A stretch of 64,000 bases of DNA from Candidatus Omnitrophota bacterium (lineage in GTDB: Bacteria > Omnitrophota > Gorgyraeia > Gygaellales > Profunditerraquicolaceae): assembly GCA_016867115.1 (NCBI GenBank), contig VGKG01000004.1, positions 6,536-70,535 of the forward strand. The letters are read 5' to 3'. The position numbers and the translations under genes are program-made. Below are positions 1 to 64,000 of the stretch, piece by piece (position 1 is the first letter of the stretch; every line of letters starts with the position of its first letter). Below the pieces are notes generated by a model. The model worked only from the letters and a program-made list of their open reading frames with translations. It was not told where the DNA came from and did no database searches.

Positions 1-478
1 CTCGCGCTCTTTAAGCGAAAGGATCTCGGCGCGGATGAGCCGGGCTGTGCCCATCCAACTGGTCAGGCCGATGATGATCATGATGTTAAAGATCGAAGGC
101 CCCAGGATCGCAGTCACGGCCAGGATCAGATAAAATGTCGGAAAACAGAGCATGATATCCACGAAACGCATAATCAGGGAATCGATCAGCCCGCCGTAGA
201 AACCCGAGACCGCCCCGAAGACTAACCCTATCGCCACCGAAATCCCCACCGCGATGAGGCCGATGCTTAACGAGATCCTGGCGCCATAGATGATACGGCT
301 TAAGAGATCGCGGCCAAGGCCGTCAGTCCCCAATAAATGTCTGGCTGAAGGCGGCATAAGCAGGCCGGCCTGGTCTATACTGGAGGGATCATACGGGCTG
401 ACCAACGGAGCGGCGATAGCCAGAAGCGAAAAGATTCCGATAATTAAGCAACCAAAAAGCAGTCTTTTACTTCCCACG
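1..478 (-). CDS. ABC transporter permease, OppC/DppC family (C-terminus runs off the window start)
   Basis: Minus-strand translation: VGSKRLLFGCLIIGIFSLLAIAAPLVSPYDPS...GTDGLGRDLLSRIIYGARISL...ILGPSIFNIMIIIGLTSWMGTARLIRAEILSLKERE. It has an N-terminal anchor and the typical binding-protein-dependent permease core. The start is a GTG at 476-478, because the upstream in-frame ATG is followed directly by a stop. It sits directly downstream of the oppB-like gene. Confidence 0.75.
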
Positions 479-513
479 TTTCTCCCTACATGCTAACTAC
501 TATCTACTAACTA

Positions 514-1491
514 CTATCGTTTCCCGTACCTGATTCTCGGGTCGACATAGGCATAGGCGATATCGGCGATGAGGTTGCCCAGCATGGTCAGGATCGCCAC
601 CAGCACCACCTCGGCCATGATCAGGTTCAAATCGCGCATCGTCGCCGCCTCGTAAAAAAGCCTGCCGATTCCCGGAATGGCAAAAATCGATTCAAAGATG
701 ATGCTGCCGCCAAGGAGCCCGGGAATAGAAAGCCCGATGATGGTCACGATCGGCAGGACAGCGTTACGCAGCGCGTGTTTATAGATCACCGTGGCCTCGC
801 TTAATCCCTTTGCCCGGGCAGTATAAATGTAGGGCTGATTCATGGCTTCGATCATGTTCGAACGCATGTAGCGCGATACTCCCGCAAAACCCCCGAGGCT
901 TGAGACCAGGACCGGCAGGAACATGTGCCTGCCCAGGTCCCAGAGCTTCTTCCACCAGGGAAAATATTCGAAATCAAGCGAGGCAATCCCTGAGATAGGA
1001 AGTAAGCCTAAATTAATGCAGAATAACTGCATCAGGAGCAGGGCAAGCCAGAAGGTGGGTGCTGCAAATAAAAGGAACATAGTTAAGGCGGATGCGTTGT
1101 CAAAGAAAGTCCCTTCTTTTAAGGCGCACTTTATTCCCCAGGGAAGGGCGATGGCAAAGATAAACAACAGGGAAAGGATGTTGATGGCCAGGGTCACCGG
1201 AAGGCGCTCGATTATCTTTTCCGTCACCGGCCTGCCGTCGCTGAAAGAGCGCCCGAAATTGAAGCGCGAGAGGTTCTTCAGCCAGTTGAGGTACTGGATG
1301 TGCAGGGGTTTATCAAAACCCTCTAATTTTTCCAGCCGCCTGATCTCCTCCAGGGAGATCTTGGGGTTAAGCGAATATTGCAGCATTACCGGCTTTCCCG
1401 GCGCAAGCTTGATCACCAGGAAGCTTAAGACGGTTATCCCCAGAAGCATCGGGATTATCCCCAGTAATCTGCGTACAATATAGGTTAGCAT
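514..1491 (-). CDS. ABC transporter permease, OppB/DppB family
   Basis: 325 aa. The N-terminus MLTYIVRRLLGIIPMLLGITVLSFLVIKLAPGKP is the canonical OppB/DppB start. It has multiple TM segments and is adjacent to SBP and OppC-like genes. Confidence 0.85.
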   Translation of the reverse strand: MLTYIVRRLLGIIPMLLGITVLSFLVIKLAPGKPVMLQYSLNPKISLEEIRRLEKLEGFDKPLHIQYLNWLKNLSRFNFGRSFSDGRPVTEKIIERLPVTLAINILSLLFIFAIALPWGIKCALKEGTFFDNASALTMFLLFAAPTFWLALLLMQLFCINLGLLPISGIASLDFEYFPWWKKLWDLGRHMFLPVLVSSLGGFAGVSRYMRSNMIEAMNQPYIYTARAKGLSEATVIYKHALRNAVLPIVTIIGLSIPGLLGGSIIFESIFAIPGIGRLFYEAATMRDLNLIMAEVVLVAILTMLGNLIADIAYAYVDPRIRYGKR

Positions 1492-1497
1492 TTGCTT

Positions 1498-3093
1498 TTA
1501 ATTTGAAATTTTAAATTTGGAATTTGGATTTACCACTTTATATTTTTGTTCAGCTAAGGGCACCCACCAATCAATGAAGTTATAACCGATGCCGATGGGC
1601 GCCAGCCTGATCCCCTTAAAACGGCTGTGTAAAACAGAAAGTCCGTCCGGGACATAGATAAACATGTACGGCTGCTCCTCATAGAGTATCTCATGGATGC
1701 GCTGGTAGCAGGCCTTTCTCTTTTCGACATCGAAGTACCTGCGGCCTTCGGTAAGGAGCCTGTCCACTTCCTCGTTTTTATAGGTGACAAAGTTGAACTG
1801 GCCTTCGGCTGTCTTTGAAGAATGGAAGATATCGTAGTTATCCGGCTCGCGGGGAAGGGCCCAGCCCAGGAGCACGGCTTCGAAATTGCGCTTGTCGATG
1901 TTCTCGGTAAGAAATACGCTCCACTCAGAGACCCTAACGCTCACTTTTATGCCTATATCTTTAAGGCGGCGCTGGATGATCTGGGCAACTTTAAGCCGCT
2001 CTTCATTGCCCTGGTTGGTGATAATGGTGAACTCAAAAGCCTTGCCCTCTTTATCCAGCCAGCCATCGTTATCCGAATCGGCCCAGCCCGCCTCTTTCAG
2101 CAACTCTCTGGCTTTTTGGGGGTCAAAAGCCGCAGGCCCCACTTTCGGATTATAGGCCCAGGTGTCCGGCAGATATGGCCCGGTACAGACCCTGCCCAAT
2201 CCCAATAAAACAATACCGATGATCTCATTCTTGTCTACGGCGTAATTCAGGGCCTGGCGCACCCGTTTATCAGAAAACTTCGGGTCGCGCAGATTGTATC
2301 CTAAATAGGTATAGGCGAAACTGGGCAGCCGGAATTTCTGATAATATTTTTTAAAGAACGGTGTATCGGTCTGGCGGGTATACTGCAAAGGGGACAGGCC
2401 GGCCGAATCCACGCCCTGCGTCTGTAATTCCAGGAATATCGTCGATTCATCGGGGATGACCCGGTAGATATAGCGGTCGATGTAAGGCCGGTGTTCGAAA
2501 TAACCGTGATTCGAAACCAGCTCTATCTTCTCCTGTGTCCTCCAGGACTTGAACTTATAGGGGCCGGTCCCTATGGGATGGCGGGAGAACCTGGAGGTAT
2601 TCAAGTCCTCGCGCTCAAGAAGGTGCCTGGGAATCACCGACATCCCCCAGCTGCTTAAAGCCGGAGCAAAAGGCTCTTTATAAGTCACCTTGACCGTATA
2701 ATCATCGATCACCTCTAATGACTTTATCCGCTCAAAATCGCCTCCGTAGGGCGTCTTGACCTTGGGGTCGATAAGCTTCTGATAAGTGAACTCCACATCA
2801 TGCGCGCTAAAGCGGTGTCCGTCATGCCATAAGACATTCTTTCTTAAATGGAAGATGATCACCAGGTTATGATCCCTGATCTCCCAGCTCTCAGCCAGAT
2901 CGCCGATAAGATTGACGTCTTTATCGTATTTGACCAGGCCGTTAAAGATGAGGCCGGCGACTTCGCTTGAGGGGACATCCGAAGCCAAAAGCGGGATGAG
3001 GTTGCGGGCATCGCCGATAGAGGCGCTGACTATGGCGTCCCCGTAATCTTCGGCCAAGGCCGCGGCGGCGGATAAAAATAAAAAGACTGCCAT
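1498..3093 (-). CDS. ABC transporter substrate-binding protein, family 5 (peptide/nickel OppA/DppA-like)
   Basis: Large SBP with signal peptide MAVFLFLSAAAALAEDY and length and motifs typical of SBP_bac_5. I prefer the ATG at 3093. An in-frame GTG at 3174 would add a 27-aa basic extension overlapping secG and is considered less likely. Confidence 0.8.
   Translation of the reverse strand: MAVFLFLSAAAALAEDYGDAIVSASIGDARNLIPLLASDVPSSEVAGLIFNGLVKYDKDVNLIGDLAESWEIRDHNLVIIFHLRKNVLWHDGHRFSAHDVEFTYQKLIDPKVKTPYGGDFERIKSLEVIDDYTVKVTYKEPFAPALSSWGMSVIPRHLLEREDLNTSRFSRHPIGTGPYKFKSWRTQEKIELVSNHGYFEHRPYIDRYIYRVIPDESTIFLELQTQGVDSAGLSPLQYTRQTDTPFFKKYYQKFRLPSFAYTYLGYNLRDPKFSDKRVRQALNYAVDKNEIIGIVLLGLGRVCTGPYLPDTWAYNPKVGPAAFDPQKARELLKEAGWADSDNDGWLDKEGKAFEFTIITNQGNEERLKVAQIIQRRLKDIGIKVSVRVSEWSVFLTENIDKRNFEAVLLGWALPREPDNYDIFHSSKTAEGQFNFVTYKNEEVDRLLTEGRRYFDVEKRKACYQRIHEILYEEQPYMFIYVPDGLSVLHSRFKGIRLAPIGIGYNFIDWWVPLAEQKYKVVNPNSKFKISN
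1500..1530. repeat. Second copy of the palindromic AT-rich 11-mer pair (AATTTGAAATT-tta-AATTTGGAATTTGG) at the oppA-3'/oppB-5' junction
   Basis: Read directly. The match to 50134-50164 is in reverse-complement orientation. Confidence 0.4.
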
Positions 3094-3106
3094 TATGAGT
3101 AGCAGT

Positions 3107-3136
3107 CTTGACCTTGTGACCTTGTGACTTTGTGAC
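3107..3136. repeat. Tandem 8-bp direct repeats, CTTG(TG)AC x about 4 (minus-strand GGTCACAA), between secG stop and the oppA-like start
   Basis: Read directly: cttgac cttgtgac cttgtgac tttgtgac with period 8. Confidence 0.6.
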
Positions 3137-3160
3137 CTGAAGACTATTGTTTTTCTTCTA

Positions 3161-3541
3161 CTATGGCGTCTCACCCTTTTGGGCTTCTGGTTTAGGTGCG
3201 GATTCTGCCTTGGGGGCCTCGGGCTTAGGAGCCTCTGCCTTTGGGGCTTCTGCCTTCGGCGCTTGCGTGGCTGCCGATGCAGCGGATTCCGGCGGCCTCT
3301 GGCGCATGAGGCTCTTGCTCTGCTTTATGGAAAGAAGCGCCAGGGATAAACAGGTGAAAAAGAAAATAATGGAGAGCACGGTGGTAAAACGCGTGAGGAA
3401 CACATTGGTCCTGGTGCCGAACATGGATTCGACTCCGGAGAAGCTCTCGACCAGGCCGCCGCCCCTTCCCCTCTGTATGAGCACCAGGATTATCAGCAAA
3501 ACACACACCAGTATATGCACTCCTATGACCAAAGCCATCAT
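3161..3541 (-). CDS. secG: Preprotein translocase subunit SecG
   Basis: LLIILVLIQRGRGGGLVESFSG...MFG...FLTRFTTVLSIIFFF matches the SecG pattern (LxQxGKGGG..FG..FLxRxT). It has a C-terminal low-complexity APKAE repeat tail and sits downstream of tpiA, as in many bacteria. Confidence 0.8.
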   Translation of the reverse strand: MMALVIGVHILVCVLLIILVLIQRGRGGGLVESFSGVESMFGTRTNVFLTRFTTVLSIIFFFTCLSLALLSIKQSKSLMRQRPPESAASAATQAPKAEAPKAEAPKPEAPKAESAPKPEAQKGETP

Positions 3542-4311
3542 TTGACTACCTCGCTTGCTTTCCTGATGATCTCGCTAAAGGAATCGGCCCTTAGACTTGC
3601 ACCCCCCACTAGCGCTCCGTCGATATCCGGCTGAGCTACCAGATCGAAGGCATTCTCCGGCTTTACGCTTCCGCCGTACTGGATGCGCAATTCGTCCGCC
3701 GTTTCTCTATTATACATCTTCGCCAGTAAATCGCGAATATATTTCTGCGCATCCTCGGCCTGTTCCTTTGTGGCGGTCTTTCCGGTCCCGATCGCCCATA
3801 CCGGTTCATAGGCGATCACCACACTGGTTACGTCATCGGCGCCTATATCTTTTAAGCCGTTCTGCACATGATCATCCAGCACTTTAAAGGTGAGCCCCTT
3901 TTCTCTCTCTGCCAGGGTCTCGCCCACGCACATGATCGGCAATAATCCGCAGGCCAGGGCTGCCTTTACCTTTTTATTCACCGTTTCGTTTGTTTCATGA
4001 AAATACTGCCTGCGTTCGGAATGCCCGACGATCACATATTTGCAGCCGGCATCAAGGAGCATGGAGCATGAGACCTCTCCGGTGAAAGCCCCTTCCTTTT
4101 CCCAGTAGACATCCTGGGCGCCGAGCTGTATTCCTGAATCGCCGATCACTTCCGAGACTTCGGCCAATGCGGTAAAAGGCGGGCATAAGACCACCTCGAC
4201 GCTTAACTCCTTTAATTTAAAGAGTTCGCGTTTGAGGCCATTGGCCAATTCGATCGCCTCTTTGATGGTCTTGTACATCTTCCAGTTTCCTGCGATTATG
4301 GTCTTACGCAT
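3538..4311 (-). CDS. tpiA: Triose-phosphate isomerase
   Basis: AGNWKM, VIVGHSERR and IAYEPVWAIGTGKTAT motifs. 257 aa. Confidence 0.95.
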   Translation of the reverse strand: MRKTIIAGNWKMYKTIKEAIELANGLKRELFKLKELSVEVVLCPPFTALAEVSEVIGDSGIQLGAQDVYWEKEGAFTGEVSCSMLLDAGCKYVIVGHSERRQYFHETNETVNKKVKAALACGLLPIMCVGETLAEREKGLTFKVLDDHVQNGLKDIGADDVTSVVIAYEPVWAIGTGKTATKEQAEDAQKYIRDLLAKMYNRETADELRIQYGGSVKPENAFDLVAQPDIDGALVGGASLRADSFSEIIRKASEVVK

Positions 4312-4316
4312 AATTC

Positions 4317-4346
4317 GTTCTCTTGTTCTACAGTTCTATGGTTCTA
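4317..4346. repeat. Array of GTTCT(A) hexamers at period 8 (GTTCT, then GTTCTA x3) in the tpiA-upstream intergenic region
   Basis: Read directly: gttct ctt gttcta ca gttcta tg gttcta tgg. It is the inverted counterpart of the TAGAAC array at 4732-4767. Confidence 0.6.
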
Positions 4347-4349
4347 TGG

Positions 4350-4718
4350 TTATTTTAAAATCTGTTCCTGTATATTCTTAATTAAACCATTTATTAATTT
4401 GCTGGTTCTGGTTGCCTGATCATAGATCCTACTAAAATCTTCTTTATCGATCGTCTTCCTGTCTAGAATAACATAGAGATGGCTCTGTACTTCCGTAGCT
4501 GAGCCTCTGGCCATAGTATAGAACTGCTTACTATCCCTAAAAGCATACCTGCCGAAACCTTCGCTTATATTAGCCATCACTGACACAGCTGCTTTTTGAA
4601 TCTGATCCGCTAAACCAAAATCTCTAAAGTTCTTCTTGTCAGTTATGCCATATACTTCATTTACCAGTTTTCTTGCTTCCTGCCAGGCTATTAAATCTTC
4701 AAACTTTTCGATTTTCAT
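4350..4718 (-). CDS. Four-helix-bundle protein (23S rRNA intervening-sequence protein family, TIGR02436-like)
   Basis: 122 aa. MKIEKFEDLIAWQEARKLVNEVYGI...FRDFGLADQIQKAAVSVMANISEGFGR is the hallmark of this family. It is inserted between pgk and tpiA. Confidence 0.8.
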   Translation of the reverse strand: MKIEKFEDLIAWQEARKLVNEVYGITDKKNFRDFGLADQIQKAAVSVMANISEGFGRYAFRDSKQFYTMARGSATEVQSHLYVILDRKTIDKEDFSRIYDQATRTSKLINGLIKNIQEQILK

Positions 4719-4731
4719 TTTTTAAGCTTTT

Positions 4732-4767
4732 GAACTTTAGAACCAACGAACTTTAGAACTATAGAAC
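4732..4767. repeat. Array of TAGAAC/GAAC repeats (gaac tt tagaac caac gaac tt tagaac ta tagaac), inverted relative to the 4317-4346 array
   Basis: Read directly. Together the two arrays bracket the four-helix-bundle gene as imperfect inverted repeats. Confidence 0.6.
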
Positions 4768-4773
4768 TATCGA

Positions 4774-5955
4774 TTACTTTTCGGAAAGAGCCGCGATTCC
4801 TGGTAAGCTCTTTCCCTCAAGAAATTCTAAAGAAGCGCCGCCGCCGGTAGAGATATGCGTCATCTTATCTTCCAGTTTGAACTTGGCGACCGCTGCCGCG
4901 GTATCCCCGCCGCCGATGATCGTGGTTGCTTTCAATGTACTGATGAACTTGGCGACCTCAAGTGTCCCCGCGCTAAAGGCATCCATCTCAAAGATGCCGA
5001 GGGGTCCGTTCCAGACGATCGTCTTTGCGGACTTAAGCTTATCCTCAAAGAGCAGGATTGTCTTGGGCCCGATATCCACGGCGATCTTTCCCGCGGGGAC
5101 ATCCTCTCCTGAGATCTCAGCCGCGGCATTCGCATCAATATTATCCACTACCACGTTGTCTACGGGAAGGAGTATCTCCTTATTCAGGGACCCTGCCTTT
5201 TCGAGAATGGATTTAGCCAGGTCTAATTTATCCTTTTCAAGCTTGGAGTTGCCGATCTCTTTGCCCTTGGCCTTTAAAAAAGTATAGGCCATGCCGCCGC
5301 CGATCAGGATCGCATCGCACTCGGGAAGCAGATTCTCAATCACTCCGATCTTATCCGAGACCTTAGCGCCCCCTAAGATGACCATGAACGGCCGGCCGGG
5401 ATTCTGCACGGCATTCCCCAGGTACCGGATCTCTTTGTCCAGAAGAAAACCCGCCGCGGCTTTCAGGTAATGCGTAACTCCCTCGGTCGAGGCATGCGCG
5501 CGGTGGGCGGTGCCGAAGGCATCATTAATATAGACGTCGGCAAGCGAGGCAAGCTGCCTGGCGAAACCGGCGTCATTGGCCTCTTCTTCGGGGTGGAACC
5601 TTAAATTCTCAAGCAAAACCACCCTCTCTTTTGCGCCGTCTATCTCTTTCTTCACGCTGTCGCCTACGCAGTCATTGACGAACCTGACCGGCTCGCCGAT
5701 TAATTCCTGGAGCCTTGCGGCTACGGGCCTGAGGCTGTATTTCTCCACCACCTTGCCGTCCGGCCTGCCCAGATGGCTCATCAGGACCAGTTTCTTTGCT
5801 CCGCTCTGAAGGATGTATTTTATGGTCGGCAGGGTCGCCCGGATACGCGTATCATCGGTAATCTTAAGATCCGCGTCCTGCGGCACGTTAAAATCCGCCC
5901 GCACCAGCACCGTTTTACCCTTTAGATCCAGGTCCTTTAAGCTCATCTTCGCCAT
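4774..5955 (-). CDS. pgk: Phosphoglycerate kinase
   Basis: 393 aa with conserved LMSHLGRP and GGGASLE and full-length similarity pattern. A strong SD AAGGAGG lies 5 nt upstream. Confidence 0.95.
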
Positions 5956-5992
5956 GAGGCCTCCTTAAGTAACCCTGAAATTTGGAAGTCTT

Positions 5993-6021
5993 AATATATA
6001 CTAATCCCGCGGCTTTGTCAA
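5993..6021 (-). promoter_or_regulatory. Putative sigma70 promoter for pgk (-35 TTGACA at 6016-6021; -10 TATATT/TATATA at 5993-6000)
   Basis: The minus strand reads gggTTGACAaagccgcgggattagtaTATATTaag with 17-nt spacing, followed by about 30 nt of leader and the SD AAGGAGG before the pgk ATG. Confidence 0.5.
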
Positions 6022-6126
6022 CCCTCTTTAAATGAGCAGACACTTTACGGAGCGAGTGGAACGAGCGAACGTAAAGTGTAGCCCCTCAAGGGGCGTCTAG
6101 GCACCTTGCCCTATCGGATGGGCAAG

Positions 6127-6150
6127 TGCGCGCTTGCCGCGCGAATTTTT
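6127..6150 (+). terminator. Candidate plus-strand intrinsic terminator-like hairpin (GCGCG-cttgc-CGCGC followed by gaaTTTTT)
   Basis: A GC stem and T-run read directly on the plus strand. It is preceded by at least three further hairpins (6041-6078, 6083-6094, 6112-6126). No plus-strand gene is evident. Confidence 0.3.
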
Positions 6151-6209
6151 GAGCACAATAATCTTTTATCTAGCGAAATCCCGCGTAAGCGGGAACCCGG
6201 CAAATGCCA

Positions 6210-6234
6210 GCAAAATTTTCAAAGAAAATTTTGC
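6210..6234. promoter_or_regulatory. Perfect 11-bp inverted repeat GCAAAATTTTC-aaa-GAAAATTTTGC (operator-like palindrome)
   Basis: Read directly. It lies 6 nt beyond the stop of the 6240-8567 gene. Confidence 0.35.
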
Positions 6235-6239
6235 GGCGT

Positions 6240-8567
6240 TTATGAGCCGGGACTACTAGCTGAGCCAAAGATAAAGCCGGTCTCCAGTTTTCTATAGTTC
6301 GACAAAAGCGGAATCAGGCTGCTTAGCTTAAAGAGCACGATTACCAGGCATGTGTTAAAGAGCCCCAGGACCGGCAAAAGGATGACCCCGCCCAGTATCC
6401 CGGCAAGCCAACCGCCCATCAGGTCCGAAGCATAGAGGATGCCGGCAGTGGCGCCTACTTCTTTTTGCGTCTCAAGGTAGAGCCTGCTGGCCAGGGGAAA
6501 CTCAAGCCCCATCAGTATTCCTGAGATCAGAAATAAAAGGATAAAAGCTAAAACAGTGTAATACCCGGGCAAGAAGCCGCGCGTAATGACGCCGGCCATG
6601 ATCAGGACAAAAGCGACGAGAATGAACTCGATCAGCGCAAATGCGCGCAGCCCCTTTATCGCGCTCTTCAGGCCCGCGCTGATCAGGATGCTGCCTAAAG
6701 CGATACCGGTCATGAAGATGCTGATCAGTATGCCGATGTGGCGGTAGAGATACCCGTAAAAGACCTGGAAGGCAAATATCAGAATAAGGTTCGCCAGCAT
6801 CCCGAAAAAACCGGTGGTAAAAATGCTGTAGGCCACGATGCGTAATCCCTTCCGGCTGCAGCGTAAAAAAGCAGACAGCGCCAAAGTCAATAAAAGGAAC
6901 CCCAAAGCAACTGTTGCCAGATTCAGGCCCGCAAAGGATTGCAGAAAAGCGCCCATAGACGGGGAAAACTTCTTATTCCAGAGCACCAGAGTCTCAAAGA
7001 CGGCGATCGGAGCGAAGTCCCGGTTGACTTTTTTAGTCGCGCCGGAGATTGACTGGTTGAACCACTCGACCCATTTTCTGTCCAGCCTGTAGGCAAGATA
7101 GTCAGGCACCAGGAGCCCGGGCTTGATGCGGCGTGAGGCGAGCCTCTCCGAGACCCCTTTTACCGTCAAGTCTATCACGCGGGGAGAATCGCTGGCCAGG
7201 AACATATTATAATCTCCGGGGATTACGCGCACAAACGGGAATGCACTTTTTAGCGCCGACAATACGGAGGCATTGGTGTCCCGCAGCTGCCTGCTTAAAT
7301 GCACCAGCGACCCCGGCAGGCAAAAGGCCAGTATCCCTCCCGGATTCAGCCTCTTCTTTATCAGGCCGAAGGACTCCGCCGTAAAGAGGCGGTTAGTTGA
7401 AAGGTCGCGCGGGACGGTAAAACCGATCAGGGCCGCGTCATAGGTATCCGGGCTGATGCGCAGGTAAAAACGGCCGTCGGTATTGACGATCCTGACCCTG
7501 CGGTCAGAGAGCTCCCTGAGTGTCAGCGCAGTGGGGTACCGGGCGAGCATCTCGATCAGCAGCGGGTCAAGCTCGGCATAATGCAGCCTCTCTACCGGAT
7601 GCCCCAGTATCTCGCTGATCAGGCCTCCTGCCCCTCCTCCTATGACCAGGATGTCCCGGGGGTCATCGTGGAACAAAAGCGGGAGATTGCCGAACTCCTG
7701 CACAAAGGCGATATCCGGGTAAGGCGCGCTGATTGCCGGCACGCCGTTATAGAAGAAAGTATACTGCTCAAGCTGGCGCGTTACCGTGATATTGCCGTAA
7801 ATGGAATTCTGATAGTCCAGGACCTGCTGATTCTGCCACTGCCTGCTTATTGACAAACGCTCAAGGTCGTCTATGCCTTTGGCCAGGATAAAGACGGCGA
7901 ATATAGCAAGCAGGAACAAGGCGGCGAAACGGTAAAGCCCGCGCAGGGGCCTGAAAAAAATAAAGCAGATCAGCAGATTAAGGAGGCTGACCATGAACGC
8001 GACCTGAAAGGAATTGAAATAGGGGATGAAGATATAGGTAAGCATTATCCCGCCCAGCATCGTGCCGGCGGTCTCCCAGGCATAGACCCGGCTGATGCTT
8101 AATACCGGCTCGTTCTGTTGCGCGGGATATATCTTGCAGGCGAGGCTAAAAAGGGCGCCGTGACAGGCTGCTACCGGCAGGTTCGCCAGCAGCGAGATGA
8201 TGAAGACGCCCCAGAGGCCGACCGCTTCTCCCTGGGGGATGCCGGCTGCCACTTTGGCGATACGGGCAAGATAGATCGCAGCCGGAAGACAGAGCGCAAA
8301 TAGCGCCTGAAGAATAAAGAAGACGTCTATCTTCTTCCTTATCCCGGCGATTGCCCTGCCGAGGCTGAATACCCCCAGCGCTTCAGAGAGTATCCAGTTC
8401 GCCAGGATCACTCCGATGGTCAGCTCATTGCCGTAGAAGACGACCAGCAGCTCCCGCAGCAGGAGCACCTGCGCCACCACCCCGCTTAAACCGATGATCA
8501 GGATCGTAAAAATATACATTTTGACGGGATTAAACCTGAATCTGAAAATGCCGAAGGCAAAACCCAA
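6240..8567 (-). CDS. Membrane-fused spermidine synthase-like (polyamine aminopropyltransferase-like) protein
   Basis: 775 aa. Many TM helices flank a central Rossmann segment, VLVIGGGAGGLISEILGH ... YDAALIGFTVPRDLSTNRLFTAESF, typical of spermidine/spermine synthase-like domains fused to membrane modules. Confidence 0.7.
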   Translation of the reverse strand: MGFAFGIFRFRFNPVKMYIFTILIIGLSGVVAQVLLLRELLVVFYGNELTIGVILANWILSEALGVFSLGRAIAGIRKKIDVFFILQALFALCLPAAIYLARIAKVAAGIPQGEAVGLWGVFIISLLANLPVAACHGALFSLACKIYPAQQNEPVLSISRVYAWETAGTMLGGIMLTYIFIPYFNSFQVAFMVSLLNLLICFIFFRPLRGLYRFAALFLLAIFAVFILAKGIDDLERLSISRQWQNQQVLDYQNSIYGNITVTRQLEQYTFFYNGVPAISAPYPDIAFVQEFGNLPLLFHDDPRDILVIGGGAGGLISEILGHPVERLHYAELDPLLIEMLARYPTALTLRELSDRRVRIVNTDGRFYLRISPDTYDAALIGFTVPRDLSTNRLFTAESFGLIKKRLNPGGILAFCLPGSLVHLSRQLRDTNASVLSALKSAFPFVRVIPGDYNMFLASDSPRVIDLTVKGVSERLASRRIKPGLLVPDYLAYRLDRKWVEWFNQSISGATKKVNRDFAPIAVFETLVLWNKKFSPSMGAFLQSFAGLNLATVALGFLLLTLALSAFLRCSRKGLRIVAYSIFTTGFFGMLANLILIFAFQVFYGYLYRHIGILISIFMTGIALGSILISAGLKSAIKGLRAFALIEFILVAFVLIMAGVITRGFLPGYYTVLAFILLFLISGILMGLEFPLASRLYLETQKEVGATAGILYASDLMGGWLAGILGGVILLPVLGLFNTCLVIVLFKLSSLIPLLSNYRKLETGFIFGSASSPGS

Positions 8568-8576
8568 GAGGGGATT

Positions 8577-9800
8577 TTAGTTATTTTCAAAACTCTGACA
8601 AAACTGTTCAGAATTAAGTTTAGAGCTCAAGGCAACCGTCAAGCCCAATATAACCCAGAAAAGAAAGCTCAACTGGAAAGAATACAGATGTGTATCAAAT
8701 AAACTGTGCACTAAAAATCCCACTAATCCAGCATTTAAACCCATTAAAAGAAAAAAGTCTAAGGATTTTGGCATTCCTGATATTGATTTAATACTTCTAA
8801 AAAATACATATCCTACGAGTGACAGAAAGCATAATAAAGAAAAAATTCCTGATTCGGCCCATATTTGAAGATAACAATTATGTGCATATAATGCTCCAAA
8901 ATTATTGGTGTATTGGGCACAGTAATCCATAAAGGTTCCAATCCCCTTACCGAGAAAGGGGTTTTCTTTGATCATCCCCCAGGCGCCTCGGGCAAGCAAA
9001 AATCTGTATGAATCACCACTGGCTCTCATGAAATAGAAAATAGCTGCTATTATAGGAATCAAAAAAATAAAAGTTGAGAAAAATATTAAAGCAAACCACT
9101 TTTCTATTCGCTTGTAATTTGCTACTAATATTATATAAATTAGGCCTGATATAAGGCCAATCCATCCCCCCCGAGAAGATGCCAAGATAGAAGACGTGAT
9201 AAGCATGCCTGCAATTAAAAATAAACCCAACTTTGCCGCAATATTCTTCCATCTCCATAAACTAAGACTTAAGACAATGGGCATAATACAGACTGCATAA
9301 GCTGCCAAATAATTTTGATTTTTGAATGGTCCGGTAACAGGCGTAGAAAAGCTAGGCAAAGTTCTTCCCCGTAAAAATTCAAAACCTAAGAATCTTTGCG
9401 TAAGAACCGTGAGTCCTACCAGTGCCGCACTAAATAAAATGACCCCCGCTGCCTTAGTAATGCGTCTATTATCACGAAATGTATCTACGATCGCCCAAAG
9501 AAGCAAAGGAAATCTGCCCCATTTTATGAAAAGGGCCTTCACGCTCTTAGTAATTAATGGCCCGCTGTTAAATAGTGATAGGCCCATAAAAATAAAGAAA
9601 AATAAAAGAAATAAGAACAGCAGTTTGTTCGATTTTATAGCAGTCAAATCCCTCGAAAGTATCGTCTTAATAAAAAATAAAACACTCGCTATACCTGCGA
9701 AAATCCCGATCAGGGCTATAGAAATCGGAATAAAAAAGATTACCCCGCAGAACATATATTCAACCGCCGCATCTAATAATTTTATTATTTTTGACTTCAT
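8577..9800 (-). CDS. O-antigen ligase/polymerase family (Wzy_C domain) polytopic membrane protein
   Basis: 407 aa with about 10 TM helices. The SRGGWIGL and AHNCYLQIWAESGI motifs resemble the Wzy_C/WaaL signature. The segment is AT-rich. Confidence 0.6.
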   Translation of the reverse strand: MKSKIIKLLDAAVEYMFCGVIFFIPISIALIGIFAGIASVLFFIKTILSRDLTAIKSNKLLFLFLLFFFIFMGLSLFNSGPLITKSVKALFIKWGRFPLLLWAIVDTFRDNRRITKAAGVILFSAALVGLTVLTQRFLGFEFLRGRTLPSFSTPVTGPFKNQNYLAAYAVCIMPIVLSLSLWRWKNIAAKLGLFLIAGMLITSSILASSRGGWIGLISGLIYIILVANYKRIEKWFALIFFSTFIFLIPIIAAIFYFMRASGDSYRFLLARGAWGMIKENPFLGKGIGTFMDYCAQYTNNFGALYAHNCYLQIWAESGIFSLLCFLSLVGYVFFRSIKSISGMPKSLDFFLLMGLNAGLVGFLVHSLFDTHLYSFQLSFLFWVILGLTVALSSKLNSEQFCQSFENN

Positions 9801-11629
9801 ATTTTTATTATTTCCTGTAGCCTCTTAACTATTTCCCTATTATCCATAACATTAACCGCTCTTTCCAGATCCTTTATTTTCTCTCTCAGAATCTTTGAAT
9901 CAAATGAATCCAATTTTGCAATATAAATTTTGTCCGCTTTGGTAGCCTTATCCCTTTCGGTATTTAAAAGTGTCTCCTCAAAAAGCTTCTCGCCTGGCCG
10001 CAATCCAATATATTCTATTTTTATATCTACATCAGGTTTTAAGCCGTAAAGGATGATCATTTCCTTTGCTAAATCCAAAATTTTTATCTGCTCTCCCATG
10101 TCTAAAATAAAAATCTCACCGGCCTCCCCCATACTTCCAGCCTGCAGTACCAGCTGGGCCGCTTCATTAATACTCATAAAATACCTTTTAACTTCCGGAT
10201 GGGTTATGGTTAAAGGCCCGCCCTCTTCAATCTGCCTCTTAAACAACGGGATCACGCTTCCATTTGAACCCAAGACATTGCCGAACCTTACAGCCATATA
10301 CTTAGTCTTACTGATCTTGGCTTTAGCCTGTAAAATCATCTCCACAATTCTTTTGGTCATGCCCATTACGCTCGTAGGGTTTACTGCCTTGTCAGTAGAT
10401 ATAAAAATAAACCTTTCGGCCTTGTAATGGTTGGCGGCGTAAATAAGGTTTCTGCTTCCGATAATGTTATTTTTAACTGCCGCCCCGGGATTCCCCTCCA
10501 TAAGCGGGACATGCTTATGCGCTGCTGCATGGAAAATAATCTCGGGCCTATAAAGTGAAAAAATACTTTTTAGCAGGCCTATGTCTTTTATATCACCGAT
10601 TATAGTACTGAATTTGATGTGGCGGTATTTTGTCAGAAATTCGATCCCCAGGTAATAAACATCATTTTCATTATGATCGAATAATAAAATTTCTTTGGGG
10701 TTAAAATTAACTATCTGCCTGCATAACGCTGAACCTATTGAGCCTCCGGCACCGGTAACTAAAACTACCTTTTCAAATAAATAATCTTTAATTTCTTCCT
10801 TATTAATATTGACCGTGTCTCTGCCCAGAAGGTCTTCCGGCTTTATTTCCCGAGGCTTAGCCTCCAACTCTCCGCTGATCAGATTCTGCAAGCCCGGGAC
10901 AATCCTGATTTTAACAGAAGGAATCTTGCAGTACGCAATAATACTTCTTATCTCTTCGCCTTTGGCAGAAGGAATTGCAATGATGATCTCTTCGACCCCG
11001 TACTCTTCAACAACCGAAGGGATATCGCTACGAGTCCCTAAAATATTTACCCCCTGGACACGCAAATTTCTTTTTCTTGAGTCATCATCAATAAAACCGA
11101 CTATCTCTATATTAGATTTAAGGTTCATGCGGGTTTCTCTTAGAACCATCACCCCTGCTTCACCTGCCCCGACAATTAAGGCGTTTTTACGTTTTGTTTT
11201 ATACTCGGAACGAAATTTCTCCCTGAATAGCCGGCTAACAAAACGGATCCCCGCTATAAAGCAGAAACTTAATATAAAATCGATAGCGATAATTGAACGC
11301 GGAAAGCCCTCAAAAGTATGGATAAAAGCGATCGCGGGGACAAAACATAATACGGCTAGAACATGGGCCTTAATAATTTTCCAAATATCATCTACGCTGG
11401 CATACCTCCATAAGCCGGAATAAAGCCCAAGGTAGCCGAAAATAACCATCTTAAAGCAGACAAGGATAGGCAAGGTCTTAAGAATTATCTGCCAGGAATT
11501 ACTATCAATCTTAAAATCTAACCGTAGAAAGAAAGCAAGCAGGTAGGCGCAAATTACCAGGATTAACTGGGTAACTATGATAATTAACCGCCGTAATCTA
11601 AGGATCAGCTCTTTTAAGTTCATAACCAT
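9797..11629 (-). CDS. Membrane-anchored NDP-sugar 4,6-dehydratase/epimerase (PglF/CapD/WbpM family)
   Basis: 610 aa. It has N-terminal TM helices, then two Rossmann regions (IVGAGEAG; VLVTGAGGSIGSALCRQI) and a CapD-like C-terminus. It overlaps the downstream gene by 4 nt. Confidence 0.8.
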   Translation of the reverse strand: MVMNLKELILRLRRLIIIVTQLILVICAYLLAFFLRLDFKIDSNSWQIILKTLPILVCFKMVIFGYLGLYSGLWRYASVDDIWKIIKAHVLAVLCFVPAIAFIHTFEGFPRSIIAIDFILSFCFIAGIRFVSRLFREKFRSEYKTKRKNALIVGAGEAGVMVLRETRMNLKSNIEIVGFIDDDSRKRNLRVQGVNILGTRSDIPSVVEEYGVEEIIIAIPSAKGEEIRSIIAYCKIPSVKIRIVPGLQNLISGELEAKPREIKPEDLLGRDTVNINKEEIKDYLFEKVVLVTGAGGSIGSALCRQIVNFNPKEILLFDHNENDVYYLGIEFLTKYRHIKFSTIIGDIKDIGLLKSIFSLYRPEIIFHAAAHKHVPLMEGNPGAAVKNNIIGSRNLIYAANHYKAERFIFISTDKAVNPTSVMGMTKRIVEMILQAKAKISKTKYMAVRFGNVLGSNGSVIPLFKRQIEEGGPLTITHPEVKRYFMSINEAAQLVLQAGSMGEAGEIFILDMGEQIKILDLAKEMIILYGLKPDVDIKIEYIGLRPGEKLFEETLLNTERDKATKADKIYIAKLDSFDSKILREKIKDLERAVNVMDNREIVKRLQEIIKI

Positions 11630-11676
11630 TAATTATATAACAAATTACAACTTTATCAATTGGCTTATACGGGTTT

Positions 11677-12237
11677 TTAATGCCGCACGCCCTCCCTTTT
11701 TATAGCCTTTACCAGGGTCAAGAGGATGATATATAAATCAAAAACGAAGGAGCGATGATTAAGGTAATACTCATCAAAAGAGACCTTTGCGGGAATGAGT
11801 AAATCATCCCTTCCGTTTACCTGTGCCCAGCCGGTGATCCCCGGAATCAACTTATGGATATTTTTCTTAGTGCGTAATTCCACAAGGTCATTTTGGTTAA
11901 ATAAAGCCGGCCGCGGGCCCACAAAGCTCATATCGCCTTTTAAGACGTTAAATAATTGCGGTAGTTCATCGAGGCTGTATTTACGCAAAAATGACCCTGC
12001 AGGGATCAAATAATCATCTGGATTTTTCATTAGATGAGTGGCTACCTGGGGCGTATTTAACTTCATTGTCCTGAATTTAGCCATCTTAAAAATGGAGTTA
12101 TTTATACCTATGCGGTCTGTCCAGAATATAGCCGGGCCTTTTGAAACCAGCTTTATCAAAAGAAAAATAATCAGCATCGGAATACTTAACAGCGTCAATA
12201 AAAATAAGGCTAAGAGCAGATCAAAGGTCCGTTTCAT
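11677..12237 (-). CDS. Undecaprenyl-phosphate sugar phosphotransferase (small PglC/WbaP-C-terminal-type bacterial sugar transferase)
   Basis: 186 aa. MKRTFDLLLALFLL TM anchor, then the conserved core ...DELPQLFNVLKGDMSFVGPRP. Confidence 0.8.
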   Translation of the reverse strand: MKRTFDLLLALFLLTLLSIPMLIIFLLIKLVSKGPAIFWTDRIGINNSIFKMAKFRTMKLNTPQVATHLMKNPDDYLIPAGSFLRKYSLDELPQLFNVLKGDMSFVGPRPALFNQNDLVELRTKKNIHKLIPGITGWAQVNGRDDLLIPAKVSFDEYYLNHRSFVFDLYIILLTLVKAIKREGVRH

Positions 12238-13185
12238 TTAACTTGCGCTCCTCACAGTCTCTCTTATTCCCTGCTCGATACTAAAAGGCGCCTTCCAACC
12301 TAACCGATTACGGATCTTACTGCTATTAATAACCAGGGTCTGCGTTAACTTATCCAATTCCCTGCTCTTTCCGATCAGCCTGCAAGCTACCTTCAGAAAG
12401 CCGCTGGGAAAATAAAATAACCTTGCCTTCTTTCCCGTAGCAGAGGCAAGCATATTTATTAATTCGGTGACGGTCACATCCTGGCCGTCGCTCACTAAAA
12501 ATGTCTGGTTGGCGGCACCGGGATGCTCAACGCACTTTATTATTACATCAATAAGGTTCCCTACGTAAATAAAACTGCGTCTATTTTCTAAGTTAGCGAA
12601 CGGTAAGGGTAGGCCGGTCCGGATAAGTTGCATCAACCTGTCAAAATTCCCCGGTGAATCCATGCCATAAACCAAAGGGGGACGTAAAACTACTGTCTCT
12701 AATTCAGAATTTTGTGCAGCCCTATGGAGCACCTCCTCTGCTTCCCATTTAGAGACTGAATAAGCATTATCGGGATTTGGCCGATCCTCTTCCGAAAAAA
12801 AACCGCCCCGGCTGCTTTCTCCGTTTACTCCGATAGAGCTAAGAAAGATCAGGCGCCTTGCGCCCGCGCGTACAGCCGCGCTTGCCAAGCATTCGGTCCC
12901 AAGAACGTTTATCTTGCGGTATTCATAAAGAGGATCCCTTGCTCTTTCTTTGATAATATGGCTGCGGGCTGCCAGGTGAATGACTACATCGGTTTCGCTC
13001 AGGATCTCATCCCAATTACTCACTTGATCTATGGAGTCGATCTCTACCGGTTCTACGCCTTCAGGAAGAGTATCCTTGCTATTACGGCGTATCAGACCCT
13101 TCACCTTCCAACCTCTATGTAAAAGCTCTTTACAAAGGTTACGCCCGATAAAACCGTTTGCTCCGGTTACAAGAATATGATTCAT
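12238..13185 (-). CDS. NAD-dependent epimerase/dehydratase family protein
   Basis: ILVTGANGFIGRNLCKELL Rossmann start. 315 aa. Short-chain dehydrogenase/epimerase-like. Confidence 0.75.
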   Translation of the reverse strand: MNHILVTGANGFIGRNLCKELLHRGWKVKGLIRRNSKDTLPEGVEPVEIDSIDQVSNWDEILSETDVVIHLAARSHIIKERARDPLYEYRKINVLGTECLASAAVRAGARRLIFLSSIGVNGESSRGGFFSEEDRPNPDNAYSVSKWEAEEVLHRAAQNSELETVVLRPPLVYGMDSPGNFDRLMQLIRTGLPLPFANLENRRSFIYVGNLIDVIIKCVEHPGAANQTFLVSDGQDVTVTELINMLASATGKKARLFYFPSGFLKVACRLIGKSRELDKLTQTLVINSSKIRNRLGWKAPFSIEQGIRETVRSAS

Positions 13186-14045
13186 CTGCTCTCTCCAGCC
13201 GGATAATCCTTCCTTAAGAAGGCCTTATAGAAGTGCTTCCTTGCAAAATTGGGCATTAACCTTACTATGCTCTTCATAAAAATATTACTTAAAAATTCCG
13301 GATAACTCAGGAATCCTATGGCCAGGAACTTCTTCTGGGCCTCTATTTCATTTAATAAATACCTGAACCCGCCCCTTCTCCTGAACATGTCATCGCTGAT
13401 CCTGACCTTTGCCAGGTACTCCGGAATGTTTGCCAGCCTGCTCCCCGATTTTATCGCCCTGACCATCAGATAATAATCTTCGAATCCGAAGAGGTTCTCG
13501 TAATTTCCGGCCCTGAGGATTACATCCCTCTTGAACATGATCGTAACATGATTGACCGGCATGCGTTTTTTCGCAAAACGGACAATATCTTCATGTTCCG
13601 TGGGCAGATTTCTTCTGCCCCAGATGTTGCTTTCCTTATCCATGAACTCGAAAGCGAAAGAACCTACGATATCGATTTCACTATTATTTTCCAGAAAATC
13701 CGCCTCTTTCTTAAATCTGTCGCTGCAGCTGATATCGTCGCTGTCCATTATAGCAATAATCCCGAATTTACACCGCTCTACCCCTCGGCGCAATGCCTCG
13801 CCCCTGCCGATCTGTTTATCAAATACCAGAGCGGTGAATAAATCCGGATGGGCTTTCATAAAATATCCTAAAACCTCATCTAATTCCTTCGTCAACGGCC
13901 CGTCTTTAACGACAACTACTTGAGAGGGCATTAATGTCTGATTTATTATACTTTCCAAAGCCTCTTTGAAATATTCCGGATTCTCTTTGTCGTAGACAGT
14001 TATTAAAACAGAAAAATCTTTCATTTGTGCAATATAAGGCAACAA
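13182..14045 (-). CDS. Glycosyltransferase family 2
   Basis: 287 aa. FSVLITVYDKENPEYFKEALESIINQT ... MDSDDIS (DxD-type) is a GT2 signature. Confidence 0.75.
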   Translation of the reverse strand: MLPYIAQMKDFSVLITVYDKENPEYFKEALESIINQTLMPSQVVVVKDGPLTKELDEVLGYFMKAHPDLFTALVFDKQIGRGEALRRGVERCKFGIIAIMDSDDISCSDRFKKEADFLENNSEIDIVGSFAFEFMDKESNIWGRRNLPTEHEDIVRFAKKRMPVNHVTIMFKRDVILRAGNYENLFGFEDYYLMVRAIKSGSRLANIPEYLAKVRISDDMFRRRGGFRYLLNEIEAQKKFLAIGFLSYPEFLSNIFMKSIVRLMPNFARKHFYKAFLRKDYPAGESR

Positions 14046-14060
14046 AAAGTTAAATATATT

Positions 14061-14831
14061 CTACTGAACATTATTAACCCCTAACAGCCGGTTCCTTACA
14101 GATTCGTATCTTTCGTTTCCTATTATCCTTTTAGTGCCCTTTCTTATCTCATAGCTCAATCTGGCAAGAATTATATTAAACCAGGAAGGATCTATCCTGG
14201 ATGGCATAGTAGGGATATCAACGGCCCTGTTCATTGAATTTCTGTATAGAATCCCTTTTTGTAATTGTTTTATGCCGTTAATGCCGGGGGTTGAAGTGCA
14301 CATTATTCTATAGCCGGCCTTCTTTGCCAGGTCAATTATCCTCTTATTAAAATCGCCCTGAGGAAAAGAAAGGGCATCAATTTTTGTACCAAGCTTATCC
14401 TCGAGCAGGCAGCGGGAGGCATAAAGTTCCTCTTGCGCCTCTTCTGCCGGTAGTCTGGAAAGTATCCGGTGGCTGATTGTATGCGAGCCTATCTCCATAT
14501 TGTTATCTTTCAGCTCCCTGATCATATCCCACTGCATAAAACCGCTTTTTCCTACAAAGCTAGCTGTTATAAAGAAGCTTCCCCGAAAATCAAGCTCTTT
14601 AAGCAAAGGGAAAGCTATCTCATAATCGCTAAGTCCGCCGTCATCAAATGTAAACGTAATAGACTTATCGTGACTACTCAAAGAATTGCCGTAAAAATCT
14701 CTTAGGTTTTTTACGCTAAATGAAGAATCTTTTATCTGATTTAATAATGCCTTAAAGAAGTCTCCCGTGACTGAGTAAAAATCATGCGATGGGATACTTG
14801 TTATGTTATGAAAAAGGAGTATATTCAGCAT
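14061..14831 (-). CDS. Polysaccharide deacetylase (NodB homology domain)
   Basis: TFDDGGLSDYEIAFPLLKE ... HTISHR, typical of CE4 deacetylases. Confidence 0.7.
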   Translation of the reverse strand: MLNILLFHNITSIPSHDFYSVTGDFFKALLNQIKDSSFSVKNLRDFYGNSLSSHDKSITFTFDDGGLSDYEIAFPLLKELDFRGSFFITASFVGKSGFMQWDMIRELKDNNMEIGSHTISHRILSRLPAEEAQEELYASRCLLEDKLGTKIDALSFPQGDFNKRIIDLAKKAGYRIMCTSTPGINGIKQLQKGILYRNSMNRAVDIPTMPSRIDPSWFNIILARLSYEIRKGTKRIIGNERYESVRNRLLGVNNVQ

Positions 14832-14833
14832 TC

Positions 14834-15937
14834 TTAATTTTTCCTGCCTGCGCCGGTAAAGGCGGCCTTATTCAGGCCCTCTGCAATGTACTCCATGTGC
14901 TTCCTGGTCAAGCTATGGTTAACAGGCAAAAGCAAGAGGTTTTCATTAAAGATTTTTGTCTGTGGGTAATTATCCACGGGTACCGACACCCCCTCCTGGC
15001 CGGGCCAAATAATTGCTTCTATCCCCAGGCGGATCAATTTATCAAATACCTCTTTCCTGTCATTAACCAAAATAGGAAAAAATTGCGGGCAAGACCCGGC
15101 AGGCAAACCCGGGAAAAGAACTAAGATCCCATCCGTGTTTTTTATTAATCCAGAAAGATAGTTGTAGTTTTCTTTTCTCCGGCTAAGTGCACTTTTTAGA
15201 TAAGGATTACTAGTGTTGCCGGCTACGCGACTTTCCGTACAATATTGTGTTGCCTCTAACCCTCCGGAGAACGCCGAAGAATCGGTATTCCCGAAAAGGC
15301 TCCGGAGTGCATTCTTTACCCGTAAAATATTAATACCGGAGATAAATGCCAGCCTTTCAGCCATCATTAAAGCTTTCTTTTTGACGCCCGAATGCACCCT
15401 TGGAAAAGAAAGCAGATTATCTGTACAAGACTGGCTCTTCTCAATAACTAATCCTCCGCATGTAACCGCAAGTAGTTTCCTGAAACTGAAAATAGATATA
15501 TCCCCTGACATGCCGGCAAAACAGGTTGCATCCGCGTCAGGCAGGATATGGGCGCAATCCTCAATAAGAATAAGATTATATTTAGCACAAAGCGCCTTTA
15601 TACCTTCAAGCTCCCGTAATATACCAAAAAAGTGGACTACAAGAAGATAATCGCCTGCCGAAAATTTAAGGTTAGAAACTTGCGGCATGAATCGGTGATC
15701 TAAATCATAATATTCTATCTTTAAATTACAGCTCTGGATCGGTTTTAAAAGGCTTCTGCACATAAATGCCGGAATCCAAACGGTTTTGCCTCCTGTGCGT
15801 TTCTCTAAAACCGATTGCAATGCAGTGCGCGCACCTGGATAGATACACGATATCTCAAAAGGAAATGAACCTGCTATGTCTATAGTAGAAGGATTTCTAC
15901 CTAAAAGTGATATTGTCGGGTTGGCGGGTATGAACAT
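14834..15937 (-). CDS. PLP-dependent enzyme, DegT/DnrJ/EryC1/StrS-like (divergent)
   Basis: 367 aa. Domain order resembles DegT (…GKTVWIPAFMCRSLLKPIQSCNLKIEYYDLD … IEDCAHIL), but conservation is weak. Confidence 0.45.
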   Translation of the reverse strand: MFIPANPTISLLGRNPSTIDIAGSFPFEISCIYPGARTALQSVLEKRTGGKTVWIPAFMCRSLLKPIQSCNLKIEYYDLDHRFMPQVSNLKFSAGDYLLVVHFFGILRELEGIKALCAKYNLILIEDCAHILPDADATCFAGMSGDISIFSFRKLLAVTCGGLVIEKSQSCTDNLLSFPRVHSGVKKKALMMAERLAFISGINILRVKNALRSLFGNTDSSAFSGGLEATQYCTESRVAGNTSNPYLKSALSRRKENYNYLSGLIKNTDGILVLFPGLPAGSCPQFFPILVNDRKEVFDKLIRLGIEAIIWPGQEGVSVPVDNYPQTKIFNENLLLLPVNHSLTRKHMEYIAEGLNKAAFTGAGRKN

Positions 15938-15962
15938 TTATTCCTTATTAAATTATTGAATC

Positions 15963-17000
15963 TTAATTATGACTCGGATAATTCTTCCATTTCAGGTAAT
16001 AATTTTCATAAAAGTTCAGCGCACCTGAAAATATTCTAGAGAAACTGGCGGTAAAATATGGCTCTTTTTTATAAACTGAGCCGAAACTTGCCTTAAATCG
16101 TGAAACCCCTTCATTTTCCCTGCTACCGCCATACATATCGTATGTTTTCAAGCCCATTCCAATAAATCTTTTAATGCCTTCCCATAAAAGAAGGTTATTT
16201 ATCCTGAGCTGGCTGAATTCGGGGCTGGATGCTGAAACAAACGCATATGCTGTTTCTGTATCATATCCCCAGATATGCCCGCCTGCAAAATCACCCTTAT
16301 AAAATGCACCCAAGAAAAGCAATTGGCCGCGGGTGGCGATTGCATCATACAGATAACCCAGGCGTTCATACCTGAAAGGAACAGTCATCTTCTTTTTCTT
16401 ATATGTTTGAGTGACAAGTTCATAAAGAGGCCTGAAAAACGCTCTATCCTTCAGTTCCTTTATCTCTATCCCGCTTTTGTAGGCATTTTTTATGTTCTTT
16501 TTACAATTATAATGGAGCTTCTCCCATTGCCTGTCTTCATTTTCTTCCAGCTCCAATATCCAGGTTTCCCGGTATCTTATTGAAAATCCAGCAGAACGCA
16601 TGATCTCTTCATCGAGCAGAGCCCCTGAGGTTTCAAAGTACGCGACCTTCTCTTTCCGGCATAATCTTTTTACATCCGCGATCAATTCGCGCTTAGCATT
16701 ACCGTCCAAAGGCTCCCTAAATAATAACGGGCCCATCCTTGAAGTCAGCCATCCTCTCAAAGGGCTGCCTAAAAGACGAAACGGTCCCTTTCTTACCGTT
16801 ATGAACGGCCAGTATCCGCAAATCTCGTCGTTGATTTTTATGGAATAGACATGAAGTGCACCCTTATGCTCTCTGCAGATAAAATCCAACCAGGGCAATG
16901 AATGAAAAAGCAAAGACTTAGAGTGAATTTTAACCCAATCTGTATATTGGGCTATCTGTTTGTCGTCGTCCAAATTTACTGCAGATATAGTTTTAAACAA
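15963..17000 (-). CDS. FemAB-family/GNAT-like acyl(aminoacyl)transferase
   Basis: 345 aa. Two-lobed layout with GNAT-like segments (…FLGAFYKGDFAGGHIWGYD… NLLLWEGIKRFIGMGLKTYDMYG) resembling FemAB or BioF2-like N-acyltransferases. Confidence 0.45.
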   Translation of the reverse strand: MFKTISAVNLDDDKQIAQYTDWVKIHSKSLLFHSLPWLDFICREHKGALHVYSIKINDEICGYWPFITVRKGPFRLLGSPLRGWLTSRMGPLLFREPLDGNAKRELIADVKRLCRKEKVAYFETSGALLDEEIMRSAGFSIRYRETWILELEENEDRQWEKLHYNCKKNIKNAYKSGIEIKELKDRAFFRPLYELVTQTYKKKKMTVPFRYERLGYLYDAIATRGQLLFLGAFYKGDFAGGHIWGYDTETAYAFVSASSPEFSQLRINNLLLWEGIKRFIGMGLKTYDMYGGSRENEGVSRFKASFGSVYKKEPYFTASFSRIFSGALNFYENYYLKWKNYPSHN

Positions 17001-17017
17001 CTCTCCGACCTCGAAAT

Positions 17018-17983
17018 TTACGCATTTTCTACCAGATAGACCATATCATTACCGAGCATCTGGGCATCAAATTTATTTAAGAGAGATTGGAAGAAGATGG
17101 TCTGCATAGATGTCAACCGGATAAAATTACCCTGCTTCAACGCATGGGAAGCCAGGATGAACATATCCGGATATGAAAAAGAATATCTGTCGATGATCTT
17201 AAAGTTATATTTCTTGAAATACGCCTCTAATGTTTTCGGCGTAAAATAATAAGTATGCACAGGCACCTCTACGCAATCGGGAAAGATCCGGTAAAGGATA
17301 CCGTCGTAATTCGGCACCGCAATGATGAGCCTACCTCCTCTTTTCAATAGTTTTTTAAAAACCTTGAAATACTCTGCCGGCGATGCCGCATGCTCTAAAG
17401 ACCAGTTCATGCGGATACAGTCAAAATCCCGCTCTTCCAGTTCGAAAATAGACGGCAGGACTTTCAATCCGTATTTTTGCGTAATTTTTGTTACCTCAGG
17501 AGACGGCTCCACACCAATTACCTCAAATCCTCTTTTCTTAAGACTATATATAGAGGACCTGTAGCCGAAGAAATGTGTGTTTAATCCGCTGCCGCATCCG
17601 ACATCCAGGAACTTTCCCGGCTTGATCGTCTTTACATAGTCTTTCTTCTTCGGTTGCAGCAATTTATGGAAAATCCCCCCCGAGAACGGCACTAGCGCAA
17701 AGAGCAAATTAAGATACGGAGTTGATACTGCACGGCTGATAGCGTATCTTAGTTTATACAGATATAAGTTACGGTCGGAATAAAATTCATAGTCTTTCGG
17801 ATAAAAACACTTTAAGTCTTCATCTTTGTCTACATCCAAATAGATCAATCCGCAATCACGGCATTTTCTTAGATAGAACTCCCTATCCTGCGGAGCGCAT
17901 CTATGTATAATATCTTTTTGCGCTACCAGTAGATCGGACCTGTCTGAATTACAAAAATCGCAATATCTCGGCATCTCATTCAA
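17018..17983 (-). CDS. Class I SAM-dependent methyltransferase with N-terminal Cys4 zinc-ribbon
   Basis: CDFCNS…CRDCG ribbon, then LDVGCGSGLN motif I and RGGRLIIAV post-motif II. The architecture is reminiscent of NDP-sugar C-methyltransferases. Confidence 0.6.
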   Translation of the reverse strand: MNEMPRYCDFCNSDRSDLLVAQKDIIHRCAPQDREFYLRKCRDCGLIYLDVDKDEDLKCFYPKDYEFYSDRNLYLYKLRYAISRAVSTPYLNLLFALVPFSGGIFHKLLQPKKKDYVKTIKPGKFLDVGCGSGLNTHFFGYRSSIYSLKKRGFEVIGVEPSPEVTKITQKYGLKVLPSIFELEERDFDCIRMNWSLEHAASPAEYFKVFKKLLKRGGRLIIAVPNYDGILYRIFPDCVEVPVHTYYFTPKTLEAYFKKYNFKIIDRYSFSYPDMFILASHALKQGNFIRLTSMQTIFFQSLLNKFDAQMLGNDMVYLVENA

Positions 17984-17991
17984 TTCCGGCT

Positions 17992-19461
17992 TTATAAACC
18001 TTTCTGCGCGGCCACCTCGAGCTTATATCCAGGCGCAATCGCAAGTTTAATAAGCCAAAGAATAAATACCGCCATGAAAAATGCTTTTACTGATTCCACA
18101 ATATCTCCCCCGAGGAAAAGCTGGATCACCAGATGCTGAAAAAATAAAACCTTTAGAACTAAGCTGATATTAGATCTCATCACAATAACTGAAATCATTC
18201 CCCATAAGAAAACTACAAAAAAAGCGAAATAACCGAAAAGCAGGTAAGTGACGCCTAAAAAAGTCGGTAATTCAGTGACTTTGCTTATCTCTTCCCGGGG
18301 CAATTTCCATACAACCGTTGTATATTTCTGTAACATATTCGGTTTATCCGGAAACAGATTTGGGACGGGAATCAATCTTCTGGCGGCATCTTCACCTAAC
18401 GATGATGGATTAACACACCCCCTTAGTTCGTCTTTTTTATCCTCTGACACTGCTACGGCAAGCCAATCGACCCCCCCTAGCCTACTGGAGTTAGCTATTA
18501 AGTCATCGATATAGCCCTGGCTGGCTTTTTTAAATATCCTGCTGAACTGGTCCATTGATTTAACTCCAAGAATAATACTTGTTCTCACGCTAACGCTAAG
18601 CGGAGCCATTACCGGGAACGTAAGCATAATAATCAGGACTAGTGCCAATGTCTTTTTCTTGAATGTGTAGTTCTCAAGCATTATTTTCACAACAAAGTAG
18701 CTGAGTGCTATAGATATGACCGCGGCTTTACTCCCCTGGGAAAGCGAGGTAAGCATTAATAAGGCAAAAATAATTAAAATTGTAATATTCTCTTTAGTTT
18801 TCCTTCTTATATCCGGGTGTAACAGAATAATAAAAATAATCAATTGAACGAAATTGAAATAGAACAATAAATGCAGGACCAATTTCATAACGAAGCTCTG
18901 GGTAATCCTTGTGTTTAAAAGCGCTCCTTCGGCCGTATGCTGATAATAAACTGACATTATAATCCTTATAAGATAAACACATAGGCTTACTATGTAAAAC
19001 TTCATCCTGCTTGATTCAGAATACATCCATTTAGGCAGCCATTTGCTTTCTTTACTATTTCCTTTCTTTAAGGGGATAAATTCCCCGGCCTTAAAACCTA
19101 TGAAAACGGCGATTGTGCAGATCAGCAGATAAAGAAGGGCGGTATTAATATCGCTTGTAGTATAATTTACGGTCCGGGCATACCTTATGGATTCCGGGAA
19201 AATATACAAAAAAACGATCCTTTGCGCATAAAAAATAAGGCTTAACAGAAAAAATATGTAGACCGCAACCTTTGTGCTTCCTTTATAAAGATACAGACTT
19301 ATTATTAAGAGAACGAAGTATATGGATGACAACAGAATAGCATTTCCCTTAATGAGTATCCGGTAAGATTCCGGTAAGTTCGGAGCCAATAATAATACGT
19401 AAAGAAAAATAAGCGATCCAAGAAGTATATTACGGATATGTATTCCGGCCTCTTCTTTCAT
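17992..19461 (-). CDS. Polytopic membrane protein, putative O-antigen/oligosaccharide polymerase (Wzy-like)
   Basis: About 490 aa with at least 10 TM helices, AT-rich. Start chosen at the internal MKEEAGIH, which gives a 4-nt ATGA overlap with the upstream GT2. The track ORF extends to 19527. Confidence 0.45.
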   Translation of the reverse strand: MKEEAGIHIRNILLGSLIFLYVLLLAPNLPESYRILIKGNAILLSSIYFVLLIISLYLYKGSTKVAVYIFFLLSLIFYAQRIVFLYIFPESIRYARTVNYTTSDINTALLYLLICTIAVFIGFKAGEFIPLKKGNSKESKWLPKWMYSESSRMKFYIVSLCVYLIRIIMSVYYQHTAEGALLNTRITQSFVMKLVLHLLFYFNFVQLIIFIILLHPDIRRKTKENITILIIFALLMLTSLSQGSKAAVISIALSYFVVKIMLENYTFKKKTLALVLIIMLTFPVMAPLSVSVRTSIILGVKSMDQFSRIFKKASQGYIDDLIANSSRLGGVDWLAVAVSEDKKDELRGCVNPSSLGEDAARRLIPVPNLFPDKPNMLQKYTTVVWKLPREEISKVTELPTFLGVTYLLFGYFAFFVVFLWGMISVIVMRSNISLVLKVLFFQHLVIQLFLGGDIVESVKAFFMAVFILWLIKLAIAPGYKLEVAAQKGL

Positions 19462-20309
19462 ACCTGAAATACCCTCGGTAGAATGGTTAGCAGCCTGAAG
19501 AACATGTCTAATCTTGCGGCCCGGCATGAACGGTAGGCTGCTCCGGCAAAGATCCTCGCCCTTCTTCTTATCATCAGAAATTTATAATAGGGCGTCTTTT
19601 GCTCCCAATACTTAAAATGAGAATTAACCACATTTATGGTATTTTCTGCATGCCTGACTATATTGTTTGTAATAGAGCTGCTCTGGATCGTGTATTCCCC
19701 GAGTATCTCATGTAAATATTCTATCCTGCATATCTTAGAGAGCCTCAGCCACAGTTCATAATCTTCGACGCCGTTAAAATCCATATTTTCCGAGAATAAA
19801 CCTGCCTCGAAAAGCTTATTCCTTCGCACAATCACTGCTGATGTCGATATGCAATTTCTTCTAAAAAGCAGGTCCGGATAATCCCTGAACGGCCCGTAAA
19901 TAAGCTTTGAGATAACCCTGCCATCCTTTACCAGATATTCGTTATGGCAGATCAGATCCGCATCTCTGTGGACTTGGATATAATTATTAACATTCGCCAG
20001 CTTTTCGCTGGCCCATTTATCATCTGCGTCTAAAAAAGCGACGAAATCGCCTTCGGCTTCTCTGACGGCGCAGTTTCTTGCCCCGCCGATCCCCTTATTC
20101 TTTTGCCTTATTAACTTATATTGCGCACCCGGAAGATTCTTAAAATAATTTTCGATTACCGCGGAAGTGTTATCCGTTGAGCCGTCATCGGTAATGACCA
20201 CCTCGTAATTCCCGTAGGTCTGCTTCCGCACGGAATCTAATGTCCTGCCGATATATTTTTCAGCATTATATGCGGGGATGACCACGCTAAATTTAATATT
20301 TTCTCTCAT
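19458..20309 (-). CDS. Glycosyltransferase family 2
   Basis: FSVVIPAYNAEKYIGRTLDSVRKQT ... DADD signature. Confidence 0.75.
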   Translation of the reverse strand: MRENIKFSVVIPAYNAEKYIGRTLDSVRKQTYGNYEVVITDDGSTDNTSAVIENYFKNLPGAQYKLIRQKNKGIGGARNCAVREAEGDFVAFLDADDKWASEKLANVNNYIQVHRDADLICHNEYLVKDGRVISKLIYGPFRDYPDLLFRRNCISTSAVIVRRNKLFEAGLFSENMDFNGVEDYELWLRLSKICRIEYLHEILGEYTIQSSSITNNIVRHAENTINVVNSHFKYWEQKTPYYKFLMIRRRARIFAGAAYRSCRAARLDMFFRLLTILPRVFQV

Positions 20310-22185
20310 CTTCTATCTTTTTCAACGATTCGGCGATCCTTTCAGATGAGCGGCCGTCTGCCTTGAAAAAACATTGCCGCTCAATGAAGCTCTTTGTCGT
20401 TTCAGTGGGGTGAAATTGATGGGGATTGCTGGCGAAATTTTCTAATCCCTTTCTTAATTCTAAGACCGAGTAAAACTTCGGGATTTCCACTTCTAAATCA
20501 CGAAAGACAGAAGCATTGTAGCCTGCCGTAAGCCACTGAAATATAGGGGCGCCCTGCAGTAAAGCCTCTTCCGCCACCGTAGAGTAAGTGAATATTACCA
20601 GATCCGCCATCTTAAGGTTCTCATCGAGCGTCCCTTTTGTTGATATAATCTTATGCCGGTAAGGGCGGTATTCCCGTAAATCCTCCATTCTCGCAAACGG
20701 ATGACTTCTGATATAAAGCTTTATATTCTTAAGGCCCTCGGCGGCGGCGCTGGCTGCCTGGACCATTTCAAAATCATGCCGGGGATTCAGAGTGGCTACA
20801 AGCAGCACGTTATAAATTTCCTTATCCTGCCTGTTTTCCTGCCGGGCTGAGATCCTAATATTTTCATGCCTCGGAGAACCGGTAAGCAATATTCTTTCCT
20901 GCGAAAATCCGTCTTCTATGAAGATATCTCTCCCTAATTCGCCCATAGCAAACATGTAATCAGGTACCGGGACGCTACGATTATCAGGCTTACCGTACAG
21001 CTCTCTTTCACGGTCGAGCGCAAGGAAAGTCTTTTCTCTGTTATAACTGGCATGCTGGATCGTACAATGAATTGCTTCCGGCCTTGCGGAGCGGCCTCCT
21101 TCATACAATGCCCTTGAATGCGGATAAAATTCTAAGAAAGTAAAGTTTATCTTCGGCCCGTACTCTACAAAAGCCCTGCGGCTTGAAGATTCTATGAGCG
21201 TAAAAAGCGGAATTGTAGAACTAACAAAATCGCATATCAGAAGATGGTTTAAGAACGGAAAAAAATCTAATCCTTCTTCGGTAAAAAGATCCCTGAATGA
21301 ACTTAAACGTCTAAATCTCAGGTACCGGTATAGAGGCCGAAAATCCAAAGCGGCAAACAGGACGTCTTTTAAGCTAAGAAATTTTTGCAAAAATATAAGT
21401 TGCGGGTGCCCTTTTACGCGGCTCAGGATCTGTTTCAGGGAACGTTTCTTTGCTCCCGGCTTATGAATCGGTGAAAGCCATAAAAGCCATGCATGCGTAA
21501 AGCCTTTCAATTTTAATTGCCCGGGGAGGGATTTAAAATAAATATCGTTTAGTGACTCTGCGTCATCACCGGGACAAACGCTCCAATCCCAAAATCCCTG
21601 AAAGAGGACATCAGGCCTTGACTTTGGCAGATCGGCAAATACTTTCAATGCAAAAAGAGCGGATAAAGTATCAAAAATCAATTTCATCCGAGAGAAAGCC
21701 CCCTTGGCCAAGGCAAGGAGTCTAATAAAATATCTTTTTATGCTCTTTCGGATGCGGTAGCGGCTGGAAAGCGCCTCTCTGATCTCGCAGGGGGCGCCGT
21801 ATAGAACGATATCTTTTATGTTTTGCCGTTTAGCCACATTCAAAATAGTGAAAACTTGCAGCATCACGTTAAAAGTAGGGTCGCTTTCTACATCCTTAAA
21901 ACTAAACTTGGTATACCACCAGGGATTGCCTCTTCCCGGAAACTCAAGTGCCTGCCTTAGGGTCCTTCCGTTACAGGCTGTTGCGCTGATGCGCGCAACC
22001 ATATCTATGTAGGCAAGACGCGCCTTTTCCCTTACCGCATTCATTTCTTTCCTGCCCAAAAGAACCTCGCCTCTGTAAGAGCTTGTAAACTTATATTCAG
22101 CTTCCGGCGTTAAGAAACTTAGTACCGTAGCATCCGGAGGGATTATCCGCGAGTCGAGTTTATAAACAATATGGAGACTGGACAT
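20293..22185 (-). CDS. Uncharacterised large glycan-locus protein (possible GT-B-like surface carbohydrate biosynthesis protein)
   Basis: 630 aa with no confidently recognisable family. The C-terminal part (…NVLLVATLNPRHD…LVIFTYSTVAEEALLQGAPIFQW) resembles the C-terminal Rossmann half of TagF/KpsS/Maf-type transferases. Coding status is well supported by length and context. Confidence 0.55.
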   Translation of the reverse strand: MSSLHIVYKLDSRIIPPDATVLSFLTPEAEYKFTSSYRGEVLLGRKEMNAVREKARLAYIDMVARISATACNGRTLRQALEFPGRGNPWWYTKFSFKDVESDPTFNVMLQVFTILNVAKRQNIKDIVLYGAPCEIREALSSRYRIRKSIKRYFIRLLALAKGAFSRMKLIFDTLSALFALKVFADLPKSRPDVLFQGFWDWSVCPGDDAESLNDIYFKSLPGQLKLKGFTHAWLLWLSPIHKPGAKKRSLKQILSRVKGHPQLIFLQKFLSLKDVLFAALDFRPLYRYLRFRRLSSFRDLFTEEGLDFFPFLNHLLICDFVSSTIPLFTLIESSSRRAFVEYGPKINFTFLEFYPHSRALYEGGRSARPEAIHCTIQHASYNREKTFLALDRERELYGKPDNRSVPVPDYMFAMGELGRDIFIEDGFSQERILLTGSPRHENIRISARQENRQDKEIYNVLLVATLNPRHDFEMVQAASAAAEGLKNIKLYIRSHPFARMEDLREYRPYRHKIISTKGTLDENLKMADLVIFTYSTVAEEALLQGAPIFQWLTAGYNASVFRDLEVEIPKFYSVLELRKGLENFASNPHQFHPTETTKSFIERQCFFKADGRSSERIAESLKKIEDERKY

Positions 22186-22190
22186 ATGAC

Positions 22191-22949
22191 TTATATAAGA
22201 AAAGGATTTGATGCGGAAACATTTAAAGTGAGTTCATCCCGCGAAGGGGTAAACTCTATGGCTCCGCCTGCAGCTTTTACCAATGCAAGGCCGCCTGCCG
22301 CATCCCATATCTTTATGTCGTTCTCATGATAGAAGTCGGCCCTTCCGCATGAGACATATGCCAGAGATAACGCTGCCGAACCGAGCAGGCGCACCTTTTT
22401 AAAGGTCCTTATATCTTCTATGGCTTTAAGCACTGAGTCTTTGGAGAAATCGGTGCCGGCCGGAAATCCCGTACACAAAACTGCCTTATGTTTATCCACC
22501 ACCATGCTTACGCCTATAGGTTCGCCATTTAGCCAGGCGCCGGCTCCGACAATGCCGCTAAAGGCCTCGCCTCTGTTAAAATCGTAGACTACCCCGAGTA
22601 TGGGCTCCATGCCTTTCCAGAGGCCGATAGAAATACAGGATAGCGGTATGCCGCGGGAAAAATTGAGGCTTCCGTCAAGAGGGTCAACGATCCATCTCGG
22701 ATCTTTCTCCTGTGATGTTCCCTGTAAAAAACCCTTCTCTTCAGAAATAATAGAGTATCCGGATTTCAGCTTAAGGCGCTCTATGATAGAATCTTCAAGT
22801 TTTTTATCCGCCTCTACCTTGACGTCTCTGTCCATGTCTAAAGTAACTGCTTTTGTATCTTCTGTCGTTTTCAGGATATCCCGGGCGGCATTCCTTGCCG
22901 CATCTTGAGCCAAAGACAATAAACTCTCCAAATCAGCGCGTTGCATCAT
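22191..22949 (-). CDS. Inositol monophosphatase family phosphatase (SuhB/CysQ-like)
   Basis: WIVDPLDGSLNFSRGIPLSCISIGL and the C-terminal WDAAGG motif. Confidence 0.8.
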   Translation of the reverse strand: MMQRADLESLLSLAQDAARNAARDILKTTEDTKAVTLDMDRDVKVEADKKLEDSIIERLKLKSGYSIISEEKGFLQGTSQEKDPRWIVDPLDGSLNFSRGIPLSCISIGLWKGMEPILGVVYDFNRGEAFSGIVGAGAWLNGEPIGVSMVVDKHKAVLCTGFPAGTDFSKDSVLKAIEDIRTFKKVRLLGSAALSLAYVSCGRADFYHENDIKIWDAAGGLALVKAAGGAIEFTPSRDELTLNVSASNPFLI

Positions 22950-23872
22950 AATATCTTCCTTAGTGCTTCAATAAGGTTGTCCACTGCCTCCATCTCCATA
23001 TTACGCCGGCACTCCGAAGTATAGGAACCGATGTGCGGCGTTAATATGACCTGCTTATATTTAAGTAAGGCACCGGAATATGGCTCACTCTGAAAAGTAT
23101 CCAGCCACGCCCCTGCCACCCGCCCACTGTCAAGCGCAGCTATAAGCGCGCCTTCATCAATCAGTCCACCCCTTGCGGCATTTAATATATAAACGCCGTC
23201 TTTCATAAGGTCGAATTGGCTTTTACCAAGCAAGCACTTTTCGCCGCTGCAGTGCAGAGTGATGACATCTGCGGCTTTAAGGGCATCGTCCAGATCTACA
23301 ACGGGAAAACCGCTGACTTTCCCTGAATACGCGGGGTCAACAGCGTAAATATCAGCCCCAAAGGCATTCAGCAATTGAGCGACCCTCTGTCCGATATTGC
23401 CGAATCCGATAACGGCAACATTCATTCCGTTAAGTTGCCTGCCGATTATCTTAAACCACTTATTATTATGAAGCGACGCATCCATCTGGCGGATATGGCG
23501 TAAGATACTCAATAGACATCCGACAGTAAGTTCTGCGACTGCTTCGATAGGAGCAGTTGGTGTATTCTTGACGGTAACCCCGAATTCCTTTGCTGCATCA
23601 AGGTCTACGTTTGAAAGCCCTGAGCCGCATCTTGAGATCACCTTCAATTCTGAATTCTTCAAAACATCCCTATCCAAAGGCTCAAGCCCGGCTATGATCC
23701 CACTCACCCCCGGTAATAAGTTAATCAACTCATCTTTCGTCAGTCTACGCTTAAAAGGATTTTCCACGACCTCAAACCCCATGCCTAATAGCTTTAACAA
23801 GGGGTCTTTATCCTCTTCCGAGAAAGTCGAAGTTCCTAACAATATTTTGATTTTAGATTTTCTTTCCGTCAT
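22946..23872 (-). CDS. D-isomer-specific 2-hydroxyacid dehydrogenase (PGDH-like)
   Basis: NVAVIGFGNIGQRVAQLL NAD-binding site and a catalytic-domain pattern. Confidence 0.8.
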   Translation of the reverse strand: MTERKSKIKILLGTSTFSEEDKDPLLKLLGMGFEVVENPFKRRLTKDELINLLPGVSGIIAGLEPLDRDVLKNSELKVISRCGSGLSNVDLDAAKEFGVTVKNTPTAPIEAVAELTVGCLLSILRHIRQMDASLHNNKWFKIIGRQLNGMNVAVIGFGNIGQRVAQLLNAFGADIYAVDPAYSGKVSGFPVVDLDDALKAADVITLHCSGEKCLLGKSQFDLMKDGVYILNAARGGLIDEGALIAALDSGRVAGAWLDTFQSEPYSGALLKYKQVILTPHIGSYTSECRRNMEMEAVDNLIEALRKIL

Positions 23873-23877
23873 ATTCT

Positions 23878-24663
23878 TTACTTGCTTAATTGTGGGTCTT
23901 TAAAGAGCATGTAAGTTCCCGGAGATTTATTGTCATAGGTGTTTTCAAGAACCCGTTCCTTTGCCTTGACAAGGGCAAATGGCGACATCCACTCTTTATA
24001 GATACTGACGGGCCTGGCCCGGCTTATAAATTTATCCGCATCAGTTGCGTTCCCGGTAACTTTTATAGACTCTGTCTTTTCTATAAGTAAGATGTAGCCT
24101 CGCGGGGCGAGTTTCTTTATCTCCTCAATGACGCTGCGGCAGAACTCATCAGGAAGATGCTGAAGCACTGTGCAAATCAAAGCAAAGTCAAAGATCCCTT
24201 TACCCATCTGGCTTATCCGGTCTAGCGTATCGCATTGATAGAATTCAATATCGGGAAGGAGCGTTTTTGCTACATCCACAAGGTGTGCCTCTCTTTCAAA
24301 GCCGACCACCCTGTCGGCAAATTCTTTAAGCACCATTATCAAGCGGCCGTAACCGCAACCTACTTCGCAAGCAGACCGGATGCGGGCCTCGGGGAGAACT
24401 TCGCGCATTATTGAACGGATCGTCTTTCTCTCCAGATAATTTCTCACATTATCCGTAGGCCCTGAAACATCGCTTACCCCGGCAGCAGTCCAGACAATGC
24501 GCGCATTACGGTCTCTCCATTTACCCCATAACTTCCGTCTGACTTTAATAATTACGGCTTTTGCCAGATACCCGAACGGGAGAGCCGTGGCATCGGGCAA
24601 TAATAACTCCTTTTTCTTAAAGAACTTGATTTCATTTTGATTCATGCAAAGACACCTCCGCAC
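23878..24663 (-). CDS. Class I SAM-dependent methyltransferase
   Basis: EVGCGYGRLIMVL motif I. 261 aa. Confidence 0.65.
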   Translation of the reverse strand: MRRCLCMNQNEIKFFKKKELLLPDATALPFGYLAKAVIIKVRRKLWGKWRDRNARIVWTAAGVSDVSGPTDNVRNYLERKTIRSIMREVLPEARIRSACEVGCGYGRLIMVLKEFADRVVGFEREAHLVDVAKTLLPDIEFYQCDTLDRISQMGKGIFDFALICTVLQHLPDEFCRSVIEEIKKLAPRGYILLIEKTESIKVTGNATDADKFISRARPVSIYKEWMSPFALVKAKERVLENTYDNKSPGTYMLFKDPQLSK

Positions 24664-25294
24664 TTTTTGCCTTATATTGAAGCCAGTTGGCGATCAAGTG
24701 GTCTAAGACCACATGGATATCTTCTACCGGGCCGTATTCGCCTTTCGGGGTATTTACATGTACCACCACGTCAGAGATGTTTTTAAGCTTCCCCCCGTCA
24801 AAACCGATGAAACTGATCACTCTGCCTCCTGCCGCCTTTATCCATTCTGCGGCTTCGATGATATTCGGCGAATTCCCGCTTGCCGAGATAGCTATCAATT
24901 TATCACCCGGGCGGTAATGAATCTTAAGCTGGTTGACAAATATATTGTTGTAACCGTCGTCATTTGCAATCGCAGTCATCAAAGCAGCATTGCCTGACAG
25001 GGCAAGCGCCCGGAAAGGAGTTTTGATCCCGGCCTTCTTTAACACGTCCATGCCGATATCATTGGCCATGTGCGAGGCAGTGGTCGCAGATCCGCCGTTT
25101 CCCGCAAGAAATATGGTATTTCCATTTTTCTGTGCGTTTTCAAGCTCTTTAACAGCATCTGCGATCGCCTTCGTGTCAAGCTGGCCGAGCAGGGTTGAAA
25201 GGTAATTTAGGTAGCCCCTGGCAAACTGCTCTACGTTTTTAGACTCGTTAAAAGTTCTTTCTATATTATTCATGTTCCCTCCCCGATATTCCAT
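24632..25294 (-). CDS. SIS-domain sugar-phosphate isomerase, GmhA-like (sedoheptulose-7-phosphate isomerase family)
   Basis: FLAGNGGSATTASHMANDI and ISASGNSPNIIEAAEWIKAAGGRVISF. 220 aa. Confidence 0.75.
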   Translation of the reverse strand: MEYRGGNMNNIERTFNESKNVEQFARGYLNYLSTLLGQLDTKAIADAVKELENAQKNGNTIFLAGNGGSATTASHMANDIGMDVLKKAGIKTPFRALALSGNAALMTAIANDDGYNNIFVNQLKIHYRPGDKLIAISASGNSPNIIEAAEWIKAAGGRVISFIGFDGGKLKNISDVVVHVNTPKGEYGPVEDIHVVLDHLIANWLQYKAKSAEVSLHESK

Positions 25295-25295
25295 T

Positions 25296-26333
25296 TTAGT
25301 CAGGACAATCTATGTTATAAGCTTCTCGCCAGTCCCTGTCCGCATAATATATCTTATAAACAAGCCTCATTGTATCCAGTGCGTCGGTGCTCGTTCCGGA
25401 TTTAATTTTAGTGCCATTGACAATAGCATCCGTAAATTCATTTATTTCATCCCGCCATGAATTATCCTCGACATAAGTCTTGGTATCTTCATCGAATGCG
25501 CCAGTATCCGATTCATCGCGTCTGCCGACTGTGAGTTTTTCCTCGCCATAACTTTTTGAGCCCGACAAAATGCCGCTAAGCTGGATAAAGCCCTCAGTTA
25601 AGCTTATATCCAGGTGAAATCTGTGCTGCCACTGCGTTGCGCTTGAATGCAGGAACGCGATCCGCCCCTTCTTATCCCGCATCAGCGCATATGCATTATC
25701 CTCAACATCGTGATCCCAGTAGCTGTTGGATACATAGCTCTTGACCTCTTCAAACTCGCCACAGAAAAGCCGCATCAGGTCTACCATATGTATTCCCTGG
25801 TCAAGGAGTATTCCGCCTCCGGAATATCTACGCTCTGCCCTCCAGCCGCCTGAAAACGGAATGATCTTGCTTTTGCCGTAAACTCCACTGAGATTTATAA
25901 TTTCGCCTAATTGTCCCGACTTTATGATCTTCAGGGCATCGCGCACAGAATCGTGGTAGCGATGGTTAAAGCCGTACTTTAATAACAGTTTGGGATGCTT
26001 CTTCTCTGTCTCGATTACTTTTTTAATGTCTTCCACATCCCGTCCCGGCGGCTTCTCGCAAAAAACATGCAATCCTCTTTCAAGGCCGGCGATGGTAACC
26101 TCTGCGGCAAGATAATTCGGCAGACTTACAAATAATATGTCCAACGGCTCTTCCAGCAACTTGAGGTAATTGGGGAAAAAACCTACTCCTTCAGGCATAA
26201 TGCCGGATTCCTTAAAATTCTTGTCGCAGACGGCAACGGTTTTCAAGAAGGGATTTAGATCGATAAACTGCCTTCGTCTTTTGCCTACTACGCCATAACC
26301 GGCAATTCCGACTCTTAATAACTTTTTCTTCAC
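25296..26333 (-). CDS. Gfo/Idh/MocA family oxidoreductase
   Basis: LRVGIAGYGVVGKRR N-terminal Rossmann. 345 aa. Confidence 0.8.
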   Translation of the reverse strand: MKKKLLRVGIAGYGVVGKRRRQFIDLNPFLKTVAVCDKNFKESGIMPEGVGFFPNYLKLLEEPLDILFVSLPNYLAAEVTIAGLERGLHVFCEKPPGRDVEDIKKVIETEKKHPKLLLKYGFNHRYHDSVRDALKIIKSGQLGEIINLSGVYGKSKIIPFSGGWRAERRYSGGGILLDQGIHMVDLMRLFCGEFEEVKSYVSNSYWDHDVEDNAYALMRDKKGRIAFLHSSATQWQHRFHLDISLTEGFIQLSGILSGSKSYGEEKLTVGRRDESDTGAFDEDTKTYVEDNSWRDEINEFTDAIVNGTKIKSGTSTDALDTMRLVYKIYYADRDWREAYNIDCPD

Positions 26334-26350
26334 CTTAGGACCCCCCTGAT

Positions 26351-27127
26351 TTATTTCTTGATATACAAAGGCATAAGATCATCGTTTTTCATCAAGCCCC
26401 TGACCCTTTCCAGGTCTTGCGGCGTATCCACTCCCACCGCCTGAGAAGACGTCAAAACCGCCCTTATCTTGTATCCATGTTCAATTGCTCGCAGCATATC
26501 CACGGATTCTACTATCTCAAGCGGCGTTTGAGGCAGCTTTGAAAAAAGGAGTAGAAAGTCTTTACGAAAAGCGATGATCCCCAGTTGCTTGTATCTTTTA
26601 TAAGGCAGCCCGGAAGCCTTGTGTACTGAAGGAATGGGTTCCCGTGAAAAATATATGACGTTATTATCGGTATCGCAGACTGTCTTAACTACATTGCTGC
26701 TATTGAACTCTTCATCGCTATTTATCTCGGAGATCAGATTGGTGCAGGTAATCCCCGGCTCGTTTAGCAGGGGGGCGACTACGGAATCTAGCATCTCGGG
26801 CCTTACCATCGGCTCATCGCCCTGGACATTGATTACGATATCTGCTTCGACTGAAAGAGATGCCTCTATAATCCTGTCTGTGCAGCGCTGATGCGACGGA
26901 GAGGTCATTACCGCCTTACCGCCGCCAGCCTTTACTGCATCGAATATTTCCCGGTCGCAGGTAGCCACAATAACCCCGCTTACAGAACGGGTAAGGGCCA
27001 CCCTCTTTCTGATATGTTCGATCATGGGTAGACCATGTATATCAAAAAGAGGTTTCCCGGGAAACCTGGTTGAACCCATACGTGCCGGTATGATCGCAAT
27101 AACTTTCATCTTATTTTTTGCGGGCAA
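26351..27127 (-). CDS. KdsB-family cytidylyltransferase (CMP-3-deoxy-ulosonate synthetase-like)
   Basis: MKVIAIIPARMGSTRFPGKPLFDIHGLPMIEHIRKRV is the KdsB-type N-terminus (ARxxSTRxPGKPL). 258 aa. Confidence 0.75.
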   Translation of the reverse strand: MPAKNKMKVIAIIPARMGSTRFPGKPLFDIHGLPMIEHIRKRVALTRSVSGVIVATCDREIFDAVKAGGGKAVMTSPSHQRCTDRIIEASLSVEADIVINVQGDEPMVRPEMLDSVVAPLLNEPGITCTNLISEINSDEEFNSSNVVKTVCDTDNNVIYFSREPIPSVHKASGLPYKRYKQLGIIAFRKDFLLLFSKLPQTPLEIVESVDMLRAIEHGYKIRAVLTSSQAVGVDTPQDLERVRGLMKNDDLMPLYIKK

Positions 27128-28094
27128 GGACCCTCATATGTGAACTGAGATTATTCCTCCTGATCCAATCCTGTAATTCATCCTTTGCTTCGCTTTTACC
27201 TTTTCTGGCAAACGTCTCCCAGAATTTCCCTAACTTTATACTATCATTAACTATCGCTCCCTCTACAATATCCCAATCCAGTTGTCCGGGCGTTTCGATC
27301 TTAACCGCCTCAAACCCTTCTCTGGTCAAAAGATGCCTGATTGATCCGGGGTTAAAGAAATTTATATGGCAGGGCGGATAAATCGCCTTTGAATCCTCCC
27401 AGAGGATCCGGATATCAAAACCCTCTCCATTTAAGGTAGTCAGAAAAAGCCAGCCGCCCTTTTTAAGAAGGCGATAGACCGAAGAAAGAAAGACCGAAGG
27501 GTCATATAAATGCTCGAATAGCTCGAATGCCGTCAACAGGTTGAAACTATTATCATAACCTTTAAGCTCTTCTAAAGTGGAGCATTCTGCCTTTAAATCC
27601 AGCTTCCCGCAAAGTTCTGCCTGTTCAAGCGAAGGCTCGATAGCAATATAGCTGCTCTGTCCCCAGAGTTTATGCAGCTCATCAAGAAAAAGGCCAAACC
27701 CTGCGCCGATATCTCCGATCTGCCAGGCCGGATCTTTACCGAAATATTCTGTGATGAACTCCGCCCGGGGCCTGAAGATTTTCTCTCTTCTTGCCTCGGC
27801 AACCGGCATAAAAAACTCTTTTACCCAAAAATCAGTTGAGGCGGACCGACCATAAAACTCTTTTAAACTATCGAATGAGAGCCTGGTCTTTGCATACAGA
27901 GTTGAGCAGTTAAGGCAAGTCACGTATTCAAAACAGCTCTTCTTAAACTCAAGGATATGCTTATCTTCCTGGCAAGCAGGGCACTTTACCTTAACTAATG
28001 CTTTTTTGCTATTCAAGAAGGCCTTGCAGTCTTCCTGGACCAGCTTAAGGTAAAGTTTTAACTTATCTTTATCCCGGATATCCTTCTCTTTCAA
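27111..28094 (-). CDS. Class I SAM-dependent methyltransferase with N-terminal Cys4 zinc-ribbon (putative sugar C/O-methyltransferase)
   Basis: CPACQ…CLNCS ribbon, then IGAGFGLFLDEL motif I and KKGGWLFLTT. Confidence 0.6.
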   Translation of the reverse strand: MKEKDIRDKDKLKLYLKLVQEDCKAFLNSKKALVKVKCPACQEDKHILEFKKSCFEYVTCLNCSTLYAKTRLSFDSLKEFYGRSASTDFWVKEFFMPVAEARREKIFRPRAEFITEYFGKDPAWQIGDIGAGFGLFLDELHKLWGQSSYIAIEPSLEQAELCGKLDLKAECSTLEELKGYDNSFNLLTAFELFEHLYDPSVFLSSVYRLLKKGGWLFLTTLNGEGFDIRILWEDSKAIYPPCHINFFNPGSIRHLLTREGFEAVKIETPGQLDWDIVEGAIVNDSIKLGKFWETFARKGKSEAKDELQDWIRRNNLSSHMRVLARKK

Positions 28095-28098
28095 AAAA

Positions 28099-28881
28099 CT
28101 ATCCTTTCTTATTGACCAAAGCTTTGACCTCGCTCAGTCCGCCCCGGCACATCTCACCGAGAAACATAAAATCAACGCTATAGCCGATGAATCTATAGCC
28201 TGCATTTATCTTCTCTTTCACCAGCTTAGGGTCAGGAGGCACAATATGACAGCCGGCAGTAACCTCCAGATTAGAGGAAATTTTCTGTATCTGCTTCATC
28301 GCCTCGATAAAACTAGGATGTGAAAACTCACCCGGCACCCCCAATGAACCGGAAAGGTCGTAAGGCCCGATAATGAAAGCATCTATCCCCTTAACCGTGA
28401 GTATACTCTTAAGGTTTTCAACCGCTTTAATATGCTCTATTTGGACAATAACCATACTGTTAGCATCAGCCCATTTCCTGTATTCATCGAACTTTGTCCC
28501 GTAACCTTGTGCCCGGTAAAGCCCGACTCCCCTTGTCCCTTTAGGCGGATATTTTACGGCATTAACCGCCTTTTCAGCGTCTTCCCTTGTGTTTACCATG
28601 GGCACAATAACGCCATGTGCACCCAAATCCATCACCCTTTTTATAAGATTCGGGTTATTTTCTCCTACGCGCACTAAAGGGACGACTCCGCATAACTCGA
28701 TTACTTGTATAAGACTTTGCGCTTCGGAAAGGGTTATTGCCGAATGCTCCATATCAACGGTCAGCCAGTCAAAACCCGCTCTCGCCATGATCTCAGCAAC
28801 GGCAGGATGACCCAGCGTGACCCACGAACCGAAAGTTAACTTTTTATTTTTTATCTTTTCTTTTAAACTAGTTGCTGCCAT
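28099..28881 (-). CDS. HpcH/HpaI-family (class II, pyruvate-dependent) aldolase / citrate-lyase-beta-like
   Basis: AVAEIMARAGFDWLTVDMEHS…VRVGENNPNLIKRVMDLGAHGVIVPMV pattern. 260 aa. Confidence 0.75.
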   Translation of the reverse strand: MAATSLKEKIKNKKLTFGSWVTLGHPAVAEIMARAGFDWLTVDMEHSAITLSEAQSLIQVIELCGVVPLVRVGENNPNLIKRVMDLGAHGVIVPMVNTREDAEKAVNAVKYPPKGTRGVGLYRAQGYGTKFDEYRKWADANSMVIVQIEHIKAVENLKSILTVKGIDAFIIGPYDLSGSLGVPGEFSHPSFIEAMKQIQKISSNLEVTAGCHIVPPDPKLVKEKINAGYRFIGYSVDFMFLGEMCRGGLSEVKALVNKKG

Positions 28882-29698
28882 GCTTATAACCCTCCTTCGT
28901 TTCCTTAACTGCCAAGAAGTTTGTAAACCCTCTTTCTTTGTTTATATAAAGACGGAACCCGCAGCGATTAAACAAATCCACATAGTCATTAATGCGGTAG
29001 AAATGGTCTCCCGATTCATTATCCGCAGAGAAAAGTTGATTGAATTTCGGGAAGATCTCGTATACAACGCGCTTCTTAAGCTTCCTTACGGGTAAAATAA
29101 CCTTTATCGTGTTCTTTATATACTCTTTAATAAAATCAGTTGAGTTTACCGGTGATTCTCCGATGATCAGCACTACTCCGGAAGGCTTCAGCACTCTTCT
29201 GATCTCGCCAAGCAGCCTCACCGGATCATCGGCATGGTGGAATGCCTGTGACATAAAACAGAAGTCAAGCGACTGATCAGGCAATTTTATATCATAGAAA
29301 CTGCCGATCACCCGGGTTATCTTATTGCCGCAGCCATTAAATAAATCTATCACCAGGGGAGCGATTTTTAATAAGCGGTGCTTTGATATCTCGGTAGCAT
29401 AGATCTTCTCTATATCATCTACCCTGGATAGCAAAGCAGTTGTCCAACATACTCCTGCAGCCAGATCCGCACCTACTCCCTTAAGCGGTATTCCCATTTT
29501 CCTGGAAAAATCTAAAATCGACTCGTATTCGGCATAATATGTAGTTTTTTTCTTCAAATACCGGAGTATTTTTTCAGTATTACCATCAAGGATATACCAA
29601 TCTTTATTCTTCTCTTCCTCCTCGTTGCTCCAGTACCGGCCCGAATAAATAGTCTCAATCTCTTTATCGGTTAACCAGGATTGTATAGCGGTTTCCAT
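28868..29698 (-). CDS. Putative SAM-dependent methyltransferase
   Basis: KGVGADLAAGVCW (motif I-like) and VLKPSGVVLIIGE. Weaker than the other methyltransferases. Confidence 0.5.
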   Translation of the reverse strand: METAIQSWLTDKEIETIYSGRYWSNEEEEKNKDWYILDGNTEKILRYLKKKTTYYAEYESILDFSRKMGIPLKGVGADLAAGVCWTTALLSRVDDIEKIYATEISKHRLLKIAPLVIDLFNGCGNKITRVIGSFYDIKLPDQSLDFCFMSQAFHHADDPVRLLGEIRRVLKPSGVVLIIGESPVNSTDFIKEYIKNTIKVILPVRKLKKRVVYEIFPKFNQLFSADNESGDHFYRINDYVDLFNRCGFRLYINKERGFTNFLAVKETKEGYKHGSN

Positions 29699-29716
29699 AC
29701 TAGTTTCCCGTCTCTC

Positions 29717-30379
29717 CTATGGTAAATTCCGTATTATTTTAGCCGGTACCCCGCCTGCCAGGACATTGGCGGGTATATCTTTTGTTACCACGCTTCCGGC
29801 TGCGATCACGCTATTGTCTCCAATAGTGACCCCTTTAAGGACCATGCAACGGTTTCCTATCCAAACATTTTTGCCTATAATCACATCTGAATCATTTTCA
29901 ATAGCAGGATTGCTTATTCTATTTTCAGGAGGCCATAGCGGATGACCGTCTAAATCCATTATCAATACATTCGGAGCGATAACCGTTCCCTTCCCGACTA
30001 AAATCGTCTTTGATCTTGCAATAATCGAGGTGCCGTTTAAGCCTACATTATCTTCAATGATTATCCTGGCTGTCTTTGTAAGCGTCTTAAGCTTTGTTGG
30101 CGCAAAAATTGAGCCTGTACTGCTCCTTAATGACGATGATACATTCTGTAGATTACTGCCGATTGTTATCTGGCTCTTGGGAGCGCGCATTAGGTGTATT
30201 GGCCCGTAACTTACCGCCCCCTGGCCGAGCTTTATCCCAAAGATAAAAGATTTCACCCCTAGCATAAACGTACCCGTAAACCCGGAGTATGCCTTCTGGA
30301 CAAGGATGTATGTGTAACTGAAAAAGTCTGCCGGGCTGCTTAATAGTTCCGTTATCTTCTTTATCTTAGGATTGATCAT
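29717..30379 (-). CDS. Hexapeptide-repeat (left-handed beta-helix) acetyltransferase, PglD/NeuD/WbbJ-like
   Basis: [50 protein letters not shown]. Confidence 0.75.
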
Positions 30380-31911
30380 GCGTTATCTTTTATCAGAATA
30401 TCTGCGGTTCGTATGGAAAGATCCTCTCTTTTTATCCCGAATAAAACCGGAAAAAGATACACTGTGAAAAAAACCGTTACCGTATACAGTGCCCCTGATA
30501 GTATAAAACTGACTATGATATATCTGCCGATATTTAAAAAAGTATCTACAAAAAAGGCAATAAGAAAACTTATCGTCAATAAACATATAACGCTGATTAT
30601 CTGATGCGCCGCATATTTCCAAAATGGAAGGTCCAGAAGTTTTGCATTGAAAAATAACATGACATTAACCGCGATAAACTGTAAGATCACCATTTTAATA
30701 GCTAGCCCTGTTGCCCCCATATTTAAGCCCATATTAGCCCGGGGCGCGATCAGGAAGAAGGTCACAGGTAGGCCGATAAGCATAAAAAGTACGCCTATAT
30801 TGCGGTAAAGAGCGGTCTTTCCCGAGGCATAGAAAACCGAACCGCTTAACTGGCCGTAGGTCTGATGAATAGGATAGAATGCCATGATAGCTAAAGCAGC
30901 AGTACCGCCTCTGAACTTATCCCCTCCGAATATATAAATAACCTTACCTGCCTGAACGGCAATAAAGCAGCAGAAATATGCCGCCACTGAATAAAGCAAA
31001 GGTATATAGCGCCTGAAAAGCCTTGCCATTTCGACAAGATCCAGCTTTCCGTACGCGATGGAAAACTCTCTCATGAGCAGCGGCGTCATTGAGCTCGTAA
31101 AAAGAAAACATAGCGCCCCTATTTGGTAGGACAGACCGAAAAAACCCTGCTGGATACTTCCGCCGAAATATTGCAGGAGCCACCTGTCCAGTATTCCGGC
31201 TATTAATCCGACTGATGCATAGACAAAGAGCGGGTGGCTATAAGTATAAAATTCCTTTAAATATGCTTTGAACTGAGTAGCTGATAATTTATATTTTTCC
31301 AGGATCAAATGCCCTTTATCCTTCATGATCCAGATAAACAAAAAGCCTAATAAGAGGAACATCAGATAGTGATAATAGAAAAAACCTGCCAGGTTCAGAT
31401 TGCCGGAGATAAAAAGCAGGATTATGAGCACCAGCCCCAAAGCCCTTTGCAGCATCCGGGCAAGCTCCGCGGAAACGGTCACGCCATAAGCGTCAGCCAT
31501 CTTGTTCAATACCTGGGTGATCCAGGAAAGGATCCCCCATATGGCAGCCATATAAACGTAAAGCAGCGCCTGACCCGGCCATAACTGCCTGTAACTACGG
31601 GTTAACTGGACAAGGAGAACAAAGCCAACGACTGCCAGGGAGGCAGCGATGGTAAAATACATGTAGAAATAGACCAGCCCCCTGTCTTTCTGCCTGTGCG
31701 AAAGCTTCGTGTAAAAACCTACGGAAGTACCCATATCCAGGAATGCGGTAACCTCAGTAAAAAATCCGGAAAGGAAATTAAAGTCCCCGTAGGATTTCGG
31801 ACCAAGCCCCCTCGGTATTATTGTCTGGGTAACCATATTAATGACAAGTCCAACTAAGTTTGTGGAAAGTTTATAAAAATATCTTTTTTTAAGAGAGTCT
31901 TTTGACATCAT
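30376..31911 (-). CDS. Oligosaccharide flippase (Wzx / polysaccharide biosynthesis protein, MOP superfamily)
   Basis: About 510 aa, 12-14 TM helices and a Wzx-like topology. Start chosen at the internal MMSK, giving a 4-nt overlap. The track ORF extends to 31947. Confidence 0.7.
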
Positions 31912-33656
31912 GCTCCGCCTAAAAGCGTCTCCAGAGCCTTTGTCCATTCATTCAACCAGTTCTCGCTAGTCAGGGCAAATCTCTGGCAGAATTTATTTCT
32001 GGCATCCTGTATCCCAGGCTGTTTCCACCATCCCGCAGAATCATGCCATATCTCATTTACCTTTTTCGCTGCGCTTTCAGGACTTCTATGCAGGATACCC
32101 GCCTTCCTTAACAATTCAAAATAATCCTCTGCTTCAGGACGCATTAAATAGACATCGTGGTCCCAGTAAAAGACAGAAGGGACATTTATGACCAGCGCCT
32201 CTAAAAACGAGGTATGCGCATGGTCAGCTACGACAAGTTTTGCCTTTTTCATCCATTCGACCAGTCTGCCTCCGGTGACTACGGTAAGGTCCGGATGTCC
32301 CTCTTTTATCGTAGGCACAACATTCCAGCCGCCTTCGATATTGGGACGAAAAAGCGTTTCTTTGACTATCTCTTTCCTTAACGAACGGAAAAATGATTTC
32401 ATATTACCCAGATATCCAAACATATCCTCAGGCTGCATGCAGGCTTCAAATCTATACTGATATTTAGGCAGGCTGGTGCTCACAAAAAGGAGGTTCTCTA
32501 ACGAGCAGGAATGCTTATCTCTTACCTTTGACAGATACGGGACAGGGAGTGGCTTGGCCCTGCCTTCCTTATCTTTCCATCCCCAGGTAAAAAAGGCGTC
32601 TTTCTCCAGGCATAATTTCTCATGCGGGATAGAGAAGCTGACCCCGTATCCTCCGCCGTGCTGAAAATCCAGCAGTTTTGCTCCGTTAACAGCTGACTCC
32701 GCCGCAAAGAACTTGAACCTTTCATTGAAATACCAGTCGCCCGCAGAGCCCACGGCTTTGACCTTCCGGCTATTCTTTACGCTGCCATGGTAGGAATCAT
32801 AATCTTCCACATAGCACATGGGAATGGCGTACGGCAATACCTTATAAAGCAGCTCCCGGAAACGGTCTGAGCCGCCTTCCAGAGTCAACTTCTCTCTGGC
32901 CCCGGGCGAAAAGTTATCGTACGATTCTGAGTTCCCGGCATTGAAATCTTTAAAGCCTACCTTCCTGATCCCCGTTCTCCATTTCAGCTGCATTGAATCA
33001 ACCGGCTGTAGCTGAGACATCCCGCTAAAGATGACCTGCGGCTGAAAGATATCCGAAGAATTCAGGAAAAACCTGAATATCTTCCTTTTAATAGTCTCGT
33101 TCTTGGATCTAGAAACCGCATTCTCCTTATACTCGATGACGGCGGTATTTTCCGGAAAAATAGCATGCGCGATAAGGCTGAAGAGTTTGAGGTTATAATA
33201 ATCGTCGTTTATTTTGCCGTTAAGCAACAACGTATCGTATGTATCAATACTGGCCAGGCTGCACTGTCCGTATGGCAACGCATGGGTATACACGTCTGGG
33301 AAAAGATCGAAAGCGTGTTCCAACCTTCTGTAGCGGTCATAAAAGATCCCAATAAAATGCATCAACCAGTACCCCAGAAGGACCTCCCAGTAGCGCAAGG
33401 GGTATGAGGCACCATGCAAAACATTCAGCTTATCAGACACCCTGGGCAATAGCTCTGCATAAATAACCTGGCAGTAATCCGCGGCCTCCTTTATCTTGGT
33501 CGCAGGCTTGAACGGAGAGGGGATCATCTCGTAGGAGCGGGCTTCAAGTAATTTAATATTATCTTTGCCTGCCAGGCACCAGGGACCGAGAAGAAAAAGC
33601 TTACCGTCCAGATCCCAGATACTTGAAATCCCTGTAGTCGCCAGATATTTATTCAT
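31908..33656 (-). CDS. Uncharacterised large glycan-locus protein (possible transferase, LIC12162/TagF-like C-terminus)
   Basis: 582 aa. No clear family, but the C-terminal segment KAKLVVADHAHTSFLEALVINVPSVFYWDHDVY resembles a GT-B C-domain. Confidence 0.5.
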   Translation of the reverse strand: MNKYLATTGISSIWDLDGKLFLLGPWCLAGKDNIKLLEARSYEMIPSPFKPATKIKEAADYCQVIYAELLPRVSDKLNVLHGASYPLRYWEVLLGYWLMHFIGIFYDRYRRLEHAFDLFPDVYTHALPYGQCSLASIDTYDTLLLNGKINDDYYNLKLFSLIAHAIFPENTAVIEYKENAVSRSKNETIKRKIFRFFLNSSDIFQPQVIFSGMSQLQPVDSMQLKWRTGIRKVGFKDFNAGNSESYDNFSPGAREKLTLEGGSDRFRELLYKVLPYAIPMCYVEDYDSYHGSVKNSRKVKAVGSAGDWYFNERFKFFAAESAVNGAKLLDFQHGGGYGVSFSIPHEKLCLEKDAFFTWGWKDKEGRAKPLPVPYLSKVRDKHSCSLENLLFVSTSLPKYQYRFEACMQPEDMFGYLGNMKSFFRSLRKEIVKETLFRPNIEGGWNVVPTIKEGHPDLTVVTGGRLVEWMKKAKLVVADHAHTSFLEALVINVPSVFYWDHDVYLMRPEAEDYFELLRKAGILHRSPESAAKKVNEIWHDSAGWWKQPGIQDARNKFCQRFALTSENWLNEWTKALETLLGGA

Positions 33657-35462
33657 TTATTTTCTCTCAATCAGATAACCGTCAATAAGTAAAGCGTTCA
33701 GGTCCCCTCTTTCAAATACTCCGAACGCATCCTGCGGGGTCTGGACAATCGGCTCTCCGTGGATATTAAAAGAGGTGTTCAGCACGCCGCCAATGCCGGT
33801 GTGCTTGTGAAATGCGCTGATCAGAGCGTGGTATGCCGGATTCATCTCTCTGGATACTACCTGCGGCCTGACAGTAAGGTCATACTGGTGGAGCCCTGCT
33901 TTAAGGTCCTTCCATGCCGCTTTCTTGGTCTGGAAAGCGATAGTCATGTAAGGGGCGCTTATGGATTTAGGATTTACCAGGTACTTATCCGCCTCTTCTT
34001 CGAGAATCGAGGGCGCAAAGGGCATCCAGAAATCGCGGCATTTTATTTTTTCATTGATGACCTTGATCACTTCGGGATTCCGGGGATCTGCGATTATTGA
34101 ACGGTTGCCGAGGGCCCTTGCCCCGAACTCGCTCCTTGCCACGCACCTCCCGATAATGACCCCCTTTTCCAGCAGTTCTGCGATATATCCGGGATCGGGA
34201 TCTTTTTTAACAGAATATTTCCCGGCTCTTGAGGCCTTCACCACATCTTTAATCTGGCGCTCTGTCGCCTGCGGGCCAAGGTAGGCGTTCTTAATAGGCT
34301 TTAAGACCTTCCGCGGGTCTTTTCTCTTGCGGATGCAGATATCATGCATCGCCACATACGCCGAACCTATGGCTAGGGATTCATCCGAAGGCGTGGGGCA
34401 GATAAAGAGTCCCTTTAGCGAAGGCAGCTTCACGATATCCATTACCGCCTTGATATTCATCGCCACCCCTCCGCCGAAACAGAGCCTTTTAGCACCTGTC
34501 TCTTTCAGGGCGTTATCCGTCCAATCCGCCAGTATATCTTCGGTATATTTCTGGATAGCTCCGGCAATATTATCGAAACGGCTTCCTTCAAACTTATTCT
34601 TAAAATAAAAATACAGATCCGAGGGTTTCTCCTTATAGTCAAACCCCAGGCCATTGACAAACATAGTATTACTGAATACCCCCAGTTCCTTCTGGAAGTA
34701 TCCGGGTTTAGCGTAAGCTGCCAGGCCCATCACTTTATATTCGTGCTCATCCGGCTTCATGCCCAGAAGCAGGGTTATATACCGATAGAGCCTGCCGATG
34801 ATGAAATTCTGGGAACTGGAAAGAAGCCTTATGCCTTTATCGTCCGCGACACTTACGGAGGCGTTCATATCATCTCCCCAGGCATCCGCAGTCAGGATGA
34901 GCGTCTTCTCCTTCTTCATGGGGCTGGCGTAATAAGCGTAATAGCCGTGCGCGCGATGATGGTGGATAAAGATCACTTTTTCTCTGGCGATGCCCAGGTG
35001 CCTGCTGATGCAATCGCGGCGGAAATCCATAAAGAAGGCATTTGTCTTTGCGGAATCTCCGCTATAAAGGAAATCTATCGCCTCATTCCACTGCTTCCCG
35101 GGAAATTGCGCGGTATCAACGTGCTCCTTAAACAGGTCAAGAAAAGGTATTTCTTTGCCCTCGAATAACCTGGGATACCAATAATCGTGCTGCTCTTTGA
35201 GCCTGTCCCTTACTGACATCTTCGACCACTTATGGCAGAGTATGCCCGTAGGATCGAATCTCTCTCCCGAAACAGCGACAAGGCCAAGGTCAGAAGCTCT
35301 TACATTACCTATTTTAAGCACTGCCTCGATCGCATGAAGCGGGAAGGACTCGTCATTCTTAAAGCGGGAGAAACGCTCTTCGCTTACGCAGGCAACGACA
35401 TCCCCTGCGATCATCAGCGCTGCCGTAGAATTCGTACCCCAGTGGATAGAGAGGATCTTCAT
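33657..35462 (-). CDS. Carbamoyltransferase, NodU/CmcH/TobZ family
   Basis: 601 aa. MKILSIHWGTNSTAALMIAGDVVACVSEERFSRFKNDESFP is the N-terminal Kae1/YgjD-like carbamoyltransferase signature. The C-terminal YrdC-like part is also present. Confidence 0.85.
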   Translation of the reverse strand: MKILSIHWGTNSTAALMIAGDVVACVSEERFSRFKNDESFPLHAIEAVLKIGNVRASDLGLVAVSGERFDPTGILCHKWSKMSVRDRLKEQHDYWYPRLFEGKEIPFLDLFKEHVDTAQFPGKQWNEAIDFLYSGDSAKTNAFFMDFRRDCISRHLGIAREKVIFIHHHRAHGYYAYYASPMKKEKTLILTADAWGDDMNASVSVADDKGIRLLSSSQNFIIGRLYRYITLLLGMKPDEHEYKVMGLAAYAKPGYFQKELGVFSNTMFVNGLGFDYKEKPSDLYFYFKNKFEGSRFDNIAGAIQKYTEDILADWTDNALKETGAKRLCFGGGVAMNIKAVMDIVKLPSLKGLFICPTPSDESLAIGSAYVAMHDICIRKRKDPRKVLKPIKNAYLGPQATERQIKDVVKASRAGKYSVKKDPDPGYIAELLEKGVIIGRCVARSEFGARALGNRSIIADPRNPEVIKVINEKIKCRDFWMPFAPSILEEEADKYLVNPKSISAPYMTIAFQTKKAAWKDLKAGLHQYDLTVRPQVVSREMNPAYHALISAFHKHTGIGGVLNTSFNIHGEPIVQTPQDAFGVFERGDLNALLIDGYLIERK

Positions 35463-35465
35463 GGA

Positions 35466-36695
35466 TCAGTCCTTCCTGTCATTTATTCCGGCAAGATAAA
35501 ACGTGCCTAAACCGTTCAGCTCCCTGAACAGATTGACGCCTATCTTGAAATTCTCTGACTCCCTGCGCTGCAATTTAACGATCCGGCTTAAGACCTTATC
35601 CAGGTCTTTGAGCCTTCCGGTCAGTTCGCTCTGTAGCGCTTTATGCAGACCTAAAAGCCTGCTGTCAAAGTGCCTGATGATCATTCTGGATGCATCTCTG
35701 ACAGAAGATAGGTCGTCTTCCTGCCAATCATTCTTCTGGTTTTGCACTAAGCCGGCCAGAAGGCTTGACAGGGAATCGACGTTCCTGGCAAGCGTCCGGC
35801 ATCCGGGTGCCTCAAGGAGGCTCCCGAAGACGCCTGCATCTTCATGCTGGCTGAACAGCCACCTTAATCTTAAAAGTGCCCTGTATTCCTTCCAGAGCGG
35901 ATGCATAAAGTCTATGCGCTCCGAGGTATAGGGATTTATCTCAAGCGGCAGCTCAATAGAAGGCCAGCTGCTGTAATACGATACGCCCTCTTCTTTGAAC
36001 CAGCCGATGACATTTTCAAGCGGCAGTCCGTACATATGCCTGTTGACCAGGTAATCAAAGACGACTGAGCGCTCTGTGCGCAAACCGAATCTTACCGAAC
36101 GCCTGATATGGTCCGGAAAAGCTTGCCTGGCGATCTCCATTATCTTTTTTTCGTCAAGTCCGGCTATCGCCCTGATGATGGAGCGATGCAGCAACCGCTG
36201 CACGATCCCCAGCTCTTCCACAAAACCGACTACGATGAATCCTCCGGGCTTAGATGCCCGGATCATATTCCTGAATACTTTGGCCGGATCCTGGACATGG
36301 GGAAGTACGCCCAGGCTGATTACAAAATCTCCTCTCCTTTGCGGGAATATCCGGTTATGGATGTCAGCTACCTTGAAAGTAAGCCTTGAATTTAGAGCAA
36401 AGTGTCCTGCTAATTGCCTGGCGCGGCTGATACTGTCAGGGTTAAAGTCGGCTCCGGCTACGACCGCCTTATTCCTGGCGAGGAACACGTCTATCTCTCC
36501 TGTGCCGCAACCAAAATCAAAGACCTTTGCCCCGGATAATGCAGAGAGGGGGATCTTCAGGCGGCCCTGCCACAGCTCTTTCTGCCAGCCGAAGAGCTTA
36601 TTATAATAATCTCTGCTCTCGATGCTTATCGCCGAAGGGCTTGCTTTACGGTAAACCTCAAGGACTTCTTTTCCAACCCTGCTTCTTTTCTTCAT
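35466..36695 (-). CDS. Class I SAM-dependent methyltransferase (long form)
   Basis: VFDFGCGTGEIDVFLARNK motif I and SKPGGFIVVGF. 409 aa. Confidence 0.65.
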   Translation of the reverse strand: MKKRSRVGKEVLEVYRKASPSAISIESRDYYNKLFGWQKELWQGRLKIPLSALSGAKVFDFGCGTGEIDVFLARNKAVVAGADFNPDSISRARQLAGHFALNSRLTFKVADIHNRIFPQRRGDFVISLGVLPHVQDPAKVFRNMIRASKPGGFIVVGFVEELGIVQRLLHRSIIRAIAGLDEKKIMEIARQAFPDHIRRSVRFGLRTERSVVFDYLVNRHMYGLPLENVIGWFKEEGVSYYSSWPSIELPLEINPYTSERIDFMHPLWKEYRALLRLRWLFSQHEDAGVFGSLLEAPGCRTLARNVDSLSSLLAGLVQNQKNDWQEDDLSSVRDASRMIIRHFDSRLLGLHKALQSELTGRLKDLDKVLSRIVKLQRRESENFKIGVNLFRELNGLGTFYLAGINDRKD

Positions 36696-36704
36696 GGTCT
36701 TCCT

Positions 36705-37673
36705 TTAGAGAGGAGTTGCCGTCACTGCCAGAAATATATCCCGGCAGCGGGAATCTAACATGACTTTTTTAGGCCTTGCCATAGCAAAGTAAAATATTGA
36801 AATCACCGGCAGCCATAGATATACCCATAAAACCTTGGCGATAAACTTTAAGCGCAAATACTTAAGCAATCTGTTCATCCGGATCATCAACTTCAAAAAC
36901 GGCCTTGTCTGGGTATCGTATATCCTCCAGAGCAAGGGTGAAACCTGCGAATATGCTTCCTCTATCCTGAAGCCTCCCTTCTTGAGTAACGCCTCCCACT
37001 CCCTGGCGCTCTTTGAGAAGATGCCGCCTATCTCATCGTGTCTCCCGCCGTCAAGAGCAAGGAAATAATCTGACAAGGCTTTAAATCCTACCTTATTAAA
37101 GAACCTGTGCAACTTATAGCATACAAAGTTCTCTCTTACCCCGCTGTTTACTACCAGCATCAATAATCTTCCGTCAGACTTTATTACTCTTCTTATCTCC
37201 TGAAGCGTACGCTCATAATCAGTAAGGCCGTGAAACGTATAGAGAAAAATCGTGCCAAAATGATTATCCTTTGCCGGCAATGCTTCAGGCAGAGACGAAG
37301 TAAGATATTTACATATTCCTGTCTTGCGGGCCTTGAGTAAATGGCTTAATTTAAGGTCAATACCAAGGTCATAACGTAATGTTGCATTCTTACATATCCC
37401 TAAGCTACGACCCTCTTTATAAATATCGTAGATATCGCCTTTTTTAGCTACATCCGCCTGGTCGTACCTGTCATCCAAGAATCTAAATGCGCCTGCGTGC
37501 ATAATAAAGGAAAAAACGCCGTCCCCCCCTCCAATCTCAAGCAGAGGCCCCCTGGTCCAGTCAAATTTTAAGAGCGCTGCGGCATTCGCCGTGTCATTAA
37601 CCGCATCAAAAGGTTTAAGCCAGTACATCTGCAAATATCTCTTTAAAAGCCGGATAGTTTCGCAAGAGCCCAT
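36705..37673 (-). CDS. Putative SAM-dependent methyltransferase
   Basis: LLEIGGGDGVFSF motif I-like and IKSDGRLLMLV. Confidence 0.5.
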   Translation of the reverse strand: MGSCETIRLLKRYLQMYWLKPFDAVNDTANAAALLKFDWTRGPLLEIGGGDGVFSFIMHAGAFRFLDDRYDQADVAKKGDIYDIYKEGRSLGICKNATLRYDLGIDLKLSHLLKARKTGICKYLTSSLPEALPAKDNHFGTIFLYTFHGLTDYERTLQEIRRVIKSDGRLLMLVVNSGVRENFVCYKLHRFFNKVGFKALSDYFLALDGGRHDEIGGIFSKSAREWEALLKKGGFRIEEAYSQVSPLLWRIYDTQTRPFLKLMIRMNRLLKYLRLKFIAKVLWVYLWLPVISIFYFAMARPKKVMLDSRCRDIFLAVTATPL

Positions 37674-38728
37674 CAGCTGTTTTCCGAATATTTAAATGAA
37701 TCTTTTACTGCCTTGATGATTTCTGAAACCTGCTTATCTTTTAATGCCGGGTAGAGGGGAATGGATACTGCTTTGGCCCATACAATATCGCTTCCGGGAA
37801 AATTGCCCTTTGAGCGAATATAACGATGGAGCGGCTTATAAACCGGCCTGTCGCAGAGTATCCCGCGCTTCTGCATAGACCTGATTAAATCTTTTGACCT
37901 TGAAGTGCAGATCACAAACCGATAAAAACTTGGGGTAGTCCCGGGCAATACTTTCTGAAAATTAACCGGCAGACGCATAAATGCCTTTTCATATCTTGCG
38001 GCGATCAAAGACCTGCGGCTGACAAAAGACTCTATCTTCCTTAGCTGGCTTAAAGCAAATCCGGCGGTTAAGTCGCTCATCTTATAGTTAAAGCGCACTT
38101 TGTAATCATCCCGCATATCAGGGTCATTTAAATCCCGGATGCGCTCTGCAAGATCGAAGTCATTCGTACAGAGCATCCCGCCTTCGCCAGAACAGAGCAT
38201 CTTGGTGGCATACATAGAAAATACCGCTATTCTCCCTCTTGAGCCGGTGGGCCTGCCCTTGTAAAGCGAACCTATTGCATGAGCGCAATCCTCTATTACC
38301 GGGATGCCCGGCTTTATAATCCGCTCTAAGTCTGCCGGGAATCCAAAGGTATGGGTGACAATAATTGCCTTTGTTTTCTTTGCTAACTTTGGCTTGATTG
38401 TTTCAGGGGTCAGATTGAAAGTTTCAGGATCAATATCTGCCAATACGGGGATAGCCCCGGAATAATTAACGGCATTTAAAAGCGCGCTGCATGCGTAAGA
38501 AGGGATAATCACCTCATCAGTCTCTTTAATTCCTAAAGCAAGCAGGGCAAGATGCAATGCTGCGGTGCCGCTTGAGGTAGCGAGAGAATAGCGCAGACGG
38601 AATCTTCGCGTCATCTCATTCTGCAAAGATTCCACAAACTCTCCCCTGGCCACCTGTCCGGTTTTTATAATCTCCCTGACATAACCAAAATCCTCTTTTG
38701 CTATTAACGGCATTGCTTGCTTAATCAT
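37673..38728 (-). CDS. DegT/DnrJ/EryC1/StrS aminotransferase (PseC/PglE-like)
   Basis: SSGTAALHLALLALGIKETDEVIIPSYACSALLNAVNYSGAIPVLADID … EDCAHAIGS. Confidence 0.85.
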   Translation of the reverse strand: MIKQAMPLIAKEDFGYVREIIKTGQVARGEFVESLQNEMTRRFRLRYSLATSSGTAALHLALLALGIKETDEVIIPSYACSALLNAVNYSGAIPVLADIDPETFNLTPETIKPKLAKKTKAIIVTHTFGFPADLERIIKPGIPVIEDCAHAIGSLYKGRPTGSRGRIAVFSMYATKMLCSGEGGMLCTNDFDLAERIRDLNDPDMRDDYKVRFNYKMSDLTAGFALSQLRKIESFVSRRSLIAARYEKAFMRLPVNFQKVLPGTTPSFYRFVICTSRSKDLIRSMQKRGILCDRPVYKPLHRYIRSKGNFPGSDIVWAKAVSIPLYPALKDKQVSEIIKAVKDSFKYSENS

Positions 38729-39743
38729 TCTTTGATAAACCCTTTATGATGCACAGAATCCTCTCTGCGCCACGCCCGTCCACCAGTTCTTTACCTTTAA
38801 TGGCGTGACTTTTCCTGACTGCGGGGTCATCGAATTTATCAAGTCCCGCCAGGATCCTCTCTTTTTTAACGTTTGCTCCCTTTCCCAGGCAGGCTCCGAA
38901 ACCGCGCCTCTGAAAAGCCAGGCCGCTTTCTCTCTCGTGCTCATCTTCATAAAGCACTACCGCAGGCACGCCAAGGCAGGCAAGTTCATACAAGGTATTA
39001 CCTCCGGCAGTAAAAACCACGTCCGATTTAAGGAATAACGGCACCACATTTTTAACATTACGGTATATCTTGAAATTAAGCCTTCCCAGCACCTTCTCCA
39101 CCCTCTTGAGCTGAGAGAAGAACGGAAAGGCTGCGCCAAGGATTATATTTTTCCTTACTTCCTTGCGCCATCCGGAAAGCGCATCGATGATATTCAAGGT
39201 AGCTCCGCTCCTGTCCGCTCCTCCCATGCTTACGCTGACTTCCCTGATAACGCCTTTAAAGGCCCTGCGCCTGTCGTTTGCTTCAGCAAACTTAGGCGAG
39301 ATTGCAAGATAATCAGCTCCGGCATAAAGCCTGGCCTTTCTGCCGGATGCAGGATAACGGCGATATTTACTTACGATTAGCGGATTGACTATCGCGTCAC
39401 AATCCAGGGTGCGCCCTCCAAGCTCGTCAATGCATAGCGTCTTAAGGCCAGTGCCGGGAAGATCCCGTAAGGCGCTATTGTTTATCCTTCTGAGATTAAA
39501 TACCGCAACGTCGAATTTCTTAGCCTTCAAGACATTTACCACGCCGTGCACATCAGAAAAGGTGCCGTATGAAAACGGTATTTTATCCAGGATAGGCCCA
39601 GGCGAGCTGCGGTTTACCCAAAGCTCAACGTCCATGCCGCTCTTTCTGGCTGATTTTACCACGTTCAGACTCTCCATCAGGTGCCCGGTGCCTATTTTTC
39701 TAGATGCCTCGGTAAACACCGCTAAAGATGGCCTGTCTTTCAT
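38721..39743 (-). CDS. PseG-like UDP-sugar hydrolase (GT28 C-terminal-domain fold)
   Basis: The N-terminal LAVFTEASRKIGTGHLMESLNVVKSA matches the PseG FRxDxSxxIGxGHxxRxLxLAK motif. A SMGGAD motif is present and it is adjacent to the NeuB-like synthase. Confidence 0.6.
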   Translation of the reverse strand: MKDRPSLAVFTEASRKIGTGHLMESLNVVKSARKSGMDVELWVNRSSPGPILDKIPFSYGTFSDVHGVVNVLKAKKFDVAVFNLRRINNSALRDLPGTGLKTLCIDELGGRTLDCDAIVNPLIVSKYRRYPASGRKARLYAGADYLAISPKFAEANDRRRAFKGVIREVSVSMGGADRSGATLNIIDALSGWRKEVRKNIILGAAFPFFSQLKRVEKVLGRLNFKIYRNVKNVVPLFLKSDVVFTAGGNTLYELACLGVPAVVLYEDEHERESGLAFQRRGFGACLGKGANVKKERILAGLDKFDDPAVRKSHAIKGKELVDGRGAERILCIIKGLSKND

Positions 39744-39749
39744 TGTAAG

Positions 39750-40628
39750 TTATCCTACGCGCTGAAATCTTCCTATTAAGAAGTTCCTAAGGATCTTTTC
39801 TCCTTTAGAGCGCTCCCATTTTCTGGCTCCCAGCATACTCTCGACTTCGCGTATCTCTCTAACCATCTCCTTCAATTCCAAAGGTTCAAGAGATAAAACA
39901 TGGTCAGTACCAAGATATTTCCCGCCACTCTTAAAGTTCCTTACCGGAGTCTCCCTGTCCAACGTGATATGTTTCTCGATGACCTTAGCGCCCATAGCCA
40001 CGGCAGCTACCGGAGCAAGCATCCCGCCGGTATGGTCAGAATAGCCTACTGGCTTGCCAGGGAAAGCATCCATCAGGATCATCATCATATTTAACCTTAC
40101 ATCTCGGGGAGATAATGCCGCCAGCCCCCTCTTCTTTAATAGCGGTCCGGTAGGATATTCGGAAATGCAGTGCATGATATAAAGCTCCCGGATATTATTA
40201 AGGAGCTTTACCGCCCGCTTAACCTCGGAGAGTGAAGCCATCCCGGTTGAGATAAATATACGTTTAAAGTTTTTATTCAAGAACCTTACCAGGTTGAGAT
40301 CGTGTATCAGGGTACTTGCGATCTTGGCTTCCCGGATACCCTGGTCAAGGAGCCATTGCGCGGTCTTTACGTTCTCCGGGGTAAAAAGTATCTTTATCCC
40401 GCATCTCTTTGCGTAAGCGACCAATCCTTTAATGTCTTCGGGGTCAAGTGATACTTTTTTAAACCATTCTTTCTCCGGGTCGCTCTCCGAGATCGCCTCG
40501 CGGTCAAGGGTCTGAAATTTTACGTAGTCGCATCCGGCTTGCGATGCGGCAGTGATGAGCTTTCTTGCCGCCCTTAAATCTCCGTTAAAACATTCGCCTA
40601 CTTCCGCGATAATGATCGTCTTATTCAT
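39750..40628 (-). CDS. N-acetylneuraminate/pseudaminate synthase family (NeuB/PseI-like), short form
   Basis: MNKTIIIAEVGECFNGDLRAARKLITAASQAGCDYVKFQT TIM-barrel start. At 292 aa it appears to lack most of the C-terminal SAF/antifreeze-like domain. Confidence 0.8.
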   Translation of the reverse strand: MNKTIIIAEVGECFNGDLRAARKLITAASQAGCDYVKFQTLDREAISESDPEKEWFKKVSLDPEDIKGLVAYAKRCGIKILFTPENVKTAQWLLDQGIREAKIASTLIHDLNLVRFLNKNFKRIFISTGMASLSEVKRAVKLLNNIRELYIMHCISEYPTGPLLKKRGLAALSPRDVRLNMMMILMDAFPGKPVGYSDHTGGMLAPVAAVAMGAKVIEKHITLDRETPVRNFKSGGKYLGTDHVLSLEPLELKEMVREIREVESMLGARKWERSKGEKILRNFLIGRFQRVG

Positions 40629-40632
40629 AGCC

Positions 40633-41340
40633 TTAGAGAAACAACTCAGCCATCACTTCTACGCCTTCGCCATTGATGATCTTCATGCTTTGCGGGCCAT
40701 GGTTAAAAATCAGGTCTGCTACCGACATGCAGGGCAAAAAGGGGGCGTGGAGTTGGCTGTAGATAGGATGATGAAATTCCTGGAAGGAAACATTTATGCC
40801 GGCATTCTTAAATGCGTCCAGGTCCAGATACTCCCTGCCGGATATGCCGGAGAAATAGCTATCCGCTTTTATTTTCTTACATATATCCAGAATCAACTCG
40901 CCTGACTTGCCTTCTGCTCCGAGTTCAGAAGCAAAAACCATTCTGGCGTTTATTCCGAGGACCTTGAATGCGAATCTCAGCAGAGAAACGTTTAAAGCGC
41001 ATAAATTTACGGCTGATGTATCCAGTGCTTCGCGCAGTTCATTTTCATAGCGGTCAAAGAATTTGCCGCGCTTATAACTCAGATAAACCGCATTCCACCA
41101 CTTTTCCTTCCAGCGCGGCTCATCGCTTATCGCTACGTCCCTGATCAGTGTATCCAGCGAACGGATAACCGGGACAGTAATCCACTGCCAGCCGTCCTGC
41201 GTCCTGATCTTATTGCGGTTCTGAAAGTAGTTCTTCCTGAACTGCACGTTATCCAGGATAACGATGCAATCAGCCTGGGATGCCTTGTGAAAGAATCCAA
41301 GCCACGGAAGATGCTCGGGCTGGTGTATGGTCACTATCAT
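40633..41340 (-). CDS. WbqC-family protein
   Basis: MIVTIHQPEHLPWLGFFHKASQADCIVILDNVQF is the WbqC-like N-terminal pattern. 235 aa. Confidence 0.7.
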   Translation of the reverse strand: MIVTIHQPEHLPWLGFFHKASQADCIVILDNVQFRKNYFQNRNKIRTQDGWQWITVPVIRSLDTLIRDVAISDEPRWKEKWWNAVYLSYKRGKFFDRYENELREALDTSAVNLCALNVSLLRFAFKVLGINARMVFASELGAEGKSGELILDICKKIKADSYFSGISGREYLDLDAFKNAGINVSFQEFHHPIYSQLHAPFLPCMSVADLIFNHGPQSMKIINGEGVEVMAELFL

Positions 41341-41342
41341 GT

Positions 41343-42404
41343 CTATCTGCCTATCTCCTCGCTCCTGCCCGTATATTTCTCGACAACGATCCTCTTACCG
41401 CCGAAATGCTCTACCACAGGCTCCGCTTTCCGGGGCAAGAAACAATGCTTACAGGCGGAAAGAACTTCTACCCCTTCATGCTGCGCATGCGCCTGGCGCA
41501 CGCGTCTCATCTTGGAGCCATTCCAGATGTCATAGATAGAGCTTTCCAACACATCCCCTACGATAAACGTATTGAATTCGTCATTGTGGCAATAAGGCAC
41601 CTGGCCGTTAAAAAGCACGGTAAGCCGCTGGTACGGAGTAGGACAGTCAAAATTATCCCAGTATTCGATTGCTTCAGGGTTATCGTTATGCAGATAATCT
41701 ATGAGCGGGTTTGAAGAGATGGCATCAACAAAAGGCGAAAATAGATCGATGTATTCCCGCGCGTAATCCTTGATTGCAGGCCAGACACTCTGGATCTTGA
41801 TAACCGGTTTATCAGATCTGGCCTTCTCTTTTATGGACTTATAGGCCGTGACCTTAGCCAGTGACTCTTCGAATTTAGCGGGTTTACGGATCTCCTCGTA
41901 GGTCTTTCCCAGGCCATCAAAAGAGATAGTCAGCCAATCCAGGCCTGCCTTCATTGCTTTTTCGAAGAGCTCAGGAGTAAGCGCCAGAATATTGCTTAGT
42001 GAAGCGACCTCCTTGATCCCTTTTTGTTTGGCATAAGCGATAAAATCAACGGCCTGCGGGTGCACAAACGGCTCTCCGCGGTGGCTAATGCGTATCGAAT
42101 ATGCCTTGTAGCGGCTGGCTTCATCCACCGCCTTTTTGAACAGGGAAAACTCCATCAAGCCTTTATCTATCTTTGCTTTGAAGTCGTCGGTAGTGGTAAA
42201 ACACATCGGGCAACGCATATTGCAGACTGCGGAGGTCTCAATATCAAGATGAACCGGAAAACGGGAGACGAAATGCAGGCGTGGATAAGTATGCCAGTGC
42301 AGGCGGTTCAGTAAATACGCCCACATATGGCCCCTACCGCGGTTAAGAAAGAACCTAAAATCTTTGGCGCGGGAAATACAAACCTGATCCCTGTTAATCC
42401 TCAT
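41343..42404 (-). CDS. Radical SAM (likely SPASM-domain) protein
   Basis: ETSAVCNMRCPMCF CxxxCxxC cluster plus C-terminal cysteines (CPTPYQRL…YCHNDEFN). Start placed at the internal MRIN to avoid a 125-nt overlap. The track ORF extends to 42518, and 42326 is another possible start. Confidence 0.75.
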   Translation of the reverse strand: MRINRDQVCISRAKDFRFFLNRGRGHMWAYLLNRLHWHTYPRLHFVSRFPVHLDIETSAVCNMRCPMCFTTTDDFKAKIDKGLMEFSLFKKAVDEASRYKAYSIRISHRGEPFVHPQAVDFIAYAKQKGIKEVASLSNILALTPELFEKAMKAGLDWLTISFDGLGKTYEEIRKPAKFEESLAKVTAYKSIKEKARSDKPVIKIQSVWPAIKDYAREYIDLFSPFVDAISSNPLIDYLHNDNPEAIEYWDNFDCPTPYQRLTVLFNGQVPYCHNDEFNTFIVGDVLESSIYDIWNGSKMRRVRQAHAQHEGVEVLSACKHCFLPRKAEPVVEHFGGKRIVVEKYTGRSEEIGR

Positions 42405-43041
42405 ACGACTTTTCCTGCAATATCTTCTCAGCCAGCCAGAAATCAAAAGCATCATCAATTTCGGTATTTTCAGCCCGGCTGATCGATTTCCGACAGATCT
42501 TTTTTCCGTAACGGTCACCCTTACTGACCAGGTCAGCCCTCATCACATAGACATTGCCGTCATCGTAGAAAAAACCCTTGATATCCTGCCTTCTTAAGTC
42601 ATTCCTGGCGTACTCCGCGCATTTGCAGATAAAGCCGGTAGCCAGGGAATCATACCCACCTTCAGCAAACTCCTTTATGCAGGCATCGATTAATCCTGGC
42701 TTTCTGACGGGCGAAGTCGGCTGAAGAAGAACCAGAGTATCGCAAGGAAAAGCTTCTAAGGCGTGCTTTAAGACGTCCAGAGTATCTGCCTCATCCGTGG
42801 AAAGCTCTGCGGGTCGGTGTAAAACTAGAGCCCCAAGGCCTTTAGCGACCCTGGCGATCTCATCATCCTCGGTAGAAACGATACAGCGGTCGATCAATTT
42901 TGATCCCTTCGCCGCCTCAATGGTCCAGGCGATAAGGGGCTTTCCCGCGATAGGTTTTATATTCTTGCGCGGTATACCTTTGCTGCCTCCGCGCGCAGGA
43001 ATAACTGCCAGAATCATTTCTCCCACTTTCTCCTTATACAC
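42394..43041 (-). CDS. Acylneuraminate/pseudaminate cytidylyltransferase (NeuA/PseF-like)
   Basis: MILAVIPARGGSKGIPRKNIKPIAGKPLIAWTIEAA is the canonical CMP-NeuAc synthetase N-terminus. Confidence 0.8.
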   Translation of the reverse strand: MYKEKVGEMILAVIPARGGSKGIPRKNIKPIAGKPLIAWTIEAAKGSKLIDRCIVSTEDDEIARVAKGLGALVLHRPAELSTDEADTLDVLKHALEAFPCDTLVLLQPTSPVRKPGLIDACIKEFAEGGYDSLATGFICKCAEYARNDLRRQDIKGFFYDDGNVYVMRADLVSKGDRYGKKICRKSISRAENTEIDDAFDFWLAEKILQEKSYED

Positions 43042-43691
43042 ATAAAAGCCTCGGCATAATCATAGCCGATCTCCGTCCCTCTTTTCTGTGCCAAAACCCT
43101 GATGGCCTTTTCCGACCTGGGATGCGGATACTTCCTTCTCTCGGTTTCATAGCACATCATCGCCTTAAGTTTCTTGTCGATAAAGCGCCCGATATCGATG
43201 TAATAATTCGGCAGGAATGAAAGTCCGGAAAGCTGCGGGGACTGCTCGGTAGAAGAAGGGACCTCGTACATATTCAATTCTTTAATAAACGCTGTTGCAG
43301 CAGGCCTTAAGACCACTCTTGCCGCGTCAAAAACGGCGCGGTGATCCTGGTTATTGTCCTGCCTGAAAGGAAGGTAAATAATTTGCGGCTTTATCGCCTT
43401 CACGTGTCTCTCAAGGGGGATGATTATATCCTGAAGACATTTATCTAACCTCTCATCGTCCAGCCCTAAGAAAACCACGTCATCATAACCCAGCACCTTC
43501 TTTGCCTTTAAGGCATGGCTCTTCTCGATCTCGGACTTCTTATCGTTAAACTGGTGGTTGTAGATGCGATGCGCCACAAAGATTACGCTGACCTTATCTG
43601 CGCAGGCCTTATGTTTAAGGATCGCCCCTGCGCAGCCAAGCGCCTCGTCATCCATGTGCGCGGCAATTATCAGGATCTTTCGCTTACTCAT
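43014..43691 (-). CDS. PIG-L/LmbE family deacetylase
   Basis: ILIIAAHMDDEALGCAG signature. Confidence 0.75.
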   Translation of the reverse strand: MSKRKILIIAAHMDDEALGCAGAILKHKACADKVSVIFVAHRIYNHQFNDKKSEIEKSHALKAKKVLGYDDVVFLGLDDERLDKCLQDIIIPLERHVKAIKPQIIYLPFRQDNNQDHRAVFDAARVVLRPAATAFIKELNMYEVPSSTEQSPQLSGLSFLPNYYIDIGRFIDKKLKAMMCYETERRKYPHPRSEKAIRVLAQKRGTEIGYDYAEAFMCIRRKWEK

Positions 43692-43699
43692 CTTACTCT

Positions 43700-44644
43700 T
43701 TATTTTTTCAGGACTTCGTCAGTCTTATCCCAGTCAGCCTTGCGCTTCTCTTCGCGCTCCTTGTACCACTTGATGTACCTGCGTACACCCTCCTCAAAAC
43801 TTATCTTCGGTTCCCAGCCTAACTCCTTCTTCGCCAAGTCGCTTGAGACCTCTTTACCCGAGAAATCGCCGGGCCTGGCAGGGGTAAACTCGATTTTCAC
43901 GTCGCCGAGTATCTTTTTGACTGTCTCGGCGATCTGCTTAATGGTTACTTTTTCTTTCCCGTCAAGGTTGTATATCTTGTTCTTCCCGATTTCTTTCAGT
44001 GCCAGGACATTGCCTTCGGCCAAATCCTCGACATAGATGAACTTCCGAAACTGCATTCCGTCCCCTGCGATGGTAAGCGGCTCGCCATTTGTGGCCTTTC
44101 TTACGAAAATGGGGATGACTGCGCCGTCCCTGGCTCTGGGACCGTAGGGTATCCCGTACCTTAAGATAGTGACATCCATCCCGTAGAGCTTGCTGTAGGA
44201 CTGGCAGTAATATTCCCCGGTTAACTTAGTAGCGGTATAAAGATGCGTCGGGGCATGCAGGGGCGTGGTTTCATCCACCTGATTCTGCGTCGCTTCACTG
44301 TAAACCCAGGTGGTACTTCCGTAGATTATTCTCTTGACGCCCGCATTCCTTGCCGCCTCCAGGACATTGATAGTACCGCGCACATTAATCGACTCTGAGC
44401 GGTAAGGATCGTTATAGACGTCCTTAACGTCGGCTACCGCGGCTAGATGAAAAACAGCGTCTATACCGTGCATGGCAAAACCTAAGGAAGTGATATCCAG
44501 TATGCTTCCCTGATAGTATTCGATATCCTTCCTGTAGGTAGGCATTATCCCGTCGTAAACCCTGACTTCGATCCCTTTATCCCTCAGTTTGTCTACTACG
44601 TGTGAACCGATAAAACCCGAACCTCCCGTAACCAATGCTTTCAT
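43700..44644 (-). CDS. NAD-dependent epimerase/dehydratase (SDR-extended; UDP/dTDP-sugar 4,6-dehydratase or 4-epimerase-like)
   Basis: MKALVTGGSGFIGSHVVDKL and the YxxxK region. 314 aa. Confidence 0.8.
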   Translation of the reverse strand: MKALVTGGSGFIGSHVVDKLRDKGIEVRVYDGIMPTYRKDIEYYQGSILDITSLGFAMHGIDAVFHLAAVADVKDVYNDPYRSESINVRGTINVLEAARNAGVKRIIYGSTTWVYSEATQNQVDETTPLHAPTHLYTATKLTGEYYCQSYSKLYGMDVTILRYGIPYGPRARDGAVIPIFVRKATNGEPLTIAGDGMQFRKFIYVEDLAEGNVLALKEIGKNKIYNLDGKEKVTIKQIAETVKKILGDVKIEFTPARPGDFSGKEVSSDLAKKELGWEPKISFEEGVRRYIKWYKEREEKRKADWDKTDEVLKK

Positions 44645-44645
44645 A

Positions 44646-45620
44646 CTAAATCTCCTCTCCTTTATAATATATCGGCACGCACCAGTGATTACTAGCTACC
44701 CAATCCGTGTTAGGCAATGAGTAGTTCTTCCCCATTATCTTATGACATGGCTGGTCATACACCTTGCCTGTCGATTTCTCAATCGGATCAAATACGATAT
44801 ACTTATAATATCCCGAGATCATCCCTTCAGGAAACTTCAGTCTATTGGGAAACCTGGGATCGAGATACTTTCTGGCATATTCGTTCTTCCATACGACAAT
44901 ATCATCGATCCTTGCCGTCTGCACACAACCGATAGCAGCAGTAAATTCATTCATACGGTAATTCAGGCCTTCGACTTTATATTCAAACTTACCGTAATTC
45001 CTGTATTTCCTGGAAAACTCAGCCAATCCTTTGTCATTAGTTACCAGCATTCCTCCTTCGCCGGTAGAGACGGTCTTGGTGGCATAGAAGGAATAAACCC
45101 CGGCATCTCCCCAGACCCCGGCCTTCTTATCGCCCCAGCTTGCACCATGCGCATGCGCGCAGTCTTCAAGGAGCCTGACGCCATTTTCTTTGCATAATTT
45201 CGCGATCTCATTCACTCTGAAGGCAATATGGCCGCCTATATGCACCAACCACACCGCAACCGGTTTATATTCCCTGATCTTCTCTTTAAGATCAGATAGA
45301 TCCATGCATAGATCGTCTTTTGCGCAGTCTACAAATTCCACCCTACCTCCTGCTTTGACTACACTTAAGGGCGTAGCCATAAAGGTGTTTGAGGGGCAGA
45401 GAACCGTTTTACCCTTTACTCCGTAATATTCCAATGCCGCCAGTGCTGCACCTCCCCAGCTGGAGAAGGCAACGGAATCTGCACCGTTATAGCTAGCCCA
45501 CTTCTCCTCAAACATCTTGGTAAACTTGCCTTCTGACCACTGCTGACAGGCAATGATTTCATCCCAATACTGGTGCAAGACTTTTAAATCCTCTTTTTCA
45601 AAACCGATGGTGAACTTCAT
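44646..45620 (-). CDS. DegT/DnrJ/EryC1/StrS aminotransferase
   Basis: FSSWGGAALAALEYYGVKGKTVLCPSNTFMATPLSVVKAGGRVEFVD … EDCAHAHG. Confidence 0.8.
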   Translation of the reverse strand: MKFTIGFEKEDLKVLHQYWDEIIACQQWSEGKFTKMFEEKWASYNGADSVAFSSWGGAALAALEYYGVKGKTVLCPSNTFMATPLSVVKAGGRVEFVDCAKDDLCMDLSDLKEKIREYKPVAVWLVHIGGHIAFRVNEIAKLCKENGVRLLEDCAHAHGASWGDKKAGVWGDAGVYSFYATKTVSTGEGGMLVTNDKGLAEFSRKYRNYGKFEYKVEGLNYRMNEFTAAIGCVQTARIDDIVVWKNEYARKYLDPRFPNRLKFPEGMISGYYKYIVFDPIEKSTGKVYDQPCHKIMGKNYSLPNTDWVASNHWCVPIYYKGEEI

Positions 45621-45657
45621 AAATCCTCCTTCTAAAACGGGTTAACCTGTCCGATTC

Positions 45658-46491
45658 CTACGCGTTCTTTTTTTGACTCTCCCACCATTCCATAAGAAAA
45701 GTTGAAAAAACTCCAAGCATTAAAGCGAATATAGCTGCAATAACGATTTTTTCTTTTTTACTTATCCCTAAAGGATATGGCAAGCTAACGGCATGATCTT
45801 GTATTCCAAATTCTTTGGCCTCTGCAAGTATCATCTGTATATCTTTACGTTGGCTTTTTAGCAAAGAAAGACGATTTTCAAAAGCAGGGATAGCGTTCTG
45901 CAAAAGGTTTATTTTTAAGTTCATTCCTGCTTGATTCAAATTATTGCGCGATTGAGGAAATTCGCCAATTAAGCTCTTTGTTAATTTTATATTTGAATCG
46001 GTAGATTGAATTTCCTGCTCTAATTCTTTCAGGCGCTCGGTAATAAGCATTATCCTCTTTTCGTAAAGGGCCTGACCGTAAGAAATAAGTCTTACTGGAA
46101 GCGATTCATTTATTCTTTGTGCGTTATCCTGGCTATCAAAATGCACATTAATTCTTAGTAAATTTGAATTAGCGACATCTTCAATTACAATCTGGTTCTT
46201 TAAAGAAACTGGGTTGGCATTAAGGTTCAGTTCCTTAATTACTGCTTGCAAGTTATCCAGGCTTAAGAGTAGCTCTTTTGCTTCTTCTTTAGTGATAAGC
46301 GGCTCATCAATGCTCCCAAGCCGAATCAAAGAAACCGACTCATATGTTTTATGCGCCTTAAGGCTCATTATTGCTGCAGCTATAACCGTAGCAAAAAAAA
46401 CCGTCAGGAAGATCTTCTTTCTTTTCATAATGACATTTACGTAATCACCTAAATTTCTTTCATCAACAATCGGCCCTTTTTGGTTGTCCAT
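45658..46491 (-). CDS. Polysaccharide chain-length determinant (Wzz-like) protein
   Basis: The N-terminal Wzz pattern (DERNLGDYVNVIMKRKKIFLTVFFATVIAAAIMSL) with a TM helix at each end and a coiled-coil periplasmic region. Confidence 0.6.
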   Translation of the reverse strand: MDNQKGPIVDERNLGDYVNVIMKRKKIFLTVFFATVIAAAIMSLKAHKTYESVSLIRLGSIDEPLITKEEAKELLLSLDNLQAVIKELNLNANPVSLKNQIVIEDVANSNLLRINVHFDSQDNAQRINESLPVRLISYGQALYEKRIMLITERLKELEQEIQSTDSNIKLTKSLIGEFPQSRNNLNQAGMNLKINLLQNAIPAFENRLSLLKSQRKDIQMILAEAKEFGIQDHAVSLPYPLGISKKEKIVIAAIFALMLGVFSTFLMEWWESQKKNA

Positions 46492-46509
46492 TTATGTTCC
46501 CCCTTGAGA

Positions 46510-46851
46510 TTATAAGTCTCCTTTGGCTTTTTTTGCGGCCAGATAATCCCATTCCTGTTTCATCAGGTAATACTCTTCTTCTTTCTTTTTGAGGAAGATT
46601 TGCATCAGCTGCATTTTATGCTCAAATCCTTCCTTGGTGAGATGATAGTGTATCTTGCTCATCTTGCCGGGTTTGGTAGTAAAATTTTTAATCTCGACAA
46701 AGCCTTTTTCGATGAGGTTCTTTATGAGGTAATTGGTTTTACCTAAAGAAATGCCGATCCGGTCAGAGAGCTGCCGCTGGGTAAGGCTCGGCTCTGCCTC
46801 GATATGACGGATAATATGCAGGGTTTCTTCTTTTGGGGGTTGTTCAAGCAT
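46510..46851 (-). CDS. EPS-associated MarR-family (winged-helix) transcriptional regulator
   Basis: 113 aa. LTQRQLSDRIGISLGKTNYLIKNLIEKGFVEI helix-turn-helix. It is the first gene of the island. Confidence 0.7.
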   Translation of the reverse strand: MLEQPPKEETLHIIRHIEAEPSLTQRQLSDRIGISLGKTNYLIKNLIEKGFVEIKNFTTKPGKMSKIHYHLTKEGFEHKMQLMQIFLKKKEEEYYLMKQEWDYLAAKKAKGDL

Positions 46852-46858
46852 TGAACAG

Positions 46859-46886
46859 ATTATAGCCTTTTTATGCTAAGTGTCAA
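46859..46886 (-). promoter_or_regulatory. Near-consensus sigma70 promoter (TTGACA-16 nt-TATAAT) ending 7 nt upstream of the MarR-like ATG, suggesting a leaderless mRNA
   Basis: The minus strand reads ccTTGACActtagcataaaaaggcTATAATctgttcaATGcttgaa. -35 is at 46881-46886 and -10 at 46859-46864. Confidence 0.5.
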
Positions 46887-46958
46887 GGATTTTATTAAGT
46901 TTTTAGGCAGGATTTATAATTTTATCAGGTATGTAACTTACTGAAAAATAAGTAGCTA

Positions 46959-46989
46959 TAAAAACGGATGGGAACATATACCCACCCGT
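46959..46989 (-). terminator. Rho-independent terminator downstream of gap
   Basis: The minus strand reads ACGGGTGGG-tatatgtt-CCCATCCGT followed by TTTTTAT. The stem is 9 bp with one mismatch. Confidence 0.6.
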
Positions 46990-47015
46990 TCAACTGCTGA
47001 ACAATAATTATCTGC

Positions 47016-48080
<1,065 letters not shown>

Positions 48081-48101
48081 TCAGTTATTAGCGATCAGAG
48101 T

Positions 48102-49097
48102 TTATTTTTCCCGAAGATACCTTGCGGCCAGTTCAGGCGGGGTGGGAACAAGGTAAAAACCTGAGCCCCATTCAAAACCTGCCACGCGCATCAGCTTTGG
48201 CATAAACTCGATGTGCCAGTGATAACCCTCTGTCCCGGATTCGCCGTTTACGGGTGCAGAATGGATGATGAAATTGTACGACAGGCCCGCAAATATGCCC
48301 TTGAACCTGGTGATAGTCTCCTTAAGCATGGAGGCCAGGGACGGCACCTCCTCCGCCAGGATATTGCAGAAACTATTGCTGTGTTTCTTGGGCATGATCC
48401 AGGCCTCAAAAGGGAAACGCGAAATAAAGGGGCAGAAAGAAAGGAAATGTTTATTCTCTGAAATGATCCTCTCCTTATCCTGGATCTCCTGCCTGACTAT
48501 ATCGCAATAGATGCAGCGCTCGCGGTACTCGTAGTAATTCTGCGCCCCCTTGATCTCTTCTGCGGCGCTCTTAGGCACCATGGGCAGCGCGATGATCTGG
48601 GTGTGCGGATGCTCAAGCGATGCCCCGGCTGCCGCTCCGAAGTTCTTAAAGATCATAATGTATTTAAAACGCTTATCCCTGGCCAGGTCAAGCGCCCTGC
48701 GGCAGTACATGAGCAGGAAGTTCTCCACTTCCTGGTCAAGGAGGTCAGATATGTCTTTCTGATGGTAGGGGGTCTCGATCAACACCTCATGCGCGCCGAC
48801 GCCATTTGACATATCGTAAATGCCCAGCCCGCGCCTGTCCAGCTCCCCTTCGATCTGCAGCGCCGGGAACTTATTGGAGACAACGCGCACCTGCCAGCCC
48901 GGGGTATTGGGGCTGGTGTGCGGGTCGCGGATCGCTTCGATCTCGGGAGGGGTCATGGATTCGTTGCCGTAACAGAACGGACAGGCCCCGCCCCGCCAGT
49001 TGAGCGGCTCGTATTCATAATCCTCGGGCCGGTGCGGGTGGTCCGTATCCACGATGACCCAGCGGCCTCCGATGGGGTCTCTCCTCAATTCCGACAT
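48102..49097 (-). CDS. Galactose-1-phosphate uridylyltransferase-like (GalT/HIT superfamily) protein
   Basis: CPFC zinc knuckle and HPHTQI (HxHxQ) active-site motif. 331 aa. Ends 36 nt upstream of gap. Confidence 0.85.
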   Translation of the reverse strand: MSELRRDPIGGRWVIVDTDHPHRPEDYEYEPLNWRGGACPFCYGNESMTPPEIEAIRDPHTSPNTPGWQVRVVSNKFPALQIEGELDRRGLGIYDMSNGVGAHEVLIETPYHQKDISDLLDQEVENFLLMYCRRALDLARDKRFKYIMIFKNFGAAAGASLEHPHTQIIALPMVPKSAAEEIKGAQNYYEYRERCIYCDIVRQEIQDKERIISENKHFLSFCPFISRFPFEAWIMPKKHSNSFCNILAEEVPSLASMLKETITRFKGIFAGLSYNFIIHSAPVNGESGTEGYHWHIEFMPKLMRVAGFEWGSGFYLVPTPPELAARYLREK

Positions 49098-49098
49098 C

Positions 49099-50127
49099 TT
49101 AGACCTCTACCTCTCTTAAAAACTTCGCCGCATCCTCGGGCGTAAGCGGGCAGATATAAAAGCCGGTGCCCCATTCAAAGCCCGCTACGCGCGTCAGGCG
49201 CGGGATGATCTCGATGTGCCAGTGATAATCGTAATCCACGCTCTTCCAGTATCCTGCCTTGCTGGGCCGGCGGAAGGGCGCGGAATGGATCACGTAATTG
49301 TATGCCGGGTCGTTCAGCCCTTTTTTGAGCTTTAAAAGCACCTGTTTCATGATGCGCGCAAGGTCCCTGCGCCGGTCCTGCTCAAGCGCGGTGAAATCGC
49401 AGGAGTGCTTCTTGGGCATGATCCAGACCTCGAAGGGGAACCTTGAGGCAAAGGGCGAGATGGCGATGAAACCGTCAATATCCAGGATCATCCTGTCTTT
49501 TGAGGACATCTCCTGCTTGATGATGTCGCAGAAGACGCAACGCTCGTGATAGTCATAATAAAAGTGGGCGCCCGAAAGCTCTTCTTTCACCCTTTTGGGG
49601 TTGACCGGGGTGGCGATCAGCTGGGATCTTGAATGTTTGACCCTGCCTCCGCCCGAAGACCAGCCGTAATTTTTAAAGACCAGGACGTATTTAAAGCGCC
49701 TGTCCTTCTCAAGATCGAGCATCCGGTCGATGTAGCAGGTAATGACCCTTGAGATCTGCTCTTCGCTAATGTCGGCCATATTGGCGATGTGTTTATTGGT
49801 CTCAATCACCACTTCATGCGCGCCGATGCCGTTCATCAGGTCATAGAGGCCCTTGCCCCTGCGCTCAAGGTCGCCTTCGATCTTAAGGAACGGGGAGATA
49901 CTGGGGACCACCCTTAATTCCCAACCAGGAGAATTGGCAGGGCTGCCTCTTGGCCTGACGGAATAGATTTCGGGGGGGGTGGAGTCTTCCGCGCCTTCGC
50001 AAAAAGGGCAGGCAGTCTCGGCAGGAGCCTCGGCATAAGAACTGCTGAACTGATCGGGCCGTTTTGCCCGCTCAGTAGCGATGATCACCCATCTTCCGAT
50101 AATCGGGTCTTTTCTTAGCTCAGGCAT
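49099..50127 (-). CDS. GalT-family paralog with altered active-site motif (HSRSQ instead of HPHxQ)
   Basis: 342 aa. Collinear with the neighbouring GalT (CPFC knuckle conserved; …VFKNYGWSSGGGRVKHSRSQLIATP aligns to …IFKNFGAAAGASLEHPHTQIIALP). Confidence 0.8.
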   Translation of the reverse strand: MPELRKDPIIGRWVIIATERAKRPDQFSSSYAEAPAETACPFCEGAEDSTPPEIYSVRPRGSPANSPGWELRVVPSISPFLKIEGDLERRGKGLYDLMNGIGAHEVVIETNKHIANMADISEEQISRVITCYIDRMLDLEKDRRFKYVLVFKNYGWSSGGGRVKHSRSQLIATPVNPKRVKEELSGAHFYYDYHERCVFCDIIKQEMSSKDRMILDIDGFIAISPFASRFPFEVWIMPKKHSCDFTALEQDRRRDLARIMKQVLLKLKKGLNDPAYNYVIHSAPFRRPSKAGYWKSVDYDYHWHIEIIPRLTRVAGFEWGTGFYICPLTPEDAAKFLREVEV

Positions 50128-50133
50128 GCGGAT

Positions 50134-50164
50134 AATTCCAAATTAAAATTATGAATTTCAAATT
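50134..50164. repeat. Pair of palindromic AT-rich 11-mers (AATTCCAAATT … AATTTCAAATT) in the 5' region of the galT-galT-gap operon
   Basis: Read directly. The same two 11-mers (AATTTGAAATT, AATTTGGAATT) recur at 1500-1530 in the opposite orientation. Confidence 0.4.
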
Positions 50165-50215
50165 GATAAGATTTATTTAAGTTTTTTATTATAGCACGCG
50201 GAAGCCGTTATGCAA

Positions 50216-51160
50216 TTATTTTTTGGAGAATCTTTCGCCGGCTTTGATCTTATGGCCGGCAACAAACTCCCCTGCGGCCATCCTCCTCTTTCCGGCTATC
50301 TGTAACTCCTCGATAGCCAGCCACTTATCCTGACAGGCGACCACGATACCGCTTTTATCCGCGGTTATGATCTCACCCGGTACTTTGCCTTTAAGCTCAG
50401 ACCAAGGTTCGGTTACGCGCGCCTGATAGATCTTTAACAATTTGCCTTTATAATAGGTAAAGGCCCCCGGCCAGTCAAAAAGGCCGCGTATCTGATTATT
50501 GATCCGGAGGGCGGATCCATTCCAATCGATTGCGCCGTCCTCTTTTTTGAGTTTTGGCGCGTAAGTAGCCAGGCGCTCATCCTGCCCTTCTAATTTATAA
50601 TTATTTTTTTCGATCAGCTCAAGGGTTTCAAGCAAGCCTTCCTGCGCCAGGCGCGCCAGTTTCTCTCCGAGGCTGAGCGCGTTATCTTTATCTTCGATCG
50701 CGATCTCTTTCTTCAGTGCTACCGGCCCGGCATCCATTTTGGCGACCAGCTTCATTACTGTAACGCCGCTTTTGGCATCGCCGTTAATGATCGCCCAGTT
50801 TATGGGCGCTGCACCCCGCAGTTCCGGAAGCAGCGAGGCGTGGACATTAATACAGAATATCTTCGGCAGGGCCAGGATGCTCTCCGAGAGTATCTGGCCG
50901 TAGGCGATCACCACAAATAAATCAGCCGCGATCCCCTTCAGGAACCCTATCGTTTCTATGCTATTCACTTTATCCGGATGATAGAGCTTAAGCCCTGCCT
51001 CCAGCGCTGCCTGTTTGACCGCCGTCCCCTCAAGGTGCAGGCCCCTTCCCTTTTTGCGGTCAGGCTGGGTCACTACGCAGAGCACCTTATGAGGGCTGGC
51101 GATCAAACCCTTCAGTGCAGGAACCGCGAAAGCATCGCTTCCAAAGAAAACAATATTCAT
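50216..51160 (-). CDS. fmt: Methionyl-tRNA formyltransferase
   Basis: MNIVFFGSDAFAVPALKGL…VVTQPDRKKGRG and the C-terminal domain. 314 aa. Confidence 0.9.
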   Translation of the reverse strand: MNIVFFGSDAFAVPALKGLIASPHKVLCVVTQPDRKKGRGLHLEGTAVKQAALEAGLKLYHPDKVNSIETIGFLKGIAADLFVVIAYGQILSESILALPKIFCINVHASLLPELRGAAPINWAIINGDAKSGVTVMKLVAKMDAGPVALKKEIAIEDKDNALSLGEKLARLAQEGLLETLELIEKNNYKLEGQDERLATYAPKLKKEDGAIDWNGSALRINNQIRGLFDWPGAFTYYKGKLLKIYQARVTEPWSELKGKVPGEIITADKSGIVVACQDKWLAIEELQIAGKRRMAAGEFVAGHKIKAGERFSKK

Positions 51161-51196
51161 ATTTTACCCAGCGTAGTGCATACTGTCTACAATCGT

Positions 51197-53047
51197 TTAC
51201 AGTGGATCAACATCTACGGTCACTATTATACCTGAATGACGAAAGTCTTTTAAGCGCTTTTTCAGGAAGGCGCATCCTTTAACCGGATCTTTTACGCTGA
51301 TGAGCACCTGCCAGTAGTAATTACCCCTTAATTTGGGAGGCTCTCCCCGGGAGGCCTGAAGGACCCTGACCCCCTTTGGCTGCGGGGGCTCTTTCAGCAA
51401 CTCGCGCAGCTTAAGGGCGCTCTCCTCTGTGCGCTCGGCACTCCTTGCGCGCAACTTCACCAGCATCAGGTGCCGGAAGGGAGGAAAGGAGAGTTCCCTC
51501 CTGTGCCTGAGCTCTTCGGTGTAAAACCTCTCCGGGTCCCTCTCCAATAATGCCCTGAAACAATAGTGGCTGTGGAGGCCCGTCTCGATAAGCATCTTCT
51601 TTGCGGTCCTTGCGGCAAGCTGGTCAAGGATCAAGAATGTCCGGGTAGCCGCATCCAGCTCCGGACGGCCGAGGGTATTATCCGCATTCAGGACCGCGGT
51701 CAGGTCAAAATCAGGCGACTGCTGCCTGGTGATAAAACTGGTAGCTACGTAGATATCCGCGTCCCGGTTAAAGCCTTGCGCCCTTTTATCGAGCCTGACA
51801 ATGCGCGCGGACGGAAAAAGGCGCGCCAGTTCGCTCTCTATCTTTTCCGTGCCTGCGCCGCCGAACTTTATATATCCGGAATTACATGCCGGGCACATCT
51901 TCGGCGCCGGCATCCTGAAGCTGCAATAACGGCAGCCCAAGAAGCCCTCCTTGAAATGATAGACCAGGTTTATATCGCAGCGCGGGCACTTAAGCGCAGC
52001 ACCGCATGTCGAGCAGGAGGCGCTGGTGGCAAAACCTTTACGGTTGAGAAAAAGTAGCACTTTTTCGCTGCCGGCCAGGCTTGCGCCGATGGCGTCCTGG
52101 ATATATTTGGATAAAGCGCCTGTCTCCTGTTTTTTCCCGCGGTATCTCCTCTCGGGGCTGATGAGCTTTATTTCGGGACGAGGCGAGACGGATGGGCTGC
52201 GTAAATACCCGATTTTGCCGCTTCTGGCCAGATATACGCTTTCCAGTGAGAATGCACAGCCGGCCAGGACTACCTTTGCGCCTTCAAGCGCAGAACGCAT
52301 AAAGGCAACGCGACGGGCATGATAATGCGGCACCTGGTCCTGCTTGTAAACAGAGGCATCCTCTTCGTCTATGATGATCAGCCCTAAATTGCTTAAGGGT
52401 GCAAATATCGCCGAGCGCACGCCCACCACGACGTTGACCTCGCCGGCCCTGACCTTACGCCAGGTCTCAAGCTCCTCTTTTCCCTTACGCAATAATATCC
52501 CTACGGATGCCCCCGGAAGCAAGCTGAAAGAAGATGCGGCATCAAGGCAGGTATTTATGTCGGGGAACAGGACGATCGCTGACCGGCCGGCCTTTAATGT
52601 CAGGCTGACCTCGCCAAGGTAATGATTGAGCCTGGATTTAAGCGCCGGCTCATAGAGCAGGCCCCCCTGCAAAGCGGCCTTTCTTACGGCGCAACCGCTT
52701 TTGTTTATGCCCGTTACCTGCCTGAACTTCCTTAAGGCCGCAGGCAGCGCCGTCTCAATGGCCTCGCCCCACGAACAGCAATAATAGCGCGATACCTGAT
52801 GAGTCAGCTCAAGCAACCGCGCATCCAGCACAGGATTGTCGTCAAGGAGCCGGGTGATCTTTTTAAGGTTCCTGACCCGGCTTTTGGAGGAGAGCCCGAC
52901 GACATAACCGGTTTTTCTGCGGCGGCAGAAATCCACCTCCACCCGGAAACCCGGATCTATCAAGTCCTGCGATTCTTCGGGGACGATATAATCAAAGGGG
53001 CCTTCAACCGCAAGCCCCAGCACTACCTTCGCATACAGCATGAGCAA
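51197..53047 (-). CDS. priA: Primosomal protein N' (replication restart helicase PriA)
   Basis: Helicase motifs (IIIDEEDASVYKQ) plus the Cys-rich zinc-binding insertion CSTCGAALKCPRCDINLVYH…CRYCSF…CPAC. 616 aa. Confidence 0.85.
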   Translation of the reverse strand: MLMLYAKVVLGLAVEGPFDYIVPEESQDLIDPGFRVEVDFCRRRKTGYVVGLSSKSRVRNLKKITRLLDDNPVLDARLLELTHQVSRYYCCSWGEAIETALPAALRKFRQVTGINKSGCAVRKAALQGGLLYEPALKSRLNHYLGEVSLTLKAGRSAIVLFPDINTCLDAASSFSLLPGASVGILLRKGKEELETWRKVRAGEVNVVVGVRSAIFAPLSNLGLIIIDEEDASVYKQDQVPHYHARRVAFMRSALEGAKVVLAGCAFSLESVYLARSGKIGYLRSPSVSPRPEIKLISPERRYRGKKQETGALSKYIQDAIGASLAGSEKVLLFLNRKGFATSASCSTCGAALKCPRCDINLVYHFKEGFLGCRYCSFRMPAPKMCPACNSGYIKFGGAGTEKIESELARLFPSARIVRLDKRAQGFNRDADIYVATSFITRQQSPDFDLTAVLNADNTLGRPELDAATRTFLILDQLAARTAKKMLIETGLHSHYCFRALLERDPERFYTEELRHRRELSFPPFRHLMLVKLRARSAERTEESALKLRELLKEPPQPKGVRVLQASRGEPPKLRGNYYWQVLISVKDPVKGCAFLKKRLKDFRHSGIIVTVDVDPL

Positions 53048-54120
53048 ATCTCTCCCAGGGTATCCGTCTTCTTTATCTTTCTGATATTCTCCCTTACTTT
53101 CTCTATCTCCTGCGGATGATCGCGATAATACAGGACCCTGCGCTTTAGCTCCCTAAGAGAACGGGGGCTTAAGCCGATACCGCACTTCTTTAAGATAGCG
53201 GCGTTCTGCGCCTCCTGGCCGGGCACGGTGAAGATGAATACCGGCGGCAGTTCCATGCTTAAGATCTCCGAGACGGTCAGCCCGCCGGGCTTGGTGATGA
53301 TCAGGTCTGAAACCGCCATCAGTTCATGTATATTATCTACAAAACCGTAGGCAAAGACACCGGAAAGACCTTTTTTCTTCAATCTTTCATAAAGCCCGCT
53401 GTTTCCTGCCGAGACTACCAGCACCTGCACCTCGCCCGCAAGCATCTTTGCGATGCGCTCTAGAGGGCCCAGCCCGAAAGAGCCGGTCATCAAAAGGACC
53501 GTAAACGCATCTTTTCTTATGCCCAATTTTTCGCATAGACTGCTGCGGTCATACTCCAGGATGAACTTGGGCTCTATAGGGATACCGCAGACTTTGATCG
53601 CCGATTCCCTGATCCCCGAACCCAGCAGGCGCTGCCGGGAGGATTCGGTGGCCACGATATAAAGATCCACTCCTTTATAGACCCAGAAAGGATGCACGTC
53701 CAGGTCTGTGACTACGCAGATGATCCGGGAAGCGATCCTGCCATGCGCCTTTAAAGAGGCTGCAAGGCTCGAGGTCAGAAAATGCGTGGAGATAATAATA
53801 TCGGGATTTTCCCGGATAAGGAGATTGACGAAATCACGGGAGTTAAGGGAATCAAAAATGGAGACGGCCGGAAGGATAAGCCTGCGCACCGGCTCAAGGC
53901 CGGTGGCCCAGAAAATAAACCCCCATACCGACTGCAGATGTTCGACGAGAAAGGAATAACTCTGCGAATAAAAGGCGCGGTAAAGCGGGCCTGCCTCATC
54001 CAGCACATCGACAAACTTAAGCTCAATATCAGGGAACTTTTCACGGATATAAAGCCGCAGGGCCTGGGCAGCCTTGAAATGGCCTGCCCCTACGGAGGCA
54101 TAGGCAATGAGTATCTTCAT
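53023..54120 (-). CDS. Glycosyltransferase, MGDG-synthase/UgtP-like (GT28 family)
   Basis: MKILIAYASVGAGHFKAAQAL N-terminal signature plus a C-terminal GT-B half. Confidence 0.65.
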   Translation of the reverse strand: MKILIAYASVGAGHFKAAQALRLYIREKFPDIELKFVDVLDEAGPLYRAFYSQSYSFLVEHLQSVWGFIFWATGLEPVRRLILPAVSIFDSLNSRDFVNLLIRENPDIIISTHFLTSSLAASLKAHGRIASRIICVVTDLDVHPFWVYKGVDLYIVATESSRQRLLGSGIRESAIKVCGIPIEPKFILEYDRSSLCEKLGIRKDAFTVLLMTGSFGLGPLERIAKMLAGEVQVLVVSAGNSGLYERLKKKGLSGVFAYGFVDNIHELMAVSDLIITKPGGLTVSEILSMELPPVFIFTVPGQEAQNAAILKKCGIGLSPRSLRELKRRVLYYRDHPQEIEKVRENIRKIKKTDTLGEICSCCMRR

Positions 54121-54674
54121 TAATTTTTAAGGATTATATCCGCCGCCTCTTTGAGTCCTGCGGCAGTGAAATCAGGAAGATGTTCCCACTTCTTTGCGTT
54201 TGCGGGCTTCTCTTTTCCGGAGAATACCAGTATCGTCTTAAGGCCAGCCCGCTTTCCGGTCTCGACATCGCGGATAGTATCTCCGACGAAAAAACTCTCC
54301 GACAGGTCTACTTTTATGCCCCGCTTTTTCAGCCCCGAGAGGGCATTATCGACCAATCCGGTCATGGGCTTGCGGCAATCGCAGTTCTCCTCCTTGCGAT
54401 GGATGCAATAGTATACGCGGGATATACTAATACCGCTGCCCAGATTTTTGAGCATATTGCGCGTGATGAGCCTTAATTCCTTCTTTGAATAAATACCTTT
54501 TGAGACTCCGGCCTGGTTGGAGATGACGAAGATCTTAAAGCCGGCCCGGGTCAACTTCCGGAGCGGGGATTTTACGCGGGGCAAAAAACGGAACTCCTTC
54601 CAGGATTTCACGTATTGAAAATCGCCCGGATACCTATTGATCACCCCGTCACGGTCAAGGAATACCGCCCTCAT
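54120..54674 (-). CDS. gmhB: D-glycero-D-manno-heptose 1,7-bisphosphate phosphatase (HAD, GmhB-like)
   Basis: MRAVFLDRDGVIN … CDCRKP zinc motif. 184 aa. Confidence 0.8.
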   Translation of the reverse strand: MRAVFLDRDGVINRYPGDFQYVKSWKEFRFLPRVKSPLRKLTRAGFKIFVISNQAGVSKGIYSKKELRLITRNMLKNLGSGISISRVYYCIHRKEENCDCRKPMTGLVDNALSGLKKRGIKVDLSESFFVGDTIRDVETGKRAGLKTILVFSGKEKPANAKKWEHLPDFTAAGLKEAADIILKN

Positions 54675-55445
54675 TTAAAGCTTCCCCTCTTTCTTCAGGC
54701 ACATCTCCCGGTATTTCAGGTAGCTCAGGAACTGGTAGAGCCCGGCATTATAAGCCACGACAAACCCGATGAAACCGTCTTTATAGCCTTTTTTGCTGAA
54801 ATACGTGCGCATAAAACGGTCGTAGGTGCGCCAGAGGAACCTGCCCAAACGCATGGGCTTATCCTGATCAAACCATTTCTTTGCCTCGCGGGTAGTCTGA
54901 TTATTGAGCTTGGCAAAAAAATCCTCCAGGTTACGGTAGGAATAATGGATCAGGTCGTTTTTCAGGTGGCCGCAGGGGTCATCCATAAACGCGCGCGGAT
55001 GCACCCCCACCTCTTCGTAGCGGAACTTGTCTTTACGGAAGAGTTTCAGCTGGGCGCTGGGGTACCAGCCGCAATATTTGACCCAGTAATCCCCGATATA
55101 ATTACGCCGCGGCACGGTAAAACCGTTCTCCTGCGGCCCGGCGGAAAGCGCATCCTTTATCTCATCCCTTAACTCGGGGGTGATGACTTCATCGGCATCA
55201 AGGCTGAAGACCCATGTATTCTTTGCCTGAGCGTACGCCCAGTTACGGTGCCTGCCCTCCACTTCCATCTTCCGGGTGAATACCCTGTCGGTATACCGGC
55301 GGACGGTCTCGACGGTCTTATCCGTGCTCTCATCATCGACCACGATGACTTCATCCGCCCAGAGCGCGGATTCGATACACTTTGCGATGCGGCCTTCCTC
55401 GTTTTTAGTCAGGATCACTACGGATAAAGGGATCTTATCTTCCAC
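54675..55445 (-). CDS. Glycosyltransferase family 2
   Basis: LSVVILTKNEEGRIAKCIESALWADEVIVVDDESTDKT. Confidence 0.75.
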   Translation of the reverse strand: MEDKIPLSVVILTKNEEGRIAKCIESALWADEVIVVDDESTDKTVETVRRYTDRVFTRKMEVEGRHRNWAYAQAKNTWVFSLDADEVITPELRDEIKDALSAGPQENGFTVPRRNYIGDYWVKYCGWYPSAQLKLFRKDKFRYEEVGVHPRAFMDDPCGHLKNDLIHYSYRNLEDFFAKLNNQTTREAKKWFDQDKPMRLGRFLWRTYDRFMRTYFSKKGYKDGFIGFVVAYNAGLYQFLSYLKYREMCLKKEGKL

Positions 55446-55447
55446 CT

Positions 55448-56566
55448 TTAAAGCGCTCCTTTCAGGGCATCTGCGACGTAATTAATCTGTTTTTCTTTGA
55501 TGTGCGGATACATGGGCAAAGAGACGATCTCTCCGGAGACTCTCTCCGAAACCGGAAAATCCCCCCTCTTGTAGCCAAGCCCATTATAAGCCGGCTGCAG
55601 ATGCAGGGGTATGGGATAATGGATCAGGACACCGATCTCTTTTTCTTTGAGCCTGGCGCAGACTTCATCACGCCTTTTCACTCTTATAGCATAGACATGA
55701 TAAACGTGGCTTACGCCTTCCGATGCGAAAGGAGTAATCAGGCCTTTAAGCCCGCCTAAAAGTTTATTATAGAAAAACGCGGCTTCCTTGCGGGCATTAT
55801 TCCATTTATCCAGCAGCTTTAATTTCGCGCGCAGGAACCCTGCCTGCAGAGTATCCAGGCGCGAATTATAACCGATGAGCGCGTGTTCATATTTTGAAGT
55901 CCGGCCATAATCCCTGAGCATGAGCAATTTTTTAAATAATCCTTCGTTACTTGTCGTAATTATGCCTCCGTCGCCTAAAGCGCCTAAATTTTTAGAAGGA
56001 TAGAAGCTGAAGGCCCCCATATCACCCATAGCGCCCGCCCTCTGCCATTTTCCGCCGGGCATCTTGATCACCGCGCCGTGCGCCTGGCAGGCATCTTCGA
56101 TCACCCTTAGATTATTCCTTTTTGCTATCTTAAGGATCTCCGGCATATCTGCCGGCTGGCCGTAAAGGTGCACCGGGATGATCGCCTTGGTATTTTTAGT
56201 AATTGCCCCTTCTATCTTGCTTACGTCAATGTTGTAGGTCTTCTCATCGATATCCACAAATACCGGCTTTGCTCCGGTATAGGAAACCGCCAGGGCCGTA
56301 GCAATAAAGGTAAAATCCGGGACAATAACTTCATCGCCGGGGCCGATATCCAGGCACTTCAGCGCTAAAAAAAGGGCCGCGGTACCGGAACTGACGCCTA
56401 CTGCATAAGAAGAGCCGCAAAATGCGGCGAACTCTTTTTCAAAACACTGCAGATCTTCTCCGAGGATAAAATCGCTTCTCTTCTGGATATTTTTGATTAC
56501 CCTGTCGATATCCTTCTTTATTTCTCTGTGCTGCGCCGTTAGATCCGCAAAAGAAACTTTCACCAT
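55448..56566 (-). CDS. DegT/DnrJ/EryC1/StrS aminotransferase
   Basis: VGVSSGTAALFLALKCLDIGPGDEVIVPDFTFIATALAVSYTGAKPVFVDID … EDACQAHG. Confidence 0.85.
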   Translation of the reverse strand: MVKVSFADLTAQHREIKKDIDRVIKNIQKRSDFILGEDLQCFEKEFAAFCGSSYAVGVSSGTAALFLALKCLDIGPGDEVIVPDFTFIATALAVSYTGAKPVFVDIDEKTYNIDVSKIEGAITKNTKAIIPVHLYGQPADMPEILKIAKRNNLRVIEDACQAHGAVIKMPGGKWQRAGAMGDMGAFSFYPSKNLGALGDGGIITTSNEGLFKKLLMLRDYGRTSKYEHALIGYNSRLDTLQAGFLRAKLKLLDKWNNARKEAAFFYNKLLGGLKGLITPFASEGVSHVYHVYAIRVKRRDEVCARLKEKEIGVLIHYPIPLHLQPAYNGLGYKRGDFPVSERVSGEIVSLPMYPHIKEKQINYVADALKGAL

Positions 56567-57627
56567 AACCTCCTTACTGCCTGAAAGACTTCATCCACTC
56601 CGATTATATTTATGCACTCCCTATCCCGGTCACAGACAGGCATCCTGAACTTCCGGTAACAGGGCCGGCAGGCGATATCGCTCTTTACCACCGCATGCCT
56701 CTCTGAAGCTGGATACGGGCCGTAGACCCGCTCATCCACCGGGCCGAAGATCGATACCGTCTTTATCCCAGTGGCCACTCCGATGTGCAGCGGCCCTCCG
56801 TCATTGGTGACCAGGACCTTTAAGCGGTTTATGACCGCAATCAGGTCGTCAAGGCTGGTCCTGCCTACCAGGTCTATCGGCCTATTGCGCATAGCGTGGG
56901 CAATGACCTCCGCGATCGGCCTCTCGGATTCATCGCCGAGAATCAGGACTTTTGCGCCGAACTCATCCATGATCCGGTCCGCAAGCTTGGCATACTTGAT
57001 GGCTGACCAGTGTTTTATCGACGCCTGAGTTCCCCAGCTTCCGCCTGCGCCCGGGGCAATCCCTGCCAGGATATCCGTCCCGCCTATCCCGTAACGCCCT
57101 AAGAGCAAACCTGCCCCGGTGCGCATCCGGTCTGTCACGGGCACATACAGCTTATTGTCTTTTGGCCTAAGGTCAAGGAATTTCAATAATTCCAGGTAGT
57201 ATTCTACAACATGCTTCTCTTCATAGCCGTCGATTGTGATTTTTTCCGTAAGAAACCTTCCGCGCTTTCTGTAATCCAGGCCGATACGTCTTTTTATCCC
57301 CGCCAGTTTAGCCACTAGCCCGTAGCGGTGGTCCAGGGAAAAATCCAGCGCCGCGTCGAATCTCTCTTTTTTGATCTCGCGGAATAATCCGAGAGACTGC
57401 CTTAACCCTTCGAGAATCGACCGCTCAAAGACCTTTTTTAAGTCTCCCCGCGATAAACCTAAGACCTTATTTATATCAGGGTCGTGCTTAAAAAGATCCC
57501 TGGTGCGTTCATTACACCAGTAACCAAGATAACTCTCAGGCCAGGCATCTTTTACAGCCCGAATTAACGCAGTAGTAAATATCACATCTCCGATACCGAA
57601 AGGATTGATAAAAAGGATCTTTTTCAA
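56560..57627 (-). CDS. Glycosyltransferase family 9 (LPS heptosyltransferase-like)
   Basis: MKKILFINPFGIGDVIFTTALIRAV… and the C-terminal …TNDGGPLHIGVATG motif. Confidence 0.8.
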   Translation of the reverse strand: MKKILFINPFGIGDVIFTTALIRAVKDAWPESYLGYWCNERTRDLFKHDPDINKVLGLSRGDLKKVFERSILEGLRQSLGLFREIKKERFDAALDFSLDHRYGLVAKLAGIKRRIGLDYRKRGRFLTEKITIDGYEEKHVVEYYLELLKFLDLRPKDNKLYVPVTDRMRTGAGLLLGRYGIGGTDILAGIAPGAGGSWGTQASIKHWSAIKYAKLADRIMDEFGAKVLILGDESERPIAEVIAHAMRNRPIDLVGRTSLDDLIAVINRLKVLVTNDGGPLHIGVATGIKTVSIFGPVDERVYGPYPASERHAVVKSDIACRPCYRKFRMPVCDRDRECINIIGVDEVFQAVRRLW

Positions 57628-58583
57628 AGCTTAAGCGCCTCTTTTGCTTTAATAAAGACTTCGTTCACACTGATCTCTTCTAAACTCGGCCCTGCGACGA
57701 CAATACTGCCTGCGCTCGCCGGCCCCCAGCGGACCGGGCCTTTGCCGGGCAGGTCATTGCGGAAAATAGCGACCACCGGAGTGCCGACACATGAGGCAAG
57801 GTGAACCGGGCCGCTGTCTCCCGAGACAAGGAGCCGGCAATTCGCAAGGAGCGCGCCTAATTCAACCAGTGTGGTCTTGCCGGTAAGGTTAAGGACCAAC
57901 GGGCTGATCCCTTCAAAATACTTAAGGCCCGCTTCCCTCTCCTCTTTTCCGCCGACGATGATGACCTTTAACTTCAACTCCTCTGCCAGCCTGCGGGCCA
58001 GGCCCCGGAAATATTCCAGTGGCCACTGCTTTAGCGGATCGCTTGTCCAGGGATGCACTGCCACAAGGGGTTGGCCCGCTACACCACTAAGCAGCCCCCT
58101 TGCTTCATCCGGGCTTATCTTAAGGCTTATGGCCCTATCACATGATTCAGCGCCGGCTAAACGCGCAAGATCAAGATTATAATCGATCTCATGCTTTGCG
58201 CCAAGATATTTTGTATCTTTGATCCTGCGGTTCAGAAGAAAACCCCACTTACGGTCATAGCCGACCCTTAAAGGTATCCCGGAAAGGAATGAGAGCAGAT
58301 TGATCTCCTTTGAAGGGTTAAAGATTATACAAAGGTCAAAACCTTTTTTTCTGAGCTGCCGGGCGAACCTAAGGACCTCCATAAACCTGTGCTTCCTATT
58401 CTCCCAGACGATCACCTCATCTATCGCATCAATCCTTGCAGCAAGCTCAGCATTATAAGGATTGACTGCCAGGCTCAAAGTAGCCGTACTGAATTCCCGT
58501 TTTAACGCCCTTAATGCCGGGATATTCAGCAGAAATTCTCCGAAGCGGTCATTCCTGACCGCTAAAATCTTAATTTTTTTCAT
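57624..58583 (-). CDS. Glycosyltransferase family 9 (LPS heptosyltransferase-like)
   Basis: KILAVRNDRFGEFLLNIPALRAL … VSGDSGPVHLASCVGTP. Confidence 0.8.
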   Translation of the reverse strand: MKKIKILAVRNDRFGEFLLNIPALRALKREFSTATLSLAVNPYNAELAARIDAIDEVIVWENRKHRFMEVLRFARQLRKKGFDLCIIFNPSKEINLLSFLSGIPLRVGYDRKWGFLLNRRIKDTKYLGAKHEIDYNLDLARLAGAESCDRAISLKISPDEARGLLSGVAGQPLVAVHPWTSDPLKQWPLEYFRGLARRLAEELKLKVIIVGGKEEREAGLKYFEGISPLVLNLTGKTTLVELGALLANCRLLVSGDSGPVHLASCVGTPVVAIFRNDLPGKGPVRWGPASAGSIVVAGPSLEEISVNEVFIKAKEALKL

Positions 58584-59799
58584 CCGTAAACTTTTTAAGC
58601 CCTAAGGCAAAACCTGCCAGATACCAGAATATGACTGCCAGGCGCGAAGAATAAAGGCTGCTCTCCGTAAGGCCGTTCACCAGAAAAGATACCAGGCAGG
58701 CGATCAGCGAAAGGAGCGTTACTTTAAGATAGTCGTCTTTAAGGCGTCTGTATACCGCAGCTAGGGCCAGGAATAATTGACAGAGTAGCCAAAGAAAAAT
58801 ACCTAGGCCCACCAGGCCTATCTCCGCAGCCATATGTAAAAAATTATTATGCGCATACATATAATCTGAGGTCACAATGCCGCGGTATTCGGGCAGCTCT
58901 TTATAAGAGCTGTAATTCTTCATGAAAGTGTTTGCGCCCACGCCGATGAAGGGGTGGGCCTTGATCATCTGCAGAGTATTACGGTAGGCGGCAATGCGGT
59001 CGTCATTGCACATCACCCTTAAAGGGTTGTATTCCATAAGTCTTATCCAATCCTTCACAGATTTTGGCACAAGAATTGGTGAAATAAGGGTTAAAAGGAC
59101 CAAGGCAGCAATCAAAACTTTATCTTTCCTGGCAATAGCCAGCAGGAATAGCGCAACATAAACGGCAAGCAGGGTCGGGCGCGAATAAGTCAAAAAGATC
59201 CCGGCCATGATGATCAGGCTGGCCAGCGACATGGCAAGCTTGCCAAGGCGCCTGAAATGATAAAGGGTAAGGCCAAAGACCAGGGGTGCTGCCGCGCTTA
59301 AATATACCCCCAGGTTATTGGGGTCCTTAAACGATGCGGTAGCCCGCACCAGGTCCAGGTTATAGACCGGCGGATAGCCGCGGATGAAATCCCTGCCGGT
59401 GGCTACCTGAAAGAGCGCATCTATCGAGACCAGCAGCGCGCCCAAAGACAGGGAAAAAAAGATCTTTCTGACATGGGCCTTATCCTTTATCTCGCCGGAA
59501 AGGGCCAGAAGAATGAAGATATACTGCGCAAACCTCCCTACCCCGCCTTTAAGCGAATCTTTCAGGTCGATACTGTGGATCAGGGAGAGGCAGGTGACGA
59601 TAAAGAAAAGTAAGAGCGCCCGGTTTAAAGGCGAATCCCTGAGGATTGCCTCTCTTTTGAGGATCTTTTTGAGAAGGAAAAGGAAGATCAGCATCCCCAT
59701 GAAAACATTCATGGGCGCAGGTGCGATCGCCTGGCTGAAGGGGAGCAATATGATCAGCCAGTAAATGATGAAGTCTGCTGCCTTGATGGTCTTTTGCAT
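58570..59799 (-). CDS. O-antigen ligase (WaaL)/Wzy_C family membrane protein
   Basis: At least 10 TM helices with YMYAHNNFLHMAAEIGLVGLGIF (HNxxLxxxAExG ligase motif). Start chosen at the internal MQKTIKA. The track ORF extends to 59916. Confidence 0.65.
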   Translation of the reverse strand: MQKTIKAADFIIYWLIILLPFSQAIAPAPMNVFMGMLIFLFLLKKILKREAILRDSPLNRALLLFFIVTCLSLIHSIDLKDSLKGGVGRFAQYIFILLALSGEIKDKAHVRKIFFSLSLGALLVSIDALFQVATGRDFIRGYPPVYNLDLVRATASFKDPNNLGVYLSAAAPLVFGLTLYHFRRLGKLAMSLASLIIMAGIFLTYSRPTLLAVYVALFLLAIARKDKVLIAALVLLTLISPILVPKSVKDWIRLMEYNPLRVMCNDDRIAAYRNTLQMIKAHPFIGVGANTFMKNYSSYKELPEYRGIVTSDYMYAHNNFLHMAAEIGLVGLGIFLWLLCQLFLALAAVYRRLKDDYLKVTLLSLIACLVSFLVNGLTESSLYSSRLAVIFWYLAGFALGLKKFTDEKN

Positions 59800-59800
59800 T

Positions 59801-60481
59801 TTAGGCTCCGCTAAAACGGTACTTGAACATATAATATATCGCCCACAACCCGTCAAGCCACCTGATCTTCTTGCCTTCCCTGTAGGTACGGGGATGATAC
59901 GAAACCGGGACTTCAAGGAGCCTAAAGCCTTTTTTCAGGGCGTTGCAGACGATCTCGACGTCGATATCAAAACCGTTCGCCTTAAGGTTCAGGCCGTGCC
60001 AGACCTCTCTTCTTGCCAGTTTATAGCAGGTGGCATAATCGTTCAACTTGCTTGAGAAGAGAAGGTTAAGCAGCCCGGTCAGGAAACGGTTCCCCAGGCG
60101 GTGGATGAAGAGGCCCTGATGCCCCGCGGAGAATCTTGCCCCCAGGACCAGATCCGCCTTCGCCTCTTTTAGCGGTTCAAGCAGCTTCAGGTAGTCACCG
60201 GGGTCGTATTCAAGATCCGCGTCCTGGATCACCACAAACTCTGCGGAGGCGTTCACCAGGCCCGTAAGGCAGGCTGCCCCTTTTCCGCGGTTTGAGGTAT
60301 GGTGTATCACCTTAAAATTGTCGTACTTTATCTCCCGCAGGATCTTATCCGTGCCGTCGGTGGAACTGTCGTCCACGACGATGATCTCTTTATCCAGGTT
60401 CAGGCTGTTTATCTTTTCCAATATTCCCCTGATCGTGTTCGCCTCGTTAAAGACCGGGACAATCACCGAAAGTAGCTTCAT
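59801..60481 (-). CDS. Glycosyltransferase family 2 (DPM1-like polyprenyl-phosphate glycosyltransferase)
   Basis: LSVIVPVFNEANTIRGIL…VVDDSSTDGT…IQDADLEYDP. Confidence 0.75.
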   Translation of the reverse strand: MKLLSVIVPVFNEANTIRGILEKINSLNLDKEIIVVDDSSTDGTDKILREIKYDNFKVIHHTSNRGKGAACLTGLVNASAEFVVIQDADLEYDPGDYLKLLEPLKEAKADLVLGARFSAGHQGLFIHRLGNRFLTGLLNLLFSSKLNDYATCYKLARREVWHGLNLKANGFDIDVEIVCNALKKGFRLLEVPVSYHPRTYREGKKIRWLDGLWAIYYMFKYRFSGA

Positions 60482-60482
60482 T

Positions 60483-61181
60483 TTAACCCTTTAGCCTCCT
60501 TGAGATAGCCCAAAAATAAAGTTTAATGTAACTTGGCAGCAATCTGAATATTTTAAAGCTGGACCTGCCCGCGGTACGTTCTCTCCATGTCGTCGGCAGC
60601 TCCGTGATCCGGAAACCCGCGTAATAAGCCTTAAGCGGCAGCTCCATGGAGATCTCAAACCCCCGGGCATCGCTTTTGACCGAATCCAAGACTTTTTTCC
60701 TGTACATCTTAAAGGCATTGGCGATATCATGCGTGGGCAGCCCCAGCAAAAAAGACAGAGACCTTCCTCCCCAGCAGGATAAGAAGCCCTTCAGGCGCGA
60801 ACCGCCCAGCCTCTTCCCGCCCTTCGTGTAGCGCGAGGCGCAGACGACGTCGTAGCCGGCGTCAATCTTCTCAAGCATCGGCCCGAGCAATCTCAGGTCG
60901 TCGCAGAGGTCAGCCATCACCGGCACGACCACCTCTGCGCTTGAGCTGGCAAAACCGGTGCGCAGGGCATTGGCAAAACCCTTTTCCGACCTGTTTTCCA
61001 CCAGCCGGATATTTTTATATTCCTCTGACAGGCCTGCGACTATCGCGGCGGTTTGGTCGCTCGAATGATCGTTGACCACTACCAGCTCATGAGGAACGTC
61101 CAGCGAATCCTCGATCCTGCGGATTACCGAGGCGATATTATCCTCTTCATTATGGCAGGGCACGATAACGGATAATCTCAT
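60483..61181 (-). CDS. Glycosyltransferase family 2 (DPM1/ArnC-like polyprenyl-phosphate glycosyltransferase)
   Basis: LSVIVPCHNEEDNIASVIRRI…VVNDHSSDQT. Confidence 0.8.
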   Translation of the reverse strand: MRLSVIVPCHNEEDNIASVIRRIEDSLDVPHELVVVNDHSSDQTAAIVAGLSEEYKNIRLVENRSEKGFANALRTGFASSSAEVVVPVMADLCDDLRLLGPMLEKIDAGYDVVCASRYTKGGKRLGGSRLKGFLSCWGGRSLSFLLGLPTHDIANAFKMYRKKVLDSVKSDARGFEISMELPLKAYYAGFRITELPTTWRERTAGRSSFKIFRLLPSYIKLYFWAISRRLKG

Positions 61182-63241
61182 CTTCTGACCTTATAGATGC
61201 GCACGGTATCGTTATTAAAGACGGGGTTGAAGGCTTCCGGATGAGCCTTTGCCCAGCCGTCTTCAACGGGAAACGCGATATCCTTGGTCTGGTGCAGGGA
61301 ATAAATAAAAAGGTAGTCGGTATTGCGCCGCAGCAGATTGCGCAGCCACACGCCGTATTGCGCGTTGCCGCGGTAGTTTCCTTCCGCCTCCAGGTTCCGG
61401 TGCAGGCTTAGAAAATCATAGCCCCAGACATAGCGGCTGTCCTTGAAAAAGTGCAGCTTGACCGGATCAGTCCCGTTCACCGACACGTAATAAACATTGT
61501 TCTTAAAGTTCGTACCGTAGAGCGGAAACGGGACCGGCCTGCCCGCATAGGCGATATTATTTCCGGCGGTATTATTATTGAGCCAGTGCCAGGCCCTGAC
61601 CGCGTCAGGCCAGAAACCCGAATATTTTACCATTTTTATATAGCGCTGGAACTCGTTTTTCAGATACCATTTTTCCAGGAATATCAGGCCGGCTGCCAGG
61701 AGCAGCACCGATAAAAAGATCCTGACTGAAGTGATCCTTGGCCTTTTTAGCCTGATGAACCGGACGGAAAGCATGATCAGGATGAATACCGTAAAGGTAA
61801 GGAGCATGGAGGTCACCAGTTCCTGGCGCTTGGCCAGCTCAGACATGGAAGCCAGCGAGCAGACCAGGGCCACAACGGTGATGACCGGCCGGGGGATCCT
61901 CAGGAACTGCGCGGCATAGAAACCGAGTATCACCCCGATACCCAGGAACGGATAAAGATACCGCAGGTTCGCTAGCGGTATCACGTAACGGTAAGTCAGA
62001 TAGAGTAGTATAGGTAAGACCGCGAAGTAGATCGAGAAAAAGGACAGCTCTTTCCTCCTTTTCCATATAACAAGCCCCGGCGCAAAGAGCACCCCCGAGA
62101 GGACCAGGACCAGGGTCTGCACTCCCAGGCCTTCATGGAATAAGGCCTTGGTAAGCTTATAATCCTCCGGCTTAAAATGCGCACGGTAGGTATTCAGGTC
62201 CATGGCCCCGTTAAAAATGACCCTGCCGAAAAGCTTGAAATCAAGGGGATACAAAGGATTGCCCGTCTCCAGGAAATTGCGGATATAGCTGAACCCGCCG
62301 AGAAAAATCAGCGCGGGTATGATCATGAAAATAAAGTAGGCCCTCTTGATATCCCTTAAAAGGAGGTAGGCCAGGGGCACAAAAAGCAGGAATGAATACG
62401 GCAGGCCTACGGTCTTAGTACCAAGGAGGAGGCCCAGGCCTAGGGTGTAAGCAAATACGTTTTTCCGGTTAAGCTCCCTGTCCAGCTCGAATAAGAAGTT
62501 CAGGCAGGCGAAAAAGAGGCCCGCCACCATCATATCTACGTAGGCGATCTGCAGCTGTTTAAAGAAATTGGGGATGAGGGCAAAGAGTGCGGCGGCATAG
62601 AAGGCATGCATCTTATCAAGCCCGGCCTTGCGGGAAATATTGAAAATGCAGAAGAAGGCCAGGATAAAAAAGGGCAGCTGGCCCAGGTCCGCAAGGAAGA
62701 CATTCTTAAGCGGGAATATGAACCAGAGAAAATAAAGGCTGCCGTTTATGGGGTAATAGGTGGGGCTGGGGTCATCAAAGACGGTGATGGGGGTGTTGAG
62801 GGTGCCGGATTTAAGCCACTCCACGGCAAAGGTGAAATGGTAATTCAGCGAATCCCAGCCAAAAGGCGGATTAACCAGATTGATGGCGATCTTCACCAGG
62901 CCGAAGGAGGCGATGGCAGTGATCAGGAAAAGGGCGGGTTTCTGGCTCAATACGCCGCTGAAAGCCTTAAGCAGCCCTTCCGGATCAAAGCTGGACTCTC
63001 TTCTTCTGGCCGATAACCAGACCGCCAAAAAGACCGCCAGGTTCAGCAGAAAGAGGTTATTCAGGAAAAGCAGGCCGGATATGCCGAGTATCAACTCAAC
63101 CGAGATGACCTGCGCAAGGAAAAGCAGAAACCAGAGAATCAGGGAATCAATAAAATCAGCGGGCCTTACCAGCCTATAGGTGACAAGGGATGCGCTTGCA
63201 GCTACCGGCAGGTTCAGCAGAAAAAAATTAATAATACTCAT
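61178..63241 (-). CDS. Large polytopic membrane protein, putative GT-C-type glycosyltransferase (ArnT/PMT/YfhO-like)
   Basis: About 690 aa with at least 12 TM helices followed by a soluble about 200-aa C-terminal domain. It sits immediately downstream of two DPM1-like GT2 genes (the classic GT2+GT-C pairing). The family is not resolved. Start is the internal MSIINFF; the track ORF extends to 63286. Confidence 0.45.
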   Translation of the reverse strand: MSIINFFLLNLPVAASASLVTYRLVRPADFIDSLILWFLLFLAQVISVELILGISGLLFLNNLFLLNLAVFLAVWLSARRRESSFDPEGLLKAFSGVLSQKPALFLITAIASFGLVKIAINLVNPPFGWDSLNYHFTFAVEWLKSGTLNTPITVFDDPSPTYYPINGSLYFLWFIFPLKNVFLADLGQLPFFILAFFCIFNISRKAGLDKMHAFYAAALFALIPNFFKQLQIAYVDMMVAGLFFACLNFLFELDRELNRKNVFAYTLGLGLLLGTKTVGLPYSFLLFVPLAYLLLRDIKRAYFIFMIIPALIFLGGFSYIRNFLETGNPLYPLDFKLFGRVIFNGAMDLNTYRAHFKPEDYKLTKALFHEGLGVQTLVLVLSGVLFAPGLVIWKRRKELSFFSIYFAVLPILLYLTYRYVIPLANLRYLYPFLGIGVILGFYAAQFLRIPRPVITVVALVCSLASMSELAKRQELVTSMLLTFTVFILIMLSVRFIRLKRPRITSVRIFLSVLLLAAGLIFLEKWYLKNEFQRYIKMVKYSGFWPDAVRAWHWLNNNTAGNNIAYAGRPVPFPLYGTNFKNNVYYVSVNGTDPVKLHFFKDSRYVWGYDFLSLHRNLEAEGNYRGNAQYGVWLRNLLRRNTDYLFIYSLHQTKDIAFPVEDGWAKAHPEAFNPVFNNDTVRIYKVRR

Positions 63242-63245
63242 GGCA

Positions 63246-63962
63246 TCACTCCCTGCAAAGTGCGATAAAATCAAGGGCCGGATCAAGGCCCTCTTTTATG
63301 ATGATAAAATCCCGGTGGTCCGCCCGGGAAAAGAACTTATCCACCGGGTTGAGCGCAGGCGGAAGGAACCTCAGGATACCGCTTTTTTTCAGCCGCCGCA
63401 TGAACTTCAGTTTCCTGCTTCTTACCAGGCCGTATATCTCAACCTCCCTGAAGAAACCCTCCAGCAGCATCCGGAAATCACTCAAAAGGTACTCCCGGAC
63501 ATGGAACTTATTCAGGGGCACCGGGCTGTTAGGAGAAGAATCCAGCTTATTGCAGGTGGAACAGATAAAGACCCCTTTTTCGTTCAAAAGGCCCTTGATA
63601 TTGGAAAGGTAATGCCGGGGTTCGTTTATATGCTCAATAACCTGAAAAGAACAGACCGCGTCGAACTTGCCTCCGATGGCCCGGCACTCCTCTGCCTTTA
63701 CCGCATAGAATTGGAGGTTATCCCGCTTGTATTTTTTCTGGGCAAGGCTGATCACCGCCGGATCGTAATCTATCCCGATCGCCTCTTTTGCGAATCCGGC
63801 CAGAAAATAGGTGCCGTAGCCTTCGCCGCAGCCGATATCAAGGATCCGCTTGCCTGCCACAAAATCTTTGGCAAAACGGTAGGCGCTGAAGTGCCGCGCG
63901 ATCATCAGGGGGGTCTCTTTTTCTAAGAGTATTCTTTCTCCGGTATTGGCGATCTGTGTCAT
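63246..63962 (-). CDS. Class I SAM-dependent methyltransferase
   Basis: ILDIGCGEGYGTYFLA motif I and KGVFICST. Confidence 0.7.
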   Translation of the reverse strand: MTQIANTGERILLEKETPLMIARHFSAYRFAKDFVAGKRILDIGCGEGYGTYFLAGFAKEAIGIDYDPAVISLAQKKYKRDNLQFYAVKAEECRAIGGKFDAVCSFQVIEHINEPRHYLSNIKGLLNEKGVFICSTCNKLDSSPNSPVPLNKFHVREYLLSDFRMLLEGFFREVEIYGLVRSRKLKFMRRLKKSGILRFLPPALNPVDKFFSRADHRDFIIIKEGLDPALDFIALCRE

Positions 63963-64000
63963 CTTATCTCAATGAGTTTTGCGTTGATCAGGACGCCGCT
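63959..64000 (-). CDS. 3' end of an upstream minus-strand gene (function unknown), truncated by the window
   Basis: An in-frame ORF runs off the window end, …SGVLINAKLIEIR*, and its TGA overlaps the ATG of the next gene (ATGA). Confidence 0.3.
   Translation of the reverse strand, partial: SGVLINAKLIEIR

Follow-up and report, generated by a model that had tools for sequence, protein, structure and literature searches.

The closest described counterparts of the gene cassette analyzed here are the ORF-bearing intervening sequences (IVSs) of 23S rRNA in Leptospira and Coxiella burnetii, whose S23p/IVP reading frame belongs to protein family PF05635. These elements lie in helix 9, 25 or 45 of the 23S rRNA, are carried within the host transcript without a promoter of their own, possess complementary termini of ~28–35 nt that form a helix looping out the ORF, and occur sporadically among related bacteria. 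In Coxiella, the IVS measures 428–444 nt and consists of a 28-bp terminal-repeat stem, which RNase III cuts at its middle, and a loop that contains the homologous ORF, which is decaying in this organism (PMC4990558). A second known group comprises the heptamer-type repeats, i.e. TAACTGA in Beggiatoaceae, cyanobacteria and Bacteroidetes, GGGAATC or GGGGA(T/C)T in Xanthomonas and Nostoc, and the cyanobacterial STRR. These are tandem arrays of 7–9-nt units, usually in 2–6 copies, that are situated within operons and abut start codons in place of a Shine-Dalgarno sequence; convergent pairs of heptamer arrays are frequent, with 70 in X. campestris (PMC4679880, PMC4692102). A third relative is the DGR accessory protein Avd (PDB 4DWL), a homolog that forms a positively charged, pentameric barrel of four-helix bundles and binds a structured RNA element (bioRxiv 2023.10.23.563531); DGR RNA likewise shows pairing between the sequences on either side of the template repeat (bioRxiv 2023.10.23.563531; PMC10053308). 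The S23p/IVS proteins, the ORF-bearing rRNA IVSs and the heptamer-type repeats of operon junctions have been without explanation for 10 to 35 years. S23p proteins are abundant in genomes and their structures have been solved, and they have no known function beyond that of Avd in DGRs. The locus described below and a survey of 117 loci of the family link these three items.

The locus lies in a 64,000-nt stretch of DNA from a Candidatus Omnitrophota bacterium (the window), between pgk (4774–5955) and tpiA (3538–4311), a translationally coupled pair of genes. All features discussed are on the minus strand. Positions 4312–4773 constitute a discrete cassette of 462 nt, composed of a four-helix-bundle (4HB) ORF and two inverted terminal arrays of 8-nt units, which occupies exactly the junction between the pgk stop codon (4774–4776) and the tpiA start codon (4309–4311). 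Along the minus strand, the pgk TAA (4776–4774) is followed by tcgat, the 5′ array (4729–4768), 10 nt, the 122-codon ORF from ATG to TAA (4350–4718), a C, the 3′ array (4349–4317), gaatt and the tpiA ATG. The 5′ array, which extends from 5 nt past the pgk stop to 10 nt short of the ORF start, contains five units of the form AGTTCnnn (AGTTCTAT AGTTCTAA AGTTCGTT GGTTCTAA AGTTCAAA). The 3′ array, which begins immediately at the ORF stop and leaves 5 nt before the tpiA ATG, contains four units of the form nnnnGAAC ((C)CATAGAAC CATAGAAC TGTAGAAC AAGAGAAC). Tandem-repeat detection returned GTTCTnnn ×4.4 at 4317–4351 and its reverse complement ×5 at 4727–4770, both with a period of 8, in agreement with the positions and mutual reverse complementarity given by an initial, sequence-only reading of the locus. 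Together the two arrays make 35-nt arms, 80% complementary and 381 nt apart. They are not an instance of a ubiquitous repeat: with up to one mismatch, GTTCTNNNGTTCT occurs nine times in the 64 kb, eight of these within the two cassette arrays, while 3.0 ± 1.9 occurrences are expected by chance and nine were reached in 0 of 100 shuffles. Within the window we found no further GTTCnnn arrays, no second member of the PF05635 family and no partners for other arrays. The G+C content of the cassette is 35–43%, versus 50–58% for pgk and tpiA. The same operon carries, in addition, three solo arrays built of other units.

A strong promoter-like site (TTGACA-17-TATATT, 11/12; 5993–6021) and a strong Shine-Dalgarno sequence (AAGGAGG) are present at pgk, the only one of the three genes to have both. 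Neither the ORF, which is preceded by aaaagcttaaaaaATG, nor the tpiA ATG has a Shine-Dalgarno sequence. A scan of 4312–4773 revealed no terminator-like site and no promoter-like site comparable to that of pgk, and the arrays themselves contain no promoter-like sites. Because the cassette has neither promoter nor terminator of its own, it should be transcribed from the pgk promoter, and the promoter-like site upstream of pgk is the likely source of the cassette-bearing transcript.

By its profile scores, the 122-aa product is a member of the PF05635/TIGR02436 family ('23S rRNA intervening sequence protein'), as had been supposed from the letters of the sequence. It exceeds the curated cut-offs over its full length, with an E value of 8.9e-32 and 109.9 bits (cutoff 33.8) across profile positions 1–106 of 106 for PF05635, and an E value of 6.4e-30 and 103.6 bits (cutoff 24) for TIGR02436. 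Homology to XCC0516 of X. campestris (PDB 2GSC) was detected at E 2.2e-10 with the single sequence and at 2.8e-15 with a profile. The PDB profile search also found 2RLD at 3.5e-6, 2GSC and 2RLD each having five chains per entry; starting from the 122-aa protein it did not reach the Avd entry 4DWL. Across 45 close homologs, 30 residues are invariant, S46, N50 and E53 among them. These belong to the motif Q39-x2-K42-x3-S46-x3-N50-x2-E53, the counterpart of the conserved family motif G/x-x2-R-x3-S-x3-N-x2-E (PMC3936711). Purifying selection on the ORF is strong, in contrast to the decaying ORF of the Coxiella IVS. Synonymous-codon identity was higher in the ORF (0.53) than in pgk and tpiA (0.41 and 0.42), a difference that we dropped as evidence because it is probably a product of the A+T-rich codon usage of the cassette.

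Related Omnitrophota have either the whole cassette or none of it, a sporadic distribution like that of rRNA IVSs. Comparison of pgk-tpiA spacing, proposed along with the initial suggestion of a small self-contained insertion module, bore that suggestion out. Eleven divergent Omnitrophota carry the cassette at the pgk-tpiA junction, all 11 with GTTC/GAAC arrays, and in four equally close relatives (L167–L170) the arrays are missing and tpiA begins 1–3 nt past the pgk stop, so that the empty sites read TAGaATG and similar. On a tree of the host genes, the lineages with empty sites branch within groups of filled ones, which implies two or more gains or losses. In the orthologs, the 5′ arrays consist of (A/T)AGTTCnnn units, the TAG stop of pgk often lying inside the first unit, and the 3′ arrays of nnnnGAAC units that end 3–10 nt before the tpiA start; many orthologs terminate in TAGTTC...GAACTA. 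The number of copies varies freely, e.g. ~6 units upstream and 2 downstream in L088. The GTTC core is retained, with variable spacers, among orthologs whose host genes are 58–86% identical. The cassette has been kept at this junction in lineages with pgk identities of 64–84%, the 4HB protein being conserved like pgk. A recent horizontal insertion, considered as the cause of the low G+C content, was rejected for the Omnitrophota lineage because the cassette is syntenic across this deep divergence. The 4HB tree is nevertheless incongruent with the host tree: the 4HB proteins of L010, L016 and L088 are 83–88% identical, while L088 differs from the other two in pgk and tpiA (64–67% identity). Moreover, L119, L123 and L138 carry the same cassette in unrelated contexts, with 86–90% identity across 517–520 nt, and the homology comprises only the arrays and the ORF, stopping at the outer edges of the arrays. 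No target-site duplication was seen at the junctions when filled and empty sites were compared.

Beyond what the initial reading had proposed, this architecture is a property of the family as a whole, and its arrays fall into a class already known, that of intergenic heptamer/octamer repeats. We scored alignments of the 150-nt flanks of each gene, using genes from the same loci as controls. (A fixed 60-nt duplex energy was discarded as the survey statistic because G+C content and arrays located farther from the gene confounded it, and a strict filter for periodicity, set at 75% self-match in 32 nt, was abandoned after missing many evident arrays.) The median score for flank complementarity was 31 in 117 unique family loci versus 16 in 236 control ORFs, and 84 of the 117 exceeded the 95th percentile of the controls (Mann-Whitney p = 1.8e-32); direct-repeat scores did not differ between family and control loci. 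Most PF05635-family genes, in many phyla, share one build, consisting of an upstream stop codon, an array, the ORF, an inverted array and a downstream start codon. In 59 of 73 loci the upstream arm begins no more than 15 nt from the upstream stop (median +3), the downstream start lies at a median of 7 nt past the downstream arm, and the neighboring genes are co-directional in 84–86% of loci. Of 175 loci examined, L122 alone has non-coding flanks, and this locus is a toxin-antitoxin island. Units are specific to the locus and 7–9 nt long, with GT-to-GT spacings of 7 (256 cases), 8 (99) and 9 (41), and cassettes sharing one genome differ in their units (L078, L079, L122, L145). The arrays are inverted in 72% of loci; in 9 of the 117 (8%) only direct arrays are present, which are unable to pair, and in Nitrospira loci the ORF has both arrays on its upstream side. 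Upstream arms contain GTTC in 97 cases and GAAC in none, and are G+T-rich in 70 of 81 loci.

Two cases connect the family directly to the described heptamer repeats. The arrays of the L116 cassette are made of TAACTGA/TCAGTTA units. As an independent case, orthologs of XCC0516, located between accB and accC, have GGGAATC ×4 on one side and inverted CCCATTC ×4 on the other, the set ending at the accC ATG; this is the genome-wide GGGAATC unit, and one of the flanking arrays is repeat #15 in a published table (PMC4692102). Like these repeats, the 3′ array of the Omnitrophota cassette stands at a start codon, that of tpiA, which lacks a Shine-Dalgarno sequence. Unlike them, the arrays of the cassette pair up to enclose a gene, and their unit is 8 nt long and is not dispersed through the 64 kb. 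The papers on heptamer repeats (PMC4679880, PMC4692102) never mention the 4HB family by its search terms, and a full-text literature search returned no paper that ties this family to flanking tandem arrays, although subscription journals are mostly outside its coverage and an earlier description is possible.

The size of the cassette, its protein family, its complementary termini with their predicted pairing and its presumed position inside a host transcript all resemble those of a 23S rRNA IVS, an element that is excised by RNase III without religation. The cassette differs in residing at an mRNA junction rather than in rRNA, and its arms are tandem 8-nt arrays with a conserved core, while the IVS literature consulted describes unique inverted repeats. 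Rfam searches of the locus (E up to 1), of the 64-kb window and of five multi-cassette loci matched no family, rRNA included, and none of the 175 loci examined was embedded in rRNA. The cassette resembles DGRs in its protein and in flanking complementarity. No reverse-transcriptase Pfam domain occurs in genes within 10 kb on either side, template or variable repeats were not noticed, PHROGs and PADLOC gave no matches, and the flanking repeats are short tandem arrays instead of repeats of 100 nt.

Whether the arrays pair was examined by several approaches. The initial reading had proposed a long-range stem that loops out the whole ORF and had called for co-folding of the two flanks. The duplex predicted for the two 60-nt flanks has an energy of −32.6 kcal/mol (z = −5.6 versus shuffles), and in a 486-nt transcript the long-range helix is retained in both the minimum free energy and the centroid folds. 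Since the predicted duplex is stable, the arrays are kept in homologous loci and their unit is not scattered through the window, none of the observations that would have refuted the initial reading was made, and its interpretation is supported in part. Signs of selection on the pairing itself were not found by any of the tests run. RNAalifold analysis of mini-constructs of 10 orthologs gave 10 nearly invariant GUUC/GAAC pairs, with a covariation term of +0.41 and no covariation, from an alignment that is poor because copy number varies. Complementarity in cis did not exceed that in trans among 11 orthologs (28.7 vs 26.5, p = 0.11), and a first impression that the 4-nt spacers co-vary between the arrays was accordingly not upheld. 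A strongly selected sense-strand RNA helix would show an excess of G:U over A:C mismatches, and we counted 92 versus 113 over 2676 aligned positions in 84 loci. This null result is an absence of support rather than a refutation, because each pair of an imperfect helix of ~30 bp would be weakly selected. A fixed core sequence and a fixed polarity are, in any case, not demanded by pairing alone.

The explanation that we tentatively prefer, while holding its chance of being correct to be somewhat under one half, is that this is an IVS-type cassette carried by an mRNA, with arrays that keep the expression of tpiA tied to that of pgk. In the transcript, the G/U-rich 5′ array would pair with the A/C-rich 3′ array, and the resulting imperfect helix of ~30 bp would loop out the ORF, much as happens through the terminal repeats in a 23S rRNA IVS that bears an ORF, so that its base would place the pgk stop codon beside the Shine-Dalgarno-less start of tpiA. 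Such pairing could make the insertion tolerable to the operon by one or both of two routes. A ribosome terminating at pgk may melt the outer helix, thereby exposing the tpiA initiation region and restoring coupling; alternatively, RNase III may cut the helix as in rRNA IVSs, so that pgk, the 4HB gene and tpiA end up on messages of their own. The loop would serve as the template for the 4HB protein. Because the GTTC core is conserved and its polarity is fixed, the evidence further suggests that the arrays are recognition sites, probably for the 4HB protein, which is the weakest step of this explanation. Against pairing we count the fixed core and polarity, the unequal numbers of units, the nine loci with direct arrays, the Nitrospira layout and the null results for covariation, G:U bias and cis versus trans complementarity.

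Many of the same observations would be expected if the arrays were phased sites recognized by an oligomeric protein that binds nucleic acid, with one 7–9-nt unit per subunit; the foremost candidate is the 4HB product, whose homologs of known structure are pentamers. The complementarity of the arrays would then be a by-product of the use of one unit in opposite orientations, and the protein would bind both ends of its own gene as well as dispersed arrays of the same unit, e.g. in Xanthomonas. The strict short-period structure, with GT spacings of 7 to 9 nt, fits such sites, as do the core conserved amid variable spacers, the equality of cis and trans complementarity, the fixed polarity without G:U bias, the direct-array variants and the different units of cassettes that share one genome. 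TRAP-type ring proteins, which bind phased triplets in RNA, provide an analogy only: both systems would combine a homo-oligomeric ring with short motifs in tandem that lie close to a translation start and have spacers of variable sequence or length between them, while the folds are unrelated and the arrays of the cassette are opposite in polarity. Arrays of the family typically contain 4–5 units, and homologs 2GSC and 2RLD show five chains per entry; in Xanthomonas the majority of arrays have four units (PMC4692102), and the unit flanking XCC0516 is the one found genome-wide. The binding partner of heptamer repeats has been stated to be unknown (PMC4679880; bioRxiv 2022.06.06.494920), and Avd, the relative from DGRs, is an RNA-binding pentamer (bioRxiv 2023.10.23.563531). 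However, on one RNA strand the inverted arrays display different motifs, GUUC and GAAC, and recognition of a single strand would therefore cover only one array, while duplex DNA at 8-bp phasing is hard to picture around so small a ring. Co-inheritance of ORF and array accounts for clade-specific units without binding, and the preponderance of inverted over direct-only loci (72% vs 8%) is not predicted by a pure binding-site model. As a full account in place of pairing, we regard recognition by a protein as a serious but rather doubtful possibility.

The history of the cassette could instead point to DNA-level ends of a small mobile element, of the MITE terminal-inverted-repeat, IS200/IS605 foldable-end or integron attC type, with any effects on RNA being secondary; insertion and precise loss at gene junctions would proceed through hairpin or cruciform intermediates or by recombination between arrays. 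Precise presence or absence with at least two events on the host tree, the incongruent 4HB tree, the occurrence of one cassette in unrelated contexts, where similarity stops at the outer borders of the arrays, the low G+C content and the TAGTTC...GAACTA termini of many orthologs are all in keeping with mobility, the symmetric mismatch spectrum suits duplex DNA, and IVSs were once proposed to be remnants of transposition or mobile elements (PMC4990558). Like MITEs, REPs and integron cassettes, this is a small, discrete unit with inverted ends that sits at gene junctions and has ORF-less counterparts, exemplified by an array pair at the groES-groEL junction of Xanthomonas. Yet neither the cassette itself nor the Pfam-annotated genes up to 10 kb away include a transposase, integrase, endonuclease or reverse-transcriptase gene, there is no RAYT gene nearby, no target-site duplication is visible, and the single imperfect palindrome of attC is lacking. 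Retention at one site for so long, with a protein conserved like pgk, also argues against this proposal, which leaves the tandem structure and the exact abutment on stop and start codons unexplained, and we judge it unlikely. Least probable, and by our estimate very improbable, is that the arrays are sites for a conventional transcription regulator of pgk and tpiA, an alternative also raised in the sequence-only reading, or neutral, slippage-prone repeats. Many bacteria have an excess of intergenic heptamer repeats, for which an origin by polymerase slippage has been proposed (PMC4692102), and the free variation in copy number among orthologs would agree with it. However, the arrays are gained and lost together with the ORF and do not occur at the empty sites, and hence are not regulators of the operon; they also accompany the family beside unrelated genes in many phyla, contain no promoter-like sites and preserve core and polarity through deep divergence, and it is inverted pairing that is enriched in the family while direct-repeat scores match those of controls.

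A broader proposal, which we put forward as a speculation that is more probably wrong than right, is that the 7–9-nt arrays at operon junctions in many bacteria (STRR, TAACTGA and GGGAATC) have in the PF05635 4HB proteins their missing partner acting in trans. Cassettes with an ORF, including the classical rRNA IVSs, would be 'autonomous' forms of a widespread family of elements within operons, while ORF-less inverted pairs and solo arrays would be non-autonomous, and translation or processing at the junction would be set by a protein-array complex or by an array helix under its control. If the pairing or RNase III processing considered for the pgk-tpiA cassette is real, this cassette would amount to an 'intervening sequence' of messenger RNA. 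As a rule, genes of this family lie within inverted arrays at the precise boundary between two cistrons of a tightly coupled operon, such as pgk-tpiA or accB-accC, and the survey thus supplies a concrete candidate protein for the repeats and a rationale for how an insertion could be tolerated inside an essential operon. A tractable system is at hand in X. campestris, which is genetically accessible, has 186 catalogued arrays in its genome and encodes XCC0516, a family member with a crystal structure.

On the coding strand, the 462-nt gap from the pgk stop codon to the tpiA start codon (4312–4773) reads as TAA-tcgat, an array, 10 nt, an ORF, a second array and gaatt-ATG. The 122-aa ORF (4350–4718) lies on the − strand with pgk (4774–5955) and tpiA (3538–4311), and matches PF05635 (E 8.9e-32) and TIGR02436 (E 6.4e-30), the four-helix-bundle (4HB) family of 23S rRNA intervening sequence (IVS) proteins, over its full length. 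Its product is homologous to crystallized XCC0516 (2GSC) and to 2RLD, each with five chains per entry. The 5′ array has five units after TAA-tcgat (AGTTCTAT AGTTCTAA AGTTCGTT GGTTCTAA AGTTCAAA; 4768–4729, − strand) and ends 10 nt from the ORF, while the 3′ array has four units between the ORF and gaatt-ATG ((C)CATAGAAC CATAGAAC TGTAGAAC AAGAGAAC; 4349–4317, − strand). The two are mutually reverse complementary, with 35-nt arms that are 80% complementary and a period of 8. The motif is nearly confined to them (8 of 9 matches in the window, against 3.0 expected per 64 kb; nine were reached in 0 of 100 shuffles), and the G+C content of the cassette is 35–43%, versus 50–58% in its flanks. A sequence-only reading had proposed an IVS-like gene bracketed by inverted GTTCTA arrays at this junction, and the annotation, array, motif-shuffle and G+C checks agree with its arrays, ORF and junction in every detail. 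Downstream of tpiA lie secG (3161–3541, − strand) and then ABC-transporter genes; nearly every long ORF of the window (1–64000) is on the − strand.

The same reading had regarded the cassette as a self-contained module, which is borne out by comparison of filled and empty pgk|tpiA sites. The exact 4HB protein was found only in Candidatus Omnitrophica/Omnitrophota assemblies (JGI metagenome samples 3300020109 and related), always at this junction, and homologs of 65–82% identity occupy it in divergent Omnitrophota (loci L010–L019 and L087–L091), among which pgk is 64–84% identical. In all of these orthologs (A/T)AGTTCnnn units stand behind the pgk stop codon, often with the TAG stop within the first unit, and nnnnGAAC units end 3–10 nt ahead of the tpiA ATG. 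Four relatives whose tpiA is 74–77% identical to that of the window, as near to it as any cassette-bearing lineage, have a pgk–tpiA gap of 1–3 nt in every case (TAGaATG, TAAgATG, TAAaATG, TAGgccTTG) that holds neither the ORF nor arrays. In a pgk+tpiA tree these empty lineages group with the window genome, nested among cassette-bearing lineages, and the 4HB tree is incongruent with this host tree: L010, L016 and L088 are 83–88% identical in 4HB, while L088 pgk and tpiA are only 64–67% identical to those of the other two. The ORF and both arrays are therefore gained, lost or exchanged together, precisely at the stop/start junction. A recent insertion is the wrong description for the window lineage, given the cassette's presence at the same junction in divergent Omnitrophota and a 4HB gene conserved like pgk.

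The 4HB protein is nonetheless conserved as well as its glycolytic neighbours (mean identity among orthologs: 4HB 0.74, pgk 0.72, tpiA 0.68), and its gene is a working one rather than debris. A decaying cassette is found at L080 (3001–3217), an Omnitrophota copy adjoining pgk, where the degraded 4HB gene is split into fragments of 24 and 46 aa; GTTC units still make up a whole upstream array, but a downstream one is not recognisable. Among ten loci (L001, L010, L012, L014, L015, L016, L019, L088, L090 and L091), identical residues had identical codons more often in 4HB (0.53) than in pgk (0.41) or tpiA (0.42), with 4HB above both in 41 of 45 pairs. This codon identity, together with the tree conflict, may stem from an A+T bias in codon usage, from exchange of cassettes among lineages or from nucleotide-level constraint.

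The paired-array architecture is a property of the whole PF05635 4HB family. Scans of species-representative genomes and metagenomes yielded 152 further family loci in many groups, including Chloroflexota, Nitrospira, Planctomycetota, Elusimicrobia, Verrucomicrobia, Bacteroidia, Bipolaricaulota, Thermotogae and Deltaproteobacteria. When the flanks were read by eye, most of these genes had a short-period array on either side, each complementary to its partner and built from a locus-specific unit (GTTYCAN, GGGAGAT, AGTGCTG, GTGTCAN, AGGAAACC, TCAGTTA and others). When the 150 nt upstream were locally aligned with the reverse complement of the downstream flank at 117 unique loci, the median score was 31, versus 16 for 236 other ORFs from the same loci (Mann-Whitney p = 1.8e-32), and 84 of the 117 exceeded the control 95th percentile; direct-repeat scores did not differ between the two sets (median 16 each). 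The upstream arm lies at about −59 to −26 from the start codon, so that a Shine-Dalgarno sequence, if present, fits in between, and in 59 of 73 loci its outer end falls within 15 nt of the stop codon of the preceding gene; the downstream arm begins at +1 past the stop codon and ends a median of 7 nt from the next start codon. Neighbouring genes are co-directional in 84–86% of loci. Near-identical cassettes occur in unrelated contexts at L119, L123 and L138, where 86–90% identity extends over 517–520 nt and covers arrays and ORF only. Five loci (L122, L145, L078, L079 and L038) carry two or three cassettes within a few kb, each with its own repeat unit; at L122 small ORFs that by eye are toxin-antitoxin-like (DUF4258/DUF2283-like, HicB-like) lie scattered among them, and at L038 a tandem pair has one array in common.

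Xanthomonas orthologs of XCC0516 (L171–L175, around 1424–1880) provided an independent test of this architecture in a cultured organism. They sit between accB and accC, bracketed by inverted GGGAATC-type heptamer arrays: GGGAATC GGGAGTG GAGAATC GGGAATC starts 6 nt past the accB stop codon and CCCATTC CCCATTC TCGACTC CCTATTC runs up to the accC ATG, with about 26 of 30 positions complementary by hand count on the printed sequence. The family-flanking arrays belong to an already described class of intergenic heptamer/octamer repeats. TAACTGA repeats occur in Beggiatoaceae, cyanobacteria and Bacteroidetes, mostly just 5′ of start codons in place of a Shine-Dalgarno sequence; their binding protein is unknown, and solo arrays prefer the orientation seen in the cassettes (PMC4679880). 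The Xanthomonas GGGAATC repeats comprise 186 arrays, mostly of four units, with 70 convergent pairs, and Nostoc carries GGGGA(T/C)T repeats (PMC4692102). Repeat #15 of that catalogue's supplementary table is the array between bccP (XCC0517) and XCC0516, listed without an inverted partner, and the same table holds an inverted pair without an ORF between groES and groEL (PMC4692102). These papers on TAACTGA/GGGAATC-type repeats do not mention the protein family, arrays go unmentioned in the papers that noted family members within cas operons or insertions in rRNA, and the link between the two appears undescribed as far as the accessible literature shows. In the wider picture, a protein family without an assigned function is systematically flanked by repeats that likewise have none.

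The function of the arrays may lie in the RNA. The sequence-only reading had suggested co-folding of the flanks; when the 486-nt RNA was folded, the MFE and centroid structures alike kept a long-range helix between the arrays. The predicted fold, with the ORF looped out by a terminal helix, has the architecture of an ORF-bearing rRNA IVS, in which RNase III cuts a 28-bp terminal-repeat stem with a homologous ORF in the loop (PMC4990558). The probable origin of a transcript carrying the cassette is a strong promoter-like site ahead of pgk (TTGACA-17-TATATT, 11/12); within 4312–4773 there is no terminator-like site and no promoter-like site comparable to that of pgk. The Shine-Dalgarno sequence is strong at pgk and absent from the 4HB ORF and tpiA, and tpiA of the empty-site relatives is evidently translated by coupling to pgk. 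Running from the upstream stop codon to the downstream start codon, the array helix would place these codons side by side. A ribosome terminating at pgk could then open the outer helix and free the tpiA start, or cleavage by RNase III could part the messages. We infer that either process would account for the tolerance of a 462-nt insertion in a coupled, essential operon.

RNA pairing is a plausible prediction, and several observations speak against selection acting on it. With 10 orthologs as input, RNAalifold returned only invariant GUUC/GAAC core pairs (covariation term +0.41); ortholog arrays paired with their own partner no better than with others' arrays (28.7 versus 26.5, p = 0.11); and the mismatches in 84 loci (92 G:U, 113 A:C, 219 other) lack a sense-strand wobble signature. 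Polarity is fixed, with 97 occurrences of GTTC and none of GAAC in upstream arms and a G+T-rich upstream arm in 70 of 81 loci (p = 1e-11), which could also mirror a need for an A/C-rich unstructured leader before the downstream start. Such pairing-independent features would suit phased binding sites for an oligomeric protein, as would the short conserved core, variable spacers and fixed phasing (GT spacing of 7, 8 and 9), and the 4HB product, with its pentameric homologues and its RNA-binding relative Avd, is the obvious candidate binder. Some layouts also do not fit pairing. The two arrays of a locus can be widely unequal in unit number, and at 9 of 117 loci the two arrays are A+C-rich and in direct orientation (AACCCAAnn; AAACCAGA), so that they cannot pair. 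This minority class includes L119, L123, L138, L022 and L101 (AACCCAAnn, AAACCAGA/AAACGAGA), and its arrays extend into the neighbours' coding ends, e.g. an upstream protein end ...QPKQPNKPNEPNKPKQPKQPKQP and a downstream protein start MNPTNPMNPTNPSNP. In Nitrospira (L048, L057, L062, L068 and L082) the cassette is rearranged, with the GTTCG... and ...CGAAC arrays both preceding the ORF and arranged as a local hairpin. The next gene begins 1 nt past the 4HB stop codon; its product starts with MRILVTGGAGFIGSH and looks like a nucleotide-sugar dehydratase or epimerase. In light of this evidence against pairing, the IVS-type helix is held tentatively, at somewhat below even chances, as the leading model; protein-binding sites are a less probable reading, DNA-level ends of a mobile element are unlikely, and regulator sites or neutral repeats are more doubtful still. 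The helix, binding-site and mobile-end models are not mutually exclusive.

Of the original IVS interpretation, then, the module and the IVS-like build stand, while its RNA pairing lacks covariation or wobble support. Because it lies outside rRNA, the cassette does not have the position that defines a 23S IVS; no tRNA, rRNA or other Rfam family reached gathering score across the window (1–64000). The Avd protein of a diversity-generating retroelement would be expected next to a reverse transcriptase, and none is found among the Pfam-annotated genes up to 10 kb on either side. The cassette is best classed as a variant of the IVS that is carried in mRNA and, on the repeat side, as paired short-period arrays with an ORF between them.

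Three further short-period arrays, at junctions of this − strand operon, look like the solo arrays reported for TAACTGA repeats and have no complementary partner anywhere in the window: AGGTCACA x4 between the secG stop codon and the start of a substrate-binding protein (SBP) gene (3109–3138), TAGTTAG/TAGATAG x3 between two permease genes (493–516), and a period-7 array encoding the SBP C-terminus (NPNSKFKISN; 1496–1526). The empty-site relative L168 lacks the array, and only 2 nt separate its secG from the SBP gene. Directly past the AGGTCACA array in the window is a terminator-like hairpin (3083–3109, − strand) of 10 pairs followed by a T-run, with the probable ATG of the SBP gene in its loop.

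Follow-up and report, generated by a model that had tools for sequence, protein, structure and literature searches.

A divergent candidate sugar transferase of two-lobed fold, predicted to use a CMP-activated Kdo-like donor, from a glycan operon of an Omnitrophota bacterium

The DNA analysed (64,000 nucleotides from a Candidatus Omnitrophota bacterium, referred to as the window) carries a glycan island, which in addition to the genes of Table 1 has Wzy_C, Wzz, a PglC-type initiating transferase and polytopic membrane proteins. The target ORF begins 5 nt past the TAA that ends the IMPase-family gene upstream; downstream, the GT2 gene, from its ATG on, shares the last 17 nt of the target. Intergenic distances from the HpcH aldolase (28881) through a 511-aa membrane protein (17992) range from −70 to +17 nt, and those between the target and the KdsB-type module from −32 to +17 nt. 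This spacing indicates that the target is part of one operon, in agreement with the earlier note, which had placed it inside a glycan operon. A JGI call of 588 aa (P0001), starting at an internal TTG (Leu43), was rejected, as residues 1-42 are conserved (L22, S23, F24, P27 and E30 each in ≥90% of the homologues) and fold confidently; the start giving 630 aa is the correct one.

Table 1. Coordinates of the target gene, its domains and motifs, and the neighbouring genes in the window
Feature	Position	Strand	Basis or remark
Target gene	20293..22185	minus	Uninterrupted 630-aa ORF; three-domain GT-B protein, sub-threshold TIGR04326 relative
N-terminal alpha/beta domain, residues 1-185	21631..22185	minus	Family-specific; secondary structure
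GT-B N-terminal Rossmann-like domain, residues ~193-434	20884..21609	minus	Secondary-structure order, Foldseek alignments
Q377-H378, end of beta-strand in GT-B N domain	21052..21057	minus	Invariant in 44/44 close homologues
Conserved LLTGSPR motif, end of GT-B N domain	20869-20889	minus	
GT-B C-terminal (nucleotide-binding) Rossmann domain, residues 458-630	20296..20814	minus	NF046086, TIGR04396, hhalign
R493-S-H495-P496, (K/R)XHP motif	20698..20709	minus	Predicted CMP-phosphate binding
S535-T536-V-A-E539-E540	20566..20583	minus	Predicted nucleotide phosphate (Ser/Thr) and ribose (Glu) contacts
GT2 glycosyltransferase	19458..20309	minus	Pfam PF00535, E 1e-36; start overlaps target stop by 17 nt
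Inositol-monophosphatase (IMPase)-family sugar phosphatase	22191..22949	minus	Pfam PF00459, E 2e-47; directly upstream of target
PGDH-like D-2-hydroxyacid dehydrogenase	22946..23872	minus	Pfam and NCBIfam
SAM-dependent methyltransferase in module	23878..24663	minus	Pfam
SIS-domain (GmhA-like) sugar-phosphate isomerase	24632..25294	minus	Pfam and NCBIfam
Gfo/Idh/MocA oxidoreductase	25296..26333	minus	Pfam
KdsB-type cytidylyltransferase (CMP-Kdo synthetase type)	26351..27127	minus	Predicted donor-making; same operon as target
SAM-dependent methyltransferase between aldolase and KdsB-type genes	27111..28094	minus	Pfam
HpcH/HpaI-family class II pyruvate aldolase	28099..28881	minus	Pfam PF03328, E 4e-37

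The KdsB-type gene exceeds the cutoffs of NF009905 (318 bits, cutoff 255) and of the kdsB equivalog TIGR00466 (174 bits, cutoff 155), and the HpcH aldolase is predicted to catalyse the carbon-carbon bond-forming step for an ulosonic acid. A second set of sugar genes, of NeuB, PseG-like, DegT and NeuA-like types, lies at about 37.7-45.6 kb of the window, 17 kb upstream of the target, and has a NeuA-like gene (CTP_transf_3, 42394-43041) of its own. This block is nearer to the ORF at 31908-33656 than to the target; that ORF, earlier regarded as unplaceable, clearly belongs to TIGR04331 (LIC12162 family of transferases; 399 bits, cutoff 225).

The description of the target as an orphan in the earlier note did not hold, as the protein matches the NCBIfam model TIGR04326 (E 7e-15, 54.3 bits, cutoff 250), has 45 full-length homologues at 32-100% identity, and is related to 6,723 cluster representatives in a profile search at E ≤ 1e-3. 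Its residues 47-583 align to positions 19-576 of the 602 in TIGR04326, the sole model that covers the target nearly full length; the same model is matched by all 44 close homologues (best E 2e-30), and 'TIGR04326 family' is the existing JGI label on two of the homologues. The scores of members with printed values lie between 54 and 142 bits (81-142 for more distant relatives), all below the cutoff of 250. Judged by sequence, the target is homologous to TIGR04326 yet outside the curated family. TIGR04326 (O_ant_LIC13510, 'surface carbohydrate biosynthesis protein') was defined from Leptospira O-antigen loci and is itself functionally uncharacterised, hence the relationship explains nothing on the mechanism; a literature search gave no mention of TIGR04326, TIGR04396 or LIC13510. 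A Pfam search with the target (E ≤ 10) revealed no significant family match.

Two other NCBIfam models match at the C-terminus: TIGR04396, and NF046086 (BFO_1060 family glycosyltransferase; 28.4 bits, cutoff 200), which aligns to residues 463-624 over model positions 196-363 of 365 and is confined to the C-terminal domain. Among the 44 family members, 37 match TIGR04396 and 30 match the BFO_1060 model (best E 7e-13). Homology of this domain to the BFO_1060 family was confirmed through a bridging protein, P0187, which matches the BFO_1060 model with E 3e-25 and the target-family profile in hhalign with a probability of 97.3% (E 2.5e-11). The family profile also aligns with a TagF-family (Glyphos_transf) protein at 91% probability (E 1e-6), the alignment being limited to the C-terminal 220 residues, where HPF and YS coincide, and leaving the N-terminal half unaligned. 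By sequence, the nucleotide-binding half of the target is nearest to CMP-releasing transferases.

Resemblance to TagF and Maf had been suggested earlier, and a comparison with KpsS proposed; the C-domain homology bears out the first, and no signature of Maf or KpsS was detected. Capsule_synth (PF05159; KpsC/KpsS) is absent in the target (E ≤ 10) and in 44 relatives (E ≤ 1), and the MptE-like domain (PF01973, DUF115; Maf/PseE) has no match in the target or the 44 relatives. A Maf-like identity was rejected, since the protein is without an MptE-like domain and its fold is GT-B, not Maf-like. Similarly, the sialyltransferase models PF07922, PF11477 and PF07388 (GT52, GT80 and GT38) match neither the target (E ≤ 10) nor its relatives.

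The AlphaFold (AF2) model of the target has a pLDDT of 92.9 and a pTM of 0.92. As modelled, the protein has a pair of Rossmann-like alpha/beta domains with a linker between them and a C-terminal helix crossing back, which are the hallmarks of the GT-B fold. Foldseek returned 201 PDB matches at E ≤ 1e-3, and the best 50 of these are GT-B proteins, aligned over about 450-530 columns with a target TM of 0.5-0.6. The structure prediction called for by the earlier note did find GT-B similarity, TagF included, and extends the GT-B-like C-terminal half noticed there to a complete GT-B fold. No transmembrane segment was found in the protein, which carries a net basic charge; its sequence and model make it moderately likely that the target is a soluble or peripheral cytoplasmic glycosyltransferase of GT-B fold. 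It is a divergent member of a widespread, uncharacterised family of putative two-lobed (GT-B) sugar transferases.

The N-terminal domain closes with a long, partly hydrophobic helix (152-183). Its residues Y59, R77, L80, W89, W90 and R166 are invariant, and W89 is kept in all 34 distant relatives. When modelled alone (pLDDT 87.3), this domain matched none of the PDB folds significantly (best E 0.058). The GT-B N domain has a helical insertion (~266-342), and the motif at its end, in the form LTGSPR(H/Y)(D/E), is common to the target family and P0187.

All 44 close homologues have H495 and P496 of the (K/R)XHP motif; 34 more distant relatives (19-31% identity) all carry a basic residue at its first position, and His is retained in 30 of them and Pro in 33. 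Close homologues show little or no variation at the residues S535-T536...E539-E540, which also persist in the relatives at 19-31% identity. They align with DYS...D of the TagF-family protein and GST...D of P0187, and the spacing from S535-T536 to E540 is the same as that of Ser271/Ser272...Glu276 of KrkA. The CMP of KrkA (GT140) is held at its phosphate by the His of (K/R)XHP and by Ser271/Ser272, and at its ribose by Glu276 (PMC12887879); the HP motif of CMP-ulosonic-acid transferases (GT38, GT52, GT80, GT99, GT107, GT118 and GT140) has been defined in PMC12887879 and PMC5420450. Both motifs of the target thus match, at the level of sequence, the CMP-binding signature of CMP-Kdo and CMP-sialic-acid transferases. 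They are no proof of a CMP-sugar donor, because TagF-like enzymes and some epimerases have HP and S...E motifs as well. The pair Q377-H378, conserved in most of the 34 relatives at 19-31% identity (His in 33, Gln in 31), is a candidate catalytic base or donor-sugar contact. The QXXXD motif of known retaining Kdo transferases, which supplies the nucleophilic Asp and a carboxylate-binding Gln in GT99, GT107 and GT140 (PMC12887879), is absent from the target family, as judged by conservation in close and distant relatives; the only well-conserved Asp of the C-domain, D528, sits in L-x-x-A-D with no Gln at −4.

Gene neighbourhoods were compared across 25 distinct related loci, 19 of which have at least 6.7 kb of upstream sequence. 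All 19 carry a KdsB-type gene, upstream of the target homologue and in a same-strand gene order that is conserved across loci, which answers positively the neighbourhood check proposed in the earlier note. The 19 loci, all from MAGs, span at least nine bacterial lineages (Planctomycetota, Omnitrophota, Thermodesulfobacteriota/Deltaproteobacteria, Acidobacteria, Nitrospira, Nitrospinales, Elusimicrobiota, Opitutaceae and Zetaproteobacteria). The 2-hydroxyacid dehydrogenase gene shows the tightest linkage to the target (16 of 25 loci, 15 of these within 3 kb), and the GT2 gene is also a frequent neighbour (15/25). Orthologues of the Gfo/Idh/MocA oxidoreductase (61-76% identity) occur in 11 loci, the HpcH aldolase in nine, with an HMGL-like protein in its place in L002 and L007, and the SIS-domain gene in eight, always less than 3 kb from the target homologue. 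The IMPase-family phosphatase is found in five loci and is replaced by HAD or Hydrolase_3 phosphatases in L001, L002 and L008; the methyltransferase of the module has orthologues (51-58% identity) in four loci, and that between the aldolase and KdsB-type genes is present in five.

With the fold, the motif conservation, the family relationships and the gene linkage established, it is reasonably likely that the target adds to a polysaccharide of the cell surface an acidic, Kdo-like sugar, which the genes directly upstream would supply in CMP-activated form. The operon resembles a Kdo pathway built from non-orthologous parts, in which the SIS isomerase would correspond to KdsD/KpsF, the HpcH pyruvate aldolase to KdsA, the IMPase-family phosphatase to KdsC and the KdsB-type cytidylyltransferase to KdsB/KpsU, with tailoring by the two oxidoreductases and the methyltransferases. 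The donor would therefore be Kdo or a modified Kdo-like ulosonic acid rather than a NeuB-derived nonulosonic acid. The C-terminal Rossmann domain is predicted to bind the cytidine monophosphate of the CMP-activated 2-ulosonic acid, His495 together with Ser535/Thr536 holding the phosphate and Glu540 the ribose. The GT-B N domain and the family-specific N-terminal domain may position sugar and acceptor through Q377-H378, D214, D401, R77, W89-W90 and R166, all invariant. Transfer, whether with retention or inversion of configuration, would release CMP and extend the growing repeat unit of a Wzy-type surface polysaccharide, probably linked to undecaprenyl diphosphate. Without the target, the conserved module would comprise synthesis and activation steps and no transferase for the CMP-sugar; the GT2 protein is a GT-A enzyme, a type for which no use of CMP-ulosonic acids is known. 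Several observations count against this reading: it is not evident what the 2-hydroxyacid dehydrogenase would do in a Kdo-like pathway, the HpcH aldolase is limited to nine of 25 loci, the target lacks QXXXD, and, in terms of sequence, its TIGR04326 and BFO_1060 scores are far below the cutoffs (54 vs 250 and 28 vs 200).

The earlier note had proposed a transferase for a nonulosonic acid. A glycosyltransferase with a CMP-sugar donor is supported by the GT-B fold, (K/R)XHP and the BFO_1060 link; the nonulosonic donor is not, although the link to ulosonic-acid transferases was a good lead, as the BFO_1060 family includes validated Pse/Leg transferases (PMC5420450). Their homology to the target C-domain, and the presence in the window of a NeuB-type pathway with its own CTP_transf_3 gene, would fit a transferase for the Pse/Leg-like product of that pathway. 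However, NeuB and NeuA-like genes occur near the target homologue in just two and three of the 25 loci, respectively, as against a KdsB-type gene in all 19 loci with enough upstream sequence. Moreover, the target is operonic with the KdsB-type module, while the NeuB block is more than 15 kb off and lies beside another candidate, the LIC12162-family transferase. This alternative is accordingly unlikely, and the donor is probably not a NeuB-made nonulosonic acid.

Still less probable is a TagF/TagB-like phosphotransferase, which would use a CDP-activated alditol- or acid-phosphate donor, release CMP and yield a phosphodiester-linked substituent or a teichoic-acid-like polymer. The hhalign match to a bona fide Glyphos_transf protein favours it, as do the CMP-releasing polymerases TarL (8va1), TagF (3l7j) and Cps3D (8qoy), which give the longest alignments (456-528 columns) among the Foldseek matches listed, and the description of the Tannerella enzymes as TagB-like (PMC5420450). 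PF04464 (Glyphos_transf) itself is weakly matched by 3 of 44 relatives (best E 0.0037) and does not match the target. Against it, alignment with TagF-family proteins does not extend to the N-terminal half, genes for CDP-glycerol or CDP-ribitol synthesis (TagD, TarI and TarJ types) are missing from the conserved neighbourhood, the linked cytidylyltransferase is of the KdsB type, which serves CMP-sugar acids and not CDP-alcohols, and locus L009 carries a genuine Glyphos_transf gene besides its target homologue.

GT-B-fold epimerases and hydrolases also exist, and a non-transferase such as a nucleotide-sugar 2-epimerase or a hydrolase (like NeuC, LegG or PseG) would release a free aldose, to be condensed with pyruvate by the HpcH aldolase. 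UDP-GlcNAc 2-epimerases head the Foldseek ranking (E 2e-10, target TM about 0.6), and the sole PDB sequence-profile match of the target is the epimerase CapG (E 0.12), both of which count against the assignment as a transferase. Epimerase_2 (PF02350) is weakly touched by 20 of 44 members (best E 0.009) and by the target with E 0.29 (10 bits, below the cutoff of 30.6), and the LTGSPR motif resembles the epimerase (V/I)TGN motif. In a low-confidence alignment with WecB only one of the catalytic acids of the N-domain coincides, E352 with D95. Nevertheless, this explanation, too, is improbable, given that the profile comparison with E. coli WecB reaches a probability of 4% (E 0.01), whereas the transferase relatives score 97% and 91%, that co-occurrence with the KdsB-type gene is far more consistent than that with the aldolase, and that the conserved module would be left with no transferase for its own CMP-sugar.

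The preferred reading, a transferase for a CMP-activated Kdo-like sugar, may be carried further, though tentatively: the target and several thousand relatives could form a new CAZy-level GT family, which installs an undescribed CMP-activated ulosonic acid made without PEP, KdsA or NeuB. Such a family would combine a canonical GT-B fold and HP motif, lacking QXXXD, with a unique N-terminal domain that contributes invariant residues. Its donor would arise when an HpcH-type (or HMGL-type) aldolase joins pyruvate to an aldose from the GmhA-like isomerase and the phosphatase, and two dehydrogenases and O-methyltransferases would modify the product. Were a heptose phosphate indeed formed by the isomerase, the ulosonic acid could be one of higher carbon number (C10). 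The pathway would be widespread in the envelopes of uncultured Omnitrophota, Planctomycetota, Elusimicrobiota, Nitrospirota and Acidobacteriota.

Transferases of ulosonic acids (Kdo, sialic-acid-like and others) are few, poorly predicted from sequence and wanted for glycoengineering, and the years 2024-2026 still saw new families established (GT118, GT140; PMC12887879). The present analysis gives a large family, so far without a Pfam model and carrying just the label 'surface carbohydrate biosynthesis protein', a testable functional hypothesis, that of a CMP-(Kdo-like) sugar transferase with named candidate residues. The conserved operon, found in phyla with all but unstudied envelopes, may produce a sugar of Kdo type via a pyruvate aldolase in place of the classical PEP-dependent synthase. 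Recent mass spectrometry has shown that bacteria contain hitherto undescribed CMP-activated ulosonic acids (bioRxiv 10.64898/2026.04.20.719630), which makes candidate gene sets for these sugars worth having. Should the donor be plain CMP-Kdo, the result would be a more modest one, namely one further, mechanistically distinct family of Kdo transferases.

Among known systems, TagF, TarL and Cps3D (560-720 aa) are multi-domain GT-B proteins like the target and have a homologous C-domain, in which HP(F) and (D/T)YS are aligned; they differ in PF04464 membership, in the N-terminal half and in a pathway of CDP-alcohols rather than a CMP-sugar acid. The catalytic D/E-D/E-G of the sialyltransferase PmST1 lies in the N-domain, whereas the acidic pair of the target reads E-E-A and follows the HP motif in the C-domain. 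The target nonetheless resembles sialyltransferases of GT38, GT52 and GT80, whose Pfam models it does not match, in its GT-B fold, in the HP motif of its C-domain (motifs as in PMC5420450) and in the predicted CMP-ulosonic acid donor.

The retaining beta-Kdo transferases GT99 (WbbB), GT107 (KpsC) and GT140 (KrkA) have a highly modified GT-B fold, in which an alpha-helical subdomain displaces a reduced N-terminal Rossmann domain. The target differs from them in lacking QXXXD; the best 50 of its 201 Foldseek matches are canonical GT-B proteins and include none of WbbB, KpsC and KrkA. With KrkA it has in common the (K/R)XHP motif for the CMP phosphate and, as predicted, the Ser/Ser...Glu contacts. 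As in the Kps set, a SIS isomerase and a KdsB-type gene are co-encoded with the candidate transferase; the aldolase is of HpcH type and not KdsA, the SIS protein is GmhA-like with no CBS domains, and the Capsule_synth match of KpsC/KpsS is missing. The region-1/3 gene set of the E. coli group 2 capsule, KpsF-KpsU-KpsC-KpsS, encodes a dedicated SIS isomerase and a dedicated KdsB paralogue with CMP-Kdo-dependent GT-B-derived transferases (PMC12887879).

The BFO_1060 orthologues Tanf_01245 and TFUB4_00887 of Tannerella forsythia are, like BFO_1060, transferases of Pse or Leg derivatives in a general O-glycosylation system, and their knock-out leads to loss of the Pse or Leg residue from the O-glycan (PMC5420450). 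Compared with these enzymes of about 445 aa, the target is longer (630 aa), its N-terminal 460 residues, including the 185-residue extra domain, are without a counterpart in the BFO_1060 model, and the linked pathway is KdsB-type rather than Pse/Leg. In common with them (PMC5420450), it is TagB/GT-B-like, predicted to be soluble and encoded beside a CMP-ulosonic-acid pathway, and it has a homologous C-terminal nucleotide-binding domain in which the HP motif is followed by an acidic pair.

An open reading frame check of the window revealed an ATG-started frame of 630 amino acids on the minus strand (20293..22185), in agreement with the position and length first assigned to the target. The frame starts 5 nt past the TAA of the preceding gene, and the ATG of the GT2 gene that comes next lies within its final 17 nt. 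From the HpcH aldolase (28881) to the 511-aa membrane protein (17992), eleven genes follow one another with spacings of -70 to +17 nt, which places the target in the middle of one operon. In public data the identical protein is called as P0001, at 588 aa and from an internal TTG (Leu43). Since residues 1-42 are conserved in the homologues and confidently folded in the model (pLDDT 82-96), the 630-aa start is correct. The protein has no transmembrane segment and carries a net basic charge. The closest counterparts of the window's module proteins (64-74% identity) are found in a Thermodesulfobacteriota MAG and a Nitrospinales MAG. The 511-aa membrane protein, for which Pfam gave no match, could be a Wzy-like or ArnT-like enzyme; its gene shares 70 nt with the GT2 gene that follows the target, and a weak homologue (22% identity) occupies the equivalent position in L015, one of the related loci.

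Coordinates of the operon, the rest of the island, features of related loci and the predicted domains of the target
Feature	Place	Position	Strand	Remark
HpcH/HpaI aldolase	window	28099-28881	minus	operon gene 1, 5' end
Methyltransferase	window		minus	between HpcH aldolase and KdsB-type gene
KdsB-type cytidylyltransferase	window	26351-27127	minus	NF009905, 318 bits vs 255; TIGR00466 kdsB equivalog, 174 vs 155
Gfo/Idh/MocA oxidoreductase	window		minus	3' of KdsB-type gene
GmhA-like SIS isomerase	window		minus	3' of Gfo/Idh/MocA gene
Methyltransferase	window		minus	between SIS isomerase and 2-hydroxyacid dehydrogenase genes
PGDH-like D-2-hydroxyacid dehydrogenase	window	22946-23872	minus	5' of IMPase-family gene
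IMPase-family phosphatase	window		minus	directly 5' of target
Target	window	20293..22185	minus	between IMPase-family phosphatase and GT2 genes
GT2	window		minus	directly 3' of target
Polytopic membrane protein, 511 aa	window	17992-19527	minus	last operon gene
Polytopic membrane protein, 523 aa	window	30376-31947	minus	~9-10 hydrophobic segments
NeuB-type nonulosonic acid block	window	~37.7-45.6 kb		DegT, PseG-like, NeuB, WbqC, radical SAM, NeuA-like CTP_transf_3, PIG-L, 4,6-dehydratase, second DegT
HMGL-like protein (pyruvate aldolase/carboxyltransferase TIM barrel)	L002	6829-8562		577-581 aa
HMGL-like protein (same type)	L007	5554-7296		577-581 aa
GT2-ADH fusion	L004	8086-10008		domains confirmed
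GT2-ADH fusion	L016	6867-8972		domains confirmed
696-aa ORF at the position of the fusion	L025	7788-9932		candidate by position
Predicted extra alpha/beta domain	target	residues 1-185		secondary-structure order
Predicted GT-B N domain	target	residues ~193-434		secondary-structure order; helical insertion 266-342
Predicted GT-B C domain	target	residues ~458-630		secondary-structure order

The designation of the target as an orphan is refuted by NCBIfam matches and by 45 full-length homologues (32-100% identity, 610-652 aa) recovered from 5.8 billion proteins, all of metagenome or MAG origin and none carrying a Pfam domain. A Pfam search of the target itself gave nothing meaningful, and from PDB sequences phmmer and profile searches retrieved CapG as the sole match (E 0.12). 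TIGR04326, labelled O_ant_LIC13510, 'surface carbohydrate biosynthesis protein', matches near full-length (residues 47-583; E 7e-15) with a sub-threshold score of 54 bits (cutoff 250), while the C-terminus (residues ~463-628) matches NF046086, the 'BFO_1060 family glycosyltransferase', and TIGR04396. All 44 aligned members match TIGR04326, 37 match TIGR04396 and 30 the BFO_1060 model; for full-length relatives at greater distance (660-686 aa) the TIGR04326 score is 81-142 bits, also under the cutoff. The family profile detected 6,723 relatives at E<=1e-3, and 256 at E<=1e-30, among 1.84 billion cluster representatives, and a second, word-indexed homology search with it added one protein, P0187, which bridges to the BFO_1060 family. 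The family is much larger than the curated TIGR04326 model, which takes in only a small part of it. A literature search on TIGR04326, TIGR04396, LIC13510 and TIGR04331 found no paper; the target family is uncharacterised, has no Pfam model and possesses a unique N-terminal domain.

AlphaFold2 with the 44-sequence alignment gave a model of mean pLDDT 92.9 and pTM 0.92 with no disordered segment. Foldseek against the PDB returned 201 matches at E<=1e-3; the ones listed have the GT-B fold, thus bearing out the GT-B likeness suspected in the earlier note. Among the matches listed, UDP-GlcNAc 2-epimerases rank first (best E 2e-10, target-normalised TM ~0.6); the others include the CMP-releasing polymerases Cps3D (8qoy), TarL (8va1) and TagF (3l7j) as well as GT1- and GT4-type enzymes, all at ~12% identity. 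The secondary-structure order of the model indicates three domains. When the first 190 residues were modelled alone (pLDDT 87.3), a PDB fold search gave no significant neighbour (best E 0.058, TM below 0.4). The presence of six invariant residues in this domain (Y59, R77, L80, W89, W90 and R166), with W89 retained in 34/34 relatives of 19-31% identity, suggests that it probably contributes to the functional site and is no mere appendage.

As Foldseek had put epimerases first, the family profile was compared under identical conditions with single sequences of three candidate relatives. The probability is 97.3% (E 2.5e-11, residues 406-622) for the BFO_1060-like P0187, which itself matches NF046086 with E 3e-25, and 91.2% (E 1e-6) for the TagF-family protein of locus L009, a genuine one (Glyphos_transf, Pfam E 8e-48), as compared to 4% (E 0.01) for the E. 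coli WecB epimerase. This sequence signal groups the nucleotide-binding half of the target with transferases having a CMP leaving group. The strain 92A2 protein BFO_1060 has the orthologues Tanf_01245 and TFUB4_00887, the knock-outs of which deprive the Tannerella forsythia O-glycan of its terminal pseudaminic or legionaminic acid derivative; both were noted to be TagB/GT-B-like and to display the sialyltransferase 'HP' and 'D/E-D/E-G' motifs (PMC5420450).

Invariant in the family are H495-P496, preceded by R493 (R-S-H-P), and S535-T536-x-x-E539-E540. Each of the 34 distant relatives (19-31% identity) has R or K at position 493; His495 is retained in 30 of them, Pro496 in 33, Ser535 in 32, Thr536 in 30 and Glu540 in 31. 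In crystal structures of the Kdo transferase KrkA (GT140), Ser271/Ser272 and the '(K/R)XHP motif' His hold the CMP phosphate, and Glu276 contacts the CMP ribose; GT99, GT107 and GT140 share the HP motif (PMC12887879). The target has the same CMP-contact pattern, both by sequence and by spacing. However, the second defining motif of the retaining Kdo transferases, the C-domain QXXXD that supplies the nucleophilic Asp (PMC12887879), is missing from the target family, in which D528 (L-x-x-A-D) is the sole well-conserved C-domain Asp. This rules out a GT99, GT107 or GT140 enzyme; the chemistry of the target must rely on other residues, for which the best candidates may be Q377-H378 at the end of an N-domain strand, D214 and D401. 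Q377-H378 is near-universally conserved, the His being retained in 33/34 distant relatives. By membership criteria, the target falls outside every characterised ulosonic-acid transferase family testable here.

Thirty related loci were fetched, including a scan of one genome per GTDB species, and represent 25 distinct loci, all from MAGs (Planctomycetota, Omnitrophota, Thermodesulfobacteriota/Deltaproteobacteria, Acidobacteria, Nitrospira, Nitrospinales, Elusimicrobiota, Opitutaceae and Zetaproteobacteria). Window proteins with best-hit homologues near the target homologue were counted per locus. The KdsB-type gene is present in 19/25 loci, that is, in 19/19 having >=6.7 kb of upstream DNA; the remaining six have 1.8 kb or less. 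The 2-hydroxyacid dehydrogenase occurs in 16 of the 25 (within 3 kb in 15), GT2 in 15, Gfo/Idh/MocA in 11, HpcH in 9, SIS in 8 and IMPase in 5, with HAD or Hydrolase_3 phosphatases in place of IMPase in L001, L002 and L008. Strand and gene order are conserved; NeuB is found in 2/25 loci, NeuA-like in 3/25 and the LIC12162-family gene in 1/25. The gene neighbourhood, whose conservation the earlier note had proposed as a check, thus ties the family to a KdsB-type activation module, not to NeuB.

The PGDH-like dehydrogenase is the most tightly linked partner of the family and has no obvious role in a Kdo-type pathway; hydroxypyruvate or glycerate synthesis, or 2-hydroxy/2-keto sugar acid interconversion, are possible roles. 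A CDP- or CMP-glycerate donor, weighed to explain this linkage, was rejected as the main reading because the cytidylyltransferase scores above the kdsB equivalog cutoff and a single-phosphate CMP-hydroxyacid would be an implausible phosphotransfer donor. In two Planctomycetota loci (L002, L007) an HMGL-like protein, not HpcH, lies directly 5' of the KdsB-type gene, and for that of L002 precomputed annotation also gives a weak MptE-like (Maf-type) domain. In one locus sub-type, a 640-700-aa fusion of GT2 and zinc alcohol dehydrogenase (ADH_N/ADH_zinc_N) separates the target homologue from the 2-hydroxyacid dehydrogenase. After the target homologue there is often a second conserved block (window 12238-17000, minus; also L002, L004, L007, L009, L014, L016, L023 and L025), comprising NAD-dependent epimerase/dehydratase, GT2, Polysacc_deac_1 deacetylase, divergent DegT-like and FemAB/Acetyltransf_6-like genes, with a PMT_2 membrane glycosyltransferase nearby in L001 and L004. 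These genes recall the Arn (aminoarabinose, undecaprenyl-phosphate-sugar) system, and their products may decorate the same glycan as the target module. In L001 (1-1424; Omnitrophota), an aminotransferase lies beside an Fe-dependent alcohol dehydrogenase <10 kb from the target homologue. KdnA/KdnB of Shewanella is the same enzyme pair and turns Kdo into 8-amino-Kdo; the L001 pair would fit a Kdo-derived donor.

In the donor pathway proposed, the SIS protein would act as sugar-phosphate isomerase, the pyruvate aldolase would form the carbon-carbon bond, the IMPase-family protein would serve as sugar phosphatase and the KdsB-type enzyme would activate the sugar with CMP, the target, GT-B-type with a CMP-binding signature, being the putative transferase. 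The Kdo-like logic of this module, which minus the target has no transferase for its CMP-sugar, leads us to favour, with moderate confidence, the transfer by the target of CMP-activated Kdo or a Kdo-like 2-ulosonic acid to the repeat unit of a surface polysaccharide assembled by the Wzy-dependent route. Genes for Wzy_C, Wzz, a PglC-type initiating transferase and a PglF-like dehydratase are also present in the island. A likeness of the KdsB-like/Gfo/SIS trio to PtmB/PtmA/PtmF of the Campylobacter legionaminic acid pathway was considered and dropped, as per the literature PtmF is an oxidoreductase, PtmA a 254-aa protein, and the set lacks a SIS enzyme.

Transfer of a NeuB-derived nonulosonic acid, as the earlier note proposed, agrees with the family homology to the Tannerella enzymes but is contradicted by the co-occurrence data and the operon structure, and is improbable. 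The LIC12162-family gene is nearer to the NeuB block, and its product is thus the better candidate for the island's nonulosonic acid transferase. It is the second ORF that had been considered unplaceable (31908-33656, minus), now a clear TIGR04331 transferase (399 bits, cutoff 225) though Pfam gave no match; carbamoyltransferase and methyltransferase genes lie between it and the block. A TagF-like phosphotransferase using a CDP-alcohol would account for the structural and C-domain similarity; genes for CDP-alcohol synthesis are, however, not conserved nearby and one related locus carries a separate, genuine TagF-family gene, making this activity very unlikely. A nucleotide-sugar epimerase or hydrolase supplying the aldolase, as the Foldseek ranking might imply, deserves equally little credence given the poor WecB match, a linkage to the aldolase weaker than that to the KdsB-type gene, and a module that would be left without a transferase.

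The real orphan of the island is the 523-aa membrane protein, which has zero matches in Pfam and NCBIfam; it might serve as a flippase, polymerase or ligase-like protein. Its gene overlaps the LIC12162-family gene by 40 nt. The G+C content of the island (~8-47 kb) is 39-50%, mostly 40-48%, as compared to 49-55% in the flanks. Every gene in the island (~8000-47000) is on the minus strand, and its content includes >=9 SAM methyltransferase genes, a carbamoyltransferase and a radical SAM/SPASM enzyme. These features suggest that the glycan is heavily tailored and that the island may have been acquired horizontally. Just outside the island, tandem paralogues of 331 and 342 aa (galactose-1-phosphate uridylyltransferase / DUF4921 / DUF4931 type; 48102-50127, minus) adjoin a GAPDH gene (47016-48065).

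A GT-B transferase for a CMP-ulosonic acid is an already known kind of enzyme. For the aldolase-based module coupled to the target no literature was found, nor any paper joining an HpcH aldolase with a cytidylyltransferase or a surface-glycan cluster. The module of the window follows the same logic as the Kdo pathway and the E. coli capsule genes kpsF, kpsU, kpsC and kpsS; whereas the carbon-carbon bond of Kdo is formed by the PEP-dependent KdsA, the window module has a pyruvate aldolase instead.

Follow-up and report, generated by a model that had tools for sequence, protein, structure and literature searches.

How is the 2-keto acid formed that a KdsB-like cytidylyltransferase would activate, when its gene stands near that of an HpcH/HpaI aldolase and no KdsA is encoded nearby? 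This question is raised by a block of eight genes in a Candidatus Omnitrophota metagenome-assembled genome, located in a 64 kb stretch of DNA (hereafter the window), the whole of which was analyzed. An earlier note on this DNA had proposed that a Kdo-like sugar is built by the aldolase rather than by a PEP-dependent synthase. With moderate confidence, we regard the block as one form of a horizontally mobile module of wide distribution, whose enzymes would build a Kdo-like 2-ulosonic acid with no need for such a synthase, activate it and transfer it. To judge from the sequences, its product is probably an undescribed activated sugar acid, and no published description was found of a CMP-ulosonic acid being made by way of an aldolase.

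Gene organization of the locus

All eight genes were found where the earlier note had placed them, on the minus strand and in one operon within a 38 kb O-antigen/capsule-type cluster, and their domain families were confirmed by profile matches. No gap or overlap between neighbouring genes exceeds 32 nt, indicating a single transcription unit; the start of the IMPase gene and the stop of the dehydrogenase gene overlap by 4 nt. The same cassette order (methyltransferase, HpcH, methyltransferase, KdsB-like, Gfo, SIS, methyltransferase, 2-hydroxyacid dehydrogenase, IMPase and a protein of ∼640 amino acids) was observed in the Nitrospirales contigs L004, L005 and L010, as well as in Elusimicrobia, Planctomycetia, Terriglobia and Nitrospinales loci. 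Because identical gene order recurs in other phyla, the eight-gene arrangement is not due to chance. The tailoring genes of the operon comprise at least seven methyltransferases, one carbamoyltransferase and acyltransferases, and O-antigen-ligase-like genes were also found in the host DNA.

The HpcH gene (28099..28881) encodes a class II (metal-dependent) HpcH/HpaI pyruvate aldolase (PF03328, E 3.8e-37), which is the proposed C–C bond former. It is a genuine aldolase of the sugar-acid type: the top matches are the HpaI, GarL and RhmA models (194, 168 and 152 bits, each under the cut-off) and, in the PDB, YfaU (2VWS), and the catalytic residues are intact. A citrate-lyase-like specificity had been named as incompatible with the proposal, and no citrate-lyase matches were obtained for the aldolase. 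Its clade is tight (57–96% identity across at least 596 species), with the class II catalytic residues H46, R71, E149 and D175 kept in 76 of 76 members.

The KdsB/KpsU-family cytidylyltransferase (26351..27127), a proposed CMP-ulosonate synthetase, passes the NCBI KdsB cut-offs (PRK13368, 317.8 bits with a cut-off of 255; TIGR00466, 174.4 bits with a cut-off of 155.2). Its top PDB match is the capsule-specific KpsU (1GQ9), and the CTP/Mg residues R10, R15, K19, Q98, D100 and D235 are kept in its clade. A SAM methyltransferase (27111..28094; Methyltransf_23/11) whose N-terminal part bears a four-Cys zinc ribbon (motifs CPAC, at residue 38, and CLNC, at residue 60) is encoded between the two; of 76 related loci, 26 have a homologue, usually in the same place between HpcH and the KdsB-like gene. 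Directly upstream of HpcH, a further SAM methyltransferase (28868..29698, minus strand; Methyltransf_11) is a possible member of the module, with a counterpart at the same position in L004, L005 and L010 (299 bits).

The remaining genes encode accessory enzymes. The nearest PDB entries of the Gfo/Idh/MocA NAD(P) oxidoreductase (25296..26333; PF01408/PF22725) are inositol 2-dehydrogenase and glucose–fructose oxidoreductase, and it may oxidize or reduce a sugar at C1 or C3; its gene and that of an extended SDR are mutually exclusive in related loci. The GmhA-like SIS_2 sugar-phosphate isomerase (24632..25294; PF13580, E 1e-19) reaches 85–101 bits with GmhA models, under their cut-offs, and has phosphoheptose isomerases as its top PDB matches, with which the SxSGxSPN loop aligns (ISASGNSPNI versus YSTSGKSPNI). 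The class I SAM methyltransferase (23878..24663; Methyltransf_25/11/31) weakly matches the Pse-associated methylase TIGR03587 and is kept in the most closely related loci that share the window's cassette type. For the D-2-hydroxyacid dehydrogenase (22946..23872; PF02826/PF00389), PGDHs are the top PDB matches and best named relatives, and R234, E263 and H280 are conserved; however, it is not a canonical PGDH, scoring 218 bits against TIGR01327 (cut-off 454) and having a conserved IAGxE in place of the PGDH motif VRS. The IMPase-family sugar-phosphate phosphatase (22191..22949; PF00459, E 1.6e-47) has SuhB/IMPase as its PDB matches and is replaced in the other cassette type by an HAD_2 phosphatase.

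The block is followed by a GT-B protein of ∼630 amino acids (20293..22185, minus strand), a putative CMP-ulosonate glycosyltransferase. It matches TIGR04326 at E 7e-15, under the cut-off, and its C-terminus weakly matches the nonulosonic-acid-transferase domain of BFO_1060 (E 9e-7); Foldseek matches of its AF2 model (pLDDT 92.8) are GT-B folds, TarL/TagF and UDP-GlcNAc 2-epimerases. H495-P496 (the HP motif) and E539-E540 are invariant in 37 homologues, and the HP motif and the weak likeness to a nonulosonic-acid-transferase domain speak for a transferase role (PMC5420450). Homologues lie downstream of the module in 20 of 76 loci.

PEP-dependent synthases

The earlier statement that no KdsA is present nearby proved correct: phmmer searches with E. 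coli KdsA, KdsC and KdsD as queries, run over all frames of the 64 kb with a threshold as loose as E ≤ 10, gave no match. The search for host kds genes covered the window, and the diderm Omnitrophota host may have a housekeeping kdsA elsewhere in its genome. Among 160 related loci (L001–L085 and L090–L169), no gene was matched best by KdsA or KdsD, and two weak KdsC-like matches (48 and 60 bits) were located ∼9 kb from HpcH.

A NeuB-family PEP-dependent synthase (39750..40628, minus strand; PF03102, E 3.6e-56) paired with a PseF-like cytidylyltransferase (42394..43041, minus strand; PF02348), which had been overlooked previously, lies 11 kb upstream in the same operon. The NeuB-family protein, with 292 amino acids and no SAF domain, scores 206 bits against TIGR03569, under the cut-off, and the PseF-like protein matches TIGR03584 (PseF) at 124.7 bits through its N-terminal half only. 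The pair is a separate nonulosonic-acid module, outside the aldolase finding; NeuB lies within 8 kb in just seven of 52 loci.

Linkage of the aldolase and the CMP-transferase

Hundreds of species, bacterial as well as archaeal, have the HpcH aldolase paired with a Kdo-type CMP-transferase. The co-occurrence analysis suggested earlier was carried out: in 51 of 52 loci, a gene with a strong CTP_transf_3 match is located no more than 8 kb from HpcH, and in 45 of these 52 no more than 2.5 kb away. The two share a strand in 74 of 81 loci and are immediately adjacent (≤60 bp) in 34 of 81, and no gene is more tightly linked to the aldolase. In archaea, CPR, Chloroflexi and Firmicutes, lineages that lack LPS, the pair was found in 28 of 31 loci, the other three being truncated contigs. 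Furthermore, a natural CTP_transf_3::HpcH fusion protein (P0314) exists, with an identical sequence on four contigs from at least two samples, within a Gfo–SIS–2-hydroxyacid dehydrogenase cassette.

In a reciprocal scan anchored on the KdsB-like clade, HpcH was present in 19 of 26 loci and missing in seven. The loci without HpcH comprise a cyclase, the KdsB-like gene, a 2-hydroxyacid dehydrogenase and the ∼640-residue protein, with a different dehydrogenase directly after the cytidylyltransferase; a dehydrogenase also follows directly in L171. Two of three loci anchored on the glycosyltransferase carry no aldolase-type gene, and the third has an HMGL-like gene in place of HpcH; in L170, an HMGL-like TIM-barrel domain stands there beside CTP_transf_3, HAD and GT. 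The HMGL-like family also includes pyruvate-utilizing aldolases. The absence of HpcH from the seven KdsB-anchored loci, and of any aldolase from two of the GT-anchored loci, indicates that the aldolase is not the sole possible source of the 2-keto acid.

Possible routes to the activated sugar acid

Of the readings considered, formation of a CMP-ulosonic acid by way of the aldolase is the best supported, and we lean towards it. The aldolase would join an enolate donor, derived from pyruvate or a 3-substituted pyruvate (e.g. hydroxypyruvate), to an acceptor that is a sugar aldehyde or an aldose phosphate. In the window's version this acceptor would be supplied by the GmhA-like isomerase, which would convert a ketose phosphate into an aldose. 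The phosphate would be removed by the IMPase-type phosphatase, with the Gfo/Idh/MocA protein, the PGDH-like dehydrogenase and the methyltransferases preparing substrates or tailoring the product. The KdsB-like enzyme would then convert the 2-keto acid into its CMP ester, and the adjacent 630-residue GT-B protein may transfer the sugar acid into a Wzx/Wzy-assembled polysaccharide. We infer the direction of the aldolase reaction, its donor and acceptor, the order of the steps and the sugar structure. The route is based on gene content, catalytic residues, cross-phylum linkage, the absence of KdsA, the fusion and the altered sugar pocket of the cytidylyltransferase. The proposal of the earlier note thus stands in part: the CMP-transferase linkage, the fusion and the lack of KdsA in 160 loci speak for it, and it needs correcting in that the operon does contain a PEP-dependent NeuB with a second cytidylyltransferase. 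The phosphatase, isomerase and oxidoreductase, which it had assigned to tailoring, behave as an accessory group that co-varies between loci and might serve instead to provide the donor or the acceptor of the aldol reaction.

The PGDH-like dehydrogenase, present in 41 of 52 loci, is not accounted for by the aldolase scheme alone. An unlikely alternative is that the 2-keto acid arises by oxidation of a sugar phosphate: the SIS protein would convert a ketose phosphate into an aldose phosphate; Gfo (or, in the other cassette, an SDR with a PF04199 'cyclase' as lactonase) would yield an aldonate phosphate; the dehydrogenase would form a 2-keto-aldonate phosphate, running either opposite to a KguD-type reductase or forward as in PdxB; and IMPase or HAD would release the free 2-ulosonic acid. 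HpcH would be accessory, possibly supplying or using a hydroxypyruvate-type donor or scrambling stereocentres by retro-aldol and aldol reactions. Each reaction is typical of the enzyme's own family. The scheme also explains why SDR and Gfo exclude each other, as do HAD and IMPase, why the dehydrogenase and phosphatase genes are often adjacent, and the co-variation of the dehydrogenase with the oxidoreductase and with the phosphatase (both in 36 loci, neither in ten, discordant in five; Fisher p 8e-7 with loci treated as phylogenetically independent). The composition of the loci without HpcH also fits. However, their dehydrogenase belongs to a different subfamily (130–170 bits versus 230–450 bits), so that these loci may represent a related but distinct system; ten of 51 loci with HpcH and the CMP-transferase lack both dehydrogenase and phosphatase; and HpcH is the tightest-linked gene of the cytidylyltransferase and is fused to it in P0314. 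Oxidation would leave an invariant, highly conserved aldolase with no clear job.

Less probable still is that the KdsB-like gene is a KpsU-like extra copy boosting ordinary CMP-Kdo from housekeeping KdsA/KdsC for a Kdo-containing O-antigen or capsule, with the aldolase and its neighbours serving another sugar or substituent. E. coli group 2 kps clusters likewise contain kpsU and kpsF and lack kdsA; the protein passes the KdsB cut-offs with KpsU as its nearest solved relative, the host is a diderm with O-antigen-ligase-like genes, and kdsA was sought within 64 kb; for this genome taken by itself, a KpsU-like role is conceivable. However, the same cytidylyltransferase clade accompanies HpcH in lineages that are not known to make LPS or Kdo (archaea, CPR, Chloroflexi and Firmicutes). 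The fusion also argues against an extra copy, as does the SIS protein, which is GmhA-like rather than KpsF/KdsD-like, with no KdsD match. Furthermore, four sugar-pocket residues of KdsB and KpsU are replaced, including the Kdo O5 ligand Y185 (PMC12199768).

It is very improbable that the aldolase and dehydrogenase serve to make a non-sugar substituent. On this reading they would turn pyruvate and a short aldehyde into a small acid of the 2,4-dihydroxy or 4-hydroxy-2-oxo type, which would be attached through an acyl, ether or ketal linkage to another repeat-unit sugar (e.g. the nonulosonic acid of the upstream module), and the cytidylyltransferase would be functionally independent. Such enzyme pairs are well used in vitro for cascades in which 2-oxo reduction follows an aldol addition (PMC7610986; PMC10127515), HpcH directly adjoins the dehydrogenase gene in the SDR/HAD cassette type and the operon is rich in tailoring genes, but the near-universal cytidylyltransferase neighbour and the fusion are left unexplained, NeuB and aminotransferase genes are missing from the neighbourhood of most loci, and the module has no conserved acyl-activating enzyme or carrier protein.

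Comparison with known systems

The aldolase-based route can be compared with known enzymes at both of its central steps. In vitro, glyceraldehyde, erythrose and ribose serve PF03328 enzymes as acceptors for pyruvate or hydroxypyruvate, which supports the route; the known physiological roles of these aldolases are catabolic, which counts against it (PMC7610986). H212 is invariant in the aldolase clade, whereas relatives have a conserved Leu there (L216 in YfaU; F210 in SwHKA), at a position that touches C3 of the donor (PMC7610986; PMC10099721). In the cytidylyltransferase, the sugar pocket differs systematically from that common to KdsB and KpsU, with the replacements H181Q, Y185I, E210D and Q211M relative to E. 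coli KdsB, in which Y185 is a ligand of Kdo O5 (PMC12199768).

Organization of the surface-polysaccharide operon

The region from approximately 8.5 to 46.8 kb of the window forms one long surface-polysaccharide operon on the minus strand, with a GC content of 0.39–0.48 versus 0.50–0.55 in the housekeeping flanks (PGK, GAPDH, Fmt and PriA). In the order of transcription, a MarR-type regulator and Wzz are followed by a nonulosonic-acid module that comprises a LegB-like dehydratase, two DegT aminotransferases, a PIG-L deacetylase, a PseF-like cytidylyltransferase, an rSAM/SPASM protein, WbqC, a NeuB-family synthase and a PseG-like protein. A third group, with a pair of methyltransferases, a carbamoyltransferase, a transferase of the LIC12162 family, a Wzx-like flippase and a hexapeptide acyltransferase, precedes the eight-gene block under study (22191–28881), after which GT2s, Wzy, more tailoring enzymes, an initiating Bac_transf protein, a PglF-like dehydratase and an O-antigen-ligase-like protein complete the operon.

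The eight genes that the earlier note had named in the block, including an HpcH-type aldolase, a KdsB-like cytidylyltransferase, a Gfo oxidoreductase, an SIS isomerase, a 2-hydroxyacid dehydrogenase (2-Hacid_dh), an IMPase phosphatase and methyltransferases, were found with the same coordinates and families, and the zinc ribbon ascribed to the second methyltransferase is present as CPAC and CLNC motifs. The genes of the block are separated by gaps or overlaps of at most 32 nt. A paralogue of the zinc-ribbon methyltransferase (17018–17983; CDFC/CRDC motifs, Methyltransf_23) is located downstream, adjoining Wzy.

A NeuB and PseF-like pair, overlooked in the earlier note, lies 11 kb upstream of the block, and the operon therefore contains two cytidylyltransferases, of which the PseF-like enzyme has an obvious PEP-dependent partner whereas the KdsB-like enzyme has none. 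The module that contains this pair (37673–45620 and 31908–35462, minus strand) belongs to the same operon and is separate from the block; its NeuB-family synthase is short (292 aa) and has no SAF domain, the carbamoyltransferase and the LIC12162-family transferase come after it, and its product is likely to be a heavily modified Pse/Leg-type sugar. The match of the PseF-like ORF (42394–43041) to PseF models is confined to its first ∼125 residues, and this ORF overlaps the longest rSAM/SPASM ORF (41343–42518) by 125 nt; either the rSAM start lies further downstream or the C-terminus of the cytidylyltransferase is unusual. Elsewhere in the window, two Wzy_C genes (O-antigen ligase or O-oligosaccharyltransferase-like; 8577–9800 and 58570–59916) are located one at the end of the cluster and the other 10 kb past it, a 775-aa protein (6240–8567) has a spermine-synthase-like domain as its sole recognized domain, and two GalT/HIT-like genes in tandem (48102–50127) adjoin GAPDH.

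Linkage and fusion of the aldolase and the cytidylyltransferase

The earlier note had proposed an aldolase-based path to a Kdo-like sugar and had reported no KdsA nearby. The latter observation was confirmed: Escherichia coli KdsA, KdsC and KdsD, used as queries against every frame of the 64 kb window, gave no match even at E ≤ 10. Furthermore, no KdsA homologue was found in 160 related loci.

The co-occurrence analysis of HpcH and KdsB-like genes put forward in the same note was carried out on 85 aldolase-anchored loci, in which ORFs were called and searched with the window proteins, the proteins of the alternative cassette (described below) and the E. coli Kds proteins; linkage was counted in the 52 non-redundant loci having at least 6 kb on each side of the aldolase. 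A strong CTP_transf_3 (cytidylyltransferase) gene was present within 8 kb of the aldolase in 51 of the 52 loci, and within 2.5 kb in 45. At the same distance of 8 kb, an extended SDR or Gfo oxidoreductase was found in 45 loci, a 2-hydroxyacid dehydrogenase in 41, a HAD or IMPase phosphatase in 36, and KdsA, KdsC or KdsD in none. Of 81 loci, 74 had the cytidylyltransferase and the aldolase on one strand, and 34 had them within 60 bp of each other, often with a 4-nt overlap. Archaea, CPR, Chloroflexi and Firmicutes make no LPS, and the pair was present in 28 of the 31 loci from these groups, the remaining three being truncated contigs.

A gene fusion is a classical sign of two enzymes acting in one pathway. 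A search of 1.8 billion cluster representatives revealed a natural fusion, P0314 (478 aa), in which CTP_transf_3 precedes HpcH; its N-terminal half shares 49% identity with the cytidylyltransferase of Methanococcoides, and its C-terminal half, which retains the His residue characteristic of the aldolase clade (see below), shares 50% with the window aldolase. The same fusion sequence was recovered from four contigs, representing at least two samples of independent origin, within a Gfo–SIS–2-Hacid_dh cassette.

In Methanococcoides sp. AM1 (L001, 16191–18647), a module of HpcH, CTP_transf_3, 2-Hacid_dh, SDR, cyclase and HAD genes lies approximately 5 kb from aglB (STT3, N-oligosaccharyltransferase), and the sugar may therefore belong to an archaeal N-glycan.

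Putative transferase

No Pfam domain was detected in the 630-aa protein encoded at 20293–22185. It matches TIGR04326 (54 bits versus a cut-off of 250) and the BFO_1060 C-terminal domain (28 bits versus 200) weakly, and members of the BFO_1060 family are transferases of Pse/Leg derivatives in Tannerella forsythia (PMC5420450). Its AlphaFold model (pLDDT 92.8, pTM 0.92) has a GT-B fold, the best fold matches being UDP-GlcNAc 2-epimerases and the CDP-alditol transferases TarL and TagF, and QH, HP and EE motifs are invariant in 37 homologues. Homologues come after the module in 20 of 76 loci; thus, the module appears to combine the functions of synthesis, activation and (putative) transfer.

Reciprocal scans and an oxidative alternative

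In a reciprocal metagenome scan anchored on the KdsB-like clade, HpcH was present in 19 of the 26 loci having at least 3 kb on each side (30 of 39 when the minimum was set at 1 kb). In most of the seven loci without HpcH, a lower-scoring 2-hydroxyacid dehydrogenase came after the KdsB-like gene, and three of the seven (L112, L131 and L162) contained the full set of cyclase, KdsB-like protein, dehydrogenase and ∼640-aa protein. Among three loci anchored on the transferase, one had an HMGL-like TIM-barrel domain in the position of the aldolase and two had no aldolase within 10 kb. These scans therefore indicate that the aldolase is the usual, not the obligatory, partner of the cytidylyltransferase and transferase set.

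The main rival for the window is an oxidative route, in which the 2-keto acid would be obtained by dehydrogenation of an aldonic acid. The HpcH-less loci, which keep the KdsB-like gene and a 2-hydroxyacid dehydrogenase, favor such a route; set beside the near-constant linkage of the two genes in the aldolase-anchored loci and the P0314 fusion, we regard it as unlikely for the window itself.

The aldolase-less related system (L112, L131, L162, L149 and L171) consists of a PF04199 'cyclase', a KdsB-like protein, a distinct subfamily of 2-hydroxyacid dehydrogenase and a ∼640-aa GT-B-like protein, and may form a 2-keto-aldonic acid by oxidation. In L170 (6829–8562), a 577-aa fusion of HMGL-like (PF00682) and MptE-like/Maf-type domains occupies the expected HpcH site beside CTP_transf_3, HAD and GT genes; the HMGL-like family also contains another type of pyruvate-utilizing aldolase.

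Cytidylyltransferase

The KdsB-like protein of the window (26351–27127) scores above the NCBI cut-offs for KdsB (NF009905, 317.8 versus 255; NF003952, 280 versus 193; TIGR00466, 174.4 versus 155.2), shares 38% identity with E. coli KdsB and has the capsule-specific KpsU as its closest solved structure. This protein and 26 HpcH-linked homologues were aligned to E. coli KdsB, and the CTP/Mg residues Arg10, Arg15, Lys19, Gln98, Asp100 and Asp235 (E. coli numbering) are kept in all 27 clade members. The Kdo pocket is not preserved: H181Q and E210D occur in 27/27 members, Q211M in 26/27 and Y185I in 23/27, at four positions of the sugar-binding domain that are common to E. coli KdsB and KpsU, the latter retaining H, Y and EQ. 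Tyr185 and Gln98 of E. coli KdsB form hydrogen bonds to O5 of Kdo (PMC12199768); no residue-level detail on the roles of KdsB residues was found in PMC3149649 or PMC9535733. With the CTP/Mg ligands kept and the pocket positions changed, the enzyme probably performs KdsB-type chemistry on a sugar other than authentic Kdo. The possibility that the gene supplies ordinary Kdo activation in the manner of KpsU, with which the model scores and the closest structure agree, is improbable in view of these substitutions.

Aldolase

The window aldolase (28099–28881) belongs to PF03328 according to Pfam (128 bits). Among named models it matches HpaI, GarL and RhmA best, with scores far under the equivalog cut-offs (194.1 versus 368.8, 167.8 versus 406.75, 165.9 versus 393 and 152.5 versus 441), and the nearest solved structures are YfaU, GarL and HpaI (130–139 bits). 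All of the named NCBIfam matches are 2-keto-3-deoxy-acid aldolases, and its neighbors are glycan-biosynthesis genes rather than a catabolic operon. The synthesis of a non-sugar substituent by the aldolase is very doubtful. Citrate-lyase-like specificity, which the earlier note had held to be incompatible with its proposal, was rejected because no CitE or citrate-lyase model appeared among the NCBIfam or PDB matches. Replacement of NeuB by the aldolase on a diamino-hexose was also rejected as the general case, since NeuB was found within 8 kb in 7 of 52 loci and a DegT aminotransferase nearby in 16 of 76.

The catalytic residues His46, Arg71, Glu149 and Asp175 are kept in 76/76 sequences of the aldolase clade. 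In addition, a His residue is invariant (76/76) where relatives keep the donor-pocket Leu (Leu216 of YfaU). The latter is among the 'bulky active-site residues' that were mutated to obtain a wider nucleophile pocket (PMC7610986), and the hydroxypyruvate-accepting SwHKA has Phe210 at the same position, contacting C3 of the donor (PMC10099721). As far as residue comparison can indicate, the His hints, short of proof, that the donor or proton-transfer chemistry differs from that of ordinary pyruvate aldolases.

The clade is tight, with the best 120 database matches being 64–96% identical and an identity of 57–67% across bacterial phyla and archaea. When one genome of each GTDB species was scanned, carriers were found in at least 596 species, and the wider family includes 1,435 cluster representatives at E ≤ 1e-30. 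The bacterial carriers belong to the Acidobacteriota, Nitrospirota, Desulfobacterota, Planctomycetota (including anammox), Omnitrophota, Elusimicrobia, Bacteroidia, Dehalococcoidia, Firmicutes and CPR/Patescibacteria, and the archaeal carriers include Methanococcoides, Methanomicrobiales, Hadarchaeia, Thermoplasmata, Nitrososphaeria and Micrarchaeota. Methanococcoides sp. AM1 and Hydrosulfovibrio ferrireducens CB1MN are cultured carriers. More distant HpcH-family domains (P0388, P0383, P0402, P0431 and P0345), with 40–44% identity to the aldolase of the window, occur in fusions with a Ser/Thr protein kinase, DJ-1/PfpI or SH3, or as tandem double and triple HpcH proteins; these were judged to be unrelated to the aldolase–CMP-transferase system.

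Accessory cassettes

Two mutually exclusive cassettes accompany the aldolase–cytidylyltransferase core. Cassette A comprises 2-Hacid_dh, extended SDR and HAD_2 phosphatase genes, with or without a PF04199 'cyclase', and cassette B, the window type, comprises Gfo, SIS_2, 2-Hacid_dh and IMPase genes, with or without methyltransferases. A PseF-like cytidylyltransferase lies beside HpcH, in place of a KdsB-like one, in approximately one third of related loci, whatever the cassette type. As KdsB-like and PseF-like enzymes both pair with HpcH in either cassette, the type of cytidylyltransferase was set aside as uninformative on the size of the sugar.

The dehydrogenase and the phosphatase co-vary, both being present in 36, neither in ten and only one in five of 51 loci (Fisher p = 8e-7, uncorrected for phylogeny). 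Their genes are often adjacent with either family of phosphatase and overlap by 4 nt in the window. The window dehydrogenase most resembles phosphoglycerate dehydrogenases (PGDHs) and keeps the catalytic residues Arg234, Glu263 and His280; it scores below the PGDH equivalog (TIGR01327, 218 versus 454). The PGDH 'VRS' motif, the Arg of which we take to bind the substrate phosphate, is exchanged for a conserved 'IAGxE'; its loss weakens the case for a canonical PGDH making phosphohydroxypyruvate, although the enzyme may have a glycerate or hydroxypyruvate role. The SIS_2 protein scores 85–101 bits with GmhA models (cut-offs of 209–320), and its SxSGxSPN loop aligns with GmhA structures. The substrate of this accessory sub-module would be a phosphorylated hydroxy or keto acid or a sugar phosphate, and the sub-module may supply the donor (for example hydroxypyruvate), prepare the acceptor or tailor the product.

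In some loci the phosphatase is replaced by an AroB-related sugar-phosphate cyclase, TIGR04425. This putative cyclase (L013, 7545–8606; L172, 5176–6243; and the P0276 locus; 440 bits versus a cut-off of 400) belongs to phosphatase-free Gfo/SIS/2-Hacid_dh cassettes, which suggests an alternative phosphate-eliminating step, possibly with a carbocyclic intermediate. Genes for B12-binding radical SAM proteins, candidates for C-methylation of the sugar acid, lie just 5' of HpcH in 21 of 76 related loci (L002, 10783–12156, and 20 others; compare 41343–42518 in the window) and recall the unassigned C10 CMP-ulosonic acids of Magnetospirillum (bioRxiv 10.64898/2026.04.20.719630).

Proposed pathway and its implications

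Considering the linkage, the fusion, the lack of KdsA or NeuB partners, the changes to the Kdo pocket and the neighboring putative transferase, the most economical reading is that the aldolase makes a Kdo-like ulosonic acid and the KdsB-like enzyme activates the same acid, a reading towards which we incline somewhat. More tentatively, the modules found across domains may use a dedicated class II pyruvate aldolase, rather than a KdsA/NeuB-type synthase, to build an undescribed CMP-activated ulosonic acid for the surface glycans of bacteria, CPR and archaea. With hydroxypyruvate, supplied by the PGDH-like dehydrogenase and the phosphatase, as the donor, the sugar could carry a 3-hydroxyl group; with a heptose phosphate as the acceptor, its chain could exceed C9.

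To our knowledge, every established route to a CMP-ulosonic acid (Kdo, sialic, legionaminic and pseudaminic acids and Kdn) begins with a PEP-dependent KdsA- or NeuB-type synthase. If the proposal is true, the aldolase route would be a second, independent solution, and would represent a new variant of ulosonic-acid biosynthesis, not a new kind of system. It would also assign a biosynthetic role to PF03328, the physiological roles of which known so far are catabolic (PMC7610986); a full-text search of open-access papers found none linking a PF03328 aldolase to CMP-sugar biosynthesis. The module is common and reaches lineages in which surface glycans have been little studied (Omnitrophota, anammox Planctomycetes, Dehalococcoidia, Patescibacteria, Hadarchaeia, Thermoplasmata and methanogens) and therefore points to an unrecognized, widespread surface sugar and to new CMP-sugar transferases. 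Untargeted CMP-sugar profiling is starting to show unassigned CMP-linked keto acids (bioRxiv 10.64898/2026.04.20.719630), making the prediction directly testable. The aldolase and the CMP-transferase would also provide a ready-made biocatalytic pair for ulosonic-acid donors.

Comparison with known systems

Kdo aldolase (EC 4.1.2.23) and NanA interconvert pyruvate plus an aldose and a 3-deoxy-2-ulosonic acid, and the chemistry of an aldolase route to such an acid is therefore feasible. Both are catabolic, NanA being a class I Schiff-base aldolase of another family, and we know of no case in which either feeds a CMP-transferase in a glycan cluster.

The module resembles the Kdo pathway (KdsD, KdsA, KdsC and KdsB; KpsF/KpsU) in combining an SIS isomerase, an enzyme for C3 + Cn condensation, a phosphatase and a CTP_transf_3 protein. 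However, it has no KdsA, and condensation would fall to a metal-dependent pyruvate aldolase of PF03328 and not to a synthase that uses PEP. A GmhA-like (SIS_2) isomerase stands in place of KdsD/KpsF and an IMPase or HAD_2 phosphatase in place of KdsC, and the cytidylyltransferase pocket differs from that of KdsB at His181, Tyr185, Glu210 and Gln211. Furthermore, the module adds two oxidoreductases and methyltransferases, and also occurs in organisms without LPS.

With the nonulosonic-acid pathways (NeuB/PseI/LegI plus NeuA/PseF/LegF), the module shares a (predicted) CMP-activated 2-keto-3-deoxy sugar acid as product, a surface-glycan cluster and a dedicated (putative) transferase, the C-terminal domain of which is shared, by a weak match, with the T. 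forsythia Pse/Leg transferases (PMC5420450). Unlike these pathways, it lacks the set of UDP-sugar dehydratase, aminotransferase and hydrolase, and NeuB is missing from most loci; the complete NeuB-type module of the window lies apart from it, upstream.

The window aldolase shares its fold family and its four catalytic residues (His, Arg, Glu and Asp) with HpaI/HpcH, GarL, RhmA/YfaU and the promiscuous hydroxyketoacid aldolase SwHKA, and catabolic class II aldolases condense pyruvate or hydroxypyruvate with polyhydroxy aldehydes in vitro (PMC7610986). It differs from these enzymes in its sub-cut-off scores, in a glycan-biosynthetic context as opposed to aromatic or sugar-acid catabolic operons, and in the donor-pocket His of its clade, where YfaU-type enzymes have Leu and SwHKA has Phe.
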